64,000 bases of DNA from Acidobacteriota bacterium (GTDB lineage Bacteria > Acidobacteriota > UBA6911 > RPQK01 > JAJDTT01). This document shows, in pieces, positions 1-64,000 of this stretch. Under the pieces are notes generated by a model. That model saw nothing but the letters and a program-made list of their open reading frames with translations, was not told the DNA's origin and made no database searches. The DNA is taken from assembly GCA_965217775.1 (NCBI GenBank), contig CBDCJH010000002.1, forward strand, positions 5,056,001 to 5,120,000. Reading direction: 5' to 3'. Both the position numbers and the translations under genes were made by a program. The first letter of the stretch is position 1. The number at the start of each line of letters is the position of its first letter.

Positions 1-312
1 TTCTTTGGAAAGCCTCCGGTGAAGGTCGGCCAGATAGGGCATCTCCAGGCGGCAAGGTCCGCACCAGGTGGCCCAGGCGTTGATCAGCAGGGCCTTGCCC
101 TTCAATTCCCGGAGGGGCACTCGCTTTCCGTCCAGAGTGGACAGCGTTCCGGACAGATCCAGACGCGGCCTCTCGGCGGCGGGAATCCATGACCGGTAGA
201 GAACGCCCTGAGACGCGACGGCCTCGGCGGCGCAAAGGAGAAGCGCTGACGGAAGAGCCGCCGCCAACAGTAGGCCGGCGACTCCGATTCTCCCGTTCGT
301 GGGCATGCTCAT
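1..312 (-). CDS. TlpA/ResA-like thiol-disulfide oxidoreductase (3' end outside window)
   Basis: Manual translation of the minus strand gives a signal-like N-terminus and ...LKGKALLINAWATWCGPCRLEMPYLADLH (WCxPC thioredoxin motif). In-frame ATGs at 312 and 306; frame runs off the window edge. Confidence 0.85.
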   Translation of the reverse strand, partial: MSMPTNGRIGVAGLLLAAALPSALLLCAAEAVASQGVLYRSWIPAAERPRLDLSGTLSTLDGKRVPLRELKGKALLINAWATWCGPCRLEMPYLADLHRRLSKE

Positions 313-356
313 CACCGTCAACTCTATAGCAGGCTGTGAAGAGAGGAAAGAAAAAC

Positions 357-386
357 GTAGGGGCAACCCTTGTGTGTGGTTGCCCT
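357..386 (+). repeat. GTAG-type REP palindrome
   Basis: GTAGGGGCAACCCTTGTGTGTGGTTGCCC. Inverted partner at about 667-691; related copies at about 9644-9670, 56275-56302 and 59452-59476. Confidence 0.7.
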
Positions 387-431
387 TCCGCTACGGCCCC
401 TTGTGGCCACCCCGGCGCTGGCGACCCCTCG

Positions 432-589
432 CAGTCCGTGGTGAAAGTCCCGCGAGCACCGAGACCGTTCCTGCGCCCGCCGGACAAGGCGCGATTCGGG
501 TGCATACCGGGAGTATGTGCCCGAATCGCAACGCCGTCCGCCGGGATGCAGGGACGGTCGAATGCCGTGATGACTTTTGCCACGGGCTG
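432..589. mobile_element. MITE family A, full copy (158 bp)
   Basis: Imperfect 18-bp TIRs CAGTCCGTGGTGAAAGTC / GACTTTTGCCACGGGCTG; CTCG on both flanks (428-431, 590-593); internal hairpin; near-identical copy at 10003-10160. Confidence 0.85.
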
Positions 590-913
590 CTCGGCGAGCC
601 GTTCCCGGGTTCTTCGCCGATGAGACCTCGGGGATCCGGTCCGCCGTGCGGAGGCGGGGGCGAAAGAGGGCTCCCACAAGGGGTGCCCCTGCACGGTTAC
701 GGGTTGGCGTGTATGCCCCGGAGGCAGCAATGGTGAATGTCGGGTGCCCCTGCATGGTTACGGGTCGGCGATGAAGAGGGGGGCAGGAATGTCCCCTCTC
801 CCACCTCCCCTCCCAGGGTGACCCTGCATCTCTCTATCCGTAGTAGACTGTGCGAGCCGCAGAGACCGGGGCACGGATTTGGCCCCGCTCCGGAAAATTG
901 GGCGGACGTCGCT

Positions 914-1639
914 ATGAAGGTGTCCCTGTTCGTGACCTGCTTGGTGGATCAGGTCTTTCCCCAGGTGGGACTCGGTACGATCAAGATTCTGAATCGGCTG
1001 GGCGTCGAGGTCGATTTCGATGAACGCCAGGCGTGTTGCGGTCAACCGGCGTTCAACAGCGGTCATTCCGAGGAGAGCCGCACCGTGGCCCGTGGATTCC
1101 TGGAAGCTTATGCCGACAGCGGCCCCGTCGTGGTTCCCTCCGGATCGTGCGCCACCATGCTCAAGGTGTTCGTCCCCACTCTTTTTCCGCCCGGCTCCCG
1201 GGAGCGCCGGCTGGCCCGGGAGATCGCCGGGAGGACCTACGAGCTGTCCGACTTCCTGGTCTCGGTCCTGGGAGTGACCCGGACCGGCGCCCGCTTCCCG
1301 GAGGCCGTCACCTACCACGACTCCTGTCACCAGCTTCGGGAATTGGGGATTGCCCGGCAGCCGCGCCTCCTGATCCAGGGCGTGGAAGGAGTCCGGTTCC
1401 TGGAGCTGCCCAACGCTGCCCGATGTTGCGGGTTCGGCGGAACCTTTTCGGTCAAGTTCGCCGATGTCTCGGCGGCCATCGGGGAGGACAAGGTGGACAC
1501 CATTCACCAGTCGGGCGCCCGCTACGTGGTGGCCAACGACGTCAGTTGCCTGATGCACATCGGCGGACTGCTCCAGCGCCGGGGATCCCAGGTCCGGACC
1601 CTGCATCTGGCCGAGCTGTTGTCGAAGTTCGAGGAGTAG
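914..1639 (+). CDS. lutA: Lactate utilization protein A (CCG-domain Fe-S protein)
   Basis: MKVSLFVTCLVDQ, CCGQP, SGSC, YHDSCH and CCGFGG motifs; first gene of a lutABC arrangement; ATG at 914. Confidence 0.9.
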   Translation: MKVSLFVTCLVDQVFPQVGLGTIKILNRLGVEVDFDERQACCGQPAFNSGHSEESRTVARGFLEAYADSGPVVVPSGSCATMLKVFVPTLFPPGSRERRLAREIAGRTYELSDFLVSVLGVTRTGARFPEAVTYHDSCHQLRELGIARQPRLLIQGVEGVRFLELPNAARCCGFGGTFSVKFADVSAAIGEDKVDTIHQSGARYVVANDVSCLMHIGGLLQRRGSQVRTLHLAELLSKFEE

Positions 1640-1643
1640 CCGG

Positions 1644-3062
1644 ATGCAACTCAGGATCCGGCCCAACACCTCGGCGGTCTTGTCCGACGCCACCCTTCAA
1701 GCCAACCTCAAGCCGGCGCTGGAGAAGTCGCTCCAGGCCCGGGACCGCGCCGTCGCGGAGGTCTCCAACTGGGAAGAGCTCCGGCAGCACGCCCACGACG
1801 TCAAGGCCCATACCCTCTCCCGCCTGGACCACTATCTCGAGCAGTTGGAGCGGAAGGTCATCGCTCAGGGCGGCAAGGTGGTCTGGGCCGACACCGGAGC
1901 CGAAGCCCTGGAGTTCATCGTGGGCCTTCTCCAGGAGCGGGAAATCAAGAAGGTGGCCAAGAGCAAGACCATGCTGGGAGAGGAGATCCATCTCAACGAA
2001 GAGTTGGAGCGGGCCCATTTCGACCCGGTGGAAACCGACCTTGGCGAGTACATCATCCAGCTCTCCCGGGAGACGCCCTTTCACATCGTGACCCCGGCCC
2101 TGCACAAGTCGAAGGAGGAAGTGGTCGAGCTCTTCGGCCGGGAGCTGGGCATGCCCCCCACCGACGACGTGGAGGCAATCACGGCCACGGCTCGAGCCGT
2201 CCTGCGGCGCCATTTTCTGACCGCCGGCGCCGGAATCACCGGCGTGAATTTCGGCGTCGCCGAAACCGGAACGCTGGTGGTTGTGGAAAATGAGGGCAAC
2301 GTTCGTCTCTGTGCCTCCCTGCCGGAGGTGCACATCGCCATCATGGGCATCGAGAAGGTGGTTCCCCGAGCCCGGGACCTGGCGGTTTTTCTGAAGCTCC
2401 TCTCGCGGAGCGCCACCGGACAGAAGAGCACCAGCTACGTCAATTTCATCAACGGTCCTCGCCGGGAGGGAGAGTGGGACGGCCCGCGGGAATTCCATCT
2501 GGTGCTGGTGGACAACGGCCGGAGCCGGATTCTGGCCGATCCTGAATTGAGGCAGACGCTGGCCTGCATCCGTTGCGGCGCCTGCTTGAACGTCTGCCCC
2601 GTGTACCAGCGAATCGGCGGACACGCCTACGGCTCCACCTATCAGGGGCCCATCGGCGCCATATTGACTCCTCAACTGACCTCGGCGGAGGCGGCGCCCG
2701 AACACCCCTTCGCGTCTTCGCTCTGCGGAGCCTGCTACGAGACCTGTCCGGTCAAGATCGAGATCCCTCACATTCTGTTGAAGCTGCGCGAGCGGGTCCA
2801 ACGGAGCCGGCAACGTCTGGCCCGCCAGCTGCCGCTGGAAGCCTGGGCCATGCAGTTCTGGGCCTGGGCCATGAGCTCTCCCGGCCGTTATGGATTCCTG
2901 GGGAATCTTCTGCGCCGGGTCCAGCCCTACTTCGTGCGGGAGGGGCGGCTACGGCTACGTCTGCCCCCCTTCAGCGACTGGGACCGGTACCGGGATCTTC
3001 CGCCGCTGCCTGAAAAAAGCTTCCGGGAGCAGCTTCGGGCGCTGCGCAAGGAGGGGAAGTGA
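1644..3062 (+). CDS. lutB: Lactate utilization protein B (LUD + 4Fe-4S)
   Basis: ETDLGEYIIQL, PFHIVTPALH, NEGN, CIRCGACLNVCP and SSLCGACYETCPVKI. Confidence 0.93.
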   Translation: MQLRIRPNTSAVLSDATLQANLKPALEKSLQARDRAVAEVSNWEELRQHAHDVKAHTLSRLDHYLEQLERKVIAQGGKVVWADTGAEALEFIVGLLQEREIKKVAKSKTMLGEEIHLNEELERAHFDPVETDLGEYIIQLSRETPFHIVTPALHKSKEEVVELFGRELGMPPTDDVEAITATARAVLRRHFLTAGAGITGVNFGVAETGTLVVVENEGNVRLCASLPEVHIAIMGIEKVVPRARDLAVFLKLLSRSATGQKSTSYVNFINGPRREGEWDGPREFHLVLVDNGRSRILADPELRQTLACIRCGACLNVCPVYQRIGGHAYGSTYQGPIGAILTPQLTSAEAAPEHPFASSLCGACYETCPVKIEIPHILLKLRERVQRSRQRLARQLPLEAWAMQFWAWAMSSPGRYGFLGNLLRRVQPYFVREGRLRLRLPPFSDWDRYRDLPPLPEKSFREQLRALRKEGK

Positions 3063-3754
3063 GTCGCCCGCGGATCTTGCAGAAGGTCCGTTCGGCCTGC
3101 GGCGTCAAGCCGCCCGATCCCCTGCCGGACGGATATCCCGAGGCCCCCAGGTTCCAGGACCCGGTGGGAGTCTTTCGCCGGGAATTGGAGGCGGTCGGAG
3201 GCGTCTTTCTGGATGCCCGGGATCGGAACCCGGCGGAGGCGCTCTCCCAGGTCCTGCAGCAGACGGGCCAGACGGAGGTCTTCTGGGAAGAAGAGAAGAT
3301 ATTCATCAAGCACGGCTTGCCCTACCGGCTGCGCCTGCCCGAGTCGTTCTCCACCCCCAACCTGGTCTTCAGCTACCACTACCAGGGGCGGGTCCGGCTT
3401 CCGATCACACTGGCCGCCCACTCCATCGAACGGGACCGGCTGGCCGCGATTCCCGTCTCCGCCTCGAGTGCCGCGTTCGGCATCGCCGAGACCGGGACCG
3501 TCGTGCAAACCGTAGGGCCGGGCCGGGGACGCCTGCTCAACGTTCTTCCCGAGACCCATATCGTCTTCTTGGCGGAGGGGGACCTCCTCTCGAACCTGGA
3601 TCAGCTCTTCGAACGGGTTCGGCCGGGAGAGGAGGGAAGCGCGCTCACCCTGGTCACGGGTCCGAGCCGGACCGCGGACATCGGGAAGGTGCTGGTCAAG
3701 GGCATGCACGGTCCCAAGAGGTGGTTCGTGATCCTCACGGAGGGAGCCGGATGA
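3059..3754 (+). CDS. lutC: Lactate utilization protein C (LUD domain)
   Basis: GIAETGT and TGPSRTADI...GMHGP motifs; GTGA overlap with lutB. Confidence 0.88.
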   Translation: MSRPRILQKVRSACGVKPPDPLPDGYPEAPRFQDPVGVFRRELEAVGGVFLDARDRNPAEALSQVLQQTGQTEVFWEEEKIFIKHGLPYRLRLPESFSTPNLVFSYHYQGRVRLPITLAAHSIERDRLAAIPVSASSAAFGIAETGTVVQTVGPGRGRLLNVLPETHIVFLAEGDLLSNLDQLFERVRPGEEGSALTLVTGPSRTADIGKVLVKGMHGPKRWFVILTEGAG

Positions 3755-4194
3755 GCCGGAGCGGGCCGGAGCTCGTCGCGGGCCGGCACACCATCGTCAA
3801 GCGGCTGCACTTCTGCTACGGCCACCGGCTGTTGGACTATGACGGCAAGTGCGCCTTCGCCCACGGCCACAATGGAGTCCTGGAGATCGAGCTGTCCAGC
3901 CGCAAGTTGGACCATCGGGGCATGGTCTACGATTTCGGAGACGTGAAGAAAGAGGTGTCTCGCTTCATCGAAGGCCAGTTGGATCACCGGATGCTTCTCC
4001 GGGATGACGATCCCCTCATCGAAGCGTTGCGCGGGGTGGGGGAGAATCCCTACGTGATGAAGTCGAACCCCACTGCCGAGAACATCGCCAAGCTCATCTT
4101 CCACGAAGCCCGGGCTCGACGCCTTCCGGTGAGGGCGGTGCGGCTCTGGGAAACGCATGACGCCTTCGCCGAGTACCGTGCGGATGACGACTGA
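3751..4194 (+). CDS. queD: 6-carboxy-5,6,7,8-tetrahydropterin synthase
   Basis: FCYGHRL, CxxxHGHN, DFGDVK, LDH, PTAENIA and VRLWET; ATG at 3751 overlaps the lutC stop. Confidence 0.88.
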   Translation: MSRSGPELVAGRHTIVKRLHFCYGHRLLDYDGKCAFAHGHNGVLEIELSSRKLDHRGMVYDFGDVKKEVSRFIEGQLDHRMLLRDDDPLIEALRGVGENPYVMKSNPTAENIAKLIFHEARARRLPVRAVRLWETHDAFAEYRADDD

Positions 4195-4852
4195 TCGCAC
4201 GGCTGTCCTGGTGAGCGGTGGACTCGACAGTTGCGTGATGCTGGTCTCGCTGACCCGGTCGGCCCGCCGGGTCACTCCCATCTACGTCAAATGCGGTCTG
4301 GTCTGGGAAGGTGAGGAGCTGGACCGGCTGAATGCTTTCCTGGAAACCGTGGCCCATCCCCGGATCGACCCGGTGCAGGTTCTGGATCTGCCCATGAGCG
4401 ATGTCTACGGTGGGTTATGGCATACCTCCGGCGTGGGGATTCCGGGATTCCACGAGGCGGACGAGCGGTGGGAGATCCCGGGCCGAAACCTGGCCCTCAT
4501 GATCAAGGTAGCGGTGTGGTGCCGCCTCAACTCCGTCGGCGGGATCGCCTTGGGCATTCTGGGCAGCAATCCCTTCTCCGACGCCACACCCGAGTTCTTC
4601 GAGGGTTTGGAGCGGACTCTGAGCCGAGGTCTGGATTTTTCGCTCCGCCTGCTGAGGCCTCTCGCGGGCATGTCCAAGGCCGAAGTGATCCGGTTGGGGC
4701 AGGATCTGCCGCTGGAGCTGACGCTCAGTTGCGCCGAGCCTCGGAAGGGTGTGCACTGCGGCGTCTGCGGGAAATGCAAGGAGCGAATCGACGCCTTCGA
4801 GGAATCAGGGATCCTCGATCCCACGGCCTACGCCGCCCCGCCTCCCGTTTGA
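4184..4852 (+). CDS. queC: 7-cyano-7-deazaguanine synthase (QueC family)
   Basis: SGGLDS PP-loop, IPGRN, and LSC...HCGVCGKC zinc motif; overlaps queD. Confidence 0.85.
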   Translation: MTTDRTAVLVSGGLDSCVMLVSLTRSARRVTPIYVKCGLVWEGEELDRLNAFLETVAHPRIDPVQVLDLPMSDVYGGLWHTSGVGIPGFHEADERWEIPGRNLALMIKVAVWCRLNSVGGIALGILGSNPFSDATPEFFEGLERTLSRGLDFSLRLLRPLAGMSKAEVIRLGQDLPLELTLSCAEPRKGVHCGVCGKCKERIDAFEESGILDPTAYAAPPPV

Positions 4853-4899
4853 AACCGGCGGTTTCCGCAATTCGCTCCGACCGCCGCGTCTTTCGCCAG

Positions 4900-5008
4900 G
4901 AGGCTGTCCGAGAACTCGAAAAATCACGATCCCGAAAAACCTATCTCCTTATAAATCAATAACTTAAATTTGGATATTTGGACGAACATCGCATTCTCGG
5001 ACAGGCTC
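4900..5008. mobile_element. MITE family B (109 bp), AT-rich core with IHF-like site
   Basis: TIRs GAGGCTGTCCGAGAA (4900-4914) / TTCTCGGACAGGCTC (4994-5008); flanks CCAG and CTAG; AATCAATAACTTA at 4954-4966 matches WATCAANNNNTTR. Confidence 0.75.
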
Positions 5009-5800
5009 CTAGAAGCTGCCGCTCCGCCGTTCCCTTGAGGGCATGATCTCCAAGCAGGTGGTCCACCACCCGGTCTGCGTCGTCTCCACGAATTCCTCCG
5101 GCAGCCCTTCGTCACGCATCTCCCGGGCCAGCCGCCGGTGATCGTATCGGAGCGGGCGAAACTCGAATCTGAAGTCGGAGCCGTCCGATTCCAGGAGGGT
5201 GTACCAGACGTTGGGGCGCCCGTCGTTCTCGGGGCGGCCGATGACCCCCACGTTGAAGAAGTGTTTTCGGCCGGGAAGTTCCCGATGCCACTTCAGGCCC
5301 GTATGGGTGCAACAAAGGACGTCCGCCCCGGCGTTGTCAAGAAAGCCGGAGAGCAGATGGTCGGGCGAGGTGCTGTCCCACAGGAACTCGTTGACCTGCC
5401 GGGGAGATCCGTGGCAGAGGCGAACCTTCAGCGGGCCCAGTTCAAAAGCGAGGTTGGAAGGGAGCGTTCCCAGCCAATCCTTGTTTTCCCTGGAGGTGTT
5501 CCGAAACGTGTATTCGTAGCTGATCAGGGCGAAACGGTTGTCGGCGGGGTCGGTGTAGCCGCAGCCGCAGTCCTCATTTCCCTGCGCCAGCGAAAGGTCG
5601 TAGTTCCCGGCGATGCTCCGGATCTCGCCGGAGCGCAGTAGCGGAAAGGACCGGTCGGGATGGGGTCCGAATCCCCCCATGTCGCCCAGGCAGAAGATGG
5701 CGTCGACTTGGGATGCCCGGCATTCCCGCACCAGTTCGCCGAGCGCCAGGTAGTTGTTGTAGACCCCTCCAAAAAGAGCGACCCTCCGATAGCTCTGCAT
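5009..5800 (-). CDS. Metallophosphoesterase family protein
   Basis: CLGDMGG, GNYD, HGSP, HTG and NVG calcineurin-like motifs; first motif is atypical (GGVYNN); DCGCGY insert. Confidence 0.85.
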   Translation of the reverse strand: MQSYRRVALFGGVYNNYLALGELVRECRASQVDAIFCLGDMGGFGPHPDRSFPLLRSGEIRSIAGNYDLSLAQGNEDCGCGYTDPADNRFALISYEYTFRNTSRENKDWLGTLPSNLAFELGPLKVRLCHGSPRQVNEFLWDSTSPDHLLSGFLDNAGADVLCCTHTGLKWHRELPGRKHFFNVGVIGRPENDGRPNVWYTLLESDGSDFRFEFRPLRYDHRRLAREMRDEGLPEEFVETTQTGWWTTCLEIMPSRERRSGSF

Positions 5801-5881
5801 GGCCGCCGGCCCGCCAGGCTCTCTCACTTCTCACCCGTCTTCACTCTTTCCTCTTTTCTCTTTCCTGTTTTCCTCTGCTTC

Positions 5882-6760
5882 TCAGAAGTTCTTGCAGGTC
5901 ATGCCGGTGACGTAGCAGGTGTGGCAGGAGGAATGGTAGAGGGAGCAGTCCCGGAGGCCTCCCTCCAGGTCATCCGCCAATCGGGCCTCCGGCTCGCCCA
6001 CCAGGATGGGGCAGGCATAGACTCCGTCGTGGGCCACGATTCGCGATGATGAACATTGAAGGGCATCCGGGTCCAGCTCGCGGAGCATCTCCGGCGTCAC
6101 GGGGCGCTGCCCGGAGGGAGTTGGCAGCATTCCCATTTCGAAGATGGGGATGACCTTGATCCGGGGCCGCTCGATACCAAAGGATCGGAGCAGCTTCACG
6201 TAGCGGCCGTGAAGGTCTCGCTCTCCCGTCTGCGGGTCCAGGTAGTCTCGCATCTCGGTGACCGTGAGGATGGGCAGGAAGCCGCGGTCGTAGAGCAACT
6301 TGTACGCGTTCAGGGCCTTGCGGAATGTCCCCGGGCCGCGAATGGCGTCGTTTCGCGCCTCTTCGTAGTCGTCGATGCTGATGCGGATCTCCAGGGAGAA
6401 GCGGGAGCCGTCCGCGATTCGCTGCAGGCGGTCCGCTTTCGCCCGATCGATGAGAACGCCGTTGGTCAGTACGGAGACCGGGAAATCCCGGAGGGCGCAT
6501 TCGAGTATGGACAGGAAGGACCTGTGGATGAAGGGCTCGCCGCCGGTGAAGTAGATCTCCTTCACCCCCATTCTCCGGGCATCGTCCAGGTAGCGGAAGA
6601 TGCGGGGGGCGTCCATCAGCTCCAGGGAGTGGTTGTCCGGGGCGCAACTGATGAAACAGTGATTGCAACGCAGGTTGCAGAGGGTGCCGGCGACCTGGAA
6701 CCAGAGCGTGTCCAGATGCTGGAGCGGGAGTGAGGGCGGCGCCGGAGCCATATTTCTCAT
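5882..6760 (-). CDS. Radical SAM protein with C-terminal Cys cluster
   Basis: CNLRCNHC, FTGGEP, LTNG; C-terminal C...CP...HSSCHTC...C. Start at 6760 or 6751. Confidence 0.9.
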   Translation of the reverse strand: MRNMAPAPPSLPLQHLDTLWFQVAGTLCNLRCNHCFISCAPDNHSLELMDAPRIFRYLDDARRMGVKEIYFTGGEPFIHRSFLSILECALRDFPVSVLTNGVLIDRAKADRLQRIADGSRFSLEIRISIDDYEEARNDAIRGPGTFRKALNAYKLLYDRGFLPILTVTEMRDYLDPQTGERDLHGRYVKLLRSFGIERPRIKVIPIFEMGMLPTPSGQRPVTPEMLRELDPDALQCSSSRIVAHDGVYACPILVGEPEARLADDLEGGLRDCSLYHSSCHTCYVTGMTCKNF

Positions 6761-6765
6761 GTTAA

Positions 6766-6837
6766 CAGCCCGTGGCAAAAGCCGTCGCGGCATTCGACCG
6801 GGCCCGATGCTTCGGAGAGGCGGGCGGGCAGGACGGT
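6766..6837 (-). mobile_element. MITE family A, internally deleted/degenerate copy
   Basis: CAGCCCGTGGCAAAAGCCGTCGCGGCATTCGACCG is the reverse complement of the family A right end, followed by GCGGGCGGGCAGGACGGT resembling its left internal part. Confidence 0.65.
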
Positions 6838-9512
6838 TACGCCGGCTTTCGGGTCGGCATCAACTGTTCCACGGACTGGAAGATGCGTTCGGTCGCCTCT
6901 TGATAGTCCTTGGGCTCCGGCAGGAAGGGCTTGCCGAACGTGATCTCCACCGGGTGGAGACGGATTCGGTTGGAGCCTCGGCGCCAAGCCTCGTAGGTCC
7001 CCGCGATTCCCACCGGCACCACGGGAACCTTCAGTTCCGTGGCGAGAATGGCCGGGCCCTTGCGGAACGGCTTCAGGTGGCCGTCGATGGAGCGGGTGCC
7101 CTCGGGGAAGACGCACAGGACCTTTCCCTTCTTGAGCCCCTCGGCGCCCAGGCGCAGGGCTTGGCGGAGATAGCGGTCCGCATCTACCGGCACCACTTTG
7201 AGGAATCGGCCCACCAGCGACGTGAACCGGCCCACGAAGTAGTCGCTGTAGCCCAGAAAGAAGATCCGCCGGGTCAGACGGTAGGGAAGCACGGCCGCCA
7301 CCAGGAAGGCGTCCAGGTAGCTGAGGTGGTTGGGACAGAGCATGAACGGATAGTCTCGGGGCAGGTTCTCGGCGCCGCGGGTCTTGACGCGGAAGAGGAT
7401 CCGAGCCAGGGTGTGGACGGTCTTGGCCGAGGCGTAGAAGGCCAGGTCCGACAGGCGCCCCTGGCCCAGGGTCTTGCGCATGAGGGCCGCATCCTGTCCT
7501 TCCAGGGGGTTCGACAGGATCTCTCCCCAGGAAAGCCAGGAACCCCGGTCGGTTCCGGCATCGGGAGATTCGGCTCCCTCCACGGCCCGGACCAGATCGT
7601 CGACGGTGAGTATCTCGGCCGCGGCCTCGTCGGAGATTCGGACCCCGAAGGTGTCTTGCAGGCTCGACAGGAACTCCACCCTTTCCAGAGAGTCGAAACC
7701 CAGGTCCAGCTCCAGGTTCATCTCCCGGTGGATGAGAGGCGCCTTGCGGGTCCGTCGAAGCAGGTCGAAGATCCGTTCCTCGGCGGAGGTCTCGGGTGCG
7801 CTGGGAGCGTCGAAGCGGGCCGGAGACTCGCTTGCGGCGCTGGCCTCGACCTCCTGTTGGAGGACGAAACGTTTGATCTTCCGGGTGGTGGTGCGGGGAA
7901 GGGGCTCGGTCCGAATGGCGAAGCTGTGGACTCGCTTGTAGGCGGGCAACTGTTGGGAGATCCCTTCCAGCAGGTAGTGGATCATCTCCTGGGAATTGAC
8001 CACCTGATTGCTGCGCAGCACGTCGAAGTCGGGGACGATGACGGCGTGGAGCCGTTCCTGAATCTCGCCTTCGGGCGTCTGGACGCCCAGCACGCACATC
8101 TCCTTGATGTAGGGACAGTGGCTCTGGTAGTGGTGCTCCACCTCTTCGGGGAAGACGTTCTTTCCCGAAGGCAGGACGATCATCTCCTTGTCACGCCCGG
8201 TGATGTAGAGGCTGCCGGATTCGGACACGTAGCCCAGGTCGCCGCTGTCGAGCCAGCCGTCCCGAAAGGTCTTCTCCGTCTCTTCGGGATTCTTCCAGTA
8301 CCCGTGCATGATGTTCTCGCCCCGGATCAGGACGCGCCCGATCCCGTCCGAATCGGCGCCCTGAATTCGGATCCGGACGTGGGGAAGAGGCATTCCGACC
8401 GAACCCAACTCCCGGGTGGAGGGTGGGTTCAGCGTGGCCAGGGCCGCCGTCTCGGTCATGCCGTAGGCCTGGATGATGGTGAAGCCCAGATCACGCAACG
8501 ACAGGGCCACCTTCTCGTCGAAGCGGGCGCCGCCGACGCCGAAGTAGCGGAACTGGAGTCCGAACTTGCCGTGCAGGGGCCGGAACAGGGTGCGTCCCGG
8601 GTTGAAACCGAGCTTCCGGTTGCAGAATCGGGAAAAGGCCAGGAGGCAACGGAAAAGGATTCTGCGCACCAGCGGCTGTTTCCCGATCTCCTGGAGGATA
8701 CGCCGGTGAAGCAGATAGTAGAACTGGGGCACGCAGACGAAGATGGTGATCATCTCCTCTCGAAATGCGCGCAGCACCCGCTGGGCTTCCAGGGTGTCCA
8801 GATAGGTCACCCTCGCTCCCGCGTAGAGCGGGATGATGAAATTGGCCACCAGAGCCAGCACGTGATAGAGGGGGAGGACCGAAAGGATGTGGTCTTTGGA
8901 GGAGACCTGGATCATCTTCAGGAGCTCGCCCATGTTCCGGTACACGTTTCGGCGGCTCAGGACCACACCCTTGGGATTGCCCGTGGTGCCGCTCGTGTAC
9001 AGGATGAGGAAAGGTTCGTCGGTCCCTCTTTCGACCAGCGGCATGGAAGCGGTTCCGTCGAATTCTTCCAGCACCCGGTCCCATTGATTCTCCGCCTCGG
9101 GAACCTCACCCACCGTCAGGACCGGGAGGGTGTAGCCCAGGTGTTCCCAGATCGGCGCCAGACGCGGATGGAAGCGTTCCGAACAGATCACGAACTGGCA
9201 CCCGGCATGCTCGAGGAGATAAGCCAGGGTCTCGTCCGTGTGGAGGACGTCGAAGGGCGCCATCACGGCGCCGGTGCTCTGTGCCGCCAGGAAAGCGATT
9301 CCCCAGCGCGGATGGTTCTCCATCAGGATGGCCACAGTGTCCCCCTCCCGGACGCCGTGGTGCTGCAGGAAAAGGGCGATGGAGGAGACTTCCCGTCCGA
9401 TCCGGCGGTAGCTGAAAACTTCCCGCCCCTCGTCGTTGATGCCCTGCAGGGCGACTTGGTCCGGGATGGCGTCCAGGTGACGCTCCAATTGGCTGAAGAA
9501 ATGGAGATTCAT
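6837..9512 (-). CDS. AMP-dependent long-chain acyl ligase fused to ACP and PlsC-type acyltransferase
   Basis: YTSGTTGNPKG, YGMTE, SGDLG, GRDKE; ACP motif LGFDSL; acyltransferase NHLSYLD and FPEGTRS; start MNLHFF at 9512. Confidence 0.9.
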   Translation of the reverse strand: MNLHFFSQLERHLDAIPDQVALQGINDEGREVFSYRRIGREVSSIALFLQHHGVREGDTVAILMENHPRWGIAFLAAQSTGAVMAPFDVLHTDETLAYLLEHAGCQFVICSERFHPRLAPIWEHLGYTLPVLTVGEVPEAENQWDRVLEEFDGTASMPLVERGTDEPFLILYTSGTTGNPKGVVLSRRNVYRNMGELLKMIQVSSKDHILSVLPLYHVLALVANFIIPLYAGARVTYLDTLEAQRVLRAFREEMITIFVCVPQFYYLLHRRILQEIGKQPLVRRILFRCLLAFSRFCNRKLGFNPGRTLFRPLHGKFGLQFRYFGVGGARFDEKVALSLRDLGFTIIQAYGMTETAALATLNPPSTRELGSVGMPLPHVRIRIQGADSDGIGRVLIRGENIMHGYWKNPEETEKTFRDGWLDSGDLGYVSESGSLYITGRDKEMIVLPSGKNVFPEEVEHHYQSHCPYIKEMCVLGVQTPEGEIQERLHAVIVPDFDVLRSNQVVNSQEMIHYLLEGISQQLPAYKRVHSFAIRTEPLPRTTTRKIKRFVLQQEVEASAASESPARFDAPSAPETSAEERIFDLLRRTRKAPLIHREMNLELDLGFDSLERVEFLSSLQDTFGVRISDEAAAEILTVDDLVRAVEGAESPDAGTDRGSWLSWGEILSNPLEGQDAALMRKTLGQGRLSDLAFYASAKTVHTLARILFRVKTRGAENLPRDYPFMLCPNHLSYLDAFLVAAVLPYRLTRRIFFLGYSDYFVGRFTSLVGRFLKVVPVDADRYLRQALRLGAEGLKKGKVLCVFPEGTRSIDGHLKPFRKGPAILATELKVPVVPVGIAGTYEAWRRGSNRIRLHPVEITFGKPFLPEPKDYQEATERIFQSVEQLMPTRKPA

Positions 9513-9741
9513 GAGCTTGTGAACGAGGTTATCGTAGCATGGACCGGTTTGGAGGGGCGACTTTCTTGTCGCCCATTCTTCTACGCCCCCATGCTCTTGG
9601 TTCCATAATCTCGAATTCTTGTGCAAATAGACGAAGAATCTGGGGTAGGGGCGCCCCTTTGGGTGCCCGCTTCGGTCCAAAGCGGAGCAAGATGCGGCCA
9701 GTTGAAGGTCCGGGAGCTGGAACGCCGCCGCTCCGGGACGG

Positions 9742-9966
9742 TCATTTTGCCGCGCGAGACCAGGCCACGGAGTCGGCCACTTCGGCCTCCGGGATGCCGA
9801 GATCAGCCAGCTTGGCTCGCACGGCGCCGGCACGAGTCAGACGAACGGGCGTGAGCACAATTCGGCCGTTTTCCATGGTCACATCGAAATACTTGGAGTC
9901 TTGGAAGTCGGCGAGCACCGCCTTGGGCAGGGTTAATTGGTTCTTGGAGGTCAGTTTGGCCAACAT
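9742..9966 (-). CDS. AbrB/MazE/SpoVT-family antitoxin (orphan)
   Basis: MLAKLTSKNQLTLPK...GRIVLTP swapped-hairpin signature; no toxin gene downstream. Confidence 0.85.
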   Translation of the reverse strand: MLAKLTSKNQLTLPKAVLADFQDSKYFDVTMENGRIVLTPVRLTRAGAVRAKLADLGIPEAEVADSVAWSRAAK

Positions 9967-10002
9967 CGAGAAATCTCCCCTGACTCGAATTCGGAATCAC
10001 AG

Positions 10003-10160
10003 CAGTCCGTGGTGAAAGTCCCGCGAGCACCGAGACCGTTCCTGCGCCCGCCGGACAAGGCGCGATTCGGGTGCATACCGGGAGTATGTGAGCCGATAGC
10101 AACGCAGTCCGCCGGGATGCAGGGACGGTCGAATGCCGTGATGACTTTTGCCACGGGCTG
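10003..10160. mobile_element. MITE family A, full copy (158 bp)
   Basis: Nearly identical to 432-589; flanks ACAG and ATAG. Confidence 0.85.
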
Positions 10161-10540
10161 ATAGAGACAATGTGCTCGTTTCTCGTTCCATAAGGATGAT
10201 CTTGTCTGTCGGATGGTTGGGGATGAGCGCCGCGCGAAAGAGGGTGCAGTAATCTGCCCTCGCCACGACCGCTCGGCCTTTCGTGCGGAGCCGTTTCGGC
10301 CGCACCGGAGCCTCTGGTCATGACGGCCGGCCGTACACCCCTGCGGAATTAATGTCAGGGGTGGGGGGCTATAATCCGTCCCCGAGAAGGGCGTCCCTTG
10401 TCCCACCGAGATTCATCAGCCTCTCTCCAATCAACTCGGCAGCGCCCTTCTCAACCCCTGCCGCCCTCCAACAAGTCATTCGAGAGGGAGTGACTGTGCG
10501 TCACCCGCCCGCGGCATAGCGCCGGACGAGAACGCCCAAA

Positions 10541-10924
10541 TCAGCCGCGCCTGCCGCGATGGAGCACCACGGTGAAGTCGAAGCAGTCCAGAACTCGATG
10601 GATCTTTTCCAGCGTCCGGAGCGGGTCCGCCCGAGCCGGCGTCCGGTCCACGGCCCTTCTCACCAGGTCGGAGTTGGTGGTCAGCCGCCGCTGGGCCAAG
10701 TCGACCTCCACCCAATGAGTCGCCCTGCGCCGGGGAGGGTCGACATCGATCTGCAACGTATATCCCAGCAACTTCAAGATGGCCGTCGCCGGGTCGGAAG
10801 CATCCAGAACGTCGTCCAGGTAGCGGAGCAGATCCACGGCCAGCCAGCCGTTCCTGGGAAAAATCAGGATGTACCAGGTCCGTTCCAGCCTGAAGCTGAG
10901 GGAGCCGGTCTCGGCGGAATCCAT
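10541..10924 (-). CDS. Hypothetical protein
   Basis: 127-aa ORF with protein-like composition and host-like codon usage, divergent from the cox operon. Confidence 0.6.
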   Translation of the reverse strand: MDSAETGSLSFRLERTWYILIFPRNGWLAVDLLRYLDDVLDASDPATAILKLLGYTLQIDVDPPRRRATHWVEVDLAQRRLTTNSDLVRRAVDRTPARADPLRTLEKIHRVLDCFDFTVVLHRGRRG

Positions 10925-11144
10925 GCCCGCAGTCTAGTGGTCCGTCCGCCGTCCGGGAAGGCCCCGATCCTCCTGCGTGCTCTCATCCTCGCGTCACGTC
11001 GGCAATCGTGACTCGGGACCGGTTCCCGAGAACCTGTGCACGACTCCTCCTCTTCTCTCACTCCTCACTCCTCTTTCCTCACTTCCCGTCTTGAATCTGC
11101 TCAGGCAGTTGGTACAATGGCGTCGATTTTTGGAGGCGTGACGC

Positions 11145-11930
11145 ATGATATTGGCGGTGGCGATCTGGATCATCACGATAGTTTCCACGGTACTGATGGT
11201 CGGCAAGTACTGGTGGTTTCCCGAAGTGGCATCGGCGCATGGCGGCGACCTGGACCGGCAGTTCATGGTGACCCTGGTGGTGACCGGAGTCGTTTTCATT
11301 CTGGCCCAGGTGGGACTCGGCTACGCTATTGCGCGCTATCGGGACGGGGCGGGAAGGGTGGCCCACTACACCCACGGGAGTGAGAAGCTCGAGGTGATCT
11401 GGACCCTGGCCACCACCGTGGTCTTCTTCGCCATGGTGATCCCGGGCCAGAGCATCTGGGCCAGCCTCTATCTCTCCGAAGCCCCCGAGGACGCCATCCG
11501 CATCGAGGTGACCGGACAACAGTTCGCCTGGAACATGAGGTATCCCGGCGCCGACGGCGAGTTCGGGCGGGTGGCTCCGGACCTCATCAATGACGAAGGA
11601 GGCAATCCGCTGGGATTGGACCTGTCCGATGCCGCCGCCCAGGACGACCTGGTCGTTCCCATCATGGCGATCCCCCTGGGCAAGCCGATAGAGTTGCTCC
11701 TGCGCTCCAAGGACGTGACTCATGCCTTCTCGGTGCGGGAGCTTCGGGTCAAACAGGACCTGGTTCCGGGGCTGCTCATTCCGATCCAGTTCACGGCCAC
11801 CCGGACCGGCCGGTTTGAGATCGCCTGCGCCGAGTTGTGCGGGCTGCAGCATTACAACATGCGAAGTTTTCTGGAGGTGCTTTCGGAGGCGGACTTCGCC
11901 CAGTGGCTGAAGGACCAGGCTGAAGAATAG
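11145..11930 (+). CDS. coxB: Cytochrome c oxidase subunit II
   Basis: LEVIWT, GQQFAW, DVTH and the CuA motif CAELCGLQHYNM; no fused cytochrome c. Confidence 0.95.
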   Translation: MILAVAIWIITIVSTVLMVGKYWWFPEVASAHGGDLDRQFMVTLVVTGVVFILAQVGLGYAIARYRDGAGRVAHYTHGSEKLEVIWTLATTVVFFAMVIPGQSIWASLYLSEAPEDAIRIEVTGQQFAWNMRYPGADGEFGRVAPDLINDEGGNPLGLDLSDAAAQDDLVVPIMAIPLGKPIELLLRSKDVTHAFSVRELRVKQDLVPGLLIPIQFTATRTGRFEIACAELCGLQHYNMRSFLEVLSEADFAQWLKDQAEE

Positions 11931-11951
11931 GGTGCCGGAGACCCAGGGAGT

Positions 11952-13739
11952 GTGACCGATATGGCAGAAGAGGTTCAGACGCACGCCGCTCACCACGAAG
12001 CGCCGTCAGGCTGGGTTCGAAAGTACTTTTTCAGCACCGACCACAAGGTGATCGGGATCCAGTACTACCTGCTGGCTCTGTTCTCGGTTCTGGTGGGAGT
12101 GGGCCTGTCGGTGCTGATTCGGTTGAACCTGGCATGGCCGGGCTCCGAGATCTCCGTTTTGGGCACCCTCTTTCCGGAGGGGGCTCCGGGCGGAATCATG
12201 ACGCCCGAATTCTACCTGGCCATGCTCACCATGCATGGCACCATCATGGTCTTCTTCGTCCTGACCACGGCCCCTCAGGGCGGCTTCGGGAACTATTTTC
12301 TGCCCATCCAGATCGGTGCCGACGACATGGCCTTTCCCATCCTGAACATGCTCTCGTTCTGGATCACTTTCCTGGCTCTGGGCGTGCTCATGGCCGCTTT
12401 CTTCGTGGAGGGAGGAGCGCCCATCTCAGGATGGACGGCCTATCCTCCCCTGAGCGCATTGGGGGAGATCGCCGGACCGGGACTGGGAACGGGACAGAGC
12501 CTCTGGGTGGTGAGCATCGCCCTGTTCTGCGTGGCCTCGCTCCTGGGCGCCCTGAACTTCATCACCACCACCATCGACATGCGGGCCAAGGGCCTGACCA
12601 TGATGCGCCTGCCGCTGACGGTCTGGGCCTGGTTCGTCACCGCCATCCTGGGTCTGCTGGCCTTCGGAGTGCTGCTGGCCGCGGGAGTCCTCCTGCTCCT
12701 GGACCGGTGGGCCGGGACCAGCTTCTTCATTCCCGGCGGCCTGGTGGTGAGTGACCAGGTCATCGATCATACGGGCGGATCGCCGCTCCTCTGGCAGCAT
12801 CTGTTCTGGTTCTTCGGCCATCCCGAGGTCTACATCGCCATCCTTCCGGGAATGGGAGTCGTCTCTCACATCCTGGCCACCTTCGCCCGCAAGCCGATTT
12901 TCGGTTACAAGGCCATGGCCTTCGCCCTCATCGGCATCGGCGCGGTGAGCTTCATCGTCTGGGGCCACCACATGTTCCTGAGCGGGATGAGCCCCTACAC
13001 CGCCATCGTCTTCTCCCTCACCACCACGGCGGTGGCCGTACCCTCGGCCATCAAGACCTTCAACTGGCTGGGAACCCTCTGGGGAGGGCGGATCCAATTG
13101 ACGACCGCCATGCTCTATGCCCTGGGTTTCGTCTCCCTGTTCGTGAGCGGGGGCGTGACCGGTCTCTTCCTGAACCAGCCCGCGGTGGACGTCTATCTCC
13201 ACGACACCTACTTCGTGGTGGGGCACTTCCACATGATCATGGGCGTGGCCGCCATCTTCGGCATCTTCGGCGCCACCTATTACTGGTTCTCCAAGATGTT
13301 CGGGCGCCATCTGAACGAGTTCTGGGGCAAGGTCCACTTCTGGTTCACCTTCATCGGGGTCTACTGCATCTTCATGCCCATGCACAATCTGGGGATCGCG
13401 GGGCAACCCCGGAGATACGCCGAACTGACCGCCTTCGATTTTCTGCAGCCCCTGGTCTCTCTGCAGCAGTTCATCACGGTGGCGGCCTTCATCACGGCGG
13501 CCGCCCAGATCATCTTCGTGGCCAACTTCGCCTACAGTTTCTTCAAGGGCCGGGTGGCGGAAAGGAACCCCTGGCGGGCGACCACCATCGAATGGGAAGT
13601 CCCCTCTCCTCCGCCCCATGACAATTTCGCCGGCAAGTTTCCGGTGGTGCATCGCGGCCCCTACGAGTACAGCGTCCCGGGCGCCAAGGAAGATTTCGTC
13701 CCTCAAACCGCTCCCGACGCACGGGCGACCACCGGCTAA
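11952..13739 (+). CDS. coxA: Cytochrome c oxidase subunit I, A1 type
   Basis: STDHK, TMHG, WFFGHPEVY, WGHH and HDTYFVVGHFH. Confidence 0.97.
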   Translation: MTDMAEEVQTHAAHHEAPSGWVRKYFFSTDHKVIGIQYYLLALFSVLVGVGLSVLIRLNLAWPGSEISVLGTLFPEGAPGGIMTPEFYLAMLTMHGTIMVFFVLTTAPQGGFGNYFLPIQIGADDMAFPILNMLSFWITFLALGVLMAAFFVEGGAPISGWTAYPPLSALGEIAGPGLGTGQSLWVVSIALFCVASLLGALNFITTTIDMRAKGLTMMRLPLTVWAWFVTAILGLLAFGVLLAAGVLLLLDRWAGTSFFIPGGLVVSDQVIDHTGGSPLLWQHLFWFFGHPEVYIAILPGMGVVSHILATFARKPIFGYKAMAFALIGIGAVSFIVWGHHMFLSGMSPYTAIVFSLTTTAVAVPSAIKTFNWLGTLWGGRIQLTTAMLYALGFVSLFVSGGVTGLFLNQPAVDVYLHDTYFVVGHFHMIMGVAAIFGIFGATYYWFSKMFGRHLNEFWGKVHFWFTFIGVYCIFMPMHNLGIAGQPRRYAELTAFDFLQPLVSLQQFITVAAFITAAAQIIFVANFAYSFFKGRVAERNPWRATTIEWEVPSPPPHDNFAGKFPVVHRGPYEYSVPGAKEDFVPQTAPDARATTG

Positions 13740-13742
13740 AAG

Positions 13743-14411
13743 ATGGCAATCGTCGCACCACCTCCCCCTCCCAAGACCGCCGTCCGGGGATTGGACCCCG
13801 GCGGTCCTGTCCTGCCCGGCGCTCCGGCCGCGCCCACCGGGCGCGGAGGCTGGGGCGATTCCTGGGGAGGCCGGCCGGGAGTTCCCGAGCATCGCTACTA
13901 CACGGGAATGCTGGTGCTCATGGCAGCGGTGACCATGCTGTTCGCCGCCTTCACCAGCGCCTACATCGTGCGCAAGGGGATCTCGGAAGATTGGCTCCCG
14001 ACGGCGATTCCCGCCCTGGTCTGGGTGAACACGGCTGTGCTGCTGGCCAGCAGCCTCACGCTGGAGAGGGCCCGGAGGCTCTACGGCCAGACGGCCGCCC
14101 TCGCCAGATGGTGGCTGGCGACCACCGGCCTCGGCGTCATCTTTCTATTGGGGCAGCTCGTGGTCTGGCAGCAAATGGTTGGTGCCGGAATCTATCTGCG
14201 CACCAATCCCAGCAGCGCCTTCTTCTACATCCTGACGGGCGCCCACGGCGTCCATCTCCTGGGCGGCGTGGCGGCGCTGGCCTATTTGTCCCGCCGGTTG
14301 CTGCAGGATCGTCCGCCGACCCGCACGGTTCTCAACGTTACGGCCATCTACTGGCATTTCATGGATGGACTCTGGGTCTATCTTCTGTTGTTCATTTTCC
14401 TTTGGAGGTAA
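13743..14411 (+). CDS. coxC: Heme-copper oxidase subunit III-like
   Basis: NTAVLLASS, LTGAHGVH and YWHFMD. Confidence 0.9.
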   Translation: MAIVAPPPPPKTAVRGLDPGGPVLPGAPAAPTGRGGWGDSWGGRPGVPEHRYYTGMLVLMAAVTMLFAAFTSAYIVRKGISEDWLPTAIPALVWVNTAVLLASSLTLERARRLYGQTAALARWWLATTGLGVIFLLGQLVVWQQMVGAGIYLRTNPSSAFFYILTGAHGVHLLGGVAALAYLSRRLLQDRPPTRTVLNVTAIYWHFMDGLWVYLLLFIFLWR

Positions 14412-14414
14412 TGG

Positions 14415-15038
14415 ATGGCTCAGCAGGCACACGACGCGAGCATTTCCGATTGGGCGGGTGGGCGTTCCCCCTTCGCCGTCGGTTCCAAGAAGCTGGGGAT
14501 GTGGCTCTTCATCCTCTCCGACACCTTGACCTTCACGGCGTTGCTGGTGGCCTACACTTACGTCCGAGTCGCCAACGAGGGCTGGCCCCGCCCCTTCGAG
14601 CCGGCCAGCATCGCGTTGGCTTCGGTCATGACCTTCTGCCTGCTCTCCAGTTCGCTGACCATGGTCCTGGCCGTCGCCGCCGCTCACCGGGGCGATCGAT
14701 CGACGGCGGCAAAGTGGATCTGGGCCACCATAGCGGGAGGGCTGGCCTTCATCGTGCTCCACGCCACCGAATGGATGCAGTTGATCCAACATGGAGTCAC
14801 TCCCTTCGGAAATCCCTGGGGGGTTCCGCTGTTCGGGGCCACCTTCTTCACCCTGACCGGGCTCCACATGACACACGTGACCGCCGGCGTCATTTATCTG
14901 GGGATCGTGGCCTGGGGTTTCAAGGGCGGTCGTTTCAACTCCGAGGACGTGGAGGTGAGCGGCCTCTACTGGCACTTCGTGGACTTGGTGTGGATGTTCA
15001 TCTTCCCCTTGGTCTACCTGTTGTCCAACGTAATCTGA
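14415..15038 (+). CDS. Second heme-copper oxidase subunit III-like protein
   Basis: GMWLFILSD, FFTLTGLHMTHV and GLYWHFVDLVW. Confidence 0.9.
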   Translation: MAQQAHDASISDWAGGRSPFAVGSKKLGMWLFILSDTLTFTALLVAYTYVRVANEGWPRPFEPASIALASVMTFCLLSSSLTMVLAVAAAHRGDRSTAAKWIWATIAGGLAFIVLHATEWMQLIQHGVTPFGNPWGVPLFGATFFTLTGLHMTHVTAGVIYLGIVAWGFKGGRFNSEDVEVSGLYWHFVDLVWMFIFPLVYLLSNVI

Positions 15039-15059
15039 GATCCGGAGAAAGGCGAGTCC

Positions 15060-15356
15060 ATGAGTGACGAACATTCCCACAATCGGCTCTATCTGACGGT
15101 TTGGGTGGTGCTCCTGGTGGTGACCGTCGTGGAGGTGGTGCTGGCTTACATCAACCTCTCGATCATGCTCATGTTGTTCACGCTGGTGACCCTCTCCTTC
15201 TTCAAGGCGGGTCTCATCGTGGCCTACTTCATGCACCTGCGTTACGAGAAGTTCAGCCTCTTCGTCTCCCTGATACCCATGCTGTTGATCTGCGTCATTC
15301 TGATGCTGGCGTTTCCGCTTCCGGACGGGGCCCGGGTGCTGGAGTTGAAGCCGTAG
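15060..15356 (+). CDS. Cytochrome c oxidase subunit IV family
   Basis: Three TM segments and KAGLIVAYFMHLRYE. Confidence 0.88.
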   Translation: MSDEHSHNRLYLTVWVVLLVVTVVEVVLAYINLSIMLMLFTLVTLSFFKAGLIVAYFMHLRYEKFSLFVSLIPMLLICVILMLAFPLPDGARVLELKP

Positions 15357-15598
15357 TGGACAGACGCCGGGAGGGAAAGGTCCGGTTCTTGCGCCGCGCC
15401 GCGTTCACCATGGCGGTGCTCGGGATGATTTCCGGGGCGGATTCCGAACTAGTGGCCCAAGGGTGCGCCATGTGCAAGAGTTCCGCCCAGGTGCTGGGCC
15501 AGTTTTCGACTTTGAATGCCGGGATCCTGGTGCTCGGGGTGCCGCCCGTGTTGATCCTGGCGCTGTTCCTTTATCTGGCCTTTCGTCAACGGCCGTGA
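15356..15598 (+). CDS. Small membrane protein with AQGCAMC motif (cox-cluster associated)
   Basis: Signal-like segment, CAMC, LNAGILVL TM; GTG at 15356 abuts the subunit IV stop (alternative ATG 15410). Confidence 0.7.
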   Translation: MDRRREGKVRFLRRAAFTMAVLGMISGADSELVAQGCAMCKSSAQVLGQFSTLNAGILVLGVPPVLILALFLYLAFRQRP

Positions 15599-15765
15599 AG
15601 CGGCCAAAGACTCCCGCCGGTGGACCTGGGCGCTTGGCCAAGACCCTGCCGTGGCGCTCTTGACAAGGTCCGGCGGTGGATGTTTTAACAGTCCGGGGAC
15701 TGGCGAAGACGCCGGGTGGGAGTCAAGTCGAATCGTTGTTCTGAAACCTGCGAGTTGGATCAAGA

Positions 15766-16293
15766 ATGCCAGTAAGAAAAGTGACTCGGTCGGATAAAGT
15801 TACCAAGAGCGAGAGACGCCTGATCCGGCGCCGCAAGTTCGCTTTTGCCAGCATATTTACCTTTCTGGCCGCCAATTTCTTCATGACCTTGCGGTTTTTC
15901 TTCCCGCGCACCCTGTTCGAGCCCAAGACCAGCTTCAAGGTGGGCTATCCGAGCGATTTCGGATTCGGCGTGGACACGCGTTTTCAGCAGAAATACCGCA
16001 TCTGGGTGGTGCGCAACGCGGAGGGCGTCTTCGTCATTTCCGCCATCTGCACCCATTTGGGGTGTACGCCGGACTGGGTCGAGAGCGAGCAGAAGTTCAA
16101 GTGTCCTTGTCATGGCAGCGGCTACGACAGTGAAGGCAGGAACTTCGAAGGTCCGGCCCCCCGCCCCATGGACCGGGCCCACGTGGAGTTGGCGCCGGAC
16201 GGGCAGATCCTGGTGGACGTGAGCCGGGTCTACAAGTGTCCGCCGGGAGCGCCGTGCGAGTTCCGGGAAGAAGGGTCGTACCTGGCTGTCTGA
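15766..16293 (+). CDS. petC: Rieske 2Fe-2S subunit of a Rieske/cytochrome b complex
   Basis: RRKF Tat-like N-terminus, CTHLGC, CPCHGSGY and GPAPRP. Confidence 0.93.
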   Translation: MPVRKVTRSDKVTKSERRLIRRRKFAFASIFTFLAANFFMTLRFFFPRTLFEPKTSFKVGYPSDFGFGVDTRFQQKYRIWVVRNAEGVFVISAICTHLGCTPDWVESEQKFKCPCHGSGYDSEGRNFEGPAPRPMDRAHVELAPDGQILVDVSRVYKCPPGAPCEFREEGSYLAV

Positions 16294-16344
16294 ACCCGGT
16301 TGTCGGAATCATACGAACCGTTGGAGATCTGAGCGAGGAAGACC

Positions 16345-17271
16345 ATGGTGCAGAAAAAGCGGGGAAAGGTGGAGCCGGCTCCCCCTCCCGGAAAGCTCAA
16401 GTCGCTCCTCAACCAAGTCCAGGCCGTCCTTGATCCCTACATCGGATCCTTCGTTGTCAAGGGTAAGGACGATGTCAAGGCGATCCGGCAATACAAGGGG
16501 AGTCGACTCTGGAAGTCGGTCTTTCGTCACAAGCTGGACGACACCCCCCGCAACCGTTCCCTGGCGGTTCTGACCAACGTCTTTCTGCATCTGCATCCGG
16601 CCAAGATCAACCGGGACGCCGTCCGCTTTCGTTTCACCTGGGGCATGGGCGGACTCTCCTTCTACCTCTTTCTGGTCCTGACCATCACCGGCATCTTCCT
16701 CATGTTCTACTACCACCCGACCAAGGGTCAGGCCTACGCGGACATCATGTTCCTGCACAACGACGTCCCCTTCGGCGGCCTGCTGCGCAACATGCACCGC
16801 TGGGCCGCCCATCTGATGATCCTGACGGTGTGGCTCCACATGTTCCGGGTGTTTCTGACCGGCTCGTACAAGTCGCCGAGGGAGTTCAACTGGACCGTCG
16901 GCGTGATCTGCCTGGTCTTGACCCTGCTCCTCTCCTTCACCGGCTACCTGTTGCCGGACGATCAACTGGGTTTCTGGGCGGTCACGGTGGGGACCAACAT
17001 GGCCCGCGCCACGCCCCTGCTGGGCCACGAGGGCCCCTTCGGTCCCGAGTTGGGGATCACGGCCTACAACGACGTGAGGTTTGCCTTGCTGGGTGGGTCC
17101 ATCGTGGATGCCAACGCCCTGTTGCGGGCCTACATCTGGCATTGCATCGCCATCCCCTTCTTGCTGGTGGCATTTTTGGCCGTCCATTTCTGGCGGGTGC
17201 GAAAGGACGGAAGCATCTCCGGTCCGGCGCCGGTCATGCTGGAATCGGAGATCAAGCGCGTCAGGAGATGA
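16345..17271 (+). CDS. petB: Cytochrome b, b6-like N-terminal half
   Basis: RNMHRWAAH...LHMFRVF, SFTGYLLP, and H-x14-H in the last helix. Confidence 0.92.
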   Translation: MVQKKRGKVEPAPPPGKLKSLLNQVQAVLDPYIGSFVVKGKDDVKAIRQYKGSRLWKSVFRHKLDDTPRNRSLAVLTNVFLHLHPAKINRDAVRFRFTWGMGGLSFYLFLVLTITGIFLMFYYHPTKGQAYADIMFLHNDVPFGGLLRNMHRWAAHLMILTVWLHMFRVFLTGSYKSPREFNWTVGVICLVLTLLLSFTGYLLPDDQLGFWAVTVGTNMARATPLLGHEGPFGPELGITAYNDVRFALLGGSIVDANALLRAYIWHCIAIPFLLVAFLAVHFWRVRKDGSISGPAPVMLESEIKRVRR

Positions 17272-17330
17272 GCTCTCCTACAGGCAGACCCTGTTGCGGG
17301 CTGCCTGCCGGGTGAAGCGAGGACATTGAC

Positions 17331-18266
17331 ATGGATTGGTATCAGCTCTGGGCGATCGTCTCCCTGCCCGACAACATTCCCATTGTGGCCATGATCGTGC
17401 TGGTCCCCTTCTTCTGCTGGTACGCGTTCCGGCAGGCGCTGGCCACCGACCGGTTGATCGTGCAGTTGGAGGCCGACCCCAAGGCGGCCCGGGGCCACTA
17501 CCGGAAGATCGAGCCGTTTCGGAAAGGTTGGGAGCGGAAGCTCCACGTCTGGCCCTATCTGTTGAGGGTGGAATTGCTGGCCACCGTGATCGTCACGGTG
17601 ATTCTGATGGTCTGGTCCATCACCCTCAACGCCCCTTTGGAGGAGCCGGCCAATCCCAACCTGACCATGAATCCGTCCAAGGCCCCATGGTATTTCCTGG
17701 GCCTGCAGGAGATGCTGGTCTATTTCGATCCCTGGATCGCCGGGGTCCTGATGCCGACGCTCATCATCATCGGGCTGATGGCCATCCCCTACATCGACAC
17801 CAACCCTCTGGGGAACGGCTACTACACCTTCCGCCAGAGGAAATTCGCCATCCTGGCCTTCTGTTTCGGTTTTCTGGTCCTCTGGAGCGTCATGATCGTC
17901 ATCGGGACCTTCATCCGCGGGCCGGGGTGGATGTGGTTCTGGCCCGGGGCGACCTGGGACCATCACCGTCTGGTCTTTGAGACCAACCGGGACCTGCATG
18001 AGTTGCTGGGCATCACCCAGCAGCCATTCGTGGCGATCGTGGGCGCCGTCGCCGTCGGCCTCTATCTGGCGGTTTTCGGCTTCCTCCTCCACAAGTTGAT
18101 CCTGTCCAAAGAATTCAATCGGAAGATCTACGCCAGGATGACCCTGATCCAGTACATCCTCCTCCAGTCCCTGCTGCTGATCATGGTGGCGCTGCCGGTC
18201 AAGATCATTCTCCGGCTGGTATTTCGCATAAAATATGTCTGGGTGACCCCATGGTTCAACGTTTGA
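17331..18266 (+). CDS. petD: Cytochrome b subunit IV-like (C-terminal half)
   Basis: APLEEPANP and KAPWYFLGLQE (PEWY equivalent); multiple TM segments. Confidence 0.85.
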   Translation: MDWYQLWAIVSLPDNIPIVAMIVLVPFFCWYAFRQALATDRLIVQLEADPKAARGHYRKIEPFRKGWERKLHVWPYLLRVELLATVIVTVILMVWSITLNAPLEEPANPNLTMNPSKAPWYFLGLQEMLVYFDPWIAGVLMPTLIIIGLMAIPYIDTNPLGNGYYTFRQRKFAILAFCFGFLVLWSVMIVIGTFIRGPGWMWFWPGATWDHHRLVFETNRDLHELLGITQQPFVAIVGAVAVGLYLAVFGFLLHKLILSKEFNRKIYARMTLIQYILLQSLLLIMVALPVKIILRLVFRIKYVWVTPWFNV

Positions 18267-21200
18267 TCGCGCTGCTCCGGCGTCCATTTTCCCGGCGAGG
18301 GTCCCGCGGACCCTTCTGGGAACGGTCGGTACCGGAAAAAGATCCCATCGTCAATTCCTCGCTGGCCGTTCCCATGGCGGTGAGTTCCCTGCTGCTGATG
18401 GCGACGCTCATCTGGGCCTTCTACGAAGAAGGCTGGGGCCTCAGGCCGTGGAGGGCCCACCAGGACGAGTTCGTCGGGCGCTATTCCACGTTTTTGAGAG
18501 GCCTCAAGCCGCAGCAGGCGAGTCAGGAAGAGGAGATCAAGGCTTCGGAAGGGTACCAGGACCTGCTGCGGCAGCAACAGGAAGCGGAAGGCGCCGTCGG
18601 TCCCCGACTGGTAGAGATCGCGGCTGAGGAAGAAGCCATCGACGGCCAGCTCCGCGCCATCGAAAAGACCTTCACCACGGCCCGGAGCGAGATTCAGGCC
18701 ACCATCTACCTGATCGAGACCACGTCCGGCTCAGCCAGAAAAGGTTACGAAGAAGACCGCGGGCAGTTGGAGCAGAGACCGTTCGAGGTCCTGCTTCCCG
18801 GAGATGGTGCCCCTCAGGAGCTGAACTACCTCGAGTTGGAGGAGGTGTTCAATTCCCTGAAAGAGCGGCAAGGACGGGTTCGGGCCCGGAAAGCGGCGGT
18901 GCTGCAGCGGCCGAGCCAGGTCCGGCGGGAAATTCAGACCTACGTGGCCAACCGCATGGAAGGGCTCACGGCCGGCCAGGTTCAGGGCGTGATCAATTCG
19001 CTGGACGACTTCGAGTACGGGATCCATCAGATCCACAATGGAGACATGGGCCTGGTGGACCGGTGCGAGACGTGTCACCTGGGGATCACCGAGCCGGTTA
19101 CGATCCGGGCCGCCGACATGGGCGGAATCGAACTCTTCGCCAGCCATCCCCGGAAGGAGTTGTTGCAGGTTCACGATACGGAAGTGTACGGCTGCTCACC
19201 CTGCCACAACGGCAACGGAATCGGAACCGTGAGTGCCGTGACGGGCCACGGACGATACAAGCACTGGCTCTGGCCGCTCTACGCACCCGAGAACATGGAG
19301 GCCGGCTGCCTGCGGTGCCACGGCGATGCCGCCAGGTTGGACATGGCCCCGGTGTTGAGCGCGGGCCGCGAGCAGTTCCGCTGGCGCGGTTGTTGGGGCT
19401 GTCATCCCAGACAGGGGTTTGACCAGGAACGGCTGGCGTTGCGGATCCACCAAAAAGACGTTTCGACCCTGGAGGCCGAAAATGAGGCCGTCCGACTACT
19501 GATCGAGAGGACGGTGGCCCGGGCCGACGAGGCCGAAACCAACGAGGAGGCGAACCGGCTCTACGCGGAGGCCGACCGTCTCACGCTCTCCGTGGCCGAC
19601 CTGGACACCCGGGCCGACCGGGAGCGGGTACGGGGCCGGCAGCTGCTCGAAGAGGTCAAGACCCCCGGCCCGAATCTCAAGGAGGTTCGGGTCAAGTTGC
19701 GGCGTGACTGGCTGCCGGGATGGATCGAGAATCCCCACACCTTTCGGCCCACCACCAAGATGCCCCGGTTTCGCCTGGAAGAGGATCAGGCCCAGGCGAT
19801 TGCAGCTTTCGTCTGGCAGTCCGGCGTCAACGGAGATCCGGAGACTCAGGTCCAAGGTGATCCGGAACGGGGCAAGGTCCTGTTCGAGACCCGGGGGTGC
19901 ATGGCCTGTCACGCCATCGGCGAAGGCGATGAGGCGGTCGGGGGGACCTTCGCGGCCAATCTGAGCCGTGTGGGCGACAAGGTGCACTATGACTATCTGG
20001 TGCGCTGGATCCGGAATCCGCGGGAACGGACCCTCCCCTATTGTCCGGTCCACCAGCGGGACATCACTCCCGCGGACTATGCGTCCGCCGGGAAGCCGTT
20101 CCGTTTCGACCTCCAGAACAACGAATGTCCCTTGGGCAACCACATTCTCCAGGTGCAGAATCCCACGGTCATGCCCAACCTGCGTCTTTCCTTGGAAGAG
20201 AGCCGCAACATTGCGACCTACCTGAAGAGCCAAGCTCCGGGAGCCGAATATGCTGCCGCGGCGTGGCTGGAGGATTCGGAACTGGCGCCCAAGGGGCGCG
20301 CCATGATCCGCCACTTCGGCTGTGCCGGCTGCCACGAGATCGCGACCTTGGAGGAGGAAGGCAAGATCGGGACCGATCTCACGGAAGAGGGGAGCAAACC
20401 GCTGGAGCGTCTCGACTTTGCGCTGCTCACCCAGACCGCCAAGCGGGAGGGTTGGTACAACCACAAGGGATTCTTCGAGCGGAAGCTGGAGAATCCGGCT
20501 GTCTACGACGACGGTAAGATCAAGGAGCCGCTGGAGCGTCTCCGAATGCCCAACTTCGGTCTGGACCCGGAGGAAATCACCCAGCTCGCCACCTACCTGT
20601 TGGGAAGCGCGACGCCGGAGGACCGGGTTCCGGAGCGTTATCACTACCGGCCGCGGGATCAGAGGAGCCACATCCAAGAGGGCTGGGACATCATCCTCAA
20701 GTACAACTGCATGGGTTGCCACCAGGTGGCGCCGGGACAGCAGCCCGTGGTCAAGGGCCTGCCTCTTTACCAACAAGAGGATTGGCGGGAGCAGCTGCCT
20801 CCCCCATTGGTCGGGGAGGGCGCCAGAGTCAACCTCAACTGGTTGACCCGTTTCCTGAAGAACCCGGCTCTGGACGAGGAGCGGCCGCACCGCAACGGCG
20901 TCCGGCCCTATCTCCGGATCCGGATGCCCACCTTCACCCTTTCCGATGGGGAAGTGGAGAAGCTGGTGCGTTTCTTCGGGGCGCTGGCCCAGCAGCCGTT
21001 GCCCTATCTGCCCAAGATCCTGGATCCGCTATCGCAGCGGGAGTTGACCATGGCCCGCCAGCTCTTCACTCACCCGGCGGCGCCCTGCCTGCGGTGTCAC
21101 GCGACCGGCGACCCGCAGCATGACCGCAATGCGACGGCGCCCAGCTTCGAGCTGGTGAGTGAACGCCTGCAGCCGGACTGGACTCGGCGCTGGATGGTCC

Positions 21201-21388
21201 ATCCGGAGATCATACAGCCGGGGACCTCCATGCCCTCGGGATTGTTCGAGCGCGAGGAGAACCGCTGGATCTTCGCTCTGGCGGACCTCCCCATCATGAA
21301 GGACTACGAGAAGGACCACGCCGACCTTGTGCTACGATACATGTTCCAGTTCACGCAACAGGAACAGCGTCGGCTCAGAGGTCGATGA
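18251..21388 (+). CDS. Membrane-anchored octaheme c-type cytochrome
   Basis: Eight CxxCH motifs (CETCH, CSPCH, CLRCH, CWGCH, CMACH, CAGCH, CMGCH, CLRCH), N-terminal TM, coiled-coil segments, and distal Met motifs (KMP, VMP, RMP, RMP, SMP). Start uncertain (18251 or 18263). Confidence 0.9.
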   Translation: MVQRLIALLRRPFSRRGSRGPFWERSVPEKDPIVNSSLAVPMAVSSLLLMATLIWAFYEEGWGLRPWRAHQDEFVGRYSTFLRGLKPQQASQEEEIKASEGYQDLLRQQQEAEGAVGPRLVEIAAEEEAIDGQLRAIEKTFTTARSEIQATIYLIETTSGSARKGYEEDRGQLEQRPFEVLLPGDGAPQELNYLELEEVFNSLKERQGRVRARKAAVLQRPSQVRREIQTYVANRMEGLTAGQVQGVINSLDDFEYGIHQIHNGDMGLVDRCETCHLGITEPVTIRAADMGGIELFASHPRKELLQVHDTEVYGCSPCHNGNGIGTVSAVTGHGRYKHWLWPLYAPENMEAGCLRCHGDAARLDMAPVLSAGREQFRWRGCWGCHPRQGFDQERLALRIHQKDVSTLEAENEAVRLLIERTVARADEAETNEEANRLYAEADRLTLSVADLDTRADRERVRGRQLLEEVKTPGPNLKEVRVKLRRDWLPGWIENPHTFRPTTKMPRFRLEEDQAQAIAAFVWQSGVNGDPETQVQGDPERGKVLFETRGCMACHAIGEGDEAVGGTFAANLSRVGDKVHYDYLVRWIRNPRERTLPYCPVHQRDITPADYASAGKPFRFDLQNNECPLGNHILQVQNPTVMPNLRLSLEESRNIATYLKSQAPGAEYAAAAWLEDSELAPKGRAMIRHFGCAGCHEIATLEEEGKIGTDLTEEGSKPLERLDFALLTQTAKREGWYNHKGFFERKLENPAVYDDGKIKEPLERLRMPNFGLDPEEITQLATYLLGSATPEDRVPERYHYRPRDQRSHIQEGWDIILKYNCMGCHQVAPGQQPVVKGLPLYQQEDWREQLPPPLVGEGARVNLNWLTRFLKNPALDEERPHRNGVRPYLRIRMPTFTLSDGEVEKLVRFFGALAQQPLPYLPKILDPLSQRELTMARQLFTHPAAPCLRCHATGDPQHDRNATAPSFELVSERLQPDWTRRWMVHPEIIQPGTSMPSGLFEREENRWIFALADLPIMKDYEKDHADLVLRYMFQFTQQEQRRLRGR

Positions 21389-21474
21389 TCCACGGTGGCC
21401 CGTGACATGGGAGTCACGGACCGCAATGCTTAGACCGCCCGTTCGGGATAAACAATCTTCCGGGAGAGAAGACC

Positions 21475-22251
21475 ATGGAGAGAGCAAAGTTCATTTTCAC
21501 ACTTGTGGTGGCCGGATTGCTGGCGGCGTCATGCGGCGGCGGGGACGCGGAGCCCGCAGCCGACGAGGCGCCGGCTCCGGCGGCAGACATGAAACCGGCT
21601 CCCGACCTGTCTCAAGCCGGTTCGGTGGCGGGCAAAGTCAGCTTCGGCGGCAGTGTGCCGAAAAACGCCCGCATTCGCATGGATGCCGATCCGGTCTGCG
21701 TCAAGGAGCATTCGGGCATCGTGCGGAGTCAGGACATCCTGATCGGCGATGACGGCGCCTTGATCAACACCTTCGTCTGGGTCAAGACCGGCCTCGAGCA
21801 GTACGGCTTCGAGACGCCCGCCGAGCCGGTCAACCTGGACCAGAAGGGTTGCATCTACACGCCTCACGTCTTCGGAATACAGACCCGGCAGAAGCTCCAC
21901 GTCCTCAACAGCGACGGAACCACGCACAACGTTCATCCCCTGCCCAGGAACAACCGGGAGTGGAACCAGTCGCAGCGGGCCAAGGGCAAGCCTCTCATCC
22001 GGTCTTTCCCCCGCGCCGAGGTCATGATTCCGGTCAAGTGCAACGTGCACCCCTGGATGAAGAGCTATATCGGCGTCGTGCCTCATCCCTACTACGCCGT
22101 GACGGGAACCGACGGAGCCTTCGAGATCAAGAACCTCCCGCCGGGCGACTATGTCATTGAGGCTTGGCACGAGAAGTTCGGAGTCCAGGAACAGCAGGTG
22201 ACGGTCCAGGCCAGCGAGGCCAAGGAAGTCAGCTTCGAGTTTTCCGGCTGA
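21475..22251 (+). CDS. Lipoprotein with carboxypeptidase-regulatory-like and cupredoxin-like domains
   Basis: Lipobox LAASC; LDQKGC, HNVH, CNVHPWM and LPPGDYVIEAWHE. Confidence 0.8.
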   Translation: MERAKFIFTLVVAGLLAASCGGGDAEPAADEAPAPAADMKPAPDLSQAGSVAGKVSFGGSVPKNARIRMDADPVCVKEHSGIVRSQDILIGDDGALINTFVWVKTGLEQYGFETPAEPVNLDQKGCIYTPHVFGIQTRQKLHVLNSDGTTHNVHPLPRNNREWNQSQRAKGKPLIRSFPRAEVMIPVKCNVHPWMKSYIGVVPHPYYAVTGTDGAFEIKNLPPGDYVIEAWHEKFGVQEQQVTVQASEAKEVSFEFSG

Positions 22252-22265
22252 TCCGCATTCTTCGA

Positions 22266-22360
22266 GGAGCGGCGGTATCCTTGCCGCCGAACGCCAGAGT
22301 CACAGTCACGTGACGCGGGACCGGGAGAAGGAGAGAGGGGGACAAGAATGCCCCCCTCCC
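22266..22360. repeat. GGAG-type REP pair
   Basis: GGAGCGGCGGTATCCTTGCCGCCG and the inverted GGGGGACAAGAATGCCCCCCTCCC; related sequences at about 778-803, 9716-9736 and 47938-48110. Confidence 0.65.
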
Positions 22361-22391
22361 AACAGGCCGTATCTCACAAGGCAATTCCAGC

Positions 22392-23333
22392 GTGGGACCT
22401 CAGAGTCTGCATACGGTACACAGGTTTGCGGTGGCGGCCACCGTGGCCACCTTCGTTCTGTTGGTGGCGGGAGCGTTGGTCACGAGCAACGATGCCGGCC
22501 TTTCGGTCCCGGACTGGCCCCTCTCCCACGGGAGTCTCATGCCCGAGATGGTGGGGGGTGTCTTCTATGAGCATTCCCACCGCTTGATCGCGGGGACGGT
22601 GGCGATTCTGACCTTGATACTGGCCATCTGGCTGGGCCGGGTGGAGTCGCGGCCCCGAGTCCGGCGTCTGGGCTGGACTGCCGTGGGGATGGTCTTGGCC
22701 CAAGCTCTGCTGGGCGGCCTCGCCGTACTGCTCTACCTGCCCGTCGCCATATCGGTCCTGCACGCGTGTCTCGCGCAACTGTTCTTCTGCACCGTGGCGG
22801 TCATCGCTCTGGTTACGTCCCCGGCCTGGAGGAACCGCAGCCTTTCCCGCTTTTGTCCCGGGGAAGACCGGAAAGAGGCTATCTTTTGCGGGTTGGCCAC
22901 GGGGGCCGTCTACCTCCAGTTGATTCTGGGTGCTCTGGTCCGGCACACGGGGACCGCCGAGGGCAGCAAGGGAGTCACTCTGGTGACGCACCCGCTCCTG
23001 GCCCACCTGGGCGGCGCCGTCGTGGCGGGAGGCCTGCTCCTGATGGCGGCGGCCAAGGTGCTCAGGAGTCCGAGCCTCAGGGGGTTCTCGGGCGGGGCGT
23101 ACGCCGTCGTTTTTCTGGTGTTGCTTCAGTTTCTGTTGGGTTTTGGTGCATTATGGGCGCGCGTCGTGAGAATGGGAGCAGCGCAGCCGTTCCCGTTGGG
23201 TGTCCTTCTCACTACTTCGCACTTGGCGTTGGGGGCAATTCTGCTGGCAACGGCGCTGCTGCTCACCCTGCAGATCTCTTTTTCGAACGCCGGCGCTGCC
23301 GCGGAGACGACTGCCGCGCCGGCGAGCCGTTGA
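22392..23333 (+). CDS. ctaA: Heme A synthase (COX15/CtaA)
   Basis: AGLSVPDWP, FYEHSHR and further conserved His residues; 8 TM segments. Confidence 0.88.
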   Translation: MGPQSLHTVHRFAVAATVATFVLLVAGALVTSNDAGLSVPDWPLSHGSLMPEMVGGVFYEHSHRLIAGTVAILTLILAIWLGRVESRPRVRRLGWTAVGMVLAQALLGGLAVLLYLPVAISVLHACLAQLFFCTVAVIALVTSPAWRNRSLSRFCPGEDRKEAIFCGLATGAVYLQLILGALVRHTGTAEGSKGVTLVTHPLLAHLGGAVVAGGLLLMAAAKVLRSPSLRGFSGGAYAVVFLVLLQFLLGFGALWARVVRMGAAQPFPLGVLLTTSHLALGAILLATALLLTLQISFSNAGAAAETTAAPASR

Positions 23334-23389
23334 ATGAGGGTCGGCGCCCCGGCCCAACCTGACGGCGTCCGTTACCGGAGTTGGACCGC

Positions 23390-24232
23390 ATGTTGGCTTA
23401 TCTGGAGTTGACCAAGCCGCGGGTCACGTTGATGGTGGTCCTGACGGCCCTGGTCAGCTTCTATCTGGCTTCCACCAGCATCGATCTCGTGCTTCTGGTC
23501 CACACCATCCTGGGGACGACCCTCCTGGCCGCCGGTTGTGCGGTCTCGAACCAGTACCTGGAGCGGGACGTGGACGCGCGAATGCAACGGACCCGAAGCA
23601 GGCCGCTGCCTTCGGGCCGGATCACGCCGGCGAAGGCTCTGCTTTTCGGAGCGGTCCTCACCTTGGGCGGAGGGCTCTATCTGGGAGCGACGGCGAACCT
23701 GCTCACCGGAGGCTTGGGATTGGCGTCCGCCGCGCTCTACCTTTTCGGCTACACACCCTTCAAGAAAAAGTCGCCCCTCTGCACCACCATCGGCGCCTTC
23801 CCGGGTGCGGCTCCCGTGCTCCTGGGCTGGGCGGGAGCCAGAGGCACGTTGGATCCGGAGGCGTGGATCCTCTTCGCCGTGCTCTTTCTCTGGCAGTATC
23901 CTCATTTTCTGGCGATCGCATGGGTCTACCGGGACGACTATCGGCGAGGAGGGTTCCGGATGTTGCCTCAGACGGACCCCGGGGGAAGGAAAACAGCGCG
24001 TCAGATCCTGATCTTCATCCTGCTGTTGGTGCCCGTCAGCCTGCTTCCAACCCAGGTGGGGCTCAGTAGCTCTCTGTACGCGGCCGGCGCCGTCGTCCTG
24101 GGGGGTGTTCTGCTCTGGTCGGGCCTCCGTGTGAGCAGGACCCGGTCCCGCGCCGCGGCTCTCCATCTGCTCAAGACCTCCGTGGTTTATCTCCCCCTCC
24201 TCATGGTCCTGATGGCGCTGGATCGGCTCTGA
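23390..24232 (+). CDS. cyoE: Protoheme IX farnesyltransferase (heme O synthase)
   Basis: LTKPRV, ERDVDARMQRTRSRPLPSG and WQYPHFLAIA. Confidence 0.95.
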   Translation: MLAYLELTKPRVTLMVVLTALVSFYLASTSIDLVLLVHTILGTTLLAAGCAVSNQYLERDVDARMQRTRSRPLPSGRITPAKALLFGAVLTLGGGLYLGATANLLTGGLGLASAALYLFGYTPFKKKSPLCTTIGAFPGAAPVLLGWAGARGTLDPEAWILFAVLFLWQYPHFLAIAWVYRDDYRRGGFRMLPQTDPGGRKTARQILIFILLLVPVSLLPTQVGLSSSLYAAGAVVLGGVLLWSGLRVSRTRSRAAALHLLKTSVVYLPLLMVLMALDRL

Positions 24233-24245
24233 GGGAAGGACGCCT

Positions 24246-25223
24246 GTGCTAACGCCTGCCTCCCAGCCCACGGGGCCCGAATCGAACGCCAAAGCCGCCG
24301 CGTCGGCAGCCTTCGTCGAGGTCCGGGACCTCGCCTTCCGTTACGGTGACCGAAAGGCCCTGGACGGGATCAGCTTTTCCCTGGACCGGCGGCGGATCCT
24401 GGGGCTGTTGGGACCCAACGGCTCCGGAAAGACCACCCTTTTCCGGATTCTCTGCACCTTGTTGCAACCCCAGGCCGGACAGGTCCGGTTGGCGGGTCTG
24501 GATCCGGAGAGGGACCCGGCCGGGGTCCGCCGCCGCATGGGTGTCGTCTTCCAGACCAACAGTCTCGACCAGGAATTGACCGTGGCCGAAAATCTGGTCT
24601 GCCAGGGCCGTTTGCATGGCCTGAAAGGGCTTCGTCTCAAGGACAGGATCGACGAATTGCTGGAACGGTTCGATCTCGGCGGCAGGCGGAACTCCCGGGT
24701 CCGAAGTCTTTCCGGCGGAATGCGGCGGCGCACTGAACTGGCCAAAGGACTGTTGCATCATCCCCAGATCCTGCTGCTGGATGAGCCCACGGCGGGGCTG
24801 GATCCCCATATCCGCCAAGAATTCTGGGAACATCTGACCGACCTTCGCGACTCGGCCGGGATCACCATCCTCTTCACGACCCATCTGATGGAAGAAGCGG
24901 AAGTCTGCGATCGCCTCGTGATCCTGGACCAGGGGCGGGTCGTGACCGAGGGGAGCCCGGTGGAGCTCAAGGAGAGGATCGGAGGCGACGTGATCGTCCT
25001 GCGTTCCCGCGACCCCAATAGTCTGAAAGCGCGAATCCAGGGGCGGTTTCAGGGTCCCGTATCGGTGGTGAACGGGGCGGTCCGGATGGAGCAGCACCGA
25101 GGCCACGAGCTGATCCGGGATCTGATGGAAGAGTTCTCGGGCGAGATCCAGGCGATCTCACTGGGCAAACCGACCCTCGAAGACGTCTTCATCCGGGAGA
25201 CGGGCCGGGAATTTCAGGTCTAG
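24246..25223 (+). CDS. ABC transporter ATP-binding protein (DrrA-like)
   Basis: GPNGSGKT, LSGGM, LLLDEPT, THLMEE and C-terminal PTLEDVF. Confidence 0.93.
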   Translation: MLTPASQPTGPESNAKAAASAAFVEVRDLAFRYGDRKALDGISFSLDRRRILGLLGPNGSGKTTLFRILCTLLQPQAGQVRLAGLDPERDPAGVRRRMGVVFQTNSLDQELTVAENLVCQGRLHGLKGLRLKDRIDELLERFDLGGRRNSRVRSLSGGMRRRTELAKGLLHHPQILLLDEPTAGLDPHIRQEFWEHLTDLRDSAGITILFTTHLMEEAEVCDRLVILDQGRVVTEGSPVELKERIGGDVIVLRSRDPNSLKARIQGRFQGPVSVVNGAVRMEQHRGHELIRDLMEEFSGEIQAISLGKPTLEDVFIRETGREFQV

Positions 25224-25702
25224 ACCGAGGCAATTTCCCGATAGCGGCCCCGGTAGAAGAGCAGAGGTTCCGCCTCGGCGTCACCGAGCCGGGCGGCCCG
25301 GACTTCCCCCACCAGGATCACGTGATCTCCCCCGGCATACTGGTGGACGGTCTCGCATTCGAACCAGGCCATGGAGCCGGTCACCACGGGAACGCCGGTC
25401 CGGCCCGGGGTATAGGGTCCCTGAGACCGGTCGGTTCCGCGGCTGGCGAAATGGTTGGATACGTCCTGCTGGCCTTTGGTCAGGATGTTCACGGCGAAGC
25501 GGCCGCTCTCCAGGAAGATGTCCAGTCCGGTGAGACCGTTGTCCAGACAGATCAGGACCAGAGGGGGATCCAGGGAAACGGAAGTGAACGAGTTGACGGT
25601 GAGGCCGTAGGGGACACCCTCGCGATCCTGGGTCGTGACCACCGTCACGCCTGTGGCGAAACAACCGGCAACATTGCGAAAAAGATCCGTGGAGACTTCC
25701 AT
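25220..25702 (-). CDS. Flavin reductase family protein
   Basis: FATGVTVVT, NSFTSVSLDPPL and GDH. Confidence 0.93.
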   Translation of the reverse strand: MEVSTDLFRNVAGCFATGVTVVTTQDREGVPYGLTVNSFTSVSLDPPLVLICLDNGLTGLDIFLESGRFAVNILTKGQQDVSNHFASRGTDRSQGPYTPGRTGVPVVTGSMAWFECETVHQYAGGDHVILVGEVRAARLGDAEAEPLLFYRGRYREIASV

Positions 25703-26033
25703 GGGTCCTCTCAGGAGCCGAGACTATACCAGTCGGGGTCTTGCGTGGCGAGAGACTCGGTGTGGCTGTGTCGGCAGCACGTGATCTGTCCGGTCCAGGA
25801 GGCCATGGGATCAAGTTGGCGATGCGCCTTGCATACTCTTGACTGTGGCGCAAACAAGGCAGGTCGTTTCCTGAGACTGTGTCCGGTTGGCGTGGAAATC
25901 CTTCGGGACGTTGACGAGTACCGGGCAGAGTTCGGTCCGAATAGAATCGATGTCGAATGGAGGTAGCGAAAAATCATGGAGAGTGGCAACATTACCGCAC
26001 CTGCTCCCGAGGCTCAGGGGAAAGACGGGTCAC

Positions 26034-26735
26034 ATGCAAATCGAGCCAGAGATAAGTGGCGTAAGCGTCGTCTTGCTTGGACAGTTCAATCCGGCGATTT
26101 TCACACCTGCTTGGTTCGCGATGCACGCCATTCTACCGAAGAGTGTCGAGGCCAACGCCAAGTTGCAGATTGCCCACGCGCGGGTGACCGCATTTTCCAC
26201 CGACTGGCTTCACCTGGAAGTTACGACCGATCGTTTTCAAGTCGAAACCCAGCAGGCCCCATACATTCGCCTGCGTGACCTCGTCGTGCGCGTGTTCCAA
26301 GAGCATCTGTACCATACGCCCGTCAACGCGTTCGGAATCAACCGTGACGTTCATTTTCGGGTGTCGAGCGTGACTGCAAGAGATCGAATCGGTAGAACTT
26401 TGGCGCCGGTGGAACCATGGGGAGACTGGAGACGTGACCTCGGGTCGGATGGCGAGCATGGTGGGATGACCTCGCTGACGATGTCACAAGTTGATCCCGA
26501 CGGAAGGCCAAAGGGCGGTCGTATCAACGTCACGGTGGAGCCGTCCAATCGGATCGGCCAGGGACGAGCGGGAGTCTATGTTCGGGTCAACGATCATTAC
26601 GCCATCGAGGATTCTGGCCCTGGAGCCTTGGAACGCTTGATGGAGTTGTTCGAGGACGACTTTGAGGCATCACTCAGGCGTAGCGACGACCTCATTGATC
26701 ACATCATGTCCTTGGCAGTGAGCCGGGAGGTTTAG
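26034..26735 (+). CDS. Hypothetical protein (TIGR04255-like, gene 1 of cassette)
   Basis: ATG at 26034; SVVLLGQFNPAIFTPAWF, HTPVNAFGIN and VNDH resemble sporadically distributed TIGR04255-like proteins (from memory, not searched). Confidence 0.7.
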   Translation: MQIEPEISGVSVVLLGQFNPAIFTPAWFAMHAILPKSVEANAKLQIAHARVTAFSTDWLHLEVTTDRFQVETQQAPYIRLRDLVVRVFQEHLYHTPVNAFGINRDVHFRVSSVTARDRIGRTLAPVEPWGDWRRDLGSDGEHGGMTSLTMSQVDPDGRPKGGRINVTVEPSNRIGQGRAGVYVRVNDHYAIEDSGPGALERLMELFEDDFEASLRRSDDLIDHIMSLAVSREV

Positions 26736-26738
26736 TTC

Positions 26739-27344
26739 ATGCCGCAGTCGGAACCATTCACAGCAGCGCAACACATCAATTCAGGTCAACGATCCAGCTC
26801 CAACGAGCGTTTCACCTTGGAGCATCTCGTTCGGAATGTTGACTTGGCCGGCCAGGTGGCGCTGGCGCGCGGAACAGACGCACAGACAACAACTCCACAC
26901 GACCTGAACGCGAGAGCGTCAGTCCTGCCGGTGTCTGCCGGTCGCAGACAGGACGAGGAGGGCCTCTCCTGGATTGTGGACTTCCCGCAAACTGTGCCCC
27001 TGCCACAACCGGCGGCAACTTTCCATGCACTACAAGAGTGGGAGGGATATGTCCTTGAGATCGGAGAAACGGACTTCGTAGCTCGATTGGTTGACTTGAC
27101 GGCGGGCTCAGCGCAAGAAGAGGAAGAAGCGGTCATTCCTCTGGTCGAACTCTCGGACGAAGATTCCGCCAAGATGCGCCCAGGGAGCATTTTCCGCTGG
27201 GTGATCGGTTACGAGCGCACTGTGGCGGGGACCAAGAGACGTGTATCCCAAATCGTGTTTCGCGACCTTCCTGCAATCACCAGGAGGGATTTGAGGGATG
27301 GTGAGACGTGGGCACTTGAAACCATCCGGTCGATAGGTCTGTGA
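26739..27344 (+). CDS. Hypothetical protein (gene 2 of cassette)
   Basis: Starts 3 nt after gene 1; disordered-looking N-terminus; C-terminal beta-rich domain LQEWEGYV...GSIFRWVIGY. Confidence 0.75.
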   Translation: MPQSEPFTAAQHINSGQRSSSNERFTLEHLVRNVDLAGQVALARGTDAQTTTPHDLNARASVLPVSAGRRQDEEGLSWIVDFPQTVPLPQPAATFHALQEWEGYVLEIGETDFVARLVDLTAGSAQEEEEAVIPLVELSDEDSAKMRPGSIFRWVIGYERTVAGTKRRVSQIVFRDLPAITRRDLRDGETWALETIRSIGL

Positions 27345-28426
27345 CGGAGACGGGGAAGTCTCCGGGAAAAAACGATTTCGAGCTGACACTTCTCGGTCCC
27401 GGCTACGGTGAGAGTGTTGTGCTTCATGTCGGCGGTGGCGTCTGGGTCATTGTTGACTCCTGCGTCGATACGGACGGAACACCGCAAGCGCTACGGTATT
27501 TGGAGAGCATCGACGTCGACCCGGCCGAGGCCGTCGAGCTGATCGTGGCGACTCACTGGCACGATGATCATATTCGCGGGATTGCGAAACTCGTCGAAGT
27601 CTGCAACCGGGCAGCCTTTGGTTGCGCAAGCGCGCTGCTTTGCAAAGAATTTCTCAATGTAGTTGGTGCTTTGGAAGGCCGGCCTCCGTCAGGCCGCGGT
27701 TCTGGCCTAAGAGAGATTCACAGCGTGTTTTCGCGGCTTGCGCAAATTGCGTCGCACCCGACACTGGCCATCGCCAACCGCCCCGTTTTTGTTCAGGGCG
27801 GATGTGAAATCCAGACGCTTTCCCCCGACGACGCAACCTTCATCAAATTCTTGAGGAAAATTGGACGTCTGCTGTCTGGAACCGGCAAAGCTCGGATACG
27901 GGTTCCCAGCCTCTCTCCCAACGATGTCGCCGTCGCGCTCTGGGTCAAAGTCGAAGACGTTACAGTGCTGCTCGGTTCAGATCTGGAGAAGCGCGGCTGG
28001 ACAGCAGTTCTCGAGAACGACGCGACCCCGGCGGGAAAGGCGTCGGCGTTCAAGGTTGCGCACCACGGATCGAAAGATGCCCATGAACCCGGCGTGTGGA
28101 AGCAGATGCTGGAGCTCGATCCCTTCGCCGTGCTCGCACCCTGGCGCAGAGGTAACCGAACCCTGCCAATGCAACGTGACGTGAAACGGATTCTCTCACA
28201 TACACCGAATGCCTACGCGACCGCGAGGATCGTTTCATCGACACGAACTCCTGTGAACAGAGCCAGTATGGTCAGAAGGACCATCCGGGAATCCGGTATC
28301 CAGCTTCGGCGGCTAGTCATGTCACCCGGCTTCGTTCGCCTCCGCCGTCCACTCGCTTCGGGCGCTCGCTGGAAGGTTGAGACGTTCGGATCGGCGTGCC
28401 ACCTTGCAGTCTTCGCGAGACAATAG
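27341..28426 (+). CDS. ComEC-like MBL-fold metallo-hydrolase (gene 3 of cassette)
   Basis: GYGES, VDSC, THWHDDH (HxHxDH), GSD and KVAHHGS; no TM or signal peptide; GTGA overlap with gene 2. Confidence 0.88.
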   Translation: MTETGKSPGKNDFELTLLGPGYGESVVLHVGGGVWVIVDSCVDTDGTPQALRYLESIDVDPAEAVELIVATHWHDDHIRGIAKLVEVCNRAAFGCASALLCKEFLNVVGALEGRPPSGRGSGLREIHSVFSRLAQIASHPTLAIANRPVFVQGGCEIQTLSPDDATFIKFLRKIGRLLSGTGKARIRVPSLSPNDVAVALWVKVEDVTVLLGSDLEKRGWTAVLENDATPAGKASAFKVAHHGSKDAHEPGVWKQMLELDPFAVLAPWRRGNRTLPMQRDVKRILSHTPNAYATARIVSSTRTPVNRASMVRRTIRESGIQLRRLVMSPGFVRLRRPLASGARWKVETFGSACHLAVFARQ

Positions 28427-28508
28427 TTCGTTTGCAATTGCTGAAACGGTGCCCACTACTGGCTGTTCATCTCGGCGTTTTGAATGGAATGCGTACAGGA
28501 GCGAAACG

Positions 28509-29087
28509 ATGGACGACAACAACTATATTGAACCGCCGACCGTTCTCCCGGAGATCGAAGAGGACACGCGCCGCCTCGAGTTCAGTATGGGTTCCGATTA
28601 CCAGACGGGCTCCTTGCTGCGGACCCTGGCGGCCTCCAAGCCGGGAGGCCGGTTCCTCGAGTTGGGAACCGGGACCGGGCTGGCGACGGCTTGGATCCTT
28701 GACGGCATGGATCGGGACTCGCGGCTGATCACGGTCGACATCGATCCTGCGTGCCTGGACGTGGCGAAACGCCATCTGGGAACGGATGGCCGGGTAGATT
28801 TCCGCCGAGGAGATGGAGCCGATGTCATGAATTCTCTATGTGGGTCGCGATTCGATCTGATCTTCGCCGACGCCTGGGCCGGAAAATTCTGGGACTTCCA
28901 GAAGGCCGTGGACCTTCTGAACAAGGGAGGAATCTACGTCATTGACGACCTGTTGCCGGCTCCGCCCTGGCCTCCCGATCACCCTCCGAAAGTGGACGCA
29001 CTACTGGAACGCGTTCAGAATCATCCGACGTTGACGTCTTGCCGACTCTCTTGGTCCACGGGGCTGGTGGTGGCCGTCAAGGGTTGA
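28509..29087 (+). CDS. Class I SAM-dependent O-methyltransferase
   Basis: LELGTGTG, FDLIFADA and GGIYVIDD. Confidence 0.9.
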   Translation: MDDNNYIEPPTVLPEIEEDTRRLEFSMGSDYQTGSLLRTLAASKPGGRFLELGTGTGLATAWILDGMDRDSRLITVDIDPACLDVAKRHLGTDGRVDFRRGDGADVMNSLCGSRFDLIFADAWAGKFWDFQKAVDLLNKGGIYVIDDLLPAPPWPPDHPPKVDALLERVQNHPTLTSCRLSWSTGLVVAVKG

Positions 29088-29385
29088 GATCGGAGGTCAC
29101 AGAGGGACGCTTCCTGCCACTGACGCCATCGGAACGGCGCTTGCCGGCAAGCATCCTGCCCAGCCGCTCGTCCATTTCTTCCGCTCCGACAATCTCGCCG
29201 GATCGGCGGCGGGACAGGACTTCGTATAACGCCCTGCGATCCAAGTCTTCGACTTCCAAACGCTGGCGCAGGTCTTCGATGCCCTGCTGAATGACCGCGC
29301 TGACACTGGGGTGCCGCCCGGTATCCACCATAGCCTTGGCAAAGGCGTGCTGCTCGTCAGTGAGAGAAATCGAGTGCATGACCAT
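29077..29385 (-). CDS. ParD/CC2985-like ribbon-helix-helix antitoxin (orphan)
   Basis: SISLTDEQHAFAKAMVDTGRHPSVSAVIQQGI; no toxin ORF follows. Confidence 0.8.
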   Translation of the reverse strand: MVMHSISLTDEQHAFAKAMVDTGRHPSVSAVIQQGIEDLRQRLEVEDLDRRALYEVLSRRRSGEIVGAEEMDERLGRMLAGKRRSDGVSGRKRPSVTSDLNP

Positions 29386-29475
29386 CAAGAGGCGCCGTCC
29401 TGGTGCCACGGTAACACTGGGTACTACTGACGTAAATCCGTGACCGTTGAGGAATCCGGGCTGGAACATTGCCGC

Positions 29476-30789
29476 CTACGCCATGGGCAATACGAGCAAG
29501 GCTCTGCAGCCCGGCGTGTGCCTCCGGTTGGTCAGGCTGAGAAATCCGCCGTGGGCCTCTGCGATCTGCCGGGCCAGGACCAGACCGATTCCGCTCCCTT
29601 GGGGCTTGGTGGTGAAGAAGGGGACGAACAGGTTGGCGGTGTCGGCCAGTCCCTTCCCCTCGTCTTCCACGGAGACTTCCAACTGGCCGCCAACCCGTCT
29701 CCAGCCGATGCGGGCGCCCCCTCCGGTCTCCGCCGCGGCGTCGACGGCGTTCCGGACCAGGTTGATCAGCAGTTGCTCCAACTGATCCGGGTCGGCCCGA
29801 AAACGAACCGGCCGGCCGTCTCGAATCGCCACCGGCATCCGGGTCTCCAGACTCACCACTTTGCGGACCGAGTTCTCGATGGAGACCGGGCGTTTGTTCG
29901 GGGCCGGTAGCCGGGCGAGCCGGGAATAGGCGCCCATGAACCGGCTCAGCGCCTGGGCCCGGGAGGAGATGACATGCAGGCCCTCCCGCAGGTCCTGCTC
30001 CCGGTCCGAGTTCGAAAGGTCCCGCTCCAAGAGGGATTCGAGACTCCCGGCGATGGACTTGATGGGGGTCAGCGAGTTGTTCAACTCATGGCCCAACACC
30101 CGGATCAGCCGCCGCCACGCCTGCCGTTCCTCCTCTCGCAGGGTCTGGTTCAGGTCCGCCAGGACCACCAGGTGATGGGGCCGCCCCTCCTCGCGGAACA
30201 CGGTCCGGCGCATTCCCCAACGGCCGCCCCCTCCAGGCAAATGGATTTGGAGCGTCCGGACCGGCGCTCCCTTCAGGCAGTCCTTCAAATCCAGCTCCGC
30301 CGCCCTCTTCTCCAGTGCTTCCGCTCCCGGGATTCCCAGGAGCCTCTGCCCGGTCCGGTTGATGAGGCGCAGGCGCCGTCGGTCGTCGAACGCGAAGACC
30401 GCAACGTCGATCTCCTTCATCACCTTCTGCAGCAGGGCAGCCGCCTCGACCGCTCCCAGGCGTTGCCGGCGCAGGACCTCGCCCAGGACGTTCAGTTCCG
30501 CGGCGAACTCGCCCAGTCCCCTGTCCGCTCCGCCCCGGGCCCGGATGGAGAAGTCCCCTTCACGAAGCGCCGAGACCACGTTGGCGAGGGTCTGAAACTG
30601 AAACGTCAACTTTCGGTACAGCAGGATCAGGCCGCCGGACAAGGCTCCCACGGCCAGCAGCGTGAGGCCGTAGCGCACCTGGGGCGCGTGATCGCCGGTC
30701 CAGAGCAGGACCAGCAGTGCGGCGCAGGCGGGGAGGCCGGCGGCAAGGGAGGTCAGGACGATCCGCGCCTGAAAGCCGAGCCGGTTCAT
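29476..30789 (-). CDS. Sensor histidine kinase (TM-HAMP-PAS-HisKA-HATPase)
   Basis: Start MNRLGF at 30789; HELNNSL, NLVRNA, EDEGKG, PFFTTK and GSGIGL. Confidence 0.92.
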   Translation of the reverse strand: MNRLGFQARIVLTSLAAGLPACAALLVLLWTGDHAPQVRYGLTLLAVGALSGGLILLYRKLTFQFQTLANVVSALREGDFSIRARGGADRGLGEFAAELNVLGEVLRRQRLGAVEAAALLQKVMKEIDVAVFAFDDRRRLRLINRTGQRLLGIPGAEALEKRAAELDLKDCLKGAPVRTLQIHLPGGGGRWGMRRTVFREEGRPHHLVVLADLNQTLREEERQAWRRLIRVLGHELNNSLTPIKSIAGSLESLLERDLSNSDREQDLREGLHVISSRAQALSRFMGAYSRLARLPAPNKRPVSIENSVRKVVSLETRMPVAIRDGRPVRFRADPDQLEQLLINLVRNAVDAAAETGGGARIGWRRVGGQLEVSVEDEGKGLADTANLFVPFFTTKPQGSGIGLVLARQIAEAHGGFLSLTNRRHTPGCRALLVLPMA

Positions 30790-32156
30790 AGCCCGAGTTT
30801 TCCCATGCGCCGGTAGAGGGCGGTCCGGCTCATCCCCAGGCTTCGAGCGGCTCGGCTCACGTTGCCGCCGGTGCGGGCCAGAGCCTTGCCGATCAGAACG
30901 CCTTCGGCTTCCTCCAGGGTCATCATTTCCAGCGGATTCGAATATGGCGAGTCGGCCGGAAGACTCAGGTCCTGGACCGAAATGGAGGACTGCCGGGCGA
31001 GCAGGACGGCACGCTCCACCACATGGCTGAGCTCCCGGACGTTTCCCGGCCACGAGTAGTGGGCCAGGGCCGCCAAGGCCGGTTCGCTGAAACCGTCCAG
31101 CCGCTTCCGGTATTTCTGGTTGTAGCGGCCCAGGAAGTGGTTGGCCAGCAGGAGAATGTCCTCGCCCCGATCTCTCAGCGGAGGCAGGCGGATCTCCACC
31201 GTATTGAGACGAAACAGGAGGTCCTCCCGGAACTGGCCGCGGGCCACCTCCCGCTTCAGGTCGGCGTTGGTGGCCGACAATACCCGCACGTCGACGTGTT
31301 TGGTCCGGGAGGAGCCGACGCGCTGCATCTCTCCGCTCTCCAGGACTCGAAGCAGGTTGGCCTGCTGGCTCACGGGGATGCTGGAGACCTCGTCCAACAG
31401 CAGCGTACCCCCGTCGGCCAGTTCGAAGCGGCCGATCCGGTCCGTTCGCGCATCGGTGAAGGCGCCCTTGACGTGCCCGAACATTTCGCTGACGAAGACG
31501 CCTTCCGAAAGGCCTCCCAGGTTGACGGCCACCAGAGGCTTGGAGGAGCGTGCCGAGACCGAGTGCAGAGTCCGGGCCACCACTTCCTTGCCGGTGCCAT
31601 GATCGCCTGTGATTAGGACGTGAGCGTCTGAGGGTCCCACCCGAGCGATCAAATCCAGGACCGGACGCATGACCGGGGACTGAGTGATCAGTCGAACGTG
31701 TTGCCGGGAGCGGAGGACCCGGTTCTCCTCCTCCAGGCGGCGGCCCTGCCGCAACGCCCGCCGGAGTTCGATCTGGCTCTTCAAGACGGTGAGGAGGCGC
31801 TCGTTCTCCCAGGGTTTCTGGATGAAGTCCCGGGCACCGCGCCGCATGGCCTCCACGGCCAGATCGATGGTGCCCCAGGCGGTCATCACCACCACCCGAA
31901 GGGAGCCGTCCACCGCCAGCAATTGCGTCAGGAGATCGAGCCCCTCCCGGCCCGAGGTGGTGTCCCGGGCGTAGTTCATGTCCATGAGGATGACGTCGAG
32001 ATCGAGACGCCGGGCACACTCCAGGACGCGCGCGGGAGTGTCGGCCGTGGTGATCTCGTAACCCTCGGTCTTCAACAGGAGCCGGAGGGAATGGAGCACG
32101 TCGGCCTGATCGTCGGCGATCAGAACACGGGGTTTCTTGGAACGGGTTGTTGGCAT
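30786..32156 (-). CDS. Sigma-54-dependent response regulator (NtrC family)
   Basis: Receiver domain, GDHGTGKE, GAFTDA, LDE, WPGNVREL and Fis-type HTH. Confidence 0.95.
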   Translation of the reverse strand: MPTTRSKKPRVLIADDQADVLHSLRLLLKTEGYEITTADTPARVLECARRLDLDVILMDMNYARDTTSGREGLDLLTQLLAVDGSLRVVVMTAWGTIDLAVEAMRRGARDFIQKPWENERLLTVLKSQIELRRALRQGRRLEEENRVLRSRQHVRLITQSPVMRPVLDLIARVGPSDAHVLITGDHGTGKEVVARTLHSVSARSSKPLVAVNLGGLSEGVFVSEMFGHVKGAFTDARTDRIGRFELADGGTLLLDEVSSIPVSQQANLLRVLESGEMQRVGSSRTKHVDVRVLSATNADLKREVARGQFREDLLFRLNTVEIRLPPLRDRGEDILLLANHFLGRYNQKYRKRLDGFSEPALAALAHYSWPGNVRELSHVVERAVLLARQSSISVQDLSLPADSPYSNPLEMMTLEEAEGVLIGKALARTGGNVSRAARSLGMSRTALYRRMGKLGL

Positions 32157-32183
32157 CGTCTTCGTTGTCAGGTCTGCGGGGAA

Positions 32184-34733
32184 TTATTCATGGCGCAACG
32201 CTTCCATGGGTTCCAGCCTGGTGATTCTATAGGCTGGAATCCAGCAAGCCAGCAGCGAGGCCACTACGATCACCAAGGCGGGGACCAGGAAAATCACGGG
32301 ACCGGACGGTTCCAACTCGGCAACGACGTTCCGAAGGATTCGAATCCCCGCCAGCGCCAGACCTGCCCCGATGAAAAGGCCGATAGCGACGACTACCAAG
32401 GCCCTTCTCAATATCAGCCATACTGTGTCGTAGCGTCTTGCGCCCATAGCCAGTCGAACCGAGATTTCTCGTGTGCGGCGAGCGACCGAATGGGAGAGGA
32501 CGCCGTAAAGTCCGACACATACCAGTATCAGCGCCAGAATGGCAAAGGCGGCTAACAGCAGGTTTAGCAACCGCCATTCGCCGATACGCGCCGCGATAGT
32601 CGCGGACAAGGACTGTGGTCCAAAGGTCGGGAGATCGGGGTCCAATTCGCGCACGGTTTGGCGCATGGAGGCCACGGTTGCGGTAATCCCTCCTGGTTGA
32701 GTTCGTGCCATGAGCGTAAAGTTTCCGACATATCCCTGAAGAATTGGGAAGTACACATGGGGAGAAGGGTTTTCACCGGGCATGCGAAAGTGGACCTCTC
32801 CGGCGACTCCGATCACCACCCATTTGTTCGATCCGTGTGAGACCTGCTTCCCTATGGGATCGGCATCGGGCCAGAATCGCTCGGCCAACGTCTGGCTGAC
32901 TATGATGACCGGCCGCGCGTCATGATCGTCTGTCCACTGAAAGTCGCGACCCCGGATCAAGGGAAGTCGAACGGTCTCGAAGTATCCGGGACAGATGGAA
33001 TTGACGTTAGCCATAACCGCATTGTCTTCATCTTTACGGATGGAACTTCGGACGCCGCTACTATCGGCAGGAACGAATTGCGCCAGACTTACGGAATTCA
33101 CTCCTGGAGCCGTCTCCGCGTGTCGTAGGAGTTGTCGCAGGAACAAGATTCCTTTGGTCTCGTTGTAACCCTGGTTGGCCACGTCAACCGATAATGTGAC
33201 CACGTTCGCGGGATCGAAGCCTGGATCCAGCGAAAGTCGATTCGCGAGCGAACGGAGGAACAGTCCCGCCACGACCAGCATTGTCAGCGACAATGCGACT
33301 TGCAGGGTGACCAGGCCATGACGCCAGCGTCCCGAACGTACGCGATTGTTCCACTCTGTCCCCTTCAGTGCCGGGAACAGATCAATTCGGCTGGCACGTA
33401 TCGCTGGAATCAAGCCGAAGAAAACGGCTGTCGCCGACGAGAGAGTCACAGTGAACAACAACATGCGGACATCCAGGAAACCGAGGCTCAGTCGAGAAAT
33501 GCTCAGGTAGCCAGCGGACCCATGTGGCAGCGGAATGGTACCCAGCAGGTCCAAGCACCAGAGGGCCACGAGAGTCGCGGCGACACCGCCGGCCAGAAAG
33601 AGCACGGTCGTCTCGATGAGGAGATAGTGGATCAGACGGTTACGGCTGGTTCCCACGGCCAAGCGGGTCGCCATCTCGAGCCTCCTGCTCCGCGCGCGCG
33701 AGAGGAGGAGGTTGGCGACGTTTGAGCACGCGATCACGAGAACGAATCCCGCGATCGCAGTCAGGAAGATCCAAACGTTCTGGAGCCGGGATCTCAGAGA
33801 CGGACGAACACGAGCAAAATGCCCCGGGGCCAATACGAGATTCTCCTCTTCCCACCTTCGGTTCAGGTGTTGTAGTTCGGATACGGGCCCAGCTAGTGTG
33901 GAGCGGGCGCCGTTCCAACTCATGTCCGGTTTGAGGCGTCCTACCAAGTTCAGCCAGTAGCTACGCGGATGCTCAAACCAATCCGCTGAGTCAAAAAGCC
34001 AACGCTTGGGCACAACCTGTGCTCGCATCATCAAGGGGACCCATACGTCTATTTGTCTCAGGGAAAGACCCTTGAAATGCTCCGGCAGGACTCCCACCAA
34101 GGTGAAGGGGCGGCCATTCAATCTTGCGGTCCTCCCCACCACGTCCGGATTCGATTGAAATTGATCGCGCCAAACCCGAGCGCTGATCATCGCCACCGGG
34201 TGGCGCCCAGGAACCTGCCCCTCCTCCGGAAGGAAGCCTCGACCGACGATGGGTTCAATGCCGAGGACATCCGTGTAGTTGGACGACGCCATTTCGCCCG
34301 CTAGCCGTTCCGTGAACCCATCGGCGCTCAGATGGGGCGTGAACCCGGCATAGGCAACCAGGCCGGAGAAAGCTTGGTTTGCTCGCCGGATTAGAAGATA
34401 TTCAGGGAAAGAAAACCCGCTTCCATACGAATCTTCGCTGGACCCGCGGTAGACAGCCGCGATCCGATGGGGATCTGCAACCGGGAGCGGCCGCAATATG
34501 GCAGCGTCGAACAATGTGTAGACAGCCGTATTCACCCCGATGCCGAGAGCCAGAGTCATGATGGCTACAATCGTGAAACCAGGATTCCTGGTCAGCGTCC
34601 GAAACGAGAGCCTGACGTCTCTGACGGTGTCCTCCAGGTAGAGAAGCAGACTTCGTCCTGGTTCCTTTCCTTGCAAAGGGTGATCTATGGGCGAGGTCGG
34701 TTGTGGTGGTCCATTCATGGCTTGGTCAGCCAA
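32184..34733 (-). CDS. ADOP-type duplicated MacB/FtsX ABC permease
   Basis: ALGIGVNTA, IACSNVANLLL, RRTREISVRLAMGA and EPMEALRHE; start 34733 or 34718. Confidence 0.92.
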   Translation of the reverse strand: MADQAMNGPPQPTSPIDHPLQGKEPGRSLLLYLEDTVRDVRLSFRTLTRNPGFTIVAIMTLALGIGVNTAVYTLFDAAILRPLPVADPHRIAAVYRGSSEDSYGSGFSFPEYLLIRRANQAFSGLVAYAGFTPHLSADGFTERLAGEMASSNYTDVLGIEPIVGRGFLPEEGQVPGRHPVAMISARVWRDQFQSNPDVVGRTARLNGRPFTLVGVLPEHFKGLSLRQIDVWVPLMMRAQVVPKRWLFDSADWFEHPRSYWLNLVGRLKPDMSWNGARSTLAGPVSELQHLNRRWEEENLVLAPGHFARVRPSLRSRLQNVWIFLTAIAGFVLVIACSNVANLLLSRARSRRLEMATRLAVGTSRNRLIHYLLIETTVLFLAGGVAATLVALWCLDLLGTIPLPHGSAGYLSISRLSLGFLDVRMLLFTVTLSSATAVFFGLIPAIRASRIDLFPALKGTEWNNRVRSGRWRHGLVTLQVALSLTMLVVAGLFLRSLANRLSLDPGFDPANVVTLSVDVANQGYNETKGILFLRQLLRHAETAPGVNSVSLAQFVPADSSGVRSSIRKDEDNAVMANVNSICPGYFETVRLPLIRGRDFQWTDDHDARPVIIVSQTLAERFWPDADPIGKQVSHGSNKWVVIGVAGEVHFRMPGENPSPHVYFPILQGYVGNFTLMARTQPGGITATVASMRQTVRELDPDLPTFGPQSLSATIAARIGEWRLLNLLLAAFAILALILVCVGLYGVLSHSVARRTREISVRLAMGARRYDTVWLILRRALVVVAIGLFIGAGLALAGIRILRNVVAELEPSGPVIFLVPALVIVVASLLACWIPAYRITRLEPMEALRHE

Positions 34734-34745
34734 ATCCGCACACGA

Positions 34746-37205
34746 TCATTCATGGCGCAACGCTTCCATGGGTTCCAGCCGGGTGATTCGGTAGGCGGGG
34801 ACCCACGACGCCAGCAGGGATGCTGCCAAAACCACCAAGGCGGCGACCAGATACGTTACCGGATCGCCCAACTCCGACTCGGAAAGAAAACTGCGCATCA
34901 GTTGACTCAAGCCCAACGCCAAACCAATGCCAATGACGAGACCGATGGCCACCAACAGCAGAGCTCGTCTAAGGATCAGCCAGACTGTGTGGTTGCGTCG
35001 TGCTCCCATTGCCAGCCGAACCGCGATCTCGCGGGTCCGTCGAAAGACCGAGAAGGAGAGGACACCATACAGTCCAACCGAGGCCAGGATGAGCGCCAAG
35101 ACGCCAAAAGCCCCCAGCAGGAAGTTCAAGAACAGCCATGGAGCAAGGCTTTCTGCAATCGCGTCCTCCAAGGACGTCGGACCGAAGGTCGGCAGATCGG
35201 CGTCCAATTCGCGCACGGCCCGTCGCATCGTCGGAACCGTGGCTGCAGCCGGTTGTCGAGATCGAACCATGAGGGTGAACGTTCCCTGATATCGTTGGAG
35301 TAACGAAAAATAAACTTGTGGATTTTGGCCGCCGCCGAGTCGGCGCTGCCGGATTTCCCCTGCGACTCCAACCACTTCCCAGCTACCCGATCCGGTAGAG
35401 AATTGTTTTCCGATGGGATCGGCATTAGGCCATAATTGTTCGGCCATTGGCTGACTGACAATAGACACCTGCCGGGAGTGCTGGTCGTCTGTCCAGCGAA
35501 AGTCACGACCCTGGATCACCGGGATACGAACCGTCTCGAAGTATCCTGGGCCAACAGAATTCGTTTCGACCTGAACCCGTTCCTCATTGTTGGTACGGGC
35601 GGAAGCTCCTGAGTAGCTATTGGCCGCAGGGGGGAATCGCGCCAGACTGGCGGAGTCCACTCCCGGCGCATTCTCGACCCGTCGCAGAAGTTGTCGTAGG
35701 AACAGGGCTCCTCGAGTTTCGTCGTACCCCTGGGTGGCGACGTCAACGGACAGTGTGCTTACATTCGCCGGCTCGAACCCCGGGTCCCGAGCGAGTCGAT
35801 CACCGAGAGTACGGATGGAGAGCCCGGCCGTGACCAGCAGTGTAAAGGACAAGGCCACTTGAACCATGACCAGAATGTGGCGCCAGCGGCCCGACCGGAA
35901 TCGACCGGACGGCTCTGTGGTCCTGAGTTCCGAAAACAGATCGATTCGGCTGGCCTGCGCCGCTGGAGCGAGACCAAATATGATGGCCGTCGTCGCTGAG
36001 AGGAACAGGGTGAACAACAGTGTTCGGCTGTCCGGTAACAGCATGCCGAGGTTCGTTGCATCCGTCACCCGGATGAGGTGGCTGGGGAGGGAGAGTACAC
36101 CGGTCATTGCCATAAACCAGGGTGCCACCAGGACAGCGGCGGCGCCTCCGGCCAGAAAGAGCACGGTGGTCTCGGTGAGAAGGTAGCGCACCAAGCTTCG
36201 CCGGCTGGCTCCCGAAGCCAGACGAATGGCCATCTCAAGCCTTCTTCCCCTGGCATGGGAGAGGAGGAGACTGGCGACGTTGGTGCAAGCGATGAAGAGC
36301 ACGGAGCCCATGATCGCAACCAGGATGATCCAGAAGCTCCGGATTTCGGATTGCTCGTTTTCGCCCCTCGTTCCCCGGTGTCCTGGGGCCAAACGCAGGA
36401 CTTGATTCTTCCACCCGGAATCTTCGAGTTCCAGTTGGGAAACAACGGCAGCCAGACTGGATTGGGCGCTTTCCAGATTGATTTCGGGTTTGAGACGTCC
36501 GATTATTCTCAACCAACTGTAGTCGACATTGTCGATACGATTCGGCGGCAACACTTGGGGCTGCATCATCATGGGCACCCACACGTCTTGCCCCCCGAAG
36601 ATTCCTTTGAAATGCGCGGGCATGACTCCCACCAGAGTGAAGGGATGACCGTTCACTTTTGCAGTTTTTCCAACAATATCCCGACTGCCGTGAAACCGCT
36701 CTCGCCAGAGGCGATCACTGATCATAGCCACCGCATGTTGCCCGGGGGCGTTTCCCTCCTGAGGTAGAAAGCCCCTTCCGATGCCCGGTTCTATCCCCAG
36801 GACCTCCATGTAGTTGGCCGACACGATTTCTCCGTCAAGCCTTTCCGTGAATCCATCGGCACTGAGGTGGACTGAGAATAGGCATTGGGCGATCAAACCT
36901 GAGAAAGGACGGCTGGCGGCCCTGATCTTGAGATAGACAGGAAACGAGAACCCTTGGTTGTTGCTATTTTCACGGCCTCGAATGACAGAACCTAGGCTTA
37001 CGATCTGGTGGGGATCTGGCACCGGCAGCGGCCGATATAATAGGGTGTCGACCAGAGTGAAGACTGCCGTATTCACTCCGATCCCAAGAGCAAGGGTCAC
37101 GATGACAATGACCGTGAACCCGGGATTCCTGGCAAACGTCCGGAAGGATAGCTTGAGGTCTCGTAGGGTGTTTTCCAAGGAGAGAATCAGACCGCGCGTC
37201 GGCAT
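34746..37205 (-). CDS. ADOP-type duplicated MacB/FtsX ABC permease
   Basis: Same motifs as the neighbouring permease; start MPTRG at 37205, just downstream of the ATPase stop. Confidence 0.92.
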   Translation of the reverse strand: MPTRGLILSLENTLRDLKLSFRTFARNPGFTVIVIVTLALGIGVNTAVFTLVDTLLYRPLPVPDPHQIVSLGSVIRGRENSNNQGFSFPVYLKIRAASRPFSGLIAQCLFSVHLSADGFTERLDGEIVSANYMEVLGIEPGIGRGFLPQEGNAPGQHAVAMISDRLWRERFHGSRDIVGKTAKVNGHPFTLVGVMPAHFKGIFGGQDVWVPMMMQPQVLPPNRIDNVDYSWLRIIGRLKPEINLESAQSSLAAVVSQLELEDSGWKNQVLRLAPGHRGTRGENEQSEIRSFWIILVAIMGSVLFIACTNVASLLLSHARGRRLEMAIRLASGASRRSLVRYLLTETTVLFLAGGAAAVLVAPWFMAMTGVLSLPSHLIRVTDATNLGMLLPDSRTLLFTLFLSATTAIIFGLAPAAQASRIDLFSELRTTEPSGRFRSGRWRHILVMVQVALSFTLLVTAGLSIRTLGDRLARDPGFEPANVSTLSVDVATQGYDETRGALFLRQLLRRVENAPGVDSASLARFPPAANSYSGASARTNNEERVQVETNSVGPGYFETVRIPVIQGRDFRWTDDQHSRQVSIVSQPMAEQLWPNADPIGKQFSTGSGSWEVVGVAGEIRQRRLGGGQNPQVYFSLLQRYQGTFTLMVRSRQPAAATVPTMRRAVRELDADLPTFGPTSLEDAIAESLAPWLFLNFLLGAFGVLALILASVGLYGVLSFSVFRRTREIAVRLAMGARRNHTVWLILRRALLLVAIGLVIGIGLALGLSQLMRSFLSESELGDPVTYLVAALVVLAASLLASWVPAYRITRLEPMEALRHE

Positions 37206-37212
37206 GTTCGTT

Positions 37213-37911
37213 CTACGCCGCCTCGTCCTCGTCGACGATCTGACCATCGAAGAGATGCACGGTCCGCTCGGCATGTTCGGAATAGCGGGGATCGTGAGTG
37301 ACGATGCAAATCGTGGCACCTTCCCGATGCAGTTCGTCCAGAAGCTCCATGACGGCGCTTCTGTTCCTGGAGTCCAGGTTCCCGGTGGGCTCGTCCGCCA
37401 ACAGGATCGCGGGTCTTCCCACCAGAGCCCGCGCCACCGCGACGCGCTGCTGTTGGCCTCCTGAGAGCTGGGAGGGGTAGTGGTTCATCCGGTGGGACAT
37501 GCCGACCCGTTCCAGGGACTCCTCCACTCGCCGGCGCCTCTCGGCCCGTTTCAGATTGCGATAGGTCAGAGGCAGCTCCACGTTCTCGAAGACCCGTAGG
37601 TCGCCGATAAGGTTGAAATTCTGGAAGACGAAGCCGATCTCCCGGTTTCTCAGGTGAGTCCGTTGGGCGAAGGTGAGTCCCGCCACCGGGTGGCCATGAA
37701 GGTAATATTCTCCCGCGGTGGGAGCGTCCAGCAGTCCCATGATGGAGAGCAAAGTGGACTTGCCGCAGCCGGAGGGGCCGGCTATGGAGACGTACTCACC
37801 CTTTCTCACTCCCAGGTGAACCCCGGACAGGGCATGGGTTTCCACCTCCTCCGTCAGGAAGATCTTGGTGATCCCGTTCATCCGAATCAGCCATTCTCCG
37901 TTTCCATCCAT
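37213..37911 (-). CDS. ABC transporter ATP-binding protein (MacB/LolD-like)
   Basis: GPSGCGKS, LSGGQQQRV and ADEPTGNLD. Confidence 0.95.
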   Translation of the reverse strand: MDGNGEWLIRMNGITKIFLTEEVETHALSGVHLGVRKGEYVSIAGPSGCGKSTLLSIMGLLDAPTAGEYYLHGHPVAGLTFAQRTHLRNREIGFVFQNFNLIGDLRVFENVELPLTYRNLKRAERRRRVEESLERVGMSHRMNHYPSQLSGGQQQRVAVARALVGRPAILLADEPTGNLDSRNRSAVMELLDELHREGATICIVTHDPRYSEHAERTVHLFDGQIVDEDEAA

Positions 37912-37941
37912 CGATTCTTCTCCTTGGTCTGATCTTTGCGT

Positions 37942-39195
37942 CTACTCCAGGCGAATCCGGTCATGATCCTTCCATTGCGCCATGTCGGAGAGCACCACCT
38001 CATCTCCCACGTCCAGGCCCTCCAGAATCTGGATCTCGCTGACCGAACTGGCCCCCAAGCCAACCCGGACCCGCTGGGCGTGAATCCCGTCCGACTCGAC
38101 CCGAAAGAGGCTGGCCGAGCCGTCCTCCTGGCTGAAACCGGGACGCGGCATGTAGAGGACGTCTTCCAGATGCTCCAGCTCCACGGTTCCGTCCACGCTC
38201 AGGTCGGGGCGCGCCCCCCGGGGCAGGTCCCCCTCCAACGCCACGTCCACGGTCACCAGCCCCTCCTTCACGGCCGGGTCGATCCGCGAAACGCGTCCCG
38301 GGACGACGCCGTTGCGGGTGTCGATCTCCGCCTTCTGACCCACCTCCAAATCGCGGGCTTGGGTCGCCGCCACCTCGATCTCCGCCTTGAGCCGGCGGGG
38401 TTCGGCGATGCGGACCAGATTCGTGCCCGGAGTGACCTGCTGTCCCACTTCCACCTCCACCTGCTGCAGGACTCCGGGGATCCCGGCCCGCACCCCCAAA
38501 GACTCCAACTGGCTCCGCCGCAGGCCATGAAGCAGGCGCCGCTGCTCGACCTCGGCCTGCTTGGCCTCCAATTGTGCCTCCAGCGATTTTGAAAAGATTT
38601 CCGTTCTCCTCTTTTCCAGCAGACGTTGAGTCTCAAGGGCCTTGGCTCTGCTCCGGCTGATCTTGGTATCCATCTCCGAAACCAGTCCTTCCCGGAGGAG
38701 CGCGGCGTCCGCCTCCGCTCTCAGAGTTGCCTCCAGATAATCTGACTCGACCCGCGCGGCGGCGGCTTGGCGTTGCATCTTCTCGCTTTCCAACTGGACC
38801 CGGAGATGCGCCATTTCCGCTTCGGCGCGTTTCAACTGGCTCTCCGCGTCCAGAGCCTGCTGCTCCAGCTCCGGGTTGCTCAATTCGAGAATAACGGTCT
38901 CGGGAGTGACCCGTTCGCCCGGTTGGATCAGTACTCGCTCGACGCGGCCTTGGGTGGCGGCGGGATTCCAGCGAATGACCTCGGGGGTCAGCTTGCCCAG
39001 ACCGCGGACGCGCCGGGTGAGGTTGCCCTGATTGACCTCCCCCATCCAAAGAGTGGACCGGTCGACCCGGGGCGCCGCCGGCTCCAGGCGGGAAAGGCCC
39101 GCGCTGATGGCGGCGATGGAGGCGATTGCCGTCAGCAAGTAGAGGATGTGTCTGATTCTGCGGCGGCGGGCTGCGAAGGGTCTTGGGATGTCCAT
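37942..39195 (-). CDS. HlyD/RND periplasmic adaptor subunit
   Basis: N-terminal TM, barrel-sandwich and long coiled-coil, RPDLSVDG, and GLDVGDEVV. Confidence 0.9.
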   Translation of the reverse strand: MDIPRPFAARRRRIRHILYLLTAIASIAAISAGLSRLEPAAPRVDRSTLWMGEVNQGNLTRRVRGLGKLTPEVIRWNPAATQGRVERVLIQPGERVTPETVILELSNPELEQQALDAESQLKRAEAEMAHLRVQLESEKMQRQAAAARVESDYLEATLRAEADAALLREGLVSEMDTKISRSRAKALETQRLLEKRRTEIFSKSLEAQLEAKQAEVEQRRLLHGLRRSQLESLGVRAGIPGVLQQVEVEVGQQVTPGTNLVRIAEPRRLKAEIEVAATQARDLEVGQKAEIDTRNGVVPGRVSRIDPAVKEGLVTVDVALEGDLPRGARPDLSVDGTVELEHLEDVLYMPRPGFSQEDGSASLFRVESDGIHAQRVRVGLGASSVSEIQILEGLDVGDEVVLSDMAQWKDHDRIRLE

Positions 39196-39207
39196 GCTGA
39201 ACCTCTA

Positions 39208-39224
39208 AGCAATCAGCGTGCCAA
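39208..39224 (-). promoter_or_regulatory. Sigma-54 (-24/-12) promoter of the adaptor gene
   Basis: Minus strand reads TTGGCACGCTGATTGCT, matching TGGCAC-N5-TTGCW. Confidence 0.85.
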
Positions 39225-39283
39225 GGTGAGGGCAAGAATCAAATGCATGTAATTCAACGACTTATACGAAAATGGACATAGTA

Positions 39284-39338
39284 GTCCGGGACACCGAGTG
39301 TCCAGTTCCGGGATCAGGTGTCCGGAAACGGACACCTG
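39284..39338. promoter_or_regulatory. Putative enhancer (bEBP) binding palindromes
   Basis: CAGGTGTCCG-GAAA-CGGACACCTG (39315-39338) plus adjacent TGTCC/GGACA half-sites about 100 bp upstream of the sigma-54 site. Confidence 0.65.
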
Positions 39339-39359
39339 GATCGCCATGGCCTTCAGCCG

Positions 39360-39520
39360 ACGTGCTTCGATCCGGCCCTTGGAAGAACGGGAGGCGGGGT
39401 TGCGCCCCGGTAAGCCGATCAAGCACAAGAAACAGATCAGCTTTGCGGACCATGAGTCGCGGATCATGAAGCACAAAGGGGATTCCGAGTATGTATACAA
39501 CGTGCAGATCAGTACAGCCC
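39360..39520 (+). pseudogene. Transposase fragment, IS1182-like
   Basis: KQISFADHESRIMKHKGDSEYVYNVQIS resembles the TDPESRIMK...YNxQ motif of IS1182 transposases. Confidence 0.55.
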
Positions 39521-39576
39521 GGATGCATCAGGACCGACGGGAGATGGCGCTGCTCAACCACCAGGGAGCCTCCCAT

Positions 39577-41475
39577 CTAATCGCGGCGGGCCATCACGAT
39601 GTCGTTGCTGTCGACGATGGTGTACATGGCCTTCTCCAGGTCGGTCACGGCCTGTTGATAGTCCACCCGCGCCCTCAGCTCCTGCACCTGCGCCTGGCTC
39701 AGGTCCCTCTGATACCGGAGCACTTCGAAGTTGGTGGACAGGCCGGCTTGGAATCGCTTGTTCTCGCCCTCTAACTGAGCCTCCGAGAGCTGGCGCGCAA
39801 CTCCGGCTGCTTCCAGGCGCTTTCTCTGGGTGGCGATGCTCTCGTAGGCATTGCGGACTTCCACGATGATCATCTGCTGCTGGTTCTTGAGCTGACTGGC
39901 GAGCCGGCGCTGCCGGATCAGGATTCTCGCTCTTTCGGCCTCGTTGCCCCGGTTCCTCAGCGGGATCTCCACGCTGACGCCGAGAGTGTAGTTGATGTAG
40001 TCGAACCCGAAGACTTGACCCCACGAATTTCCGAAGCCGCCGAAAAACGGACTCGACGGCTGAGGCACGTTCTGCAAACGGGTGTCGGGGACGCCGTCTC
40101 CGTCGGAATCCACGAACTCGCTCCCGAAGATCTCTCCGGCCCGCCCCGTATTGGCCAGGTTCGCCACCAGGTCTACGGTGGGCCTGCCGTCCCGCCGGTA
40201 ATACTCCTGGTCCACCTCGACCTGTTCCCGGAGCAGCCGGTTCTGTTCCAGCTCGGGACGCCTCTCCATGGCCCTGGCGATGGCCTCGTCCAGGGTGATG
40301 GCCAGATCCTGCACCCGGGGAAGCTGAGTCGGGATCAGGGTCAGGTTCCAGATTGGCGCCGTCGGGTCCGGCGCCAGATGATGCTTGAGTCCGTTCTGGG
40401 CGGTGATGATCTGAACCTCCGACTGGATCATCTCCTGCTCGCGTGTGGCCACCTCGGCCCGGGAGGCGGTGATCTCGATGGGCGCCATGACGCCGATCCG
40501 GACCCGTTTCCGGTTGTTCTCATGCTGGATGATGGCCAGCTCCATGGACTTGCGAATGGCCTCGTAGCTCTCAATGGCGAACACTAGGAGTCTGCGCCGT
40601 AGAAATTGATCTACTACGAAAGCGGTGAATCGGTCCATATTTCCTCGATTTCTCGGCGAATAGAACGACTATGCACCTCAAAATCGAGAAAATCTGGCCT
40701 CGATTCCCCACTTTCTCGCTACGATCATTCCTGCGGCGCAGACTCCTAGCTCCCAGTACTGGTTCTGGACCTGTTGGACGATCTCCGACACCTTCTGTTG
40801 AAACTGGCTTTCGCTGATCTCGATATCCAGGTTGTAGAGCTTGAGCTGACGCCTGGTGAAAGTCTCGCGGAATCCCCTCCACAGCGGCTGGCGCAGCGAG
40901 ACGGCGAAGTTGGATCCGAAAGAGGGATTCATGAAGGAGAAGGTGCTGTTGGTGCTGAAGCGGTTGTTGTTGAAGTTCAAGGTGAGGCTGCTTCCGTTGG
41001 GCAGATTCTGCACCAGCGACGTGTCGAAGTAGATTCGGTCCGTCGTGTTCACCGGAATTCCCTGTCCCGCGTCCAGGATCGACCGGGCCGGATTCTCGGT
41101 GGCCGCCCAGCCCACCTCGAACCGGAGCCTGGGATCGTAGAAGCCCCTGGTCCCGAAGATCCACTGGCGGTTCAGATCCTCGTTGTAGTCCTCGATGGCG
41201 ATCTCCAGGTTGTTGGTCAACGCCAGACGGATGGCGTCCTTGACGCTCAACTCCCGCACCGGCCTCTCCCGGCGCATCCGATCCGCCCATGACTCGGGCC
41301 GATCGATCGCCGGCATTTCTGACTGGGCCTGATCAGAGGCCGTTTTCTCTTGCGGGACGGCCCACAAGAAAGGCACGGTCAACACGAGAAAAATCGGAAG
41401 GGCGATCCCCGCAAGCAGACCTCGGGTGCGTCTGATTCTGCGTCGGGGAACGGCGAACGGTCTTGGGATGTTCAT
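39577..41475 (-). pseudogene. tolC: TolC-family outer membrane protein interrupted by a MITE
   Basis: Two TolC-like ORF pieces. Removing 40588-40745 plus one CTAG restores ...QNQYWELVFAIES... in frame (579 codons including stop). Confidence 0.9.
40588..40745. mobile_element. MITE family C (158 bp) with CTAG target-site duplication
   Basis: TIRs GAGTCTGCGCCGTAGAAAT / ATTCCTGCGGCGCAGACTC; CTAG at 40584-40587 and 40746-40749; AT-richer core. Confidence 0.92.
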
Positions 41476-41488
41476 GCGGAACATCCCA

Positions 41489-41505
41489 AGCAATTGGAGT
41501 GCCAA
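41489..41505 (-). promoter_or_regulatory. Sigma-54 (-24/-12) promoter of tolC
   Basis: Minus strand reads TTGGCACTCCAATTGCT. Confidence 0.85.
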
Positions 41506-41561
41506 GGTGGGACGAGATCTATATCTCGTTTCAAGTCAGTAGGTTACGGAACTCCAGTACG

Positions 41562-41620
41562 ACCGGACACACGATCCAACTGTCCGTTTCCGGGACAAAG
41601 TGTCCGCTAGCGGACACTTT
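41562..41620. promoter_or_regulatory. Putative enhancer (bEBP) binding palindromes
   Basis: Perfect palindrome AAAGTGTCCGCTAGCGGACACTTT (41597-41620) and TGTCCGTTTCCGGGACA; same core as 39315-39338. Confidence 0.65.
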
Positions 41621-43193
41621 TCGGACTGTCCGCCACCTGGAACGCCCAGACGGTCGCGTCCCGGAACAGGAACCGCAGGCGGACGGCCTTGCCTCGGAGG
41701 GAGGCGAGCGAGCGGCCCTTCCAGGTCACCCGGTGAGCCAGCCCGTCTCCCCGGATCACGTCGCAGTCCTCGCGCCGAAATCCGTCCAGCTTCTGCTCGG
41801 CGGCGCCGATGTAGTGGCTCATGTGGACCTTTTTCCCGGTGTCGAACTGCCGCGCCGGGGGGTCCACCACCTCGACCCGCAGTTCACCGCCGACCTGGGC
41901 GTTGACGACCAGTTCGTCCCCCTCCACCACCATCGGCCGGGTCAGGAAAGCCCCCTTTCCCTCCAGCCGCTCTCGGCTCCGGAGACCCATGAGCCGGTCT
42001 TTCGGAACCCAGCCCAGGCCGATCCGGATCTGACGCCGGTCCAGGGGCACGTTCCTGGAGCCGTGGTTGTATCGGGCGCCGGCGTAGTAGAAGAGCATCT
42101 TTTCCCCGAGGACGATCATGGAGGGCCACCAGATGATCCGGTCATCCCAACTGCCCTCTTCTCCCTGGGGGATGAACGCCTCCCCTGGAAAGGGGTGGTC
42201 CCAGCGGAACCCGTCGCGGCTGACGATCAGGTGCTGCTCCACGTCTCCCCTCACGTAGTTGTCCAGCATGGAGGGCAGCCCCAGGTAGACGCCCTCGTAG
42301 CGGATCACCTTCATGCTCTCCACTTCGGGCCAGCGTTCGCTCATGGGATGGAACACCGTCTGCCGGGGGGACCAATCCACGAGGTCCGGGCTCTCCTGGC
42401 GGACGATGTAACGGGGACCGGTTCCGGTCTCGGGGTCCGCCTTCTCCGTCAACTGCCGGTGAAACAAGATGTATTTCCCCAGGTCCTCATCCCAGACGAT
42501 GCTGGGATTCCCGCCGCCGCCCCCGCCCCGGAGGCCGCCGGGCATCTGCTGCCAGGTGAGTCCGTCGGCGCTGTAGGCCATCCCGTTCCAGCCTCCGAAT
42601 CGGCCCCCGTCCCGGTGGTAGGGGGGAACCCCGCAGGTGAGGAACCGGCGTTCCGGCGGGCGCTCTCTCGGGTCCTGGATCAGCCGGATGGCGCCGGCAA
42701 GGGGGCGCTTCCCCAGATGGTCCGCATGGAGCAGGACGTTGTTGTGCATCGTTCCCTGGTAGCGGACCAGTCCCAGGTCCGGCTTCACCCAAGTCACACC
42801 GTCCCGGCTCTCGGCGTAGGCGGCGACGTTGCCGCCGGTATGCTGTTCGATCTGGTACCAGATCTTGAACTTCCGGTCCTGGGGGTCGTAGATGGCGGTG
42901 CCGAGTTGGATCCCCCAGCTCTTCCGCGCCGTCTCCTCCCACGGTGCGTCCGCCTCCATCAGCGGGTTGGCGGGATGTTTTTGGAGCACGCTCTGAACCC
43001 GCTTGACGTTGTACCAGGCGGCGAGGACGTGGTTGTCCACCAGAAGCTGCTTCCGGTTGCCGATCCGGAGCGGCGGTTCCGATTCCAGCGGCCCCAGATG
43101 GACATGGGGAGACCCCGTCTCCTGCTGGGCGGCCACGTTGGAGGCGGCCAGAAGGCAAAATACCGTCATCTTGGCGAGAATTTTCAGATGCAT
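41607..43193 (-). CDS. Secreted glycoside-hydrolase-like beta-propeller protein
   Basis: Signal peptide; KHPANP, AESRDGVTW, YSADGLTW and SRDGFRW (Asp-box-like) repeats; C-terminal GKAVRLRF. Confidence 0.75.
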   Translation of the reverse strand: MHLKILAKMTVFCLLAASNVAAQQETGSPHVHLGPLESEPPLRIGNRKQLLVDNHVLAAWYNVKRVQSVLQKHPANPLMEADAPWEETARKSWGIQLGTAIYDPQDRKFKIWYQIEQHTGGNVAAYAESRDGVTWVKPDLGLVRYQGTMHNNVLLHADHLGKRPLAGAIRLIQDPRERPPERRFLTCGVPPYHRDGGRFGGWNGMAYSADGLTWQQMPGGLRGGGGGGNPSIVWDEDLGKYILFHRQLTEKADPETGTGPRYIVRQESPDLVDWSPRQTVFHPMSERWPEVESMKVIRYEGVYLGLPSMLDNYVRGDVEQHLIVSRDGFRWDHPFPGEAFIPQGEEGSWDDRIIWWPSMIVLGEKMLFYYAGARYNHGSRNVPLDRRQIRIGLGWVPKDRLMGLRSRERLEGKGAFLTRPMVVEGDELVVNAQVGGELRVEVVDPPARQFDTGKKVHMSHYIGAAEQKLDGFRREDCDVIRGDGLAHRVTWKGRSLASLRGKAVRLRFLFRDATVWAFQVADSPKSVR

Positions 43194-43362
43194 GTTGATA
43201 GCAGGCCTTTCGGGGCGAAATCGGGATCGGCGGCCCCCCCACCGACGGAGTGAACCAGCGGACCCTCCTTGGATGGAGCGGCTCCTCATCAACCTGCGCG
43301 AGTTTGCCCCGCGCAATGTCTTGGACTGCAACTGGGCCGAGCCGAGCGGATTGGGGAAATGA

Positions 43363-43644
43363 CTATATCTTAGAGACGGTCACGTTCCCCTCGATGTCCA
43401 CCCTGACGAACTCTTTGGTTTCCTTGTGGAACGATATGTCAATCATCCAGATCACCGCCCACAGGCCGACGGTGAAGAAACTGAGCATCAGATGAAGGAT
43501 ATGATTCACTGGAGTGCCGTCGGCGACAATAGCCTGGTAGTCGCCCTGGAAAACAATCCTCTTGCCCTGTTCCACCATTACGGCCAAGTGTTGCGACAGA
43601 AGGCGTCTTCGTTCGGTAGGTGTCAGATTCTCCTTCTCGCTCAT
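43363..43644 (-). CDS. Small membrane protein (NHILHL motif)
   Basis: 93 aa from ATG 43644; PVNHILHLMLSFFTVGLWAVIW; AT-richer than flanks. Confidence 0.7.
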   Translation of the reverse strand: MSEKENLTPTERRRLLSQHLAVMVEQGKRIVFQGDYQAIVADGTPVNHILHLMLSFFTVGLWAVIWMIDISFHKETKEFVRVDIEGNVTVSKI

Positions 43645-43777
43645 AGCCGTACGAATAGGATTCAGTTGCCGCCACAGCCACTCACCGAGATCTGAGGTCA
43701 TTCTCTCGAAAATGCGCGCGGTCCGCCAGCCGAACGGCGTGGCGGCTCCGGCGGCGGGCTGATATAACACACGAGGC

Positions 43778-44563
43778 ATGGCACAAGCGGTTGCGACTTT
43801 ATGGCGCCGGGAGATCATTCGCTTTTACCGTCAGCGAGGCCGTCTGGTGGGGGCTCTGGGCACGCCTCTGGTCTTCTGGATCCTCATCGGATCGGGAGTC
43901 GGCGAATCCTTCCGTCCGGCGGCGGCGCCCGATGACCTCCACTACCTGGTCTATTTCTATCCCGGGACCATTCTCCTGATGCTCCTCTTCACCGCCATCT
44001 TCTCCACCATCTCCCTGATCGAAGATCGCCGGGAGGGGTTTCTGCTTTCGGTCCTGGTGTCGCCCGTCTCCCGGGCCGGCGTGGTGTTGGGGAAGATCCT
44101 GGGCGGAGCGACCCTGGCCTTCCTGCAAGGTCTCGTCTTTCTGCTCCTGGCTCCTCTGGCGGGTATTTCCCTCGGCCTCGTTCAGATCTTGTGGATGATG
44201 GGCGTCATGGCCTTGATTGCCCTCTCCCTGACCGGACTGGGATTCGTCATCGCCTGGCAGAGCGAATCGATTCAAGGCTTTCACGCCGTCATGAATCTGA
44301 TGCTGGTTCCCATGTGGATCCTCTCCGGCGCCCTCTTCCCCTTCTCGGGGGCGTCCACCTGGATCCAGCTTCTGATGCGCATCAATCCCCTCAGTTACGA
44401 GGTGTCGCTGCTCCGGCATGCCCTCCACTCGGAGGTGCCCACCCTGGGAATCCACCTTCCCTCCTTCACCGTGTCCCTGGTGGTGACCCTGCTCTTCGTT
44501 CTGGTGGTCTTCGGCGTCTCCCTGTGGCTGGTCCGCCGACCCGGGCTGCGGGGCCTGTCCTGA
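43778..44563 (+). CDS. ABC-2 type transporter permease
   Basis: WRRE...R, EDRREGFL, GKILG, SGALFP and NPLSY; 6 TM segments. Confidence 0.92.
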   Translation: MAQAVATLWRREIIRFYRQRGRLVGALGTPLVFWILIGSGVGESFRPAAAPDDLHYLVYFYPGTILLMLLFTAIFSTISLIEDRREGFLLSVLVSPVSRAGVVLGKILGGATLAFLQGLVFLLLAPLAGISLGLVQILWMMGVMALIALSLTGLGFVIAWQSESIQGFHAVMNLMLVPMWILSGALFPFSGASTWIQLLMRINPLSYEVSLLRHALHSEVPTLGIHLPSFTVSLVVTLLFVLVVFGVSLWLVRRPGLRGLS

Positions 44564-44982
44564 TGGACTTTTCGGACCTGCCGGCTCTCAACGCCGGTCT
44601 CAATGCCCTCAGCGGCTCTTTGCTGGGGATCGGGTACGCGCTGATTCGCCGGGGCCGGGTGGGGGCGCACAAGGTCTTCATGCTGGCCGCGGTGGGCGTT
44701 TCGGCCCTGTTTCTGGTCTCGTACATCTTCTACCACTATCACGCCGGGTCCACGCCGTTTCCCGGGACGGGCTGGATCCGGACGCTGTACCTGTCGATTC
44801 TCGTGACCCACGCCACCCTGGCGGCGGCAGTGGTTCCACTGGCGGCCGTCACCCTGGCCCGGGCGTGGCGGGAGGATTTCGGAGCTCACCGGCGCATTGC
44901 CCGCTGGACGCTGCCTATCTGGTTCTACGTCTCCGTCACCGGCGTGATCATCTACGTCATGCTCTATCACTTCTATGCCTGA
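44563..44982 (+). CDS. DUF420 membrane protein (cox-assembly associated)
   Basis: LPALNA, HKVFM, FLVSY, ILVTH and HRRIARWTLPIWFYVSVTG; ATG overlaps the permease stop. Confidence 0.88.
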   Translation: MDFSDLPALNAGLNALSGSLLGIGYALIRRGRVGAHKVFMLAAVGVSALFLVSYIFYHYHAGSTPFPGTGWIRTLYLSILVTHATLAAAVVPLAAVTLARAWREDFGAHRRIARWTLPIWFYVSVTGVIIYVMLYHFYA

Positions 44983-45847
44983 TAAGGGATCCGGCGCCCG
45001 CAAAGTTTCCCTGAAGACCCATCTTCTCGTGTTCGGCTCCCTGTTGGCGTTCGTCCTGGTTCCGGGACTGTTTTGGCACGACGTGTGGTTCGGACGCGTC
45101 CTGAACGACACCGAGTTGGACGAGTACCTCAATGACGAGACCAGTCCCAGGAGAATGCAGCATGGATTGGCCCAATTGGGAGAAAGGATCGGCAGAGGGG
45201 ACCCGGAAGCCCGGCGATGGTACCCGAGAGTGGTGGAGCTGGCGGGGCATGACCAGCCGGAGATCCGGAACCTCTCGGCCTGGCTCATGGGGCAGGACGC
45301 CGCAGCCGCCGGCTTCCGTCTGCGTTTGGCGCAACTTCTGAAGGACTCCAACCCGCTGGTCCGCCGGAACGCCGCCCTTTCCCTGGTCCGTTTCGGCGAC
45401 GACCGGGGGCGGCCCGAGTTGCAGTCCATGCTCCTGCCCTGGGTCGTGAAGAGTCCCCAGGCGGGACGACTCCGGCTGCTGGTCGAGGTGGATGACGAGA
45501 TCGGGAGCGGTTCCCCGGTGGCGGAGATCGAACAAGGGGAAACGTCCGTGGCGGTGCAGGCGCCCGTTTCCGGGATGGCGGAGAACCTGGCCGGCGACGG
45601 GCAGAGCGTCGATGCGGGAACCGCGCTGATGGTCCTGGCGCCGGACCCGGTGCATCTGTGGGAGGCGCTGCGGGCGCTCTATCTGGTTGGTACGGAGGAA
45701 GACCTGGAGCTGATCGAACCCTATCTGGGCTCCGGCGAAGAGAACGAAAGCATTCGCAGCCAGGCGCACCTGACCCGTGAAGCCATACTCAAGAGAGAAA
45801 ATCCGCGAGACGAGAAGATGTCAGGGAGCGGGACGCCGGATCAGTAG
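44975..45847 (+). CDS. Membrane-anchored HEAT-repeat protein with biotinyl/lipoyl-like insert
   Basis: LLKDSNPLVRRNAALSL HEAT repeats; SPQAG...APVSG...GQSVDAG barrel-sandwich pattern. Confidence 0.75.
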   Translation: MPDKGSGARKVSLKTHLLVFGSLLAFVLVPGLFWHDVWFGRVLNDTELDEYLNDETSPRRMQHGLAQLGERIGRGDPEARRWYPRVVELAGHDQPEIRNLSAWLMGQDAAAAGFRLRLAQLLKDSNPLVRRNAALSLVRFGDDRGRPELQSMLLPWVVKSPQAGRLRLLVEVDDEIGSGSPVAEIEQGETSVAVQAPVSGMAENLAGDGQSVDAGTALMVLAPDPVHLWEALRALYLVGTEEDLELIEPYLGSGEENESIRSQAHLTREAILKRENPRDEKMSGSGTPDQ

Positions 45848-46182
45848 GGAAGCGACCCGTGACTGCCTTCGTAGCCCTTGAGCGCCACCATGTCGATGGC
45901 GTCCCAGGGACATCCGTCCAGGAAGGTCCCCTCCGGGCCCTTGCTGGTGCAGAGCTTGCAGCCGATGCAGAGAAGAGGATCGACCTCGATCCGGCCGAAG
46001 GGCGGATGGTCGTCGTCCGGGATCCAGATCATGCAGTTCTCGATGGGGCAGTAGTCCACGCAGGCCGGGGATCCGGAGCAGCCGGTGCAGCAGTCGTTGA
46101 TGACGGCGACCAGCGCCGGCTTCCGCTTCCGCTTGTCGCTCCGCTTGATGGTGCTGCGGTCTTTCAGAACGTCGACTTGCAT
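45841..46182 (-). CDS. 4Fe-4S dicluster ferredoxin-like protein
   Basis: CTGCSGSPACVDYCP and CIGCKLC...CPWDAI. Confidence 0.88.
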   Translation of the reverse strand: MQVDVLKDRSTIKRSDKRKRKPALVAVINDCCTGCSGSPACVDYCPIENCMIWIPDDDHPPFGRIEVDPLLCIGCKLCTSKGPEGTFLDGCPWDAIDMVALKGYEGSHGSLPY

Positions 46183-46197
46183 TCCAAAACCATTATC

Positions 46198-46662
46198 TCA
46201 CTTGGCGCGGCGGCGTTTCAACGGGCGCCGCCGTTTCATTGGCCGCCGGCGTTTCACCTTGCGCCTGGGCTTGGGGGGAGGCGCAACGTCGGGACCGAAC
46301 CACGAGACCTCGTAGTCGGGAAAAGCCGCCTTGAAGATCTGGGCCAGGGACTCCCGGTTCGGATCCGCGCCGTATGCAGTGTTCTTGCCGAAGAGAGTGA
46401 GAGTTCCGTAGTAGGGATTGCGGGCCAGCGACCCTCCGCCCTGGACCGTGAACTCTCCACCCGCATCCAGGAACCCCGCGTCGTCCAGATCCTGCCGGGT
46501 CCAGCGGATCAGGGCCTCTTCGCTGTCCACGCCGGAACTGATGTAGTTGGAGCCGCGAGCGATCCTCTTGGTCGCCCCTTCCAACTGCAGCGAGAAGACC
46601 AGGTACTGGAAGACAACACCGTCGCCCAGCAATTCGATGTCCCGGATCTCCTCCAGCGCCAT
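46198..46662 (-). CDS. Hypothetical protein with basic C-terminal tail
   Basis: Start MALEEI at 46662; ends ...KRRRPMKRRRPLKRRRAK. Confidence 0.7.
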   Translation of the reverse strand: MALEEIRDIELLGDGVVFQYLVFSLQLEGATKRIARGSNYISSGVDSEEALIRWTRQDLDDAGFLDAGGEFTVQGGGSLARNPYYGTLTLFGKNTAYGADPNRESLAQIFKAAFPDYEVSWFGPDVAPPPKPRRKVKRRRPMKRRRPLKRRRAK

Positions 46663-46673
46663 CTCAATCCGTC

Positions 46674-46829
46674 CTAAATGGCGATCATGGCTATCGCCAT
46701 GCCGGCCAGAAGCAACAGGACGCCGCCGCGGTGCGCCAGGGTGGCGAGGCGGCCGGTTCCGCTGGACCAGCCCACCACGGTGAGGATCAACGTGCCCGCC
46801 AACAAGAGCCCCAAACTCAACCAGATCAC
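46674..46829 (-). CDS. Putative small two-TM membrane protein
   Basis: GTG start; IWLSLGLLLAGTLILTVVGW...GGVLLLLAGMAIAMIAI; stop 11 nt before the next gene. Confidence 0.5.
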   Translation of the reverse strand: MIWLSLGLLLAGTLILTVVGWSSGTGRLATLAHRGGVLLLLAGMAIAMIAI

Positions 46830-46956
46830 TTCGGTTTTTTCCCGTTCCTTTCGTCCAATTGATATAGAGCTTTCCGTCCCAATTGTCAAAGAAAGTCCCG
46901 TAAAGGACGCCGCGCGCGGCGGCATGGGGCTGGCCGGGGAGAAACACCGCCGCCGG

Positions 46957-47205
46957 CTAGACGGCCGCCTTGGCTCGGGGTTTTCGGCGAACGGCGCGGG
47001 TACGCACCTGGCCCCGGCGTCCGAGCTTCGGTTGAATGACATTGGTGGTCTGCTGATATCGTGCCTTCGTCGCCACATAGATCTGATTCCAGCAGGCAGC
47101 GCAGGTGTCCAGATGCATGAGGAATTCCAGCTTGTCATCCAGGTTCAGGGTGTTGTCCAGGAAGCCTGAGATTCGCTTCCGGTCGCACCTGTTGAAGGTG
47201 TTCAT
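46957..47205 (-). CDS. Small zf-HC2 (anti-sigma-like zinc finger) protein
   Basis: C...FLD..L...HLDTCAAC (HxxxCxxC); GGAG RBS upstream. Confidence 0.75.
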   Translation of the reverse strand: MNTFNRCDRKRISGFLDNTLNLDDKLEFLMHLDTCAACWNQIYVATKARYQQTTNVIQPKLGRRGQVRTRAVRRKPRAKAAV

Positions 47206-47374
47206 GATCGTCTCCTATGGTTGTTGATGGAATTCGGCCGAAAGTCGCCGTTGTTTTGCGGTTCAATAACAGAGACGGCGCTTGGACCGAAACGGTTTCA
47301 ACAAATTTGGATCCGCCCGCGGCCGCCGGTGCCAATTGCAACCGGAAAACTCGGTCTGTTATCGTGAGCCGGCC

Positions 47375-47935
47375 ATGATCAACGCCTCGCGGATCCGAAA
47401 AGGGATGATCATCATCCATCAGAACGAGCCCCACCGCGTGCGTGAGTCCCAACACCGGGCGCCCGGAAAGGGGGCCGCCTTTGTCCGGGTCCTGCTCAAG
47501 AATATCCGGACCGGAGCGTCCTACGAGCACCGTTACGCCTCCGGAGACGCCGTGGACCGGGCGACCCTGGACCACCGGGAAATGGAGTTCCTCTACCGGG
47601 ACGGGAACGTCTGCCATTTCATGGACACTGAAAATTACGAGCAGATCGGATTGGACCGGCAGGCGTTGGCCGAAAGTTGGGACTATCTCAAGGAAGGACA
47701 GACCATCACCGTGGAGTTCTTCAACGATAGGCCCATCGGCGTGGAGCTTCCCGCCACCGTCGAGTTGAAGGTGGTGGAAACGGAGGCCGAACTGAAGGGA
47801 GCCACCGCCAGCAATTCTCCCAAGCCGGCCAGGCTGGAGACCGGCGTCACGGTCCAGGTGCCGCCATTCATCCGCGAGGGCGAGCTGATCCGCGTCGATC
47901 CCTCCCAAGGCCGATACATTGAACGCGCCCGCTGA
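47375..47935 (+). CDS. efp: Elongation factor P
   Basis: HRAPGKGAAFVR, FMDTENYEQ and KPARLETG...VPPFI. Confidence 0.96.
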   Translation: MINASRIRKGMIIIHQNEPHRVRESQHRAPGKGAAFVRVLLKNIRTGASYEHRYASGDAVDRATLDHREMEFLYRDGNVCHFMDTENYEQIGLDRQALAESWDYLKEGQTITVEFFNDRPIGVELPATVELKVVETEAELKGATASNSPKPARLETGVTVQVPPFIREGELIRVDPSQGRYIERAR

Positions 47936-48110
47936 CAGGAGGGGCGATTTCCAATCGCCCACTCCCACCTCCGCTGACAGGAGAGGCGATTTCCAATCGC
48001 CTACTCCCACCTCCGCCATTTTTGTTTTGGACTGATGTTGGTGCGGAGTTCGGCGACTGGAACTCGCCGCTCCTGTTCGGCGGTTGGAAACCGCCGCTCC
48101 CGCCGGGTCA
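47929..48110. repeat. REP cluster: two 42-bp tandem units plus two inverted REPs
   Basis: CCGCTGACAGGAG(G/A)GGCGATTTCCAATCGCC(C/T)ACTCCCACCT at 47929 and 47971; CGGCG...CGCCGCTCC twice downstream. Confidence 0.85.
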
Positions 48111-48133
48111 GTCCCGCAGGGTAAATTGGACCC

Positions 48134-51052
48134 GTGGGAGAGGTTGTCATCCATCATGGTCCCGCCGCTGGGGACCGGTCGCGGCGTCTGCTCGAGGAGC
48201 GTCTTCATCCGGCCCCCGGCCGGTCGCCCGAGTTTCTCTACGTCGTCGCCTCCCGCTGGCGAAAACACCAGTTGGTGCAGACATTTCTGCAGGTGGCCCC
48301 CCGCACCTTCGAAGTTCCGATCCTCACGTTTCAGGACCTGACCCGCGCCCTCTTCCGGGAGCTCGGATCCGGCCGTAGAGTGGTCTCGGAGACCGGCAGG
48401 AGATGTCTGCTGGAGGCGGTTTTGGAGGAGCATCTCGAGGCACCCGGCGGGAACGGCGAAGAGCAATCGCTGTCCCTTTCCGAGGCCGGGGCCTGGGTGT
48501 CGATGCTCAAGGGCCGGGGCCTGACCGGCGAACCCCTGATTCGTCTTCATCTCCAGCGGGAAGATCGCGACCACGATGAAGCGAACCGGCTGATCCGAAT
48601 CTTCCTTGCCTACCAGCAAAAGCTGGAGGAGCAAGGTTGGGAAGACGCGGCGGGAGTTCGCCTGAGTCTCTATGAAGCTCTGTTGACCGGTTCCGTGGAC
48701 TGCCGCAGCCGGTTTCCCGGGCTCCGAGAGATCCTCTTCGAGGGACTCATTGCTAGAACGCCGGTGGAGAAGGGGTTGGTGCGTCTGCTGGCGGATCAGG
48801 TCGGGAAGGCCATCTACTCGTTGGATCTGGAGTCTCCTCACGAAGAAATGCGCCCGTTCACGCTTCCGGTGTCCACGGTAAGAGAATGCTGGGAGGGAAC
48901 GAACCCGGCGTGGTGTTTCCAGGCGGCGGACGAGGCGCCCGCTCAAGTGCGCTTGTCCCGGCCTCCGCACCGGGAAGCCGAGATCCGGATGTTGGCCCTG
49001 GAAATCCAGGTGCTCAAGACTCGGAGGCCTGAGCTCCGGTGGTCCCAGGTGGGTGTCGTCTGTCGCCGCGACGAGAGCTACCTGCTGCTCTTGAGGGAGA
49101 TCTTCTCGCGGCAGGGCATCCCCTGGTTGAACCTGCATGGAGAAGCCGTCAGGTCCACGAACGCCTTCCGAGATCTCGTGGGTTACGTCGAGCTGTTGTG
49201 GCGCGACTTCCGGCGGGACGACCTGTTCGACTTCCTCTCCTCTCCCTGGATCGATCCGGATGGGATTTCTCAGGATCAAATTCGGCTCCTGGAGCAACTG
49301 GCCTGCCGGGGAGGCTTCGGGGGTGGCGTAGAGGCGTGGTCCCAAACGTTCCCGGAATGGATCGAGCGGAAACGGGCCGAGTCTCCGGAAGAACCGGGAT
49401 CAGTCCTGGAGGGTTGCGCCGAGGTTTTTCGGGAATTGATCCGGAAGCTCCAAGCCGATTCATCGGGGCTCCGAACGGCCGGGGAGTGGGTGTCCCTGTT
49501 GGCCGGCCGGTTAGGCCCGCTCCTTCGGTCACCGGCCGGGCCGGGAAACTGGGGGCGAACCGAGGGCCAGGCGCTGTCCCGGCTCCAGGCGAGTCTCCAG
49601 GAGGCCGCCCTGCTCTGGGGAGATTGCCCTCTCAGTCTTGCGCGCTTCCGCTCCTTGCTCCGCCGGCAGATTTCCCGGATCCGAATTCCCCCATCCCTGG
49701 ACCGGGAAGCTGTTGTTGTAGGTGGCGCCCGTCACCTGCAGGAGTGCGACTTCCGGCATCTCTTCTGGCTCGACTTCTCGGAAGGGCAGATCCCTTCCCG
49801 GCGGCCGATGCCGGCGGCCGAAACCGGATCCCGGGTGTCGGAGGAACTTTCGATCTTTCACGGAATCCGTTGCCGGAGCCGCGAAACGGTGCTTCTCTCC
49901 TCGCCCCGGCACGCCGGCAACGGTCCGGTGTTGCCCAGCCACGTGCTGGAGTACCTGGATTACCGGGAAAAGGCCTTGCCCCACCTGGAGGCGCCGCTGG
50001 GACCGGCGCAGGGTACGGCGAGATGCGAAAACGTCCGCCGCGGAGTTCGGGCGCTGTCCCTGAGGCGGTCGGGCCACCCCAACGCCTTCGCCGGGGTCCT
50101 CGCCCGGCCCCAGGTCCTGGAACGGATGCGACGGCGTCACTTTCCGGCCGGGATGGACCTTTCTCCGACTCGACTCGAGGAGTATGGACGGTGTGGATTC
50201 CGGCACTTCGTCCGGACGATGCTCGGGGCCGAACCGCCGTTGCCGGCGGATTCGAACCTGTTGCGGGAACAGCACCGGCTGGTGCGCAGGATTCTGTCCC
50301 GCTATTCGCAGGACGCCTCCGAGAGTCGCCCTCCGGATCTCGAAGATGATCGGCGTCGGATGGCAGGCATCGTCCGTGAAGAATTGGAGCAGCTGAGACA
50401 GACTCTGCCCGCAGTCGGCGGGTTGCTCTGGGAGCAGCTGCAGACCTGGGTCATGGACGGACTGGAAAACTCGAACCCGCCGGGGTTGCTGATGCGGTTC
50501 CTGGACAAGGATCGGCAGAGGGAACCCGACTCGGAGGTTCATTCCGTGGAGACCTCACTGGGGCCCCTCGTCCTGGGTCATCTTCCTCGTGGCGCGGGAT
50601 CCGGTGACGGGCAGGCGCCGCCGGTTCGCCTGAAGGGTTTTCTGGACCGGATCGACCGGACTCCCGAGGGTCTTCAACTGGTGTCCTACGTGGCGGGACG
50701 ACGGAATCGTCTAGGCCGGATCAAGGACGGCTGGGGTTTTCGCCTCCCGTTGTCGCTGCTTCTGGTGCAGTCCTTCCTGGGCAAGGCGGCGTCCGGAGGC
50801 TTCTACCATGTCGGCCTGCCCGGGTACCTGCAGTGGCGGCCATTGCGGAAACCGGGGGGCAGGGCGCCTGCGGAGGACCTGGAGCAATTGATGGATCGTT
50901 ATCGGGAGGAGGCTCTGCTGGCCGCCCGAAGGATCTATTCCGGAAAGTTTCCCGTGACCACGCACAAGCCCGCGGCGGCCGGTTGTGCCCACTGCGGGTA
51001 CAGTCGAGTCTGCCGGCGGGAGGAGGCGCAGGCCGGAGGGACCCTGGTATGA
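48134..51052 (+). CDS. addB: AddB/RexB-like helicase-nuclease subunit (degenerate)
   Basis: Degenerate helicase fold, LSPTRLEEYGRCGF, LKGFLDRID and CAHCGYSRVC; ATGA-coupled to addA. Confidence 0.75.
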   Translation: MGEVVIHHGPAAGDRSRRLLEERLHPAPGRSPEFLYVVASRWRKHQLVQTFLQVAPRTFEVPILTFQDLTRALFRELGSGRRVVSETGRRCLLEAVLEEHLEAPGGNGEEQSLSLSEAGAWVSMLKGRGLTGEPLIRLHLQREDRDHDEANRLIRIFLAYQQKLEEQGWEDAAGVRLSLYEALLTGSVDCRSRFPGLREILFEGLIARTPVEKGLVRLLADQVGKAIYSLDLESPHEEMRPFTLPVSTVRECWEGTNPAWCFQAADEAPAQVRLSRPPHREAEIRMLALEIQVLKTRRPELRWSQVGVVCRRDESYLLLLREIFSRQGIPWLNLHGEAVRSTNAFRDLVGYVELLWRDFRRDDLFDFLSSPWIDPDGISQDQIRLLEQLACRGGFGGGVEAWSQTFPEWIERKRAESPEEPGSVLEGCAEVFRELIRKLQADSSGLRTAGEWVSLLAGRLGPLLRSPAGPGNWGRTEGQALSRLQASLQEAALLWGDCPLSLARFRSLLRRQISRIRIPPSLDREAVVVGGARHLQECDFRHLFWLDFSEGQIPSRRPMPAAETGSRVSEELSIFHGIRCRSRETVLLSSPRHAGNGPVLPSHVLEYLDYREKALPHLEAPLGPAQGTARCENVRRGVRALSLRRSGHPNAFAGVLARPQVLERMRRRHFPAGMDLSPTRLEEYGRCGFRHFVRTMLGAEPPLPADSNLLREQHRLVRRILSRYSQDASESRPPDLEDDRRRMAGIVREELEQLRQTLPAVGGLLWEQLQTWVMDGLENSNPPGLLMRFLDKDRQREPDSEVHSVETSLGPLVLGHLPRGAGSGDGQAPPVRLKGFLDRIDRTPEGLQLVSYVAGRRNRLGRIKDGWGFRLPLSLLLVQSFLGKAASGGFYHVGLPGYLQWRPLRKPGGRAPAEDLEQLMDRYREEALLAARRIYSGKFPVTTHKPAAAGCAHCGYSRVCRREEAQAGGTLV

Positions 51053-54000
51053 CTGCGGCCGTCTCCGCATCCTTCCCGGAGAGAACCGCCGCGAGCCCGT
51101 CCCGAAACCGGGAAACCGACCCGGAGCCGAGATACGATGAGGCCCAGCGCCGAGCCCTAGACCTCTCCTCCCACATGGTCGTGTCCGCGGCGGCCGGATC
51201 CGGCAAGACTCGGGTTCTGGTGGGGCGCTACCTGCGGATCCTGGAAGGTTACGGACACCAGCCTCACCAGACCGTCGCCATCACCTTCACCGAGGAAGCG
51301 GCCTCCCAAATGGCCGCGCGCATCCGGGAAGGGGTCCTGGCCAGACTCTTTTCAGCTCCCTCCCCAGAGAAGAAGCGTCCCTGGGAAGAGGCGCTGGAGG
51401 CCTTGGGAGACGCTCCCATCACCACCCTGCACGGCTTCTGCCTGAGGATCCTCAGGGAACACGGCAGCCGGATCGGCCTCGATCCCGGCTTCGCAGTCCT
51501 GAACGGAGGGGATCAGCGCCTGCTGCTGGACCGGTGTCTCCGGGAGCTGCTCGATTCCTGGTCTCGCACCCGGCTTCCCGCGTTCGCGACGCTGCTCGGA
51601 TATCTGCCCTACCGGAGAATCGAAAGGGTCCTGACCGAGCTGGTCCAGAGACGGAATCACCTGACCGCTCGCTCGTCCCTTGACCAGGCTGAGATCCTGC
51701 GCCGCCTTTATCGGCGGGAAACGGCGCACTTCCTTTCGCAGTCGGATCTGTGGCGCCGGTTGCGGCGCCTCCTGGAGCGGGTGCCGAAACGGCTCTTGAT
51801 CCGGAACGATTCCTATGCCCGAAAATGCGTCCGGCAGCGAGACCTCTTCGCGATTCGCCTCAAGCTGGACGAGATGGAGTTCCTGGTTCGGTTCCAGGAA
51901 TCTCTGGGCCTGGTGGCTCGGCCTTCCAAACCCTGGAAGGACTGGGAACATCGGGCCGACCTGGTGAAGTGCTGGAAGGGTCTCAAAGAGGAATATGGCC
52001 GTTATCCGCTGCAGGTCTCCCGCCCGTCCGATGAATCCGGTTTCGACGGCGACGCTCACTTCGAGAAGGCGACGCTGGCCCTGGAGGAACTGGCCGGACT
52101 GGCCTTGGATTGCTATCGGTCCGAGAAGGGACAGGATTCGCTGCTGGATTTCGAAGATCTGCTGGCGCTGGCTCGTTCCTTGGTCCGTTTGCCGGAAGTT
52201 CGCAGGACACTGCGGAGCCGGCATCGATTTTTTCTGGTGGACGAATTTCAGGACACCAACCGCCTGCAGTGGGAAATCCTCAAGCCGTTGCTGGGTCCCG
52301 GCTCGAATTTCTTCGCCGTCGGCGACGACAAGCAGTCTATCTACCGCTTCCGGGATGCGGACGTCTCGGTATTTCGAGCGGTTCGGAAGTGGGTCCGGAT
52401 GCGGGGACGCGTCGTCGAGCTGCGCCGGAACTACCGCTCCCATTCCAGCTTGGTGCGTTTCAGCAACCGGGTCTTCCGGAACCTGATGCAACCGGGGTTG
52501 GACTATGAGGCGGTTCATCAAGAGATGACTCCCGTCCGGAACGAGTGCGCCATCGCGGATCCGGGAGTCCGGGGATTGCTCTACGAAAAGCTCCCGCAGG
52601 GGTACGACTCCGAGGCCGAAGTGGCGGCGGAGGCGGCCAAGGGCCTGCTGTCGGCAGGGTTCCAGGCCCATGAGATCGGGGTCCTGCTCCGGAATCGCAA
52701 CCGGCTTCAGGAGTTCGAGAACGCGTTCTGCCGCTGGGGTTTGCCCTTTGCCGCCCGGGGGGGCAATCGGCTTCACGATCAACCCGAGATCGTGGACCTG
52801 GCGAATCTACTCGCCTTTCTGGATGATCCCCGAAGGGACCTGGAATTGCTGGGGGTGCTCCGGAGTCCCCTGTTCAGTTTCTCGGACGAGGATCTGCTGC
52901 TCCTTTCATTGCAGGAGGGGTGCGGGATCTGGGATAAGCTTCAGTCTGCGGAATCTCCCGCGGGCGCTTTGCCCGGGCATTGGGTCTTCGCGCGGGAATC
53001 GTTGGAAGCGTGGCTCCAGGCGCTCTATCTGGGATCGGCGGCCATCCTGGCCCGTGCGACCGCGGAGACCGGTTACGATGAGGTCATGGCAGCCGGCGGC
53101 CGGGGAGATCTGGCCCGGACCAGTATCCACCGGCTGCTGGAACTGGCCCGGAGATTCGAGATCGACCATGGACCCTCCCGGCGTCCCTTTCTCCGTTACC
53201 TGGAGGGGCTCCGCCGGCTCGGAGCCCACGAGGGGGGATTCGCGGAAGGCGGCACGGACCGGATTCGGGTTCACACCATCCACGGGGCCAAGGGTCTGCA
53301 ATATCCGGCGGTCATTCTTCCCGATCTGGGTGCGCCGCTCCTGGCCGGGATGAACGATCCTTTCTTCGGCCAGAGGTTGGGGCGGGAAAAGGGCCGGTAT
53401 TGTTTCGGCCTCTCGATCCGAAATCCGCTGCGGAATTATGAGGAATACCGGCATCCGCAGTTCGAGATGTTGCGGCGGCTGGATCGGTATCGCCAGACGG
53501 CCGAGGAGAAACGGCTCCTCTACGTGGCCCTGACCCGGGCCCGTGAGAGATTGGTGCTGATCGGGAAGAAGTCGGGACGGCCATCCTACGCCCGCTGGTT
53601 GCAGGAAGCGGGAGCAGAGACCTCCATGGTCCCGTTGACCCTCCGGCCTCTCGAACGCTCCCGCAAGTCGACCGGGCGGGAGGCAGAAGAGAACGAGCTC
53701 TCTCCCGCCGCCTCTTCCCAAGTTCGTAGCGGAGATTCGACCTTGACGGGTCGGAGCCATCATCTCCCGTCGGCCGCCGGCAGTTGGAGCAAAACCACCT
53801 GGACACCGACCGAGATCGTCTCCTACTATCGATGCCCCCGGAGCTTCTTCCATTCCCGGGTGGAGGGACGGACGGAGGCGCCGGCCACGGGTTGGCGCGC
53901 GAGCCCGTCGGCGCTGGTGGGCTCGGCCGTGCACGAGTTGCTGGAGAATCAGGGTGCGTTGGGAAGTGAAGCGGAGGTGGAACGTTTCCGGGACCGGTGG

Positions 54001-54561
54001 CGGGCGAGGCTTGGCCCCGTCTATTCGGAGGTGGAGATTCGCCGCATGAGCCGCCGCATCGAGGAGAGCCTCGAGGGTGTCCGGAAGTGCCGCCTCGCGG
54101 AGCGTCTCGCCTCCGCCCGGAGGGTCTTCAGCGAAAAGCGATTCCATCTGCTGGAGCAGGGGCGCCTGGTGACGGGGATCATCGACAAGCTCTTTCAGGA
54201 GCGGAACGGCCGCTGGGTGGTCGTGGATTTCAAGACCTCACCTCTGATTGAACCTGAAGACGGCCAGGGGATCGTCGAGAGAGGCTACCGGCTCCAGGTC
54301 CAACTCTACCTGTGGGCCGTGTCCCGAGTGTTGGAGACCATGAATCTGGAGGGGCACCTGTTGTTCACGGAGGCCGGTACGCTCCGGCCGGTGCCCTTCG
54401 ACGCCGGCGTCGCGGGCCGATGCCGGGGTCTGATCGGCGGTCTTCCCAGTACGCCGGATCTGGGCCAATTTCCCCGGACCCAGGTCTCCGAAACGTGTTC
54501 CGGATGTGGATTCAAGACCGGACGGGTCTGCCCGGGAGCGGCCGAGCCCCATCCGGATTGA
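51049..54561 (+). CDS. addA: AddA/UvrD-family helicase-nuclease
   Basis: AAAGSGKT, DEFQDTN, VGDDKQSIYRFR, TIHGAKGLQY, RLLYVALTRA and GIID...DFKT. Confidence 0.9.
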   Translation: MTAAVSASFPERTAASPSRNRETDPEPRYDEAQRRALDLSSHMVVSAAAGSGKTRVLVGRYLRILEGYGHQPHQTVAITFTEEAASQMAARIREGVLARLFSAPSPEKKRPWEEALEALGDAPITTLHGFCLRILREHGSRIGLDPGFAVLNGGDQRLLLDRCLRELLDSWSRTRLPAFATLLGYLPYRRIERVLTELVQRRNHLTARSSLDQAEILRRLYRRETAHFLSQSDLWRRLRRLLERVPKRLLIRNDSYARKCVRQRDLFAIRLKLDEMEFLVRFQESLGLVARPSKPWKDWEHRADLVKCWKGLKEEYGRYPLQVSRPSDESGFDGDAHFEKATLALEELAGLALDCYRSEKGQDSLLDFEDLLALARSLVRLPEVRRTLRSRHRFFLVDEFQDTNRLQWEILKPLLGPGSNFFAVGDDKQSIYRFRDADVSVFRAVRKWVRMRGRVVELRRNYRSHSSLVRFSNRVFRNLMQPGLDYEAVHQEMTPVRNECAIADPGVRGLLYEKLPQGYDSEAEVAAEAAKGLLSAGFQAHEIGVLLRNRNRLQEFENAFCRWGLPFAARGGNRLHDQPEIVDLANLLAFLDDPRRDLELLGVLRSPLFSFSDEDLLLLSLQEGCGIWDKLQSAESPAGALPGHWVFARESLEAWLQALYLGSAAILARATAETGYDEVMAAGGRGDLARTSIHRLLELARRFEIDHGPSRRPFLRYLEGLRRLGAHEGGFAEGGTDRIRVHTIHGAKGLQYPAVILPDLGAPLLAGMNDPFFGQRLGREKGRYCFGLSIRNPLRNYEEYRHPQFEMLRRLDRYRQTAEEKRLLYVALTRARERLVLIGKKSGRPSYARWLQEAGAETSMVPLTLRPLERSRKSTGREAEENELSPAASSQVRSGDSTLTGRSHHLPSAAGSWSKTTWTPTEIVSYYRCPRSFFHSRVEGRTEAPATGWRASPSALVGSAVHELLENQGALGSEAEVERFRDRWRARLGPVYSEVEIRRMSRRIEESLEGVRKCRLAERLASARRVFSEKRFHLLEQGRLVTGIIDKLFQERNGRWVVVDFKTSPLIEPEDGQGIVERGYRLQVQLYLWAVSRVLETMNLEGHLLFTEAGTLRPVPFDAGVAGRCRGLIGGLPSTPDLGQFPRTQVSETCSGCGFKTGRVCPGAAEPHPD

Positions 54562-54574
54562 AGAGCGAGCAGTG

Positions 54575-56242
54575 ATGCAACGGGAACAGTTGGAGGTGGA
54601 CGTTCTCTTCGTCGGTGCGGGACCGGCTTGCTTGAGTGCCGCGTTCCACCTGTCGCGCCTGGTGAGCCGGCATGACCGTGAAGTGGCGGAAGGGGTCCGG
54701 CCGGGTTCGCCCCTGGGTGAGCAGCTCCTGCTGGTCGTGGAGAAGGGAAAGGAGATCGGATCCCATGCCCTGAGCGGCGCCATCGTGGACCCCCGGGCCT
54801 TTCGGAATCTGCTTCAGGATTTCCCCGGTGCGGAACCGCCGCTGGACGCTCTGGTGCGGAAAGAGGACGTCCTGTTCCTTACCGAAAAGTGGCATTTTCG
54901 GCTTCCCATGATCCCGCCGCCGTTGCACAACGAAGGCAACCACGTGGCCTCGCTGGGAAAGCTGGTGAAATGGCTGGCCGGCCTCTGCCAGGACCATGGG
55001 GTCGAGGTCTACCCCGAATTCCCGGCGGTCAAGCTCCTCCTGGAGGGGAATCGGGTGGTGGGCGCCCGGATGGGGGACCGGGGGCGGGACGCCAAGGGGC
55101 GGCCCAGGTCGCACTTCGAGCCCGGAACCGACGTACTGGCCAAAATCACCGTCTTGGGGGAAGGCCCCCGAGGCACGTTGACCCGCCAAGCGGAAGAACG
55201 ACTTGGACTGGACCGCGACAGCGGCCCGCAACTCTATTCGCTGGGTGTGAAGGAAGTCTGGCGGGTCCCGGGAATCGAGCCGGGACGGGTCTACCACACC
55301 TTCGGCTACCCGACTGGAACCCGGGAGTTCGGGGGAGGTTTCATCTACACCCTGACGCAGGAGCAGGTCCATGTGGGGTTCGTCGTGGGCCTGGACTCGC
55401 GAGATCCGCGGGAAGATGCCCACCGGCTGTTGCAGGAATACAAGCAACACCCCTTCGTGAGGCGCCTCCTGGAAGGAGGCCGGGTGGTCTCCTACGGCGC
55501 CAAGGCCATTCCGGAGGGGGGCTACCACTCGATGCCGCGGCTCTACGGCGACGGACTGCTCCTGGTGGGAGATTCGGCCGGATTCCTCAACCCCGCCCGG
55601 TTGAAGGGGATCCACTTGGCCATCGAATCGGGAATGATGGCGGCCGAGGCAGCTTTCGAGGCCCTGGTGGCGCGCGATTGTTCCGCCGACCGGTTGAAGC
55701 GGTACGACGAGTTGTTCCAAGCGAGTGAGGCCAGGAAGGAACTCCACTCCACCCGCAACTTCCGCCAGTCCTTCCAGCGGGGCTTCTGGACCGGCCTCCT
55801 CTACAACGGCTTCCAGACGCTGACCGGATTGGGTTGGGGAGGCGTCTGGAACACGGTGCCGGGCCATGAGCGTATGGTCAAAATGGACGGTTCCGGAGCA
55901 ACCGGAGAGGCGCCGTTTCCCGGGGACGGCGGCCTCACCTTCGACAAGCTCTCCGACGTCTACCTCTCGGACACGGCTCACGAGGAGGATCAGCCCAGCC
56001 ACCTCAAGATCTCGGACCTGGAGATCTGTCGCGACAAGTGCCGGCGGGAATACGGCAACCCTTGCCAGCATTTCTGTCCGGCGGGCGTCTACGAGATGGT
56101 GCAGGATGGGGACGGGCCCAGGCTCCAGGTCAACTTCACCAATTGTGTCCACTGCAAGACCTGCGACATCCTGGACCCCTATCAGGTGATCCTGTGGACT
56201 CCCCCCGAAGGGGGCGGCGGACCGGACTACAAGAACATGTGA
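54575..56242 (+). CDS. Electron transfer flavoprotein-quinone oxidoreductase
   Basis: VGAGPA, HALSGA, IPEGG, KGIHLA and C-terminal CPAGVY...NCVHCKTCDI. Confidence 0.93.
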   Translation: MQREQLEVDVLFVGAGPACLSAAFHLSRLVSRHDREVAEGVRPGSPLGEQLLLVVEKGKEIGSHALSGAIVDPRAFRNLLQDFPGAEPPLDALVRKEDVLFLTEKWHFRLPMIPPPLHNEGNHVASLGKLVKWLAGLCQDHGVEVYPEFPAVKLLLEGNRVVGARMGDRGRDAKGRPRSHFEPGTDVLAKITVLGEGPRGTLTRQAEERLGLDRDSGPQLYSLGVKEVWRVPGIEPGRVYHTFGYPTGTREFGGGFIYTLTQEQVHVGFVVGLDSRDPREDAHRLLQEYKQHPFVRRLLEGGRVVSYGAKAIPEGGYHSMPRLYGDGLLLVGDSAGFLNPARLKGIHLAIESGMMAAEAAFEALVARDCSADRLKRYDELFQASEARKELHSTRNFRQSFQRGFWTGLLYNGFQTLTGLGWGGVWNTVPGHERMVKMDGSGATGEAPFPGDGGLTFDKLSDVYLSDTAHEEDQPSHLKISDLEICRDKCRREYGNPCQHFCPAGVYEMVQDGDGPRLQVNFTNCVHCKTCDILDPYQVILWTPPEGGGGPDYKNM

Positions 56243-56297
56243 GTCGGCGACCGGCCGGCAGTGGCCGCCGTCAGGGAAACGCGACCAAAGGGGTCGT

Positions 56298-56399
56298 CCT
56301 ACGTCTGTTTCCTCACCCCTCTCTTCAGTCGAAGCACGGCTTCCACGCCCAGCCAAAGCGACAGCGCCAAGATGACTCCTCCCACGATCAGCAGCAGGT
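56298..56399 (-). repeat. Displaced duplicate of the cstA 3' end (direct repeat with 59472-59573)
   Basis: Encodes LLLIVGGVILALSLWLGVEAVLRLKRGVRKQT*; 7 substitutions relative to the cstA terminus. Confidence 0.92.
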
Positions 56400-56469
56400 A
56401 CGAGAAAGGGGACCGCGAGAAAGGGGACAGTCTATTTTTCCGGGAGAAAGGGGACAGTCTATTTTTCCC

Positions 56470-56586
56470 GGACGAGACTTGGTCACCAAGGATGACCTGG
56501 AGCGTGCGGTCGCACCGTTGGCCACGCGCGCCAGCCTCTACCGTGCCCTCTGGCTCCAGACCGGAGCTATTGTTGCCGCCGTTGCG
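56470..56586 (+). pseudogene. Fragment of a DUF1640/CCDC90-like coiled-coil gene
   Basis: DLVTKDDLERAVAPLATRASLYRALWLQTGAIVAAVA; no start codon; bounded by repeats. Confidence 0.5.
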
Positions 56587-56649
56587 AAAAGGGACAGTCC
56601 GGAAAGGGACAGTCTGTTTTCCGGGACGCTCGAAAGGGACCGTGAAGCG

Positions 56650-56758
56650 CGGACAAGGCGCGATGAGGGAGCATACCGGGAGTATGTGACCGAGTCGCAA
56701 CGCAGTCCGCCGGGATGCAGGGACGGTCGAATGCCGTGACGACTTTTGCCACGGGCTG
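56650..56758. mobile_element. MITE family A right half (second copy at 57243-57351)
   Basis: CGGACAAGGCGCGAT...GCATACCGGGAGTATGT...GACTTTTGCCACGGGCTG, followed by GTAG. Confidence 0.8.
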
Positions 56759-57013
56759 GTAGACATCGCCTCAGCGCGCAATGGTAAGGATCACAACGAT
56801 GGATTCGTCTGCCTCGATGGCGTAGCAGATACGCCAGTCGCCCACACGGATGCGCCACACAGCACTGACACCTCCAAGCTTTCGGGTGCCAGGTGGGCAC
56901 AAGTCGCCCGCCAATGCCTCAATCGAGGTGGACAATCGCCGAAGGGTTGCTCGCTCAACGATACTGCGGAGGTCTTTTTCTGCCCCTCTCGAAAGTATGA
57001 TCCGGCGGGTCAA
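56759..57013 (-). pseudogene. relE: RelE/ParE-family toxin, premature stop (copy 1)
   Basis: AEKDL, RKLGG and WRIRVGDWRICY; reads ...IAR*GDVY, so the TGA removes the conserved C-terminal Tyr. Confidence 0.8.
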
Positions 57014-57351
57014 AGATCCAGGTCACTTTTGAGATCATCGAAACTAAAGCAGCAGGCGACCAAGAAGGGGACCGCGACCAAGAAGGGGACAGTCTATTGT
57101 TCCGTGTGTTTCGGCCACGCGCGCCAGCCTCTACCGTGCCCTCTGGCTCCAGACCGGAGCTATTGTTGCCGCCGTTGCGAAAAGGGACAGTCCGGAAAGG
57201 GACAGTCTGTTTTCCGGGACGCTCGAAAGGGACCGTGAAGCGCGGACAAGGCGCGATGAGGGAGCATACCGGGAGTATGTGACCGAGTCGCAACGCAGTC
57301 CGCCGGGATGCAGGGACGGTCGAATGCCGTGACGACTTTTGCCACGGGCTG

Positions 57352-57606
57352 GTAGACATCGCCTCAGCGCGCAATGGTAAGGATCACAACGATGGATTCG
57401 TCTGCCTCGATGGCGTAGCAGATACGCCAGTCGCCCACACGGATGCGCCACACAGCACTGACACCTCCAAGCTTTCGGGTGCCAGGTGGGCACAAGTCGC
57501 CCGCCAATGCCTCAATCGAGTTGGACAATCGCCGAAGGGTTGCTCGCTCAACGATACTGCGGAGGTCTTTTTCTGCCCCTCTCGAAAGTATGATCCGGCG
57601 GGTCAA
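57352..57606 (-). pseudogene. relE: RelE/ParE-family toxin, premature stop (copy 2)
   Basis: Duplicate of copy 1 with the same TGA. Confidence 0.8.
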
Positions 57607-57906
57607 AGATCCAGGTCACTTTTGAGATCATCGAAACTAAAGCAGCAGGCGACCAAGAAGGGGACAGTCTATTGTTCCGTGTGTTTCCGGAGGCATAGAA
57701 CAGGCCACAAGAGTGCCGGCTCCTTTGGCCGCCAAGGCGACTCAGGTGGTCACTTGGTCGAGTTTCCGCGGTTGCTTCCTGAAACACGAGGCTTGCCGGG
57801 TTTCCTGAGTTTCCTTCGCCGTTCTCAGTTCTGAATCGTTGGTGTCATAAAGGGTTGCGAAACGACTCCCACGCGAGTCCGAGTCCGATTAACCGAACCG
57901 AGGATC

Positions 57907-58848
57907 GTGGCCATGGCCCGAGCCGCACGACACAAGAGCACAGAAGCCGCCTTCTATCACCTCACCAATCGAGTCGCCGGCAAATCCAATTGGTTCCCCT
58001 TTAAAAACCACCAAGCCGGTCGCAAACTCCTGGACATGATGTTGTTCTACGTCAATGCCTACCGGTGTCGTTTGGCCGCTTTCCAGATCATGGGCAATCA
58101 CTTCCACTTCGTCATCCATTTTGAGAAACTCCGCCCCTTGTCCCGCGAGGAGTTGGAGGAGAGCGCCCACAAGCTTTATGGACGACAGGCAGAGAAGAAA
58201 ACCGCCGATTGGACCGTCGCCCAGTGGGAGGCTTTCAACCAGCGTCTCTTTGACGTGTCGAAACTAATGCAGAACGTGGACGGGCAGTATGCCCTGTGGT
58301 TCAACCGCGAGTTTGAACGGCGAGGCCATCTTTGGGGTGATCGCTTCAAGAACCCGGAACTCTTGGGAAGCGAAGCCGTCCAGGACGCCATCCTCTACGT
58401 GGAACTCAATGCCGTCCGGGCCGGACTGGTCAAAAGGCCCGAGCAATGGAAATTCGGCTCGGCCCGCTGGAGACTCACCGGCGAGGATCAAGACCTGATT
58501 CCACTGGAGGAACTGTTCCCCTCGGATCCCGGAACCGAGGTGTACAGCAGTTACCAGGCTCGCTTGTACTATCGAGGAGCCGTCCCCACCCGGGAGAACC
58601 AGGCCGCGATCCCCCGGTGGATCCTCCATCAGGAGCAGCGACGTGGATTTACCCGTGCCGGAGCCTTTCGCCGTCGATTGCGATTTCTGACGGACGGATT
58701 GGCCGTCGGGCCGGCAGAGAAGGTGGCGCAGTTGCTGGAGACGTATCGGCAACAAGGTCGATATCGACGTCGCCGACACCCCATCCCCCAACTGGGCGGA
58801 GTGCTGTATTCTCTGCGGGAGCAGCGCTCGAACGCCTTCGTCACGTAG
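57907..58848 (+). CDS. REP-associated tyrosine transposase (RAYT, HUH Y1 family)
   Basis: FYHLTNR, IMGNHFH (HUH), RRGHLWGDRF and ILYVELNAVRAGLV...WKFGS (catalytic Tyr); C-terminal extension. Confidence 0.9.
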   Translation: MAMARAARHKSTEAAFYHLTNRVAGKSNWFPFKNHQAGRKLLDMMLFYVNAYRCRLAAFQIMGNHFHFVIHFEKLRPLSREELEESAHKLYGRQAEKKTADWTVAQWEAFNQRLFDVSKLMQNVDGQYALWFNREFERRGHLWGDRFKNPELLGSEAVQDAILYVELNAVRAGLVKRPEQWKFGSARWRLTGEDQDLIPLEELFPSDPGTEVYSSYQARLYYRGAVPTRENQAAIPRWILHQEQRRGFTRAGAFRRRLRFLTDGLAVGPAEKVAQLLETYRQQGRYRRRRHPIPQLGGVLYSLREQRSNAFVT

Positions 58849-58970
58849 AATCTTCTGATCCCCGACCCGCCAGACCTCCAACCGTCGATTCTGCCACCGC
58901 GGCACCGAACGACCCAGATCACGAGAACCACCCAATAGACTCTGGTCTTTCCCCATATTTTCTGACGGTT

Positions 58971-59184
58971 CAGGAGAACAGGGAGAAGGTTTGAACGAGG
59001 ATCGTGACGAGGCGGTCCAATCCCGGCAGCCCGGCCACGTCCCGGGTAATCAAGACTGTCCCTTTCCGTCCGGCATGCAGGAGAACAGGGAGAAGGTTTG
59101 AACGAGGATCGTGACGAGGCGGTCCAATCCCGGCAGCCCGGCCACGTCCCGGGTAATCAAGACTGTCCCTTTCCGTCCGGCATG
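58971..59184. repeat. Exact tandem duplication, 107-bp period
   Basis: CAGGAGAACAGGG...GACTGTCCCTTTCCGTCCGGCATG at 58971-59077 and 59078-59184. Confidence 0.9.
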
Positions 59185-59299
59185 GTCGCGCGAGAACAAC
59201 TCATTTGGCTGGAGAATAACTTCCACCGACGCGATTTCCTCATCGGAGGCGGACTGGCTGTACGTGGTCGCGCGCCGCGCGCCGGGAATCGAGACGGTC

Positions 59300-59437
59300 C
59301 CTTTCCGTCTGCGGGAGTATCCCCGCGCGCTGCAGGTGACACGGCTCAACAGACAGGGGAGTCTGTCCGTGGGCCAGCGCCGTTACTTTGTGTGTGAGGC
59401 GTTGGATCGGGAATGGGTGGGCAAGACTAACCTGTAA
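59300..59437 (+). pseudogene. IS481-like transposase C-terminal fragment
   Basis: EYPRALQVTRLNRQGSLSVGQRRYFVCEALDREWVG resembles the IS481 C-terminus. Confidence 0.6.
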
Positions 59438-59472
59438 AGGATGTCATGACACCAAACACACAAGGGTCGCCC

Positions 59473-61128
59473 CTACGTCTGTTTCCTCACGCCTCTCTTC
59501 AGTCGAAGCACGGCTTCGACGCCCAGCCAGAGTGAAAGCGCCAGGATGATTCCTCCCACGATCAGCAGCAGGTGCGCCCCGGAGGTCCAGAAATCGCGCA
59601 TCTTGAAGCACATGGCCACCAGTGTCGTGATGAGCATGAAAAGCATCGGAACGGCCGTGTACCAGAAGGGCCGCCTGCGGTGCATCAGGTACAGCGTCAC
59701 CGTCAGCAGGGTGAGTCCCGCCAGGACCTGATTGGTGGTCCCGAACAACTGCCAGAGCGCCAGGCCGGCGGCCTTCCCGTCCACTCGATAGAAGGCGAAG
59801 AATCCGATGGTGGCGACTGCCCCGAGAGACGCGACGTAACGGTTCGAGAGGATCCGGACTCCCAGGGTTTCGCCGATCTCGCTGATATTGAAGCGGAGCA
59901 GCCGGGTGGCCGAGTCCAGGGTGGTGAGGGCGAACGAGATGGCGATGAGGGCGACGAAGGCCTTGGCCAGTTCCAGGGGAATGCCCAGTTGGCTCATGAA
60001 CAGGGCGGCTCCGTCGATGAACGCTTTCATGTTCGGACCCAGGCCCAGGGCCATGTCCCAGCTCTGGTAGTGGGCCATCCAGAGGTCGCGCGTGAGGAAA
60101 CCGGCGGTGCAGGCCAGCACGGAGACGAGTCCCAGCAGCGATTCTCCGATCATGCCCCCGTAGCCGATGAAGGTGGCGTCGGTTTCCCGGTTGATCTGCT
60201 TTGCCGTGGTCCCCGAGGAGACGAGTCCGTGGAAGCCCGAGACGGCTCCGCAGGCGATGACGATGAAGACGAAGGGGAAGATGGGGGGAGCCCCGGGCGG
60301 ATGAGTCTGAACGGCCGGAGCCGCGAACTCGGGACCGAGCCAGAAGAACCCGGCGTAGATCAGGAACAGTCCCAGGTACAGAAGCAGTGAGTTGATGTAG
60401 TCCCTGGGTTGCAGCAGGGACCAGACCGGCAACACGGAAGCGGCCAGGCTGTAAGCCAGCAGGATCACGCTCCACTGTCCCAGGCTCAGATCGGGGCTGG
60501 GAAGCTCGACACCCATCCAGACACTCAGGAGGGTCACGGCGAAGGCCACGGCCGTGGCCTTCTTGATGGACGCGTTCCGCTTGTACACGAGCCAGCCCAC
60601 GACCAGAGCGACCACCATGAGGGTTCCGCTGGGGTAGACGGCCTGAGGGTTGTATTGGGTGGTCAGGAGCGTGGCCGAAACGTGGACGAAAACCCCCATG
60701 GCCAAGCCGATGAGGAAGAAGATGATGATGTGGAAAAGGCTCTTGGCCCGGGGACCCACGATGTCCTCGGCCACCTTTCCCACCGACATGCCCTTGGCGC
60801 GCATGGAGATCACCAAGGCGCTGAAGTCGTGGACGGCGCCGATGAACAGCGTTCCCAGGACCACCCAGAGCATGGCGGGCACCCATCCCCAAATCACCGC
60901 GATGGCGGGGCCCAACATGGGGGACAGGCCGGCGATGGAGGCATAATGATGTCCGAACAGCACCCATCGGTTCGCCGGTACGTAGTCCACTCCGTCGTTC
61001 AGTTCATGGGCGGGTGTGGTGGCGTTCGGATCCAGTTGAAAGATCCGGCGGCCCAGATACTTGCCGTAGAACTTGAAGCCGATCAGATAAAGGCAGAAGC
61101 AAAGCAGGGCGGCGAGGATCGGGCTCAT
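59473..61128 (-). CDS. cstA: Carbon starvation protein A family transporter
   Basis: TPAHELNDGVDYVP, GHHYASIAG, LLQPRDYIN, CGAVSGFH, TTLDSATRL and LFGTTNQ; start MSPIL at 61128. Confidence 0.95.
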   Translation of the reverse strand: MSPILAALLCFCLYLIGFKFYGKYLGRRIFQLDPNATTPAHELNDGVDYVPANRWVLFGHHYASIAGLSPMLGPAIAVIWGWVPAMLWVVLGTLFIGAVHDFSALVISMRAKGMSVGKVAEDIVGPRAKSLFHIIIFFLIGLAMGVFVHVSATLLTTQYNPQAVYPSGTLMVVALVVGWLVYKRNASIKKATAVAFAVTLLSVWMGVELPSPDLSLGQWSVILLAYSLAASVLPVWSLLQPRDYINSLLLYLGLFLIYAGFFWLGPEFAAPAVQTHPPGAPPIFPFVFIVIACGAVSGFHGLVSSGTTAKQINRETDATFIGYGGMIGESLLGLVSVLACTAGFLTRDLWMAHYQSWDMALGLGPNMKAFIDGAALFMSQLGIPLELAKAFVALIAISFALTTLDSATRLLRFNISEIGETLGVRILSNRYVASLGAVATIGFFAFYRVDGKAAGLALWQLFGTTNQVLAGLTLLTVTLYLMHRRRPFWYTAVPMLFMLITTLVAMCFKMRDFWTSGAHLLLIVGGIILALSLWLGVEAVLRLKRGVRKQT

Positions 61129-61148
61129 GGAAACGGTCTCCTGTGGGA

Positions 61149-64000
61149 TCAATACCAGCGATCGACGCGGCGGGTGTTCCACTCCTGCAGGTAGCGCTGG
61201 TGGGCCGGCGTGTCCGGATAACGCTCGTTCGGGGCGTACGGGAAACGGCTCATGCCGTGAAAAGGCAGCGGTCCTACGGTGTCCGGGGAGGCCGAATGGA
61301 GGTCCATGTCCTTGCCGAATCCATCCACATAGACCAGATAATCCCTCACCCATCCTTCGGGGGGAGCGGGAATTCGGTCCAGATCGAAGAAGGCCTCGAT
61401 CTCATCGCCGGCACGGGTGGTGACGAACATGTCGTCCCGTTTCAGCAGCAGCGGACTCACCTCGCCGAACCGGGTGTAGTTGCCGATGTGCGCCTTCCAG
61501 GGAGCCGTGGGAAGGATCCGGCTGCGGTCATAGGCCAGGAGGGGTTTCCCGATCCCGGCCGGATAGCCCAGGTGGTGAAGATCGGCTCGTTGGGAACTGA
61601 GCCGGAAGGTCCTGAAGTCGCGGCGGGTTGGACTCGCATCCACCAGAATTCGGTCCCAATGAATCCGCATGTTGGTGCGAATCCGGACCTTCCGGCTGTC
61701 GCTCGGGAACTTGCCCGAGAGATCGACGGTCATGGGCTTGGGAAGGCCCGCCGGAAAGCCCATGCGTTCGATGACGGTCACCCAATCGCCGCTCGAATCC
61801 TGAACCTGGAGGACCGGGGGACTCAGGCTCAGACCGGCCTGAGACGCCGCCAGGTTGCTGGTGCTGTCCGCATAGTCGATCCAGGCGTCGAGCAGGAGGC
61901 GCGTGTTCTCTCCCGAAACCGGGCCGAGATCCAGGATCAGCTCATGCGGTTCGGCATAGCCCTTGAAGGGCAGGTTTCGGAACAAGGCGGGGTATTTGCC
62001 GTCGAGTTTGCTGAGGGCGGACAGCAGATCTTGGCCCTTGCCGTCGGTGGCCGAAAGCGGCGGCCGCGGATCGGAGAAGGTCAAGAGTCGAAAGTTGGCG
62101 TAGGGAGGTCCCGGAAGCAGTTTCTCGTCCGGGTAGATCTCGTAGTCGTCCGGATGGTCCACCACCACCAGCTCGAGTTTGTCGAACAGGATCAACTCTT
62201 CCAACTGGTTGTTCAACGTGATCGCCAACCGCCCCTCTTTCAGCGCCACTTGGCCCCGGTTCAGCTTCACGTATTCGTCGGTGTCGGGATAGTTGAAGGT
62301 ACCCGGCGAGAGCAGGTAGCCGTAGGCGCTCCCTCCCAGGAAATCGGTCTGAAAGACGTAGCGCTCTCCGTTCCAGACGTAGAGGATGGGGCAACTCGTC
62401 CCCTTGCGGTCCAGCTCCTGGATCTCCAGAGCCTGGTTCACCTCCTGATTGAGTTCCGACTGCAGGACCCCGCCGGGCCACAATAGCCGGACGATGTCGA
62501 TCTCCGTTCGGCGGCCCAATCCGAAATGCAGGGTGGCTGCATTCTGGCTCAGGAAGCCGTAGCCTCCGCGCACCTCCTCTTTCTGGAGGAGGCGGCCGCT
62601 ACGAATCTCGACCTTGGTTCCGATGGCGCTCTGGTTGCTGTTGGTCCCGCGGGCGGTCACGGAGACCCAATTGTTGCGGTTGCCTCCCTGGTTCCGCAGC
62701 AACAGGGGACGATCTCCATTCACGTTGGCGACCAGGTCCAGGTCCCCATCCCCGTCGTAGTCCGCGGCGCTCACGCCGCGCACCGGGAGACCGCGGAACT
62801 CGTCCAGGCGCGCTTGCCGGCTCACGTCCTGGAAACGGCCCCGGTGATTGGCCAAGAGGTGAAAATTGCGTCGCGGCTCCTCCCAGCTCGAGTCGAACAG
62901 GGGAGCCGCCACGATCAGAAGGTCACGGTCGCCGTCGTTGTCGAAGTCCAGAAGATGAGCCGTATGCGCATGGCCCGGCGCTTCCCAGTCCCGGGGCATC
63001 CAGTCTTGGCGGCGAGCGTACCGGAGGTTCCTGGCCTGCTGGGTCCGGAGGCTGAAGTCGGATCCGGTCAGTGTGGGGAGTACCAAGTCCAGGAAGCCCC
63101 GGTGCGCCAAATCTCCGATTCCGACGCCGACGCCCTCACCGTCGCCGGAGACTCCGGCGGCTTCGGCCAGGTCCACGAAGGTTCCGTCCCGCTGATTGCT
63201 GAAGAGCTGGTTCGGCGCGCCCCGATTGACGAAATAGAAATCGATGTCCCTTCGGTTGTCGAAGTCCGTGCAGACGGAAGACCAGGTCTGCCGGTGCTCC
63301 CCGGCCAGGCCGGAGGATTCGCTGACGTCGGTGAAGGTCCCGTCGGAGTTGTTGCGAAAAAGGGAGTTGATCGCTCCCGGAAAATCCTGGGGAAAACGGG
63401 TCCCGGCCGCGACCCTTTCGGGCCGGCCCGTGAGGTTGGTGACCAGGAGGTCCAGGTCCCCGTCGTGGTCGTAGTCGACGAACGCTCCTCCGCTCCCCCA
63501 GGCGGGGTCGCCGACTCCCGCCTGCTCCGTGACTTCCACAAAGCGCCCGTTCCCTTCATTCCTGTAGAGGACGTTGGGTCCGTAGTTGATGAGGTAGAGG
63601 TCCAGGTCCCGGTCGTTGTCGTAGTCTCCCCAGATGCCGTGCATGGTCCGGCCCTTCCGGTCGAGCCCCGATTCCCCGGTCGTCTCCTGAAAGGTGCCGT
63701 CTCCTTGATTTCGGAAGAGTGAACTCCGGCTTCCTCCGGGCCCGGCGTTGGACAGGAACAGGTCCACATGACCATCTCCATCGTAATCGCCAAAGGAGCT
63801 TCCCGATCCGACCCAAGGGACCAGATGGTCCTCCAACTCCCGGACCGAGGACACCTCCGGATCGACCGTCCCGGGGCCCGCATGTCGAAAGCTCAGGCCC
63901 GCGGCGTCACCGTCCTCTTGGAATCGAACCGCAAACTCTTCCCGGTCCTGAATGGAAGGCTGTGGCAGGTAGTCGTCAAGATCCTCCAGCACCAGGGCGT
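61149..64000 (-). CDS. CRTAC1/ASPIC-UnbV family FG-GAP repeat protein (5' end outside window)
   Basis: Repeated DYDxDGDLDL motifs, ASPIC-like LHFGLG...WPGG, and a C-terminal SCP...W domain; frame is open to the window edge. Confidence 0.9.
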   Translation of the reverse strand, partial: ALVLEDLDDYLPQPSIQDREEFAVRFQEDGDAAGLSFRHAGPGTVDPEVSSVRELEDHLVPWVGSGSSFGDYDGDGHVDLFLSNAGPGGSRSSLFRNQGDGTFQETTGESGLDRKGRTMHGIWGDYDNDRDLDLYLINYGPNVLYRNEGNGRFVEVTEQAGVGDPAWGSGGAFVDYDHDGDLDLLVTNLTGRPERVAAGTRFPQDFPGAINSLFRNNSDGTFTDVSESSGLAGEHRQTWSSVCTDFDNRRDIDFYFVNRGAPNQLFSNQRDGTFVDLAEAAGVSGDGEGVGVGIGDLAHRGFLDLVLPTLTGSDFSLRTQQARNLRYARRQDWMPRDWEAPGHAHTAHLLDFDNDGDRDLLIVAAPLFDSSWEEPRRNFHLLANHRGRFQDVSRQARLDEFRGLPVRGVSAADYDGDGDLDLVANVNGDRPLLLRNQGGNRNNWVSVTARGTNSNQSAIGTKVEIRSGRLLQKEEVRGGYGFLSQNAATLHFGLGRRTEIDIVRLLWPGGVLQSELNQEVNQALEIQELDRKGTSCPILYVWNGERYVFQTDFLGGSAYGYLLSPGTFNYPDTDEYVKLNRGQVALKEGRLAITLNNQLEELILFDKLELVVVDHPDDYEIYPDEKLLPGPPYANFRLLTFSDPRPPLSATDGKGQDLLSALSKLDGKYPALFRNLPFKGYAEPHELILDLGPVSGENTRLLLDAWIDYADSTSNLAASQAGLSLSPPVLQVQDSSGDWVTVIERMGFPAGLPKPMTVDLSGKFPSDSRKVRIRTNMRIHWDRILVDASPTRRDFRTFRLSSQRADLHHLGYPAGIGKPLLAYDRSRILPTAPWKAHIGNYTRFGEVSPLLLKRDDMFVTTRAGDEIEAFFDLDRIPAPPEGWVRDYLVYVDGFGKDMDLHSASPDTVGPLPFHGMSRFPYAPNERYPDTPAHQRYLQEWNTRRVDRWY

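What the first reader, a model, noticed from the sequence alone, without database searches (positions are those of the whole stretch)
26034..28426. Candidate novel tripartite defence/toxin system: TIGR04255-like + unknown + cytoplasmic ComEC-like MBL nuclease
Seen: three tightly coupled genes (3-nt gap, GTGA overlap), visibly richer in A/T-ending codons than the core genes. They sit in an accessory interval next to an orphan antitoxin. Gene 3 has a full HxHxDH/D/HHGS metal site without the membrane domain or export signal of competence ComEC. Gene 2 has a disordered N-terminus and a small beta-rich (possibly OB-like) domain. Established: MBL-fold nucleases act as effectors in several anti-phage systems. 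Inference: a sensor/chaperone-antitoxin-nuclease module that I cannot match to a named system.
Basis: partly seen in the sequence, partly recalled or inferred. Interest (0 to 1): 0.78.

Follow-up and report, generated by a model that had tools for sequence, protein, structure and literature searches.

The report
Mobile three-gene nuclease defence cassette
Three tightly linked genes ending in a DNA-uptake-type metal nuclease form a widely travelling cassette that sits inside known anti-phage systems and prophage defence hotspots, so it is probably an undescribed bacterial immune module.

Summary
Three co-oriented genes (233, 201 and 361 aa; 3-nt gap, 4-nt GTGA overlap) lie at 26034-28426. Their GC3 is 0.61-0.65 against 0.77-0.82 in neighbouring genes. 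They sit in a ~2.73-kb insertion that three same-genus genomes lack. The trio is a conserved unit: 78 of 80 related loci from at least 10 phyla keep all three genes in order, as do relatives at ~30% identity on plasmids and in prophages. Gene 3 is a soluble ComEC-type MBL hydrolase with invariant HxHxDH, D and HHGS residues. Gene 2 has a hypervariable disordered N-terminus and an OB/cold-shock-like barrel. Gene 1 is an alpha/beta protein of no named family; the 'TIGR04255-like' label failed HMM and profile tests. In 33 of 80 loci the cassette lies next to or inside Hma (DUF499-centred, BREX-related) defence systems, at the site where other defence genes are known to be embedded. Distant copies occupy the P2 gpQ-gpA hotspot and a lambdoid Q-lysis moron site. 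PADLOC v2 has no model for genes 1 or 2. A co-fold supports, but does not show, a gene1-gene2-gene3 complex. Best reading (0.55): an undescribed defence cassette whose nuclease is controlled by two partner subunits, with no protease. Function is untested.

The parts
25763..28495 (+). Whole inserted segment (~2.73 kb) carrying the cassette; boundaries approximate to about +-10 nt
   Evidence: Empty sites in three same-genus genomes join window 25742 to ~28504. The junction alignment narrows the break to ~25763 and ~28495. No target duplication or terminal inverted repeat was seen.
25763..26033 (+). Non-coding leader of the insertion, presumably holding the promoter (none identified)
   Evidence: Its last ~100 nt (25930-26033) travel with the cassette in L002. 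The consensus scan found no plus-strand sigma-70-like site and there was no Rfam match.
26034..26735 (+). Gene 1, 233 aa: alpha/beta protein of no named family, with a large antiparallel sheet backed by helices
   Evidence: No Pfam, NCBIfam, PADLOC or PHROG hit. AF2 model has pLDDT 90.2. Best fold matches are only middling: McsB/arginine-kinase catalytic domain Z 7.2-8.0, AdoMetDC Z 6.9, TBP Z 6.0. There are 1108 relatives at E<=1e-3 and 2428 representative clusters.
26739..27344 (+). Gene 2, 201 aa: hypervariable disordered N-terminus (1-~90) plus a conserved OB/cold-shock-like barrel and C-terminal helix (~94-198)
   Evidence: pLDDT <50 for residues 1-81 and >90 for most of 94-198. Mean pairwise identity is 0.20 (residues 1-90) against 0.62 (91-201). 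OB-type matches score Z 5-7.2. The stop/start overlap with gene 3 is kept in nearly all loci.
27341..28426 (+). Gene 3, 361 aa: soluble ComEC-type MBL-fold hydrolase, the presumed nuclease effector
   Evidence: Pfam Lactamase_B 1.2e-6. PDB ComEC MBL domains 9ic4_A 2.1e-10 and 30bt_A 4.1e-9, aligned over residues 11-86 and 192-254. PADLOC LmuA 3.7e-10 and RTasMBL 3.9e-10. Catalytic residues are invariant. phrog_28593 4.3e-29.
28427..28495 (+). Short 3' tail of the insertion
   Evidence: Absent from the empty sites. No terminator-like site was found there.

Best explanation
This is a horizontally mobile three-gene immune cassette, directed against phages or other mobile elements, of a kind not yet described. 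Shown: the three genes always travel together with translational coupling; gene 3 keeps a complete ComEC-type MBL metal site; the cassette repeatedly sits inside Hma/BREX-related defence operons and in prophage accessory hotspots. Inferred mechanism: the proteins form a complex in which the OB-like domain of gene 2 bridges gene 1 to lineage-specific segments of the gene 3 nuclease (its central stretch 100-142 and 178-189, and its C-terminal extension 305-325). This either keeps the nuclease inactive or directs it. A nucleic-acid or protein cue of infection, sensed by gene 1, by the OB domain or by the hypervariable N-terminus of gene 2, would then release DNase activity against invader or cell DNA. 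Control would be by non-covalent partner subunits. That differs from the cleavable gating loops and partner proteases of the known MBL pro-nuclease pairs.
For: Module: 78 of 80 related loci keep g1-g2-g3 in order, and the two exceptions are cut by contig ends. The 4-nt g2/g3 overlap is near-universal. The trio persists at 32-36% identity in G028 and on plasmids of Adhaeribacter swui and Pantoea agglomerans (hhalign for g1 99.9% and 91.7%, for g2 98.4% and 65%). In 17 of 21 IMG/VR loci all three profiles hit, though four of the g2 hits are weak. Effector: catalytic residues are invariant in 71 close sequences. An HxHxxDH-type motif is kept in 18 of 19 distant copies and HHGS in 19 of 19. Defence context: 33 of 80 loci carry Hma parts within 6 kb. 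In 23 of these the cassette has HmaC or DUF7680 upstream and the HmaB methylase downstream. Five loci also hold an NsnA/GmrSD-type gene in the same locus as the cassette. There are at least 12 switches between Hma and non-Hma context on the g3 tree, against a shuffle mean of 23.4 and minimum of 16. Payne et al. (bioRxiv 10.1101/2024.01.29.577857, passages read) found that 7 of 9 tested Hma-embedded candidates defended. Prophage context: the trio lies between portal gpQ and replication gpA in two P2-like elements, L120 and L126. That is the hotspot defined by Rousset et al. 2022 (PMC9122126, section 10 read). It lies between antiterminator Q and the holin in a lambdoid prophage of E. coli SX45. 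Mobility: at least 21 phylum changes on the g3 tree, patchy presence within the genus and an empty site. Complex: co-fold score 0.77 for the g2 domain against g1+g3, best of 3 controls 0.24. The mark was reached by 116 of 157 solved complexes and 2 of 215 mismatched pairs. Runs agree in at least 72% of contacts and partner pLDDT is at least 77. The job used three chains and my own alignments, so the calibration holds only roughly. Precedent: ComEC-like MBL nucleases are proven effectors in Hachiman, AVAST and Canu systems (PMC12799240).
Against: No experiment exists, so defence, toxicity and nuclease activity are all inferred. In the window itself the cassette is not in a defence island; its neighbours are a flavin reductase, an O-methyltransferase and a two-component system. 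The genome's own Hma system, ~1 Mb away, holds no embedded genes. Among stand-alone loci only 5 of 24 examined have TA, MGE or defence-like neighbours; the other 23 non-Hma loci were not scanned. Similarity of g3 to defence MBLs is weak (E ~1e-10, partial) and far below NCBIfam cut-offs for Avs1a and 6A-MBL. The substrate could be RNA, or not a nucleic acid at all. Fold matches for g1 and g2 are in the range that the tool's own notes call common arrangements. Loci are related, and whole Hma operons may move together with the cassette, so 33 of 80 overstates the number of independent events. The co-fold is a model's own confidence, not a measurement.
Confidence: 0.55

Rival explanations
1. A tripartite toxin-antitoxin (addiction or stress) module with no dedicated anti-phage role. 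Gene 3 would be the toxin. Gene 2 would be a labile antitoxin whose disordered N-terminus is a degradation tag. Gene 1 would be a stabiliser or regulator.
For: Tight coupling with stop/start overlap. A disordered, fast-evolving g2 N-terminus. g2 is predicted to bind g3. The cassette is carried on plasmids and prophages. It inserts singly among housekeeping genes.
Against: No TA family, DNA-binding antitoxin fold or SecB-like chaperone was detected. The repeated placement inside Hma operons and prophage defence hotspots is better explained by immunity. In G007 the decayed copy has lost g1 and most of g2, and g3 also carries an internal deletion, so it says little about addiction. TA and abortive-infection defence are not mutually exclusive.
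Confidence: 0.17
2. A nucleic-acid processing or repair complex that serves the element carrying it, such as DNA end processing, recombination or RNA maturation. It would pair an MBL nuclease with an OB-fold subunit, and would not be an immune system.
For: MBL plus OB combinations exist in housekeeping nucleases (recalled knowledge, not tested). Some copies lie next to replication or recombination genes in prophages (L116 DnaB-like, L115 exonuclease). L024 has a DNA ligase neighbour.
Against: Patchy, strain-level presence and decay. Cross-phylum transfer. Opposite-strand moron placement in the lambdoid prophage. Embedding in Hma at the position used by other defence genes.
Confidence: 0.12
3. 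A selfish homing-type element whose nuclease promotes its own spread into preferred sites such as the Hma DUF7680-HmaB junction.
For: A clean 2.73-kb insertion with no recombinase. Repeated occupation of the same Hma junction. A different position relative to the flavin reductase in a related genome.
Against: No terminal repeats or target duplication. Insertion sites are highly diverse. MBL nucleases are not known homing enzymes (recalled). The Hma junction hosts hundreds of unrelated cassettes.
Confidence: 0.05

Closest known systems
Protease-gated ComEC-like MBL pro-nucleases of Hachiman (HamM), AVAST type 1 (Avs1a), Lamassu and DRT variants, and Canu (CanABC) (PMC12799240)
   Same: The effector is a soluble MBL hydrolase resembling the ComEC nuclease domain. 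It is encoded as a separate gene beside partner genes, is repeatedly acquired by unrelated defence loci, and in Canu forms a three-gene layout. The best PADLOC hits of g3 are the MBL models of these systems (LmuA, RTasMBL, Avs1a). g3 has ~40 extra residues in the middle and ~48 at the C-terminus relative to a solved ComEC MBL domain.
   Different: No trypsin-like or caspase partner: g1 and g2 hit no protease family and the fold matches listed no protease. The nuclease gene is last, not upstream. Similarity is weak and partial. The extra segments are predicted to be bound by g2 and are not shown to be cleavable loops.
Hma-embedded candidate systems (HEC-01 to HEC-09, PDC candidates) of Payne et al. 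and 'backup effectors' of BREX-related DUF499 systems (PMC12839542)
   Same: Same genomic niche: between the DUF499 ATPase/small DUF gene and the DUF1156 methylase. In five loci an NsnA/GmrSD-type gene shares that niche.
   Different: No HEC or PDC model matches g1 or g2, and g3 gets only E~1e-3 hits to PDC-M48B. Neither paper's main text mentions an MBL cassette; their supplements were not read. The copy in this window is stand-alone.
ComEC/Rec2 competence channel
   Same: MBL nuclease domain with HxHxDH and HHGS motifs. The best solved relatives are ComEC MBL domains.
   Different: 361 aa and soluble, with no membrane competence domain and no TM-like segment. NCBIfam ComEC models score 12-14 bits against cut-offs of 190-969.
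Rst_3HP ('hp + hp + hp') of the P2 hotspot (Rousset et al. 2022)
   Same: A three-gene cassette of unannotated proteins in the P2 gpQ-gpA hotspot.
   Different: By my count from the printed sequences its proteins are ~330/345/225 aa, and they show no HxHxDH or HHGS motif (Table S2A read by eye; no alignment was run). It is a different system.

Membership tests
TIGR04255 family (NCBIfam) | Match to the TIGR04255.1 HMM at or above its 30-bit cut-off | tested here: not met
   No hit for P0001 at E<=0.1. 0 of 73 family members hit at E<=10 and 0 of 38 more distant relatives at E<=0.01. The model finds nothing in G000, G001 or G005, which carry the cassette, though it finds 18 of 201 genomes of the phylum.
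TIGR04255 family (NCBIfam) | Remote homology by profile-profile comparison | tested here: inconclusive
   hhalign of A1 against 11 TIGR04255 members gives probability 1.5%, E 0.035. The only lead is that the Atlas's nearest cluster is auto-named TIGR04255 (score 0.98). The TIGR04255 alignment is shallow.
ComEC/Rec2 competence protein | MBL nuclease domain with catalytic motifs | tested here: met
ComEC/Rec2 competence protein | Polytopic membrane competence domain N-terminal to the MBL domain | tested here: not met
   361 aa in total. The MBL similarity starts at residue 11. Maximum 19-residue hydropathy is 1.43. NCBIfam scores are far below cut-off.
Protease-MBL pro-nuclease pairs (Avs1, Hachiman-MBL, Lamassu-MBL, DRT-MBL, Canu) | ComEC-like MBL nuclease gene in the locus | tested here: met
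Protease-MBL pro-nuclease pairs (Avs1, Hachiman-MBL, Lamassu-MBL, DRT-MBL, Canu) | Co-encoded trypsin-like or caspase-family protease | tested here: not met
   g1 and g2 have no Pfam, NCBIfam or PADLOC hit. In 14 divergent trios (window, G028, 2 plasmid, 10 prophage copies) no protease model hit. Structure searches listed no protease fold, which by itself is inconclusive.
Protease-MBL pro-nuclease pairs (Avs1, Hachiman-MBL, Lamassu-MBL, DRT-MBL, Canu) | Disordered active-site-gating insertions with conserved cleavage sites | tested here: inconclusive
   g3 is longer than a solved ComEC MBL domain by ~40 aa (87-191) and ~48 aa (255-361).
Hma-embedded / PADLOC candidate systems (HEC, PDC) | Located between hma genes | tested here: met
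   Met in 23 of 80 related loci. Not met in this window, and the genome's own Hma system is empty.
Hma-embedded / PADLOC candidate systems (HEC, PDC) | HMM match to a catalogued HEC or PDC protein | tested here: not met
   (PADLOC-DB v2.0.0 of 2023). Newer PADLOC and DefenseFinder releases could not be run.
Type II toxin-antitoxin / TAC | Recognisable antitoxin (RHH, HTH, Phd, etc.) or SecB-like chaperone next to the toxin | tested here: not met
   No such family or fold for g1 or g2. The ParD-like ORF nearby lies outside the insertion.
Type II toxin-antitoxin / TAC | Toxicity of gene 3 that is neutralised by gene 2 | not testable with these tools
   Needs expression experiments.

The most novel reading that the evidence does not exclude
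The trio is a new, widespread family of defence systems. It occurs in at least 10 phyla, on plasmids, and in P2-like and lambdoid prophages. A ComEC-type MBL DNase is held in a heterotrimer by an OB-fold adaptor and a previously unclassified alpha/beta subunit, and is licensed by ligand or nucleic-acid sensing with no proteolysis. This would be a second, protease-independent way of gating the MBL pro-nuclease effector class, with the hypervariable N-terminus of gene 2 as the arms-race surface.
Probability: 0.35. Interest if true: 0.78.

Novelty: new variant of a known kind. Interest (0 to 1): 0.68.

Why it matters
MBL nucleases related to the DNA-uptake protein ComEC have just been recognised as a recurrent immune effector, but only as proenzymes switched on by proteases. 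This cassette carries the same effector class with two partners of no known family and no protease. It would therefore show another way of controlling that effector. It also supplies two new protein families (about 1,100 and 1,650 or more 90%-identity clusters found for genes 1 and 3) to defence catalogues that currently miss them. The case independently supports 'guilt by embedding' in Hma/BREX-related operons and in prophage hotspots as a discovery route. It also shows heavy cross-phylum exchange of one immune module; many record names look like sponge-associated or marine MAGs, but that reading comes from my recall of the names and was not checked. An identical-architecture copy in an E. 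coli lambdoid prophage makes the idea directly testable.

Tried and rejected
- **TIGR04255 membership of gene 1** was rejected.
- **Identity with Rst_3HP** was rejected by reading Table S2A.
- **PDB by sequence:** profiles of g1 and g2 gave nothing meaningful.
- **Foldseek and VIA for g1:** only middling matches to TBP, AdoMetDC and guanidino-kinase-type sheets, so no function could be drawn.
- **BFVD for g2:** one uncharacterised phage protein at E 1.8e-4 and weak SSB hits.
- **Rfam and promoter/terminator scans** of the insertion found nothing usable.
- **Terminal repeats or target duplication** at the insertion were not found.
- **L002 rearrangement:** the cassette lies on the other side of the flavin reductase with a ~135-nt diverged duplicate. 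This cannot tell whether the cassette or the reductase moved.
- **tblastn of g3 against GenBank phages** at E<=1e-10 found no match, although PHROG and IMG/VR searches found distant copies.
- **megablast of the P2-like copy against E. coli genomes** found no match.
- **Literature:** searches for 'TIGR04255' (0 papers), MBL + HmaC and sponge + defence + MBL found nothing relevant.
- **Defence-island enrichment** of stand-alone copies is not supported in the 24 loci examined.
- **Not available or not used:** Expression data (look-up of sequencing runs, read laying) were not used.
Full report
**What is there.** The window holds three co-oriented ORFs at exactly the coordinates given.
- g1: 26034-26735, 233 aa.
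- g2: 26739-27344, 201 aa, 3 nt after g1.
- g3: 27341-28426, 361 aa; its GTG start overlaps the g2 stop by 4 nt.

Third-position GC is 0.61-0.65 for the three genes. It is 0.77-0.82 for the six genes upstream and the response regulator downstream (bulk GC). None of the proteins has a TM-like hydrophobic window.

**It is an insertion.** The whole-genome search finds one copy of g3 in this genome.
- Among 40 relatives, g3 is present in 3 of 8 other same-genus genomes, 0 of 6 in the sister genus, and 1 of 26 more distant genomes; that one is a 40%-identity copy.
- In three same-genus genomes without it, the flavin-reductase upstream region (window 25742) runs straight into the O-methyltransferase (window ~28504).
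- Aligning the junctions puts the insertion at about 25763-28495. No target duplication or terminal repeats were found.
- In G007 the same site holds a decayed copy: g1 and most of g2 are deleted, and g3 carries an internal deletion.
- In L002, a related Acidobacteriota genome, the cassette lies on the other side of the flavin reductase, flanked by a diverged ~135-nt duplicate of the ABC-transporter 3' end. I cannot tell which segment moved.
It belongs to the genus backbone, not to the insertion.

**The three genes are one conserved module.**
- g3 has at least 1655 relatives at E<=1e-3 among the 8000 candidates scored. The top 120 are 57-88% identical.
- A scan of one genome per species found 416 relatives, and the best 80 loci were kept.
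- 78 of those 80 hold g1, g2 and g3 in that order. The two exceptions are cut by a contig end.
- The g2-stop/g3-start overlap is almost invariant, and the g1-g2 gap is mostly 3-13 nt.
- The trio survives at 32-36% identity in G028, including the 4-nt overlap.
- It occurs on a plasmid of Adhaeribacter swui (hhalign 99.9% for g1, 98.4% for g2) and on a conjugative plasmid of Pantoea agglomerans (91.7% and 65%).
- In 17 of 21 IMG/VR loci all three profiles hit at E<=0.01. Four of the g2 hits are weak (L118, L120, L121, L126). L129 has g1 and g3, L111 and L119 are cut by contig ends, and L130 has g3 only.
- The g3 tree needs at least 21 changes of phylum among 68 named rows from 10 phyla. The module therefore moves freely between lineages. 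Many record titles look like sponge-associated or marine MAGs; I infer that from the names by recall and did not check it.

**What the proteins are: g3.** It is an MBL-fold hydrolase (Pfam Lactamase_B 1.2e-6).
- Its nearest solved relatives are ComEC MBL nuclease domains: 9ic4_A at 2.1e-10 and 30bt_A at 4.1e-9, aligned over g3 11-86 and 192-254.
- H72, H74, D75, D76, H77, D214, H241, H242 and G243 are invariant in 71 sequences.
- The motifs persist in distant copies: 18 of 19 for the first motif and 19 of 19 for the second.
- Compared with the solved ComEC domain, g3 has about 40 extra residues between the two aligned blocks and about 48 at the C-terminus.
- Its best PADLOC matches are the MBL models attached to Lamassu (LmuA 3.7e-10), DRT (RTasMBL 3.9e-10) and AVAST (Avs1a 1.6e-3). 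All are weak. The NCBIfam Avs1a, 6A-MBL and ComEC models score far below their cut-offs.

**What the proteins are: g2.**
- The N-terminal ~90 residues are predicted disordered (pLDDT <50 for 1-81) and evolve fast. Mean pairwise identity is 0.20, against 0.62 for the rest.
- Residues ~94-198 form a small barrel plus a helix. Matches to cold-shock, IF5A/EF-P and other OB-type domains score Z 5-7.2. The tool's notes say this range can reflect common arrangements.

**What the proteins are: g1.**
- It gives a confident model (pLDDT 90.2): a large antiparallel sheet backed by helices.
- Matches are only middling: McsB/arginine-kinase catalytic domains Z 7.2-8.0, AdoMetDC Z 6.9 and TBP Z 6.0.
- It belongs to a large unnamed superfamily of 2428 representative clusters at E<=1e-3.
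- That label fails every test I could run: no HMM hit for g1, for 73 family members or for 38 remoter relatives. There is no TIGR04255 match in the genomes that carry the cassette. hhalign probability is 1.5%.

**Where it lives elsewhere: Hma systems.** Clustering the flanks of the 80 loci showed recurrent large neighbours. They are:
- a DUF499 AAA+ ATPase (PADLOC HmaC, 2.5e-94);
- a DUF7680 protein;
- a DUF1156 N6-methylase (HmaB, 1.3e-75);
- a PLD/SNF2 helicase (HmaA, PLD_Helicase and BrxH models).

This is the Hma system, recently reinterpreted as a DUF499-centred 'BREX-related' system (PMC12839542; passages and section 35 read).
- 33 of 80 loci have at least one Hma part within 6 kb.
- In 23 loci the cassette lies between HmaC/DUF7680 and HmaB.
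- Five loci also hold an NsnA/GmrSD-type gene in that locus.
- Several loci keep only Hma fragments.
- The g3 tree needs at least 12 switches between Hma and non-Hma context (500 shuffles: mean 23.4, minimum 16). The association is therefore clustered but is not a single event.

Payne et al. (bioRxiv 10.1101/2024.01.29.577857, passages read) reported three things. 62.7% of Hma systems hold embedded genes. 22.8% of those genes encode known defences. 7 of 9 embedded candidates they tested protected against phage. Their main text does not mention an MBL cassette. The list of embedded nucleases in PMC12839542 names HNH, HKD, PD-(D/E)xK, TOPRIM, HEPN, PIN and Schlafen, but not MBL. I did not read either paper's supplements.

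**Where it lives elsewhere: prophages.** PHROG annotation of 119 flanking ORFs from 13 IMG/VR loci shows real phage contexts in most of them.
- In two P2-like elements (L120, L126) the trio lies between the portal gene and the gpA-type replication nickase. That is the gpQ-gpA hotspot defined by Rousset et al. 2022 (PMC9122126, section 10 read).
- In a lambdoid element (L123/L124) it lies between antiterminator Q and the lysis genes.
- The same DNA is present at 100% identity in 2 of 5426 complete E. coli genomes. There PGAP calls the genes 'hypothetical protein' twice and 'MBL fold metallo-hydrolase', and they sit on the strand opposite to the late genes.
- Other copies sit next to a CI-type repressor, an integrase, an anti-repressor or terminase genes.
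- The Adhaeribacter plasmid copy abuts an SngC/BrxHI-type helicase (5.6e-211).

**Evidence against a defence-island context.** Stand-alone chromosomal copies mostly sit among housekeeping genes. Only 5 of 24 loci examined have a TA, transposase, phage-like or defence-like neighbour. The window's own copy is of this stand-alone kind, and the genome's own Hma operon ~1 Mb away has no embedded genes.

**Is it a described system?** Nothing I could test matched.
- PADLOC-DB v2.0.0 has no model that hits g1 or g2 in the window, in G028, in the two plasmid copies or in ten prophage copies.
- The three-gene 'hp + hp + hp' system of the P2 hotspot has proteins of about 330/345/225 aa by my count, and none shows the MBL motifs. 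I read Table S2A by eye and ran no alignment.
- Full-text searches for TIGR04255, MBL with HmaC and related terms found no description of this trio.
- Current DefenseFinder and PADLOC releases could not be run.

**How it probably works.** Published work shows that ComEC-like MBL nucleases are DNase effectors in Hachiman, AVAST and the three-gene Canu system. They are made as proenzymes whose active site is blocked by insertions, and a partner trypsin-like or caspase protease removes those insertions (PMC12799240; abstract and passages read). The present trio has the effector but no detectable protease.

A three-chain co-fold placed the g2 OB domain against both partners.
- Score 0.77; best of 3 controls 0.24.
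- The mark was reached by 116 of 157 solved complexes and 2 of 215 mismatched pairs.
- The runs agree in at least 72% of contacts, and the partner's pLDDT is at least 77.
- The job differs from the calibration (three chains, my own alignments), so the model supports binding but does not show it.
- Replacing g3 dropped the score to 0.24, so g3 is the main anchor.
- g2 strand 129-134 pairs with g3 319-324. Further contacts fall on g3 42-46, 100-142, 178-189 and 305-325, which are largely the segments that g3 has in excess of ComEC.
- g1 contacts are at 4-9, 55-60 and 73-90.

My inference is a heterotrimer in which g2 bridges g1 to the nuclease. The complex would either mask the nuclease or steer it towards substrate. 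The OB domain, g1, or the fast-evolving g2 N-terminus would be the input surface. Which cue triggers it, what the substrate is, and whether the outcome is abortive infection or direct degradation of the invader all remain open.

**Rivals.**
- A plain tripartite toxin-antitoxin module fits the coupling, the disordered g2 N-terminus and the predicted g2-g3 contact. It lacks any TA-type family or fold and does not explain the hotspot placements. It is also not exclusive with defence.
- A nucleic-acid processing complex serving the carrier element is hard to reconcile with patchy presence, decay and moron placement.
- A homing-type selfish element is hard to reconcile with the diversity of insertion sites and the absence of end repeats.

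**Verdict.** I rate it a new variant of a known kind: a defence cassette with a ComEC-type MBL effector, two unclassified partners and no protease. Confidence in a defence role is about 0.55 and interest is 0.68.

Noticed in passing
G000:C2:4089124-4098877 (L109 7125-16878, minus strand), ~1 Mb from the window: The same genome carries a complete Hma/BREX-related operon: DUF499 ATPase 1014 aa, DUF7680 202 aa, methylase 978 aa, helicase 1060 aa. It has no embedded genes, so the cassette and the system it often rides in are unlinked here.
   Followed up: partly
L088 (G007:C18:83147-87661): A same-genus genome has a decayed cassette at the same site. Window 26022-27141 (g1 and most of g2) and 27542-27944 (the middle of g3) are missing.
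   Followed up: partly
L002 4430-4564 and 7220-7354: In a related Acidobacteriota genome the cassette lies between the ABC-transporter gene and the flavin reductase. It is flanked by a diverged ~135-nt duplicate of the overlapping 3' ends of those two genes. It is unclear whether the cassette or the reductase segment moved.
   Followed up: partly
L056 ~3790-5365 and L078 ~3495-5346: Two loci carry a 1.6-1.85-kb insertion between gene 1 and gene 2. Its content was not examined.
   Followed up: no
window 29077-29469 (-): A ParD/RHH-like ORF (TIGR02606 1.9e-6, below cut-off) with no ParE-type partner. It overlaps the 3' end of the O-methyltransferase gene by 11 nt and is largely missing in G002 (L089).
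   Followed up: partly
L029 7282-10689 (-): Next to one stand-alone cassette lies a 1135-aa fusion protein with Prok-E2_A, ThiF, Prok-JAB and patatin domains. This is a ubiquitin-like-conjugation/phospholipase architecture typical of conflict systems.
   Followed up: no
P0245 (438 aa): A representative protein has the gene-1 domain at residues 1-230 followed by ~208 further residues. It may be a gene1-gene2 fusion, or a read-through of the 3-nt gap.
   Followed up: no
window 32184-34733 (-): The 849-aa FtsX/MacB-type permease gene has GC3 0.649, as low as the cassette and well below its neighbours. It may also be a recent acquisition.
   Followed up: no
L112 3717-6086: In one IMG/VR contig the trio lies between the large terminase and portal genes, inside the packaging module. 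That is an unusual place for accessory cargo.
   Followed up: no

Follow-up and report, generated by a model that had tools for sequence, protein, structure and literature searches.

Among described systems, the nearest to the locus analyzed here is the TIRtron, named for its TIR-associated tyrosine transposase (TIRYT) (Di Nocera, De Gregorio and Rocco 2013, PMC3733652). In the portion of that account available to us, the majority type of TIRYT repeats carries the motif GGGGWSAS, and a separate Acidobacteria group of TIRYTs is described. Proteins of TnpA-Y1 subclass 2.3 have a median length of 325 aa and occur in several copies per genome with moderate identity, a profile that the present family resembles (Quentin, Siguier, Chandler and Fichant 2018, PMC6006769; consulted in part). 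The present locus, found in a 64-kb window (the whole stretch of DNA that was analyzed), is a TIRtron, with a RAYT-like Y1 HUH gene of the TIRYT type between terminal inverted repeats (TIRs) that have a GGGGWSAS-type core, GRAAGGGGACAGTCT. Its gene family occupies about 11 such loci, old and syntenic, within a genus of uncultured Acidobacteriota. For RAYT-like proteins no cellular role is agreed upon, and we know of no experimental work on the TIRYT branch.

Assignment of the protein rests on domain, motif and fold. A Pfam profile scan matched Y1_Tnp at 30.3 bits (cut-off, 23), and an alignment of 12 diverse homologues (A1) showed the HUH motif as NHFH, or NH[FY]H across the homologues, with H63 and H65 invariant, together with an invariant Tyr162 inside LYVELNA. 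The predicted model (mean pLDDT, 68) found E. coli TnpA-REP (4er8_A) as its top fold match (E, 2.4e-3; probability, 1.00), followed by ISDra2 and IS608 TnpA, while neither the protein nor the 12-sequence profile had any sequence match among solved structures at E values up to 1. The NCBIfam model REP_Tyr_transpos scored 50.4 bits, under its curated threshold of 80. The genome encodes 11 full-length RAYT paralogs (82 to 92% amino acid identity), and 8 other genomes of the genus contain 3 to 11 RAYT matches each.

Table 1. Features of the locus from left to right, with positions in the 64-kb window
Feature	Position	Strand	Details
ETF-ubiquinone oxidoreductase gene, left border	54506..56242	+	Pfam Fer4_ETF_QO 138 bits, ETFQO_UQ-bd 96 bits
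S-left, left copy of duplicated target: truncated duplicate of cstA 3' end plus a few intergenic bases	56280..56402	-	Abuts first repeat
TIR cluster 1, three to four units	56401..56470	+	Repeat matches
Internal fragment of small gene ("DUF1640-like" in the first-pass annotation)	56473..56585	+	113 bp; 94% identical to G007:C11
TIR cluster 2, three units	56585..56645	+	Repeat matches
MITE piece, right two-thirds (~113 nt) of a ~165-bp MITE, left side cut by cluster 2	56650..56765	+	blastn, alignment to full-length copies
ParE/RelE-type toxin gene, 80 aa	56771..57013	-	Pfam ParE_toxin 38.5 bits, cut-off 23
Upstream-gene tail, last ~15 codons, cut by cluster 3	57014..57055	-	Frame ...SFDDLKSDLDL ends at toxin start
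TIR cluster 3 (two units) plus first ~20 nt of conserved left end	57056..57112	+	Ends at tandem-duplication junction
Second copy of tandem duplication	57113..57687	+	Part of small-gene fragment, cluster 2', MITE piece, toxin gene, putative antitoxin tail, one TIR
Toxin gene, second copy	57364..57606	-	Inside 57113..57687
Left end of conserved unit: proximal TIR (core 57658) plus region upstream of RAYT	57649..57906	+	Paralog homology starts at proximal TIR
RAYT-like tyrosine (Y1 HUH) transposase gene, TIRYT type	57913..58848	+	311 aa; 313 counted from GTG at 57907
Right end of conserved unit, proximal TIR inverted (59042-59073)	58849..59077	+	Paralog homology stops at proximal TIR
Second copy of 107-bp tandem duplication, second inverted TIR (59149-59180)	59078..59184	+	Identical to 58971-59077
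Fragment common to this locus and G007, same site	59185..59281	+	Side-by-side reading; no other copy in genome
Third inverted TIR	59282..59307	-	Repeat matches
3' fragment of repeated element ("IS481-like" in the first-pass annotation)	59308..59454	+	End abuts S-right; end present in G007 too
S-right, right copy of duplicated target: true cstA 3' end	59455..59576	-	Alignment with S-left
cstA (carbon starvation protein A), right border	59473..61353	-	Pfam CstA 455 bits; single match in genome

The unit is embedded in pieces of diverse origin (Table 1). The two copies of the cstA tail (56298-56402 and 59472-59576) are 92% identical, with 7 codons differing and one amino acid change. The small gene is intact in the relative G007, with no repeats close by, and the sole relative of its fragment within the genome lies at C2:5429547 (84% identical). 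The MITE piece has 262 blastn matches in the genome, and the piece at 59308-59456 is 79% identical to a repeated element with six genome copies. The labels DUF1640 and IS481 were not borne out, the Pfam scan giving no family on these fragments. The gene tail beside the toxin is probably that of an antitoxin, judging from its position.

The repeats greatly exceed chance expectation in the window. AAGGGGACMG has 7 matches (0.53 expected), six on the plus strand at 56406-57667 and a distant seventh at 33356. AAGGGACMG has 11 (1.64 expected), comprising six on the plus strand at 56589-57235, three on the minus strand at 59056, 59163 and 59295 and two elsewhere (48470 and 52126). The sequence GGGGACAG, which fits GGGGWSAS, is that of the 7 window copies and of the left proximal repeat of most paralogs; the remaining copies read AGGGACAG, one base shorter. 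Copies at the locus are 64 to 100% alike, start-to-start spacings are irregular (15, 27, 113, 155, 462 and 480 bp), and the inverted-repeat pairs I1-I14 include 57193-57208 with 59053-59068 (16 nt, 100% complementary). The unit CCGGGAGAAAGGGGACAGTCTATTTTTCCCGG could form a hairpin with an 11-bp stem (z, −2.1), neither proximal repeat folds better than shuffled sequence (z, +0.7 to +1.6), and the consensus has no GT[AG]G foot. A canonical hairpin REP was ruled out, with better-than-shuffle folding in some copies only.

The first-pass annotation correctly described the polarity of the repeats around the RAYT gene (12 plus-strand copies on the left and 3 minus-strand copies on the right) but read it as that of a polarised array, whereas it is simply that of terminal inverted repeats. 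A “>” repeat lies upstream of the RAYT gene at all 11 loci of this genome and a “<” repeat within 1050-1600 downstream at 10 of them; both are present at 31 of 40 loci in six relatives, and repeat orientation is unchanged whichever direction the RAYT gene points in the relatives compared. Likewise, the C-terminal extension and non-GTAG repeats are no novelty and belong to the published TIRYT/TIRtron type. That the repeats belong to the RAYT gene was borne out: homology among the 11 paralogous loci is bounded by repeats at both ends, and the repeats are enriched beside the genes. Genome-wide scatter without such enrichment had been named as grounds for abandoning the earlier proposal, and the scatter is real (162 strict cores in 67 clusters, versus 19 in a reversed-genome control) but the lack of enrichment is not, as 34 of the 162 cores are no more than 500 bp from one of the 11 RAYT genes. 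With a looser pattern, 56 of 468 matches are near RAYT genes (1.6 expected under uniform spread). Local multiplication of the short end repeats gives rise to the clusters, and copies occur also at >100 other places in the genome.

Both tandem duplications that the first-pass annotation had reported as containing repeats are genuine. A single mismatch and one 18-bp gap set the copy at 56520-57112 (593 bp) apart from that at 57113-57687 (575 bp), and the copies at 58971-59077 and 59078-59184 (107 bp each) are identical. Each duplication has a junction 12 to 18 nt from a repeat core, with microhomology of at most 1 nt. The MITE, the putative antitoxin gene and the small gene are each truncated at a repeat cluster, and joints between unrelated fragments coincide with repeats here, as previously noted, and in other arrays also. 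At the same site in G007, RAYT fragments lie between repeats. Contigs of two public studies, which attest presence only, join 57640 to 59195 via 293 different letters, representing an allele that lacks the RAYT unit and places the toxin side beside the right-hand fragment.

Taking together the observed family membership, repeat architecture, copy numbers, synteny, duplications and truncations, we favor, at a probability of roughly 0.65, a reading in which the repeats are recombination-prone ends of a TIRtron and the mosaic is a recombination scar rather than a store of acquired DNA. The TIRYT enzyme would bind and nick single-stranded DNA at the end repeats, and the resulting breaks or stalls may be repaired by replication restart or by joining at the wrong place. 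Faulty repair of this kind could generate tandem duplications with one junction beside a repeat, deletions that truncate neighbors and occasional patch insertions. At a site where other mobile DNA had already settled, namely a toxin-antitoxin pair accompanied by a MITE plus a repeated element resembling an IS, such events would over time produce a mosaic with its joints at repeats. The public contigs attest presence and no cleavage, circle or joining event. A lagging-strand insertion bias was unsupported: solo repeats have no orientation bias by replichore, and since a strand bias is expected under an IS608-type lagging-strand model, this counts against the favored reading, as do the hairpin potential confined to some repeat copies and the microhomology of at most 1 nt at the duplication junctions.

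Three other explanations deserve consideration. The TIR-RAYT-TIR unit could be an autonomous transposon, the mosaic arising from nested insertions, one-ended events and adjacent deletions and the long duplications being target-site duplications. In keeping with this, the site between the ETF-ubiquinone oxidoreductase gene and cstA is empty in 3 of 8 relatives (in G004, G001 and G006 the two genes are 29 to 313 bp apart) and occupied in 4, with the RAYT gene in either orientation. Direct duplications of target DNA (48 to 240 bp) flank about a third of the loci; the geometry upstream-[S]-TIR..RAYT..TIR-[S]-downstream, S being the duplicated segment, occurs at 6 of the 11 loci in this genome and at 12 of 40 in relatives; and segment boundaries differ among G000, G003 and G005 at one site. 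In addition, the nearest relative of a copy lies within its own genome for 47 of the 55. However, 11 synteny groups that span genomes take in 51 of the 55 loci in the genus, and the loci are therefore old. The only pair at 100% identity, two G002 paralogs, is identical over the reading frame alone (flanks and ends, 31 to 76%), and because identity stops at the reading-frame ends, gene conversion rather than transposition of a unit is indicated. One flanking duplication is older than the split of G000, G002 and G003. To our knowledge, Y1 HUH transposases generate no target duplications, as is established for IS200/IS605, which also counts against transposition; we consider this explanation unlikely. 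Nor do we know of long target duplications as a product of any Y1 HUH enzyme, and the nicking and repair model explains those of 48 to 240 bp only loosely. A recent origin of the duplicated tails was rejected for one synteny group, that to which dating applies (the R4/L062 segments are unrelated, and those of R7/L050 overlap by just 41 nt), as the left copies of three species group together and so do the right copies. Continued translation or selection of the duplicated tails was rejected as well, as in 2 of 3 genomes the left copy of the methyltransferase tail no longer holds the frame.

The first-pass annotation had instead proposed a dedicated capture platform, in which the RAYT enzyme uses the repeats as recombination sites and gathers fragments or cassettes of selfish DNA in an integron-like manner. 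Beyond the joints at repeats, this finds favor in the content of the same site, which varies between species, and in arrays that lack a RAYT gene, where co-oriented repeats separate or bracket intact HigBA, VapBC, MazEF and AbiE modules. A strict repeat lies within 300 bp of 6 of 40 PIN-toxin genes, versus 0.72 expected at random positions, a null that does not represent intergenic or accessory DNA. The other 34 PIN genes have none, however, and relatives carry the HigBA module without any repeat. At the RAYT loci themselves, spacers are present in 16 of 51, and in the other 35 none reaches about 120 bp; of 23 spacers, 3 consist of RAYT-unit fragments, and all Pfam matches in 18 scanned spacers are to ordinary chromosomal genes or gene tails, with toxin, MITE and IS scraps at this locus only. 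Such contents sit poorly with a dedicated acquisition platform, and the many spacers that are truncated at both ends are not functional cassettes. Irregular spacing speaks against capture too, and the loci, being old and syntenic, are not actively acquiring DNA. A capture platform is accordingly improbable, and the claim of a new acquisition system does not hold; nothing points to directed acquisition, and the proposed stitching of fragments by the RAYT enzyme may persist as a side effect of nicking at repeats. The direct-orientation repeats around intact toxin-antitoxin modules are more orderly than random scarring, and two of the arrays without a RAYT gene lie at loci rearranged between species. 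The idea of an assembly artefact behind the array and its tandem duplications, raised earlier for the array, draws on repeats and duplications being typical trouble spots and on the lack of a single public contig covering the whole stretch. Against it, the genome was assembled in 2 contigs; independent public runs yielded short contigs that exactly cover 56230-56502, 57018-57142 (95 and 30 letters on the two sides of the 57112/57113 junction, one short of the bridging rule) and 59105-59224; the 593- and 575-bp copies are distinguishable; and closed genomes of relatives have the same architecture. An artefact is very improbable.

If nicking of the end repeats by TIRYTs were frequent enough, these loci might act as an engine of local genome remodeling, an HUH-driven, nonadaptive counterpart of cassette arrays. 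We regard this extension of the recombination-scar interpretation as speculative, with perhaps a small chance of being correct. It would account for the long flanking duplications, the tandem duplications and the short pieces copied from other loci; nicking and repeat spread would build the co-oriented arrays around toxin-antitoxin modules; and a first concrete cellular consequence would be available for the TIRYT branch of RAYTs. The genus is a good comparative system, with about 11 old loci per genome, several closed genomes and natural “before” and “after” conditions, among them sites with and without the unit, the gene in both orientations and repeat clusters that vary in size. The recurrent long flanking duplications and the duplication junctions a few bases from repeats are testable and are absent from the TIRYT literature, as far as the part covered here extends.

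Helitrons and IS91/ISCR elements have HUH enzymes of the Y2 or rolling-circle type and move as units. Like them, the present locus combines an HUH enzyme and end sequences with adjacent foreign gene fragments, but here the loci are static and the fragments few. Integron cassette arrays (attC and IntI) share co-oriented short repeats between small modules, including toxin-antitoxin pairs; at this locus there are no regular cassettes, many of the pieces are cut short, the enzyme gene sits between inverted repeats, and no IntI-type integrase lies between the border genes, where the Y1 protein is the sole enzyme among 9 frames scanned. Irregular spacing (15 to 480 bp) and unequal repeats distinguish the locus from a CRISPR array. 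In contrast to IS200/IS605, with a TnpA of ~150 aa, a Y...Q motif and near-identical whole elements at nonsyntenic sites, the protein has 311 aa and YVELNA, the identity of the closest pair ends with the reading frame, and 51 of 55 loci are syntenic.

REPtrons of E. coli and Pseudomonas, in which a RAYT or TnpA-REP is associated with REP, BIME or REPIN sequences (Nunvar 2010; Bertels and Rainey 2011; Bertels 2017, PMC5581495), resemble the locus in having a vertically inherited Y1 gene between inverted copies of a dispersed short repeat that forms clusters, and 4er8 is the best structural match of the RAYT protein. They differ (RAYT groups 2 and 3) in their GT[AG]G foot and in copy number, about one per genome versus 11 here; hairpin potential is inconsistent in this family, and its REP_Tyr_transpos score is below the cut-off. 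The protein motifs match TnpA-Y1 subclass 2.1/2.3, a likeness of motifs and not of tree placement. In the part of PMC6006769 used here (with its Table 1), these subclasses have HUH as NH[YF]H (NHFH here), a Y motif YIELNP/YVDLNP that resembles YVELNA except for the last residue (A, not P), a long conserved C-terminal tail and no canonical REP, the last two features being shared; subclass 2.3 is reported there from Chromatiales and Alteromonadales, whereas our locus is from Acidobacteriota.

Differences from the TIRtron account, so far as the available part of PMC3733652 extends, are the 11 paralogous loci per genome at syntenic sites across the genus and gene conversion confined to the reading frame; the same part makes no mention of long flanking duplications or of repeat clusters at mosaic joints. 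The likenesses concern the element itself: a RAYT-like Y1 HUH protein longer than classical RAYTs, terminal inverted repeats at fixed distance with a GGGGWSAS-type core and no GTAG hairpins, and further repeat copies elsewhere, whether single, dimeric or grouped. By repeat motif, protein motifs and fold, the locus belongs to the TIRtron/TIRYT class, a known but little-studied kind.

The repeats that surround the RAYT-like gene, a Y1 HUH tyrosine-transposase gene, are the ends of a multicopy unit of ~1.4 kb. The 6.43-Mb genome of the window (two contigs) contains 11 full-length paralogs of the gene with 82 to 92% protein identity; a repeat in the left-hand orientation (“>”) lies 120 to 290 bp upstream of the start in 11/11 of them and one in the right-hand orientation (“<”) 1050 to 1600 bp from the start in 10/11. 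When the flanks of paralogous loci are aligned, similarity starts at the left repeat and stops at the right repeat, and 31 of 40 loci from six relatives are likewise repeat bracketed. At locus R2 of the window genome, the first 21 and last few codons of a RAYT gene lie outside the repeats of the locus itself. Genome-wide, there are 162 occurrences of the strict core AAGG+ACAGTC, in 67 clusters, versus 19 in a reversed, non-complemented genome control, and 34 of the 162 are ≤500 bp from the 11 RAYT-like genes. With a looser pattern, the raw hits number 468 (358 once overlaps were merged) versus 120 in the control.

Within the window, AAGGGGACMG has 7 matches versus 0.53 expected and AAGGGACMG 11 versus 1.64 expected. 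The first-pass annotation had described repeats facing one way on the left and inverted on the right, and the count bears this out (12 copies on the plus strand at 56406-57667 and 3 on the minus strand at 59056-59303). The two tandem duplications that it described are also real: the copies of one are 593 and 575 bp, with one mismatch and one 18-bp gap between them, and the two 107-bp copies of the other are identical. Each has one junction 12 to 18 nt from a repeat core. The gene has one orientation at the cstA site of the window genome (G000) and the relatives G002 and G003 and the opposite orientation in G005 and G007, and the left-hand repeats are “>” and the right-hand ones “<” whichever way it points; their polarity is thus that of terminal inverted repeats (TIRs).

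Features of the cstA site and of arrays elsewhere in the window genome (unprefixed coordinates count along the window)
Feature	Coordinates	Strand	Remark
ETF-ubiquinone oxidoreductase gene	54506-56242	+	left border
CstA gene	59473-61353	-	right border, convergent with the ETF-ubiquinone oxidoreductase gene
MITE piece	56650-56765		
MITE piece	57243-57358		
RAYT-less arrays, G000	C2:163723-165506, C2:2858776-2859739, C2:6169479-6170346, C1:122733-129939		intact HigBA, VapBC, MazEF, AbiE bracketed

Within the genus, the gap between the two border genes is 29, 51, and 313 bp in three relatives and 1.6 to 3.2 kb in four others and the window, where a RAYT-like gene always lies within it. At this site in G007, two RAYT fragments lie between repeats. 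At the far left end of the window array is a 105-bp copy (92% identity) of the 3' end of cstA, a gene with one match only in the genome. Other pieces are cut short at repeats: the MITE lacks its left third, a putative antitoxin gene retains ~15 codons, and a small gene is present only as 113 bp of its interior. The intact G007 relative of this small gene has no repeats nearby. In contigs of two public sequencing runs (X10 and X11, from two studies), position 57640 is joined to 59195 via 293 other letters; there is thus an allele that has no RAYT unit and in which the toxin side borders the right-hand fragment. The joint suggests an earlier arrangement in which the toxin module adjoined the IS-like element, with the RAYT unit, or the form it has today, entering between them later. 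An open frame at 59111-59437 (+), without a library match in a Pfam scan, spans a fragment (59185-59281), a repeat (59282-59307), and the 3' fragment of the IS-like element; a single transposase gene with an internal deletion may have left the two fragments as its ends. Upstream of the ETF-ubiquinone oxidoreductase gene, a 1,242-aa open frame (50833-54561) gives, by eye, the impression of a UvrD/AddA-type helicase-nuclease.

It had been proposed that the protein stitches fragments of mobile genes into a local array, in which case spacers between repeats should match mobile DNA. They do not follow that pattern: 35 of 51 RAYT loci consist of the gene and repeat clusters only, and the remaining 16 hold 23 spacers (~120 bp or more between repeats) in all, 3 of them pieces of the RAYT unit. 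For the 18 spacers that could be mapped to loci of the set other than R0 and R2, a Pfam scan of 98 out of 159 open frames found ordinary genes (enolase superfamily, methyltransferase, trypsin-like peptidase, cytochrome c, and GMC oxidoreductase) and gene tails (C-terminal ends of an Na+/H+ antiporter and an outer-membrane barrel). Among these loci, toxin, MITE, and IS-like scraps are found at the window locus only. The association between repeats and DNA joints is real, but a dedicated capture function is unsupported, and none of the spacer, truncation, or allele data resembles ordered acquisition.

A recurrent geometry at these loci is upstream-[S]-TIR...RAYT...TIR-[S]-downstream, where S is a direct duplicate of adjacent DNA. 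It is present at 6/11 loci in the window genome (50 to 187 bp, 88 to 95% identity) and at 12/40 loci of relatives (48 to 240 bp, 78 to 97%); at the cstA site, S in G003 (~90 bp) and G005 (~150 bp) has boundaries unlike those in the window. S mostly takes in a gene's 3' end, and one copy thereby leaves the gene whole. Five S pairs read in the gene frame have 55 codon differences but only 17 amino-acid differences, a synonymous bias. In one synteny group, left copies cluster together across three species, as do right copies, which makes the duplication older than the split of these species. In left copies from two of these species the frame is no longer intact, and they are therefore not retained as coding sequence. 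Y1 HUH enzymes have no known association with target duplication. At C2:1201277-1211779 (locus L164 of the window genome), three RAYT paralogs, two of them mutually inverted, share a 10-kb stretch with four direct copies of a methyltransferase gene's 3' end, and every truncated copy stops at a “>” repeat.

Arrays of co-oriented repeats without a RAYT gene occur at other genomic sites. In six of these (145 of 146 frames scanned), repeats separate VapBC, HigBA, MazEF, and AbiE modules; among the four tabulated arrays, the bracketed genes also include one for a Tn5-like transposase that has a DruA domain. Strict repeats lie within 300 bp of 6 of 40 PIN-toxin genes versus 0.72 expected at random positions, a generous null, as repeats persist only between genes. 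The HigBA module of relatives lacks repeats, which favors arrival of the repeats at preexisting modules. In G003 (locus L155, 3667-4795), a repeat-bearing VapBC module has at its flank a ~200-bp duplicate of the neighboring TonB-receptor gene's 3' end; the long duplication can thus also surround a repeat-bounded segment that lacks a RAYT gene. A separate abundant element is a ~165-bp MITE with ends CAGTCCGTGGTGAAAGTC and GACTTTTGCCACGGGCTG and apparent 4-bp flanking duplications. Its 19-nt core has 188 exact copies in the genome, the window piece has 262 blastn matches there, and the element is also found across the genus.

In a tree of 55 RAYT copies, the nearest relative is in the same genome for 47; G007 is represented once and cannot count among such pairs. 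Transposition as the source of these clades is ruled out by two G002 loci, L024 (the cstA site) and L052, which are 100% identical in the reading frame only (flanks and ends, 31 to 76%). Their identity, which ends with the reading frame, indicates gene conversion limited to the coding part, which accounts for the genome-specific clades of the tree. Flanking DNA places 51 of 55 loci in 11 groups, each with at least two genomes; as judged from these comparisons, the RAYT loci are old and vertically kept, with reading frames homogenized within genomes.

We postulate that the RAYT-like protein binds and nicks the repeats and that breaks or stalled forks there may restart in the wrong place. A backward jump would produce tandem duplications, and also the S-unit-S geometry if it included an excursion into the unit; a forward jump would truncate neighbors, and copying from other places would add patches. 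The cumulative GC skew of contig C2 has its maximum at ~1.69 Mb and its minimum, likely the replication origin, at ~5.0 Mb, just beside the window (5.056 to 5.120 Mb; locus at 5.112 to 5.115 Mb). Provided that the minimum marks the origin, the plus strand is leading at the locus, and in that direction each of the duplication junctions comes after a repeat; this is compatible with misrestart but no test of it. Counting against this mechanism are the lack of replichore bias among solo repeats genome-wide, the inconsistent hairpin potential of the repeats, and microhomology of 1 nt at most at the duplication junctions.

The window protein matches Pfam Y1_Tnp (30.3 bits) and scores 50.4 with the NCBIfam REP-associated tyrosine transposase model, under the cut-off of 80. 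Sequence searches of solved structures gave no match, and the best match of an AlphaFold model (mean pLDDT, 68) is Escherichia coli TnpA-REP (4er8_A; E = 2.4e-3; probability, 1.00), followed by the ISDra2 and IS608 transposases. The wider family comprises 319 protein clusters of ~311 to 313 residues, some named RayT by their sources. In an alignment of 12 diverse members, invariant positions are those of the HUH motif (NH[FY]H), the LYVELNA tyrosine, and a large part of the C-terminal half. Relatives from a public collection of genomes bear the title uncultured Acidobacteriota, and the gene has matches in 28 of 41 genomes, a count that includes the unpublished G016.

The combination of non-GTAG repeats and a C-terminal extension, pointed out in the first-pass annotation, is a type already described. 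Di Nocera et al. (2013, PMC3733652) define TIRYTs and TIRtrons as RAYT-like genes lying between terminal inverted repeats, many of which share GGGGWSAS; the repeats occur singly, as dimers, or in groups, and one sharply defined group is from Acidobacteria. Quentin et al. (2018, PMC6006769) describe a subclass 2.1 with NH[YF]H, YIELNP, a C-terminal tail, and no REP and a subclass 2.3 of ~325 aa with multiple copies per genome. Both the window repeat, GGGGACAG, and the protein fit the TIRYT class, and the element is a member of this known kind and new to it. In contrast to the rule of about one RAYT per genome reported by Bertels et al. (2017, PMC5581495), the window genome has 11 copies, which is therefore unusual.
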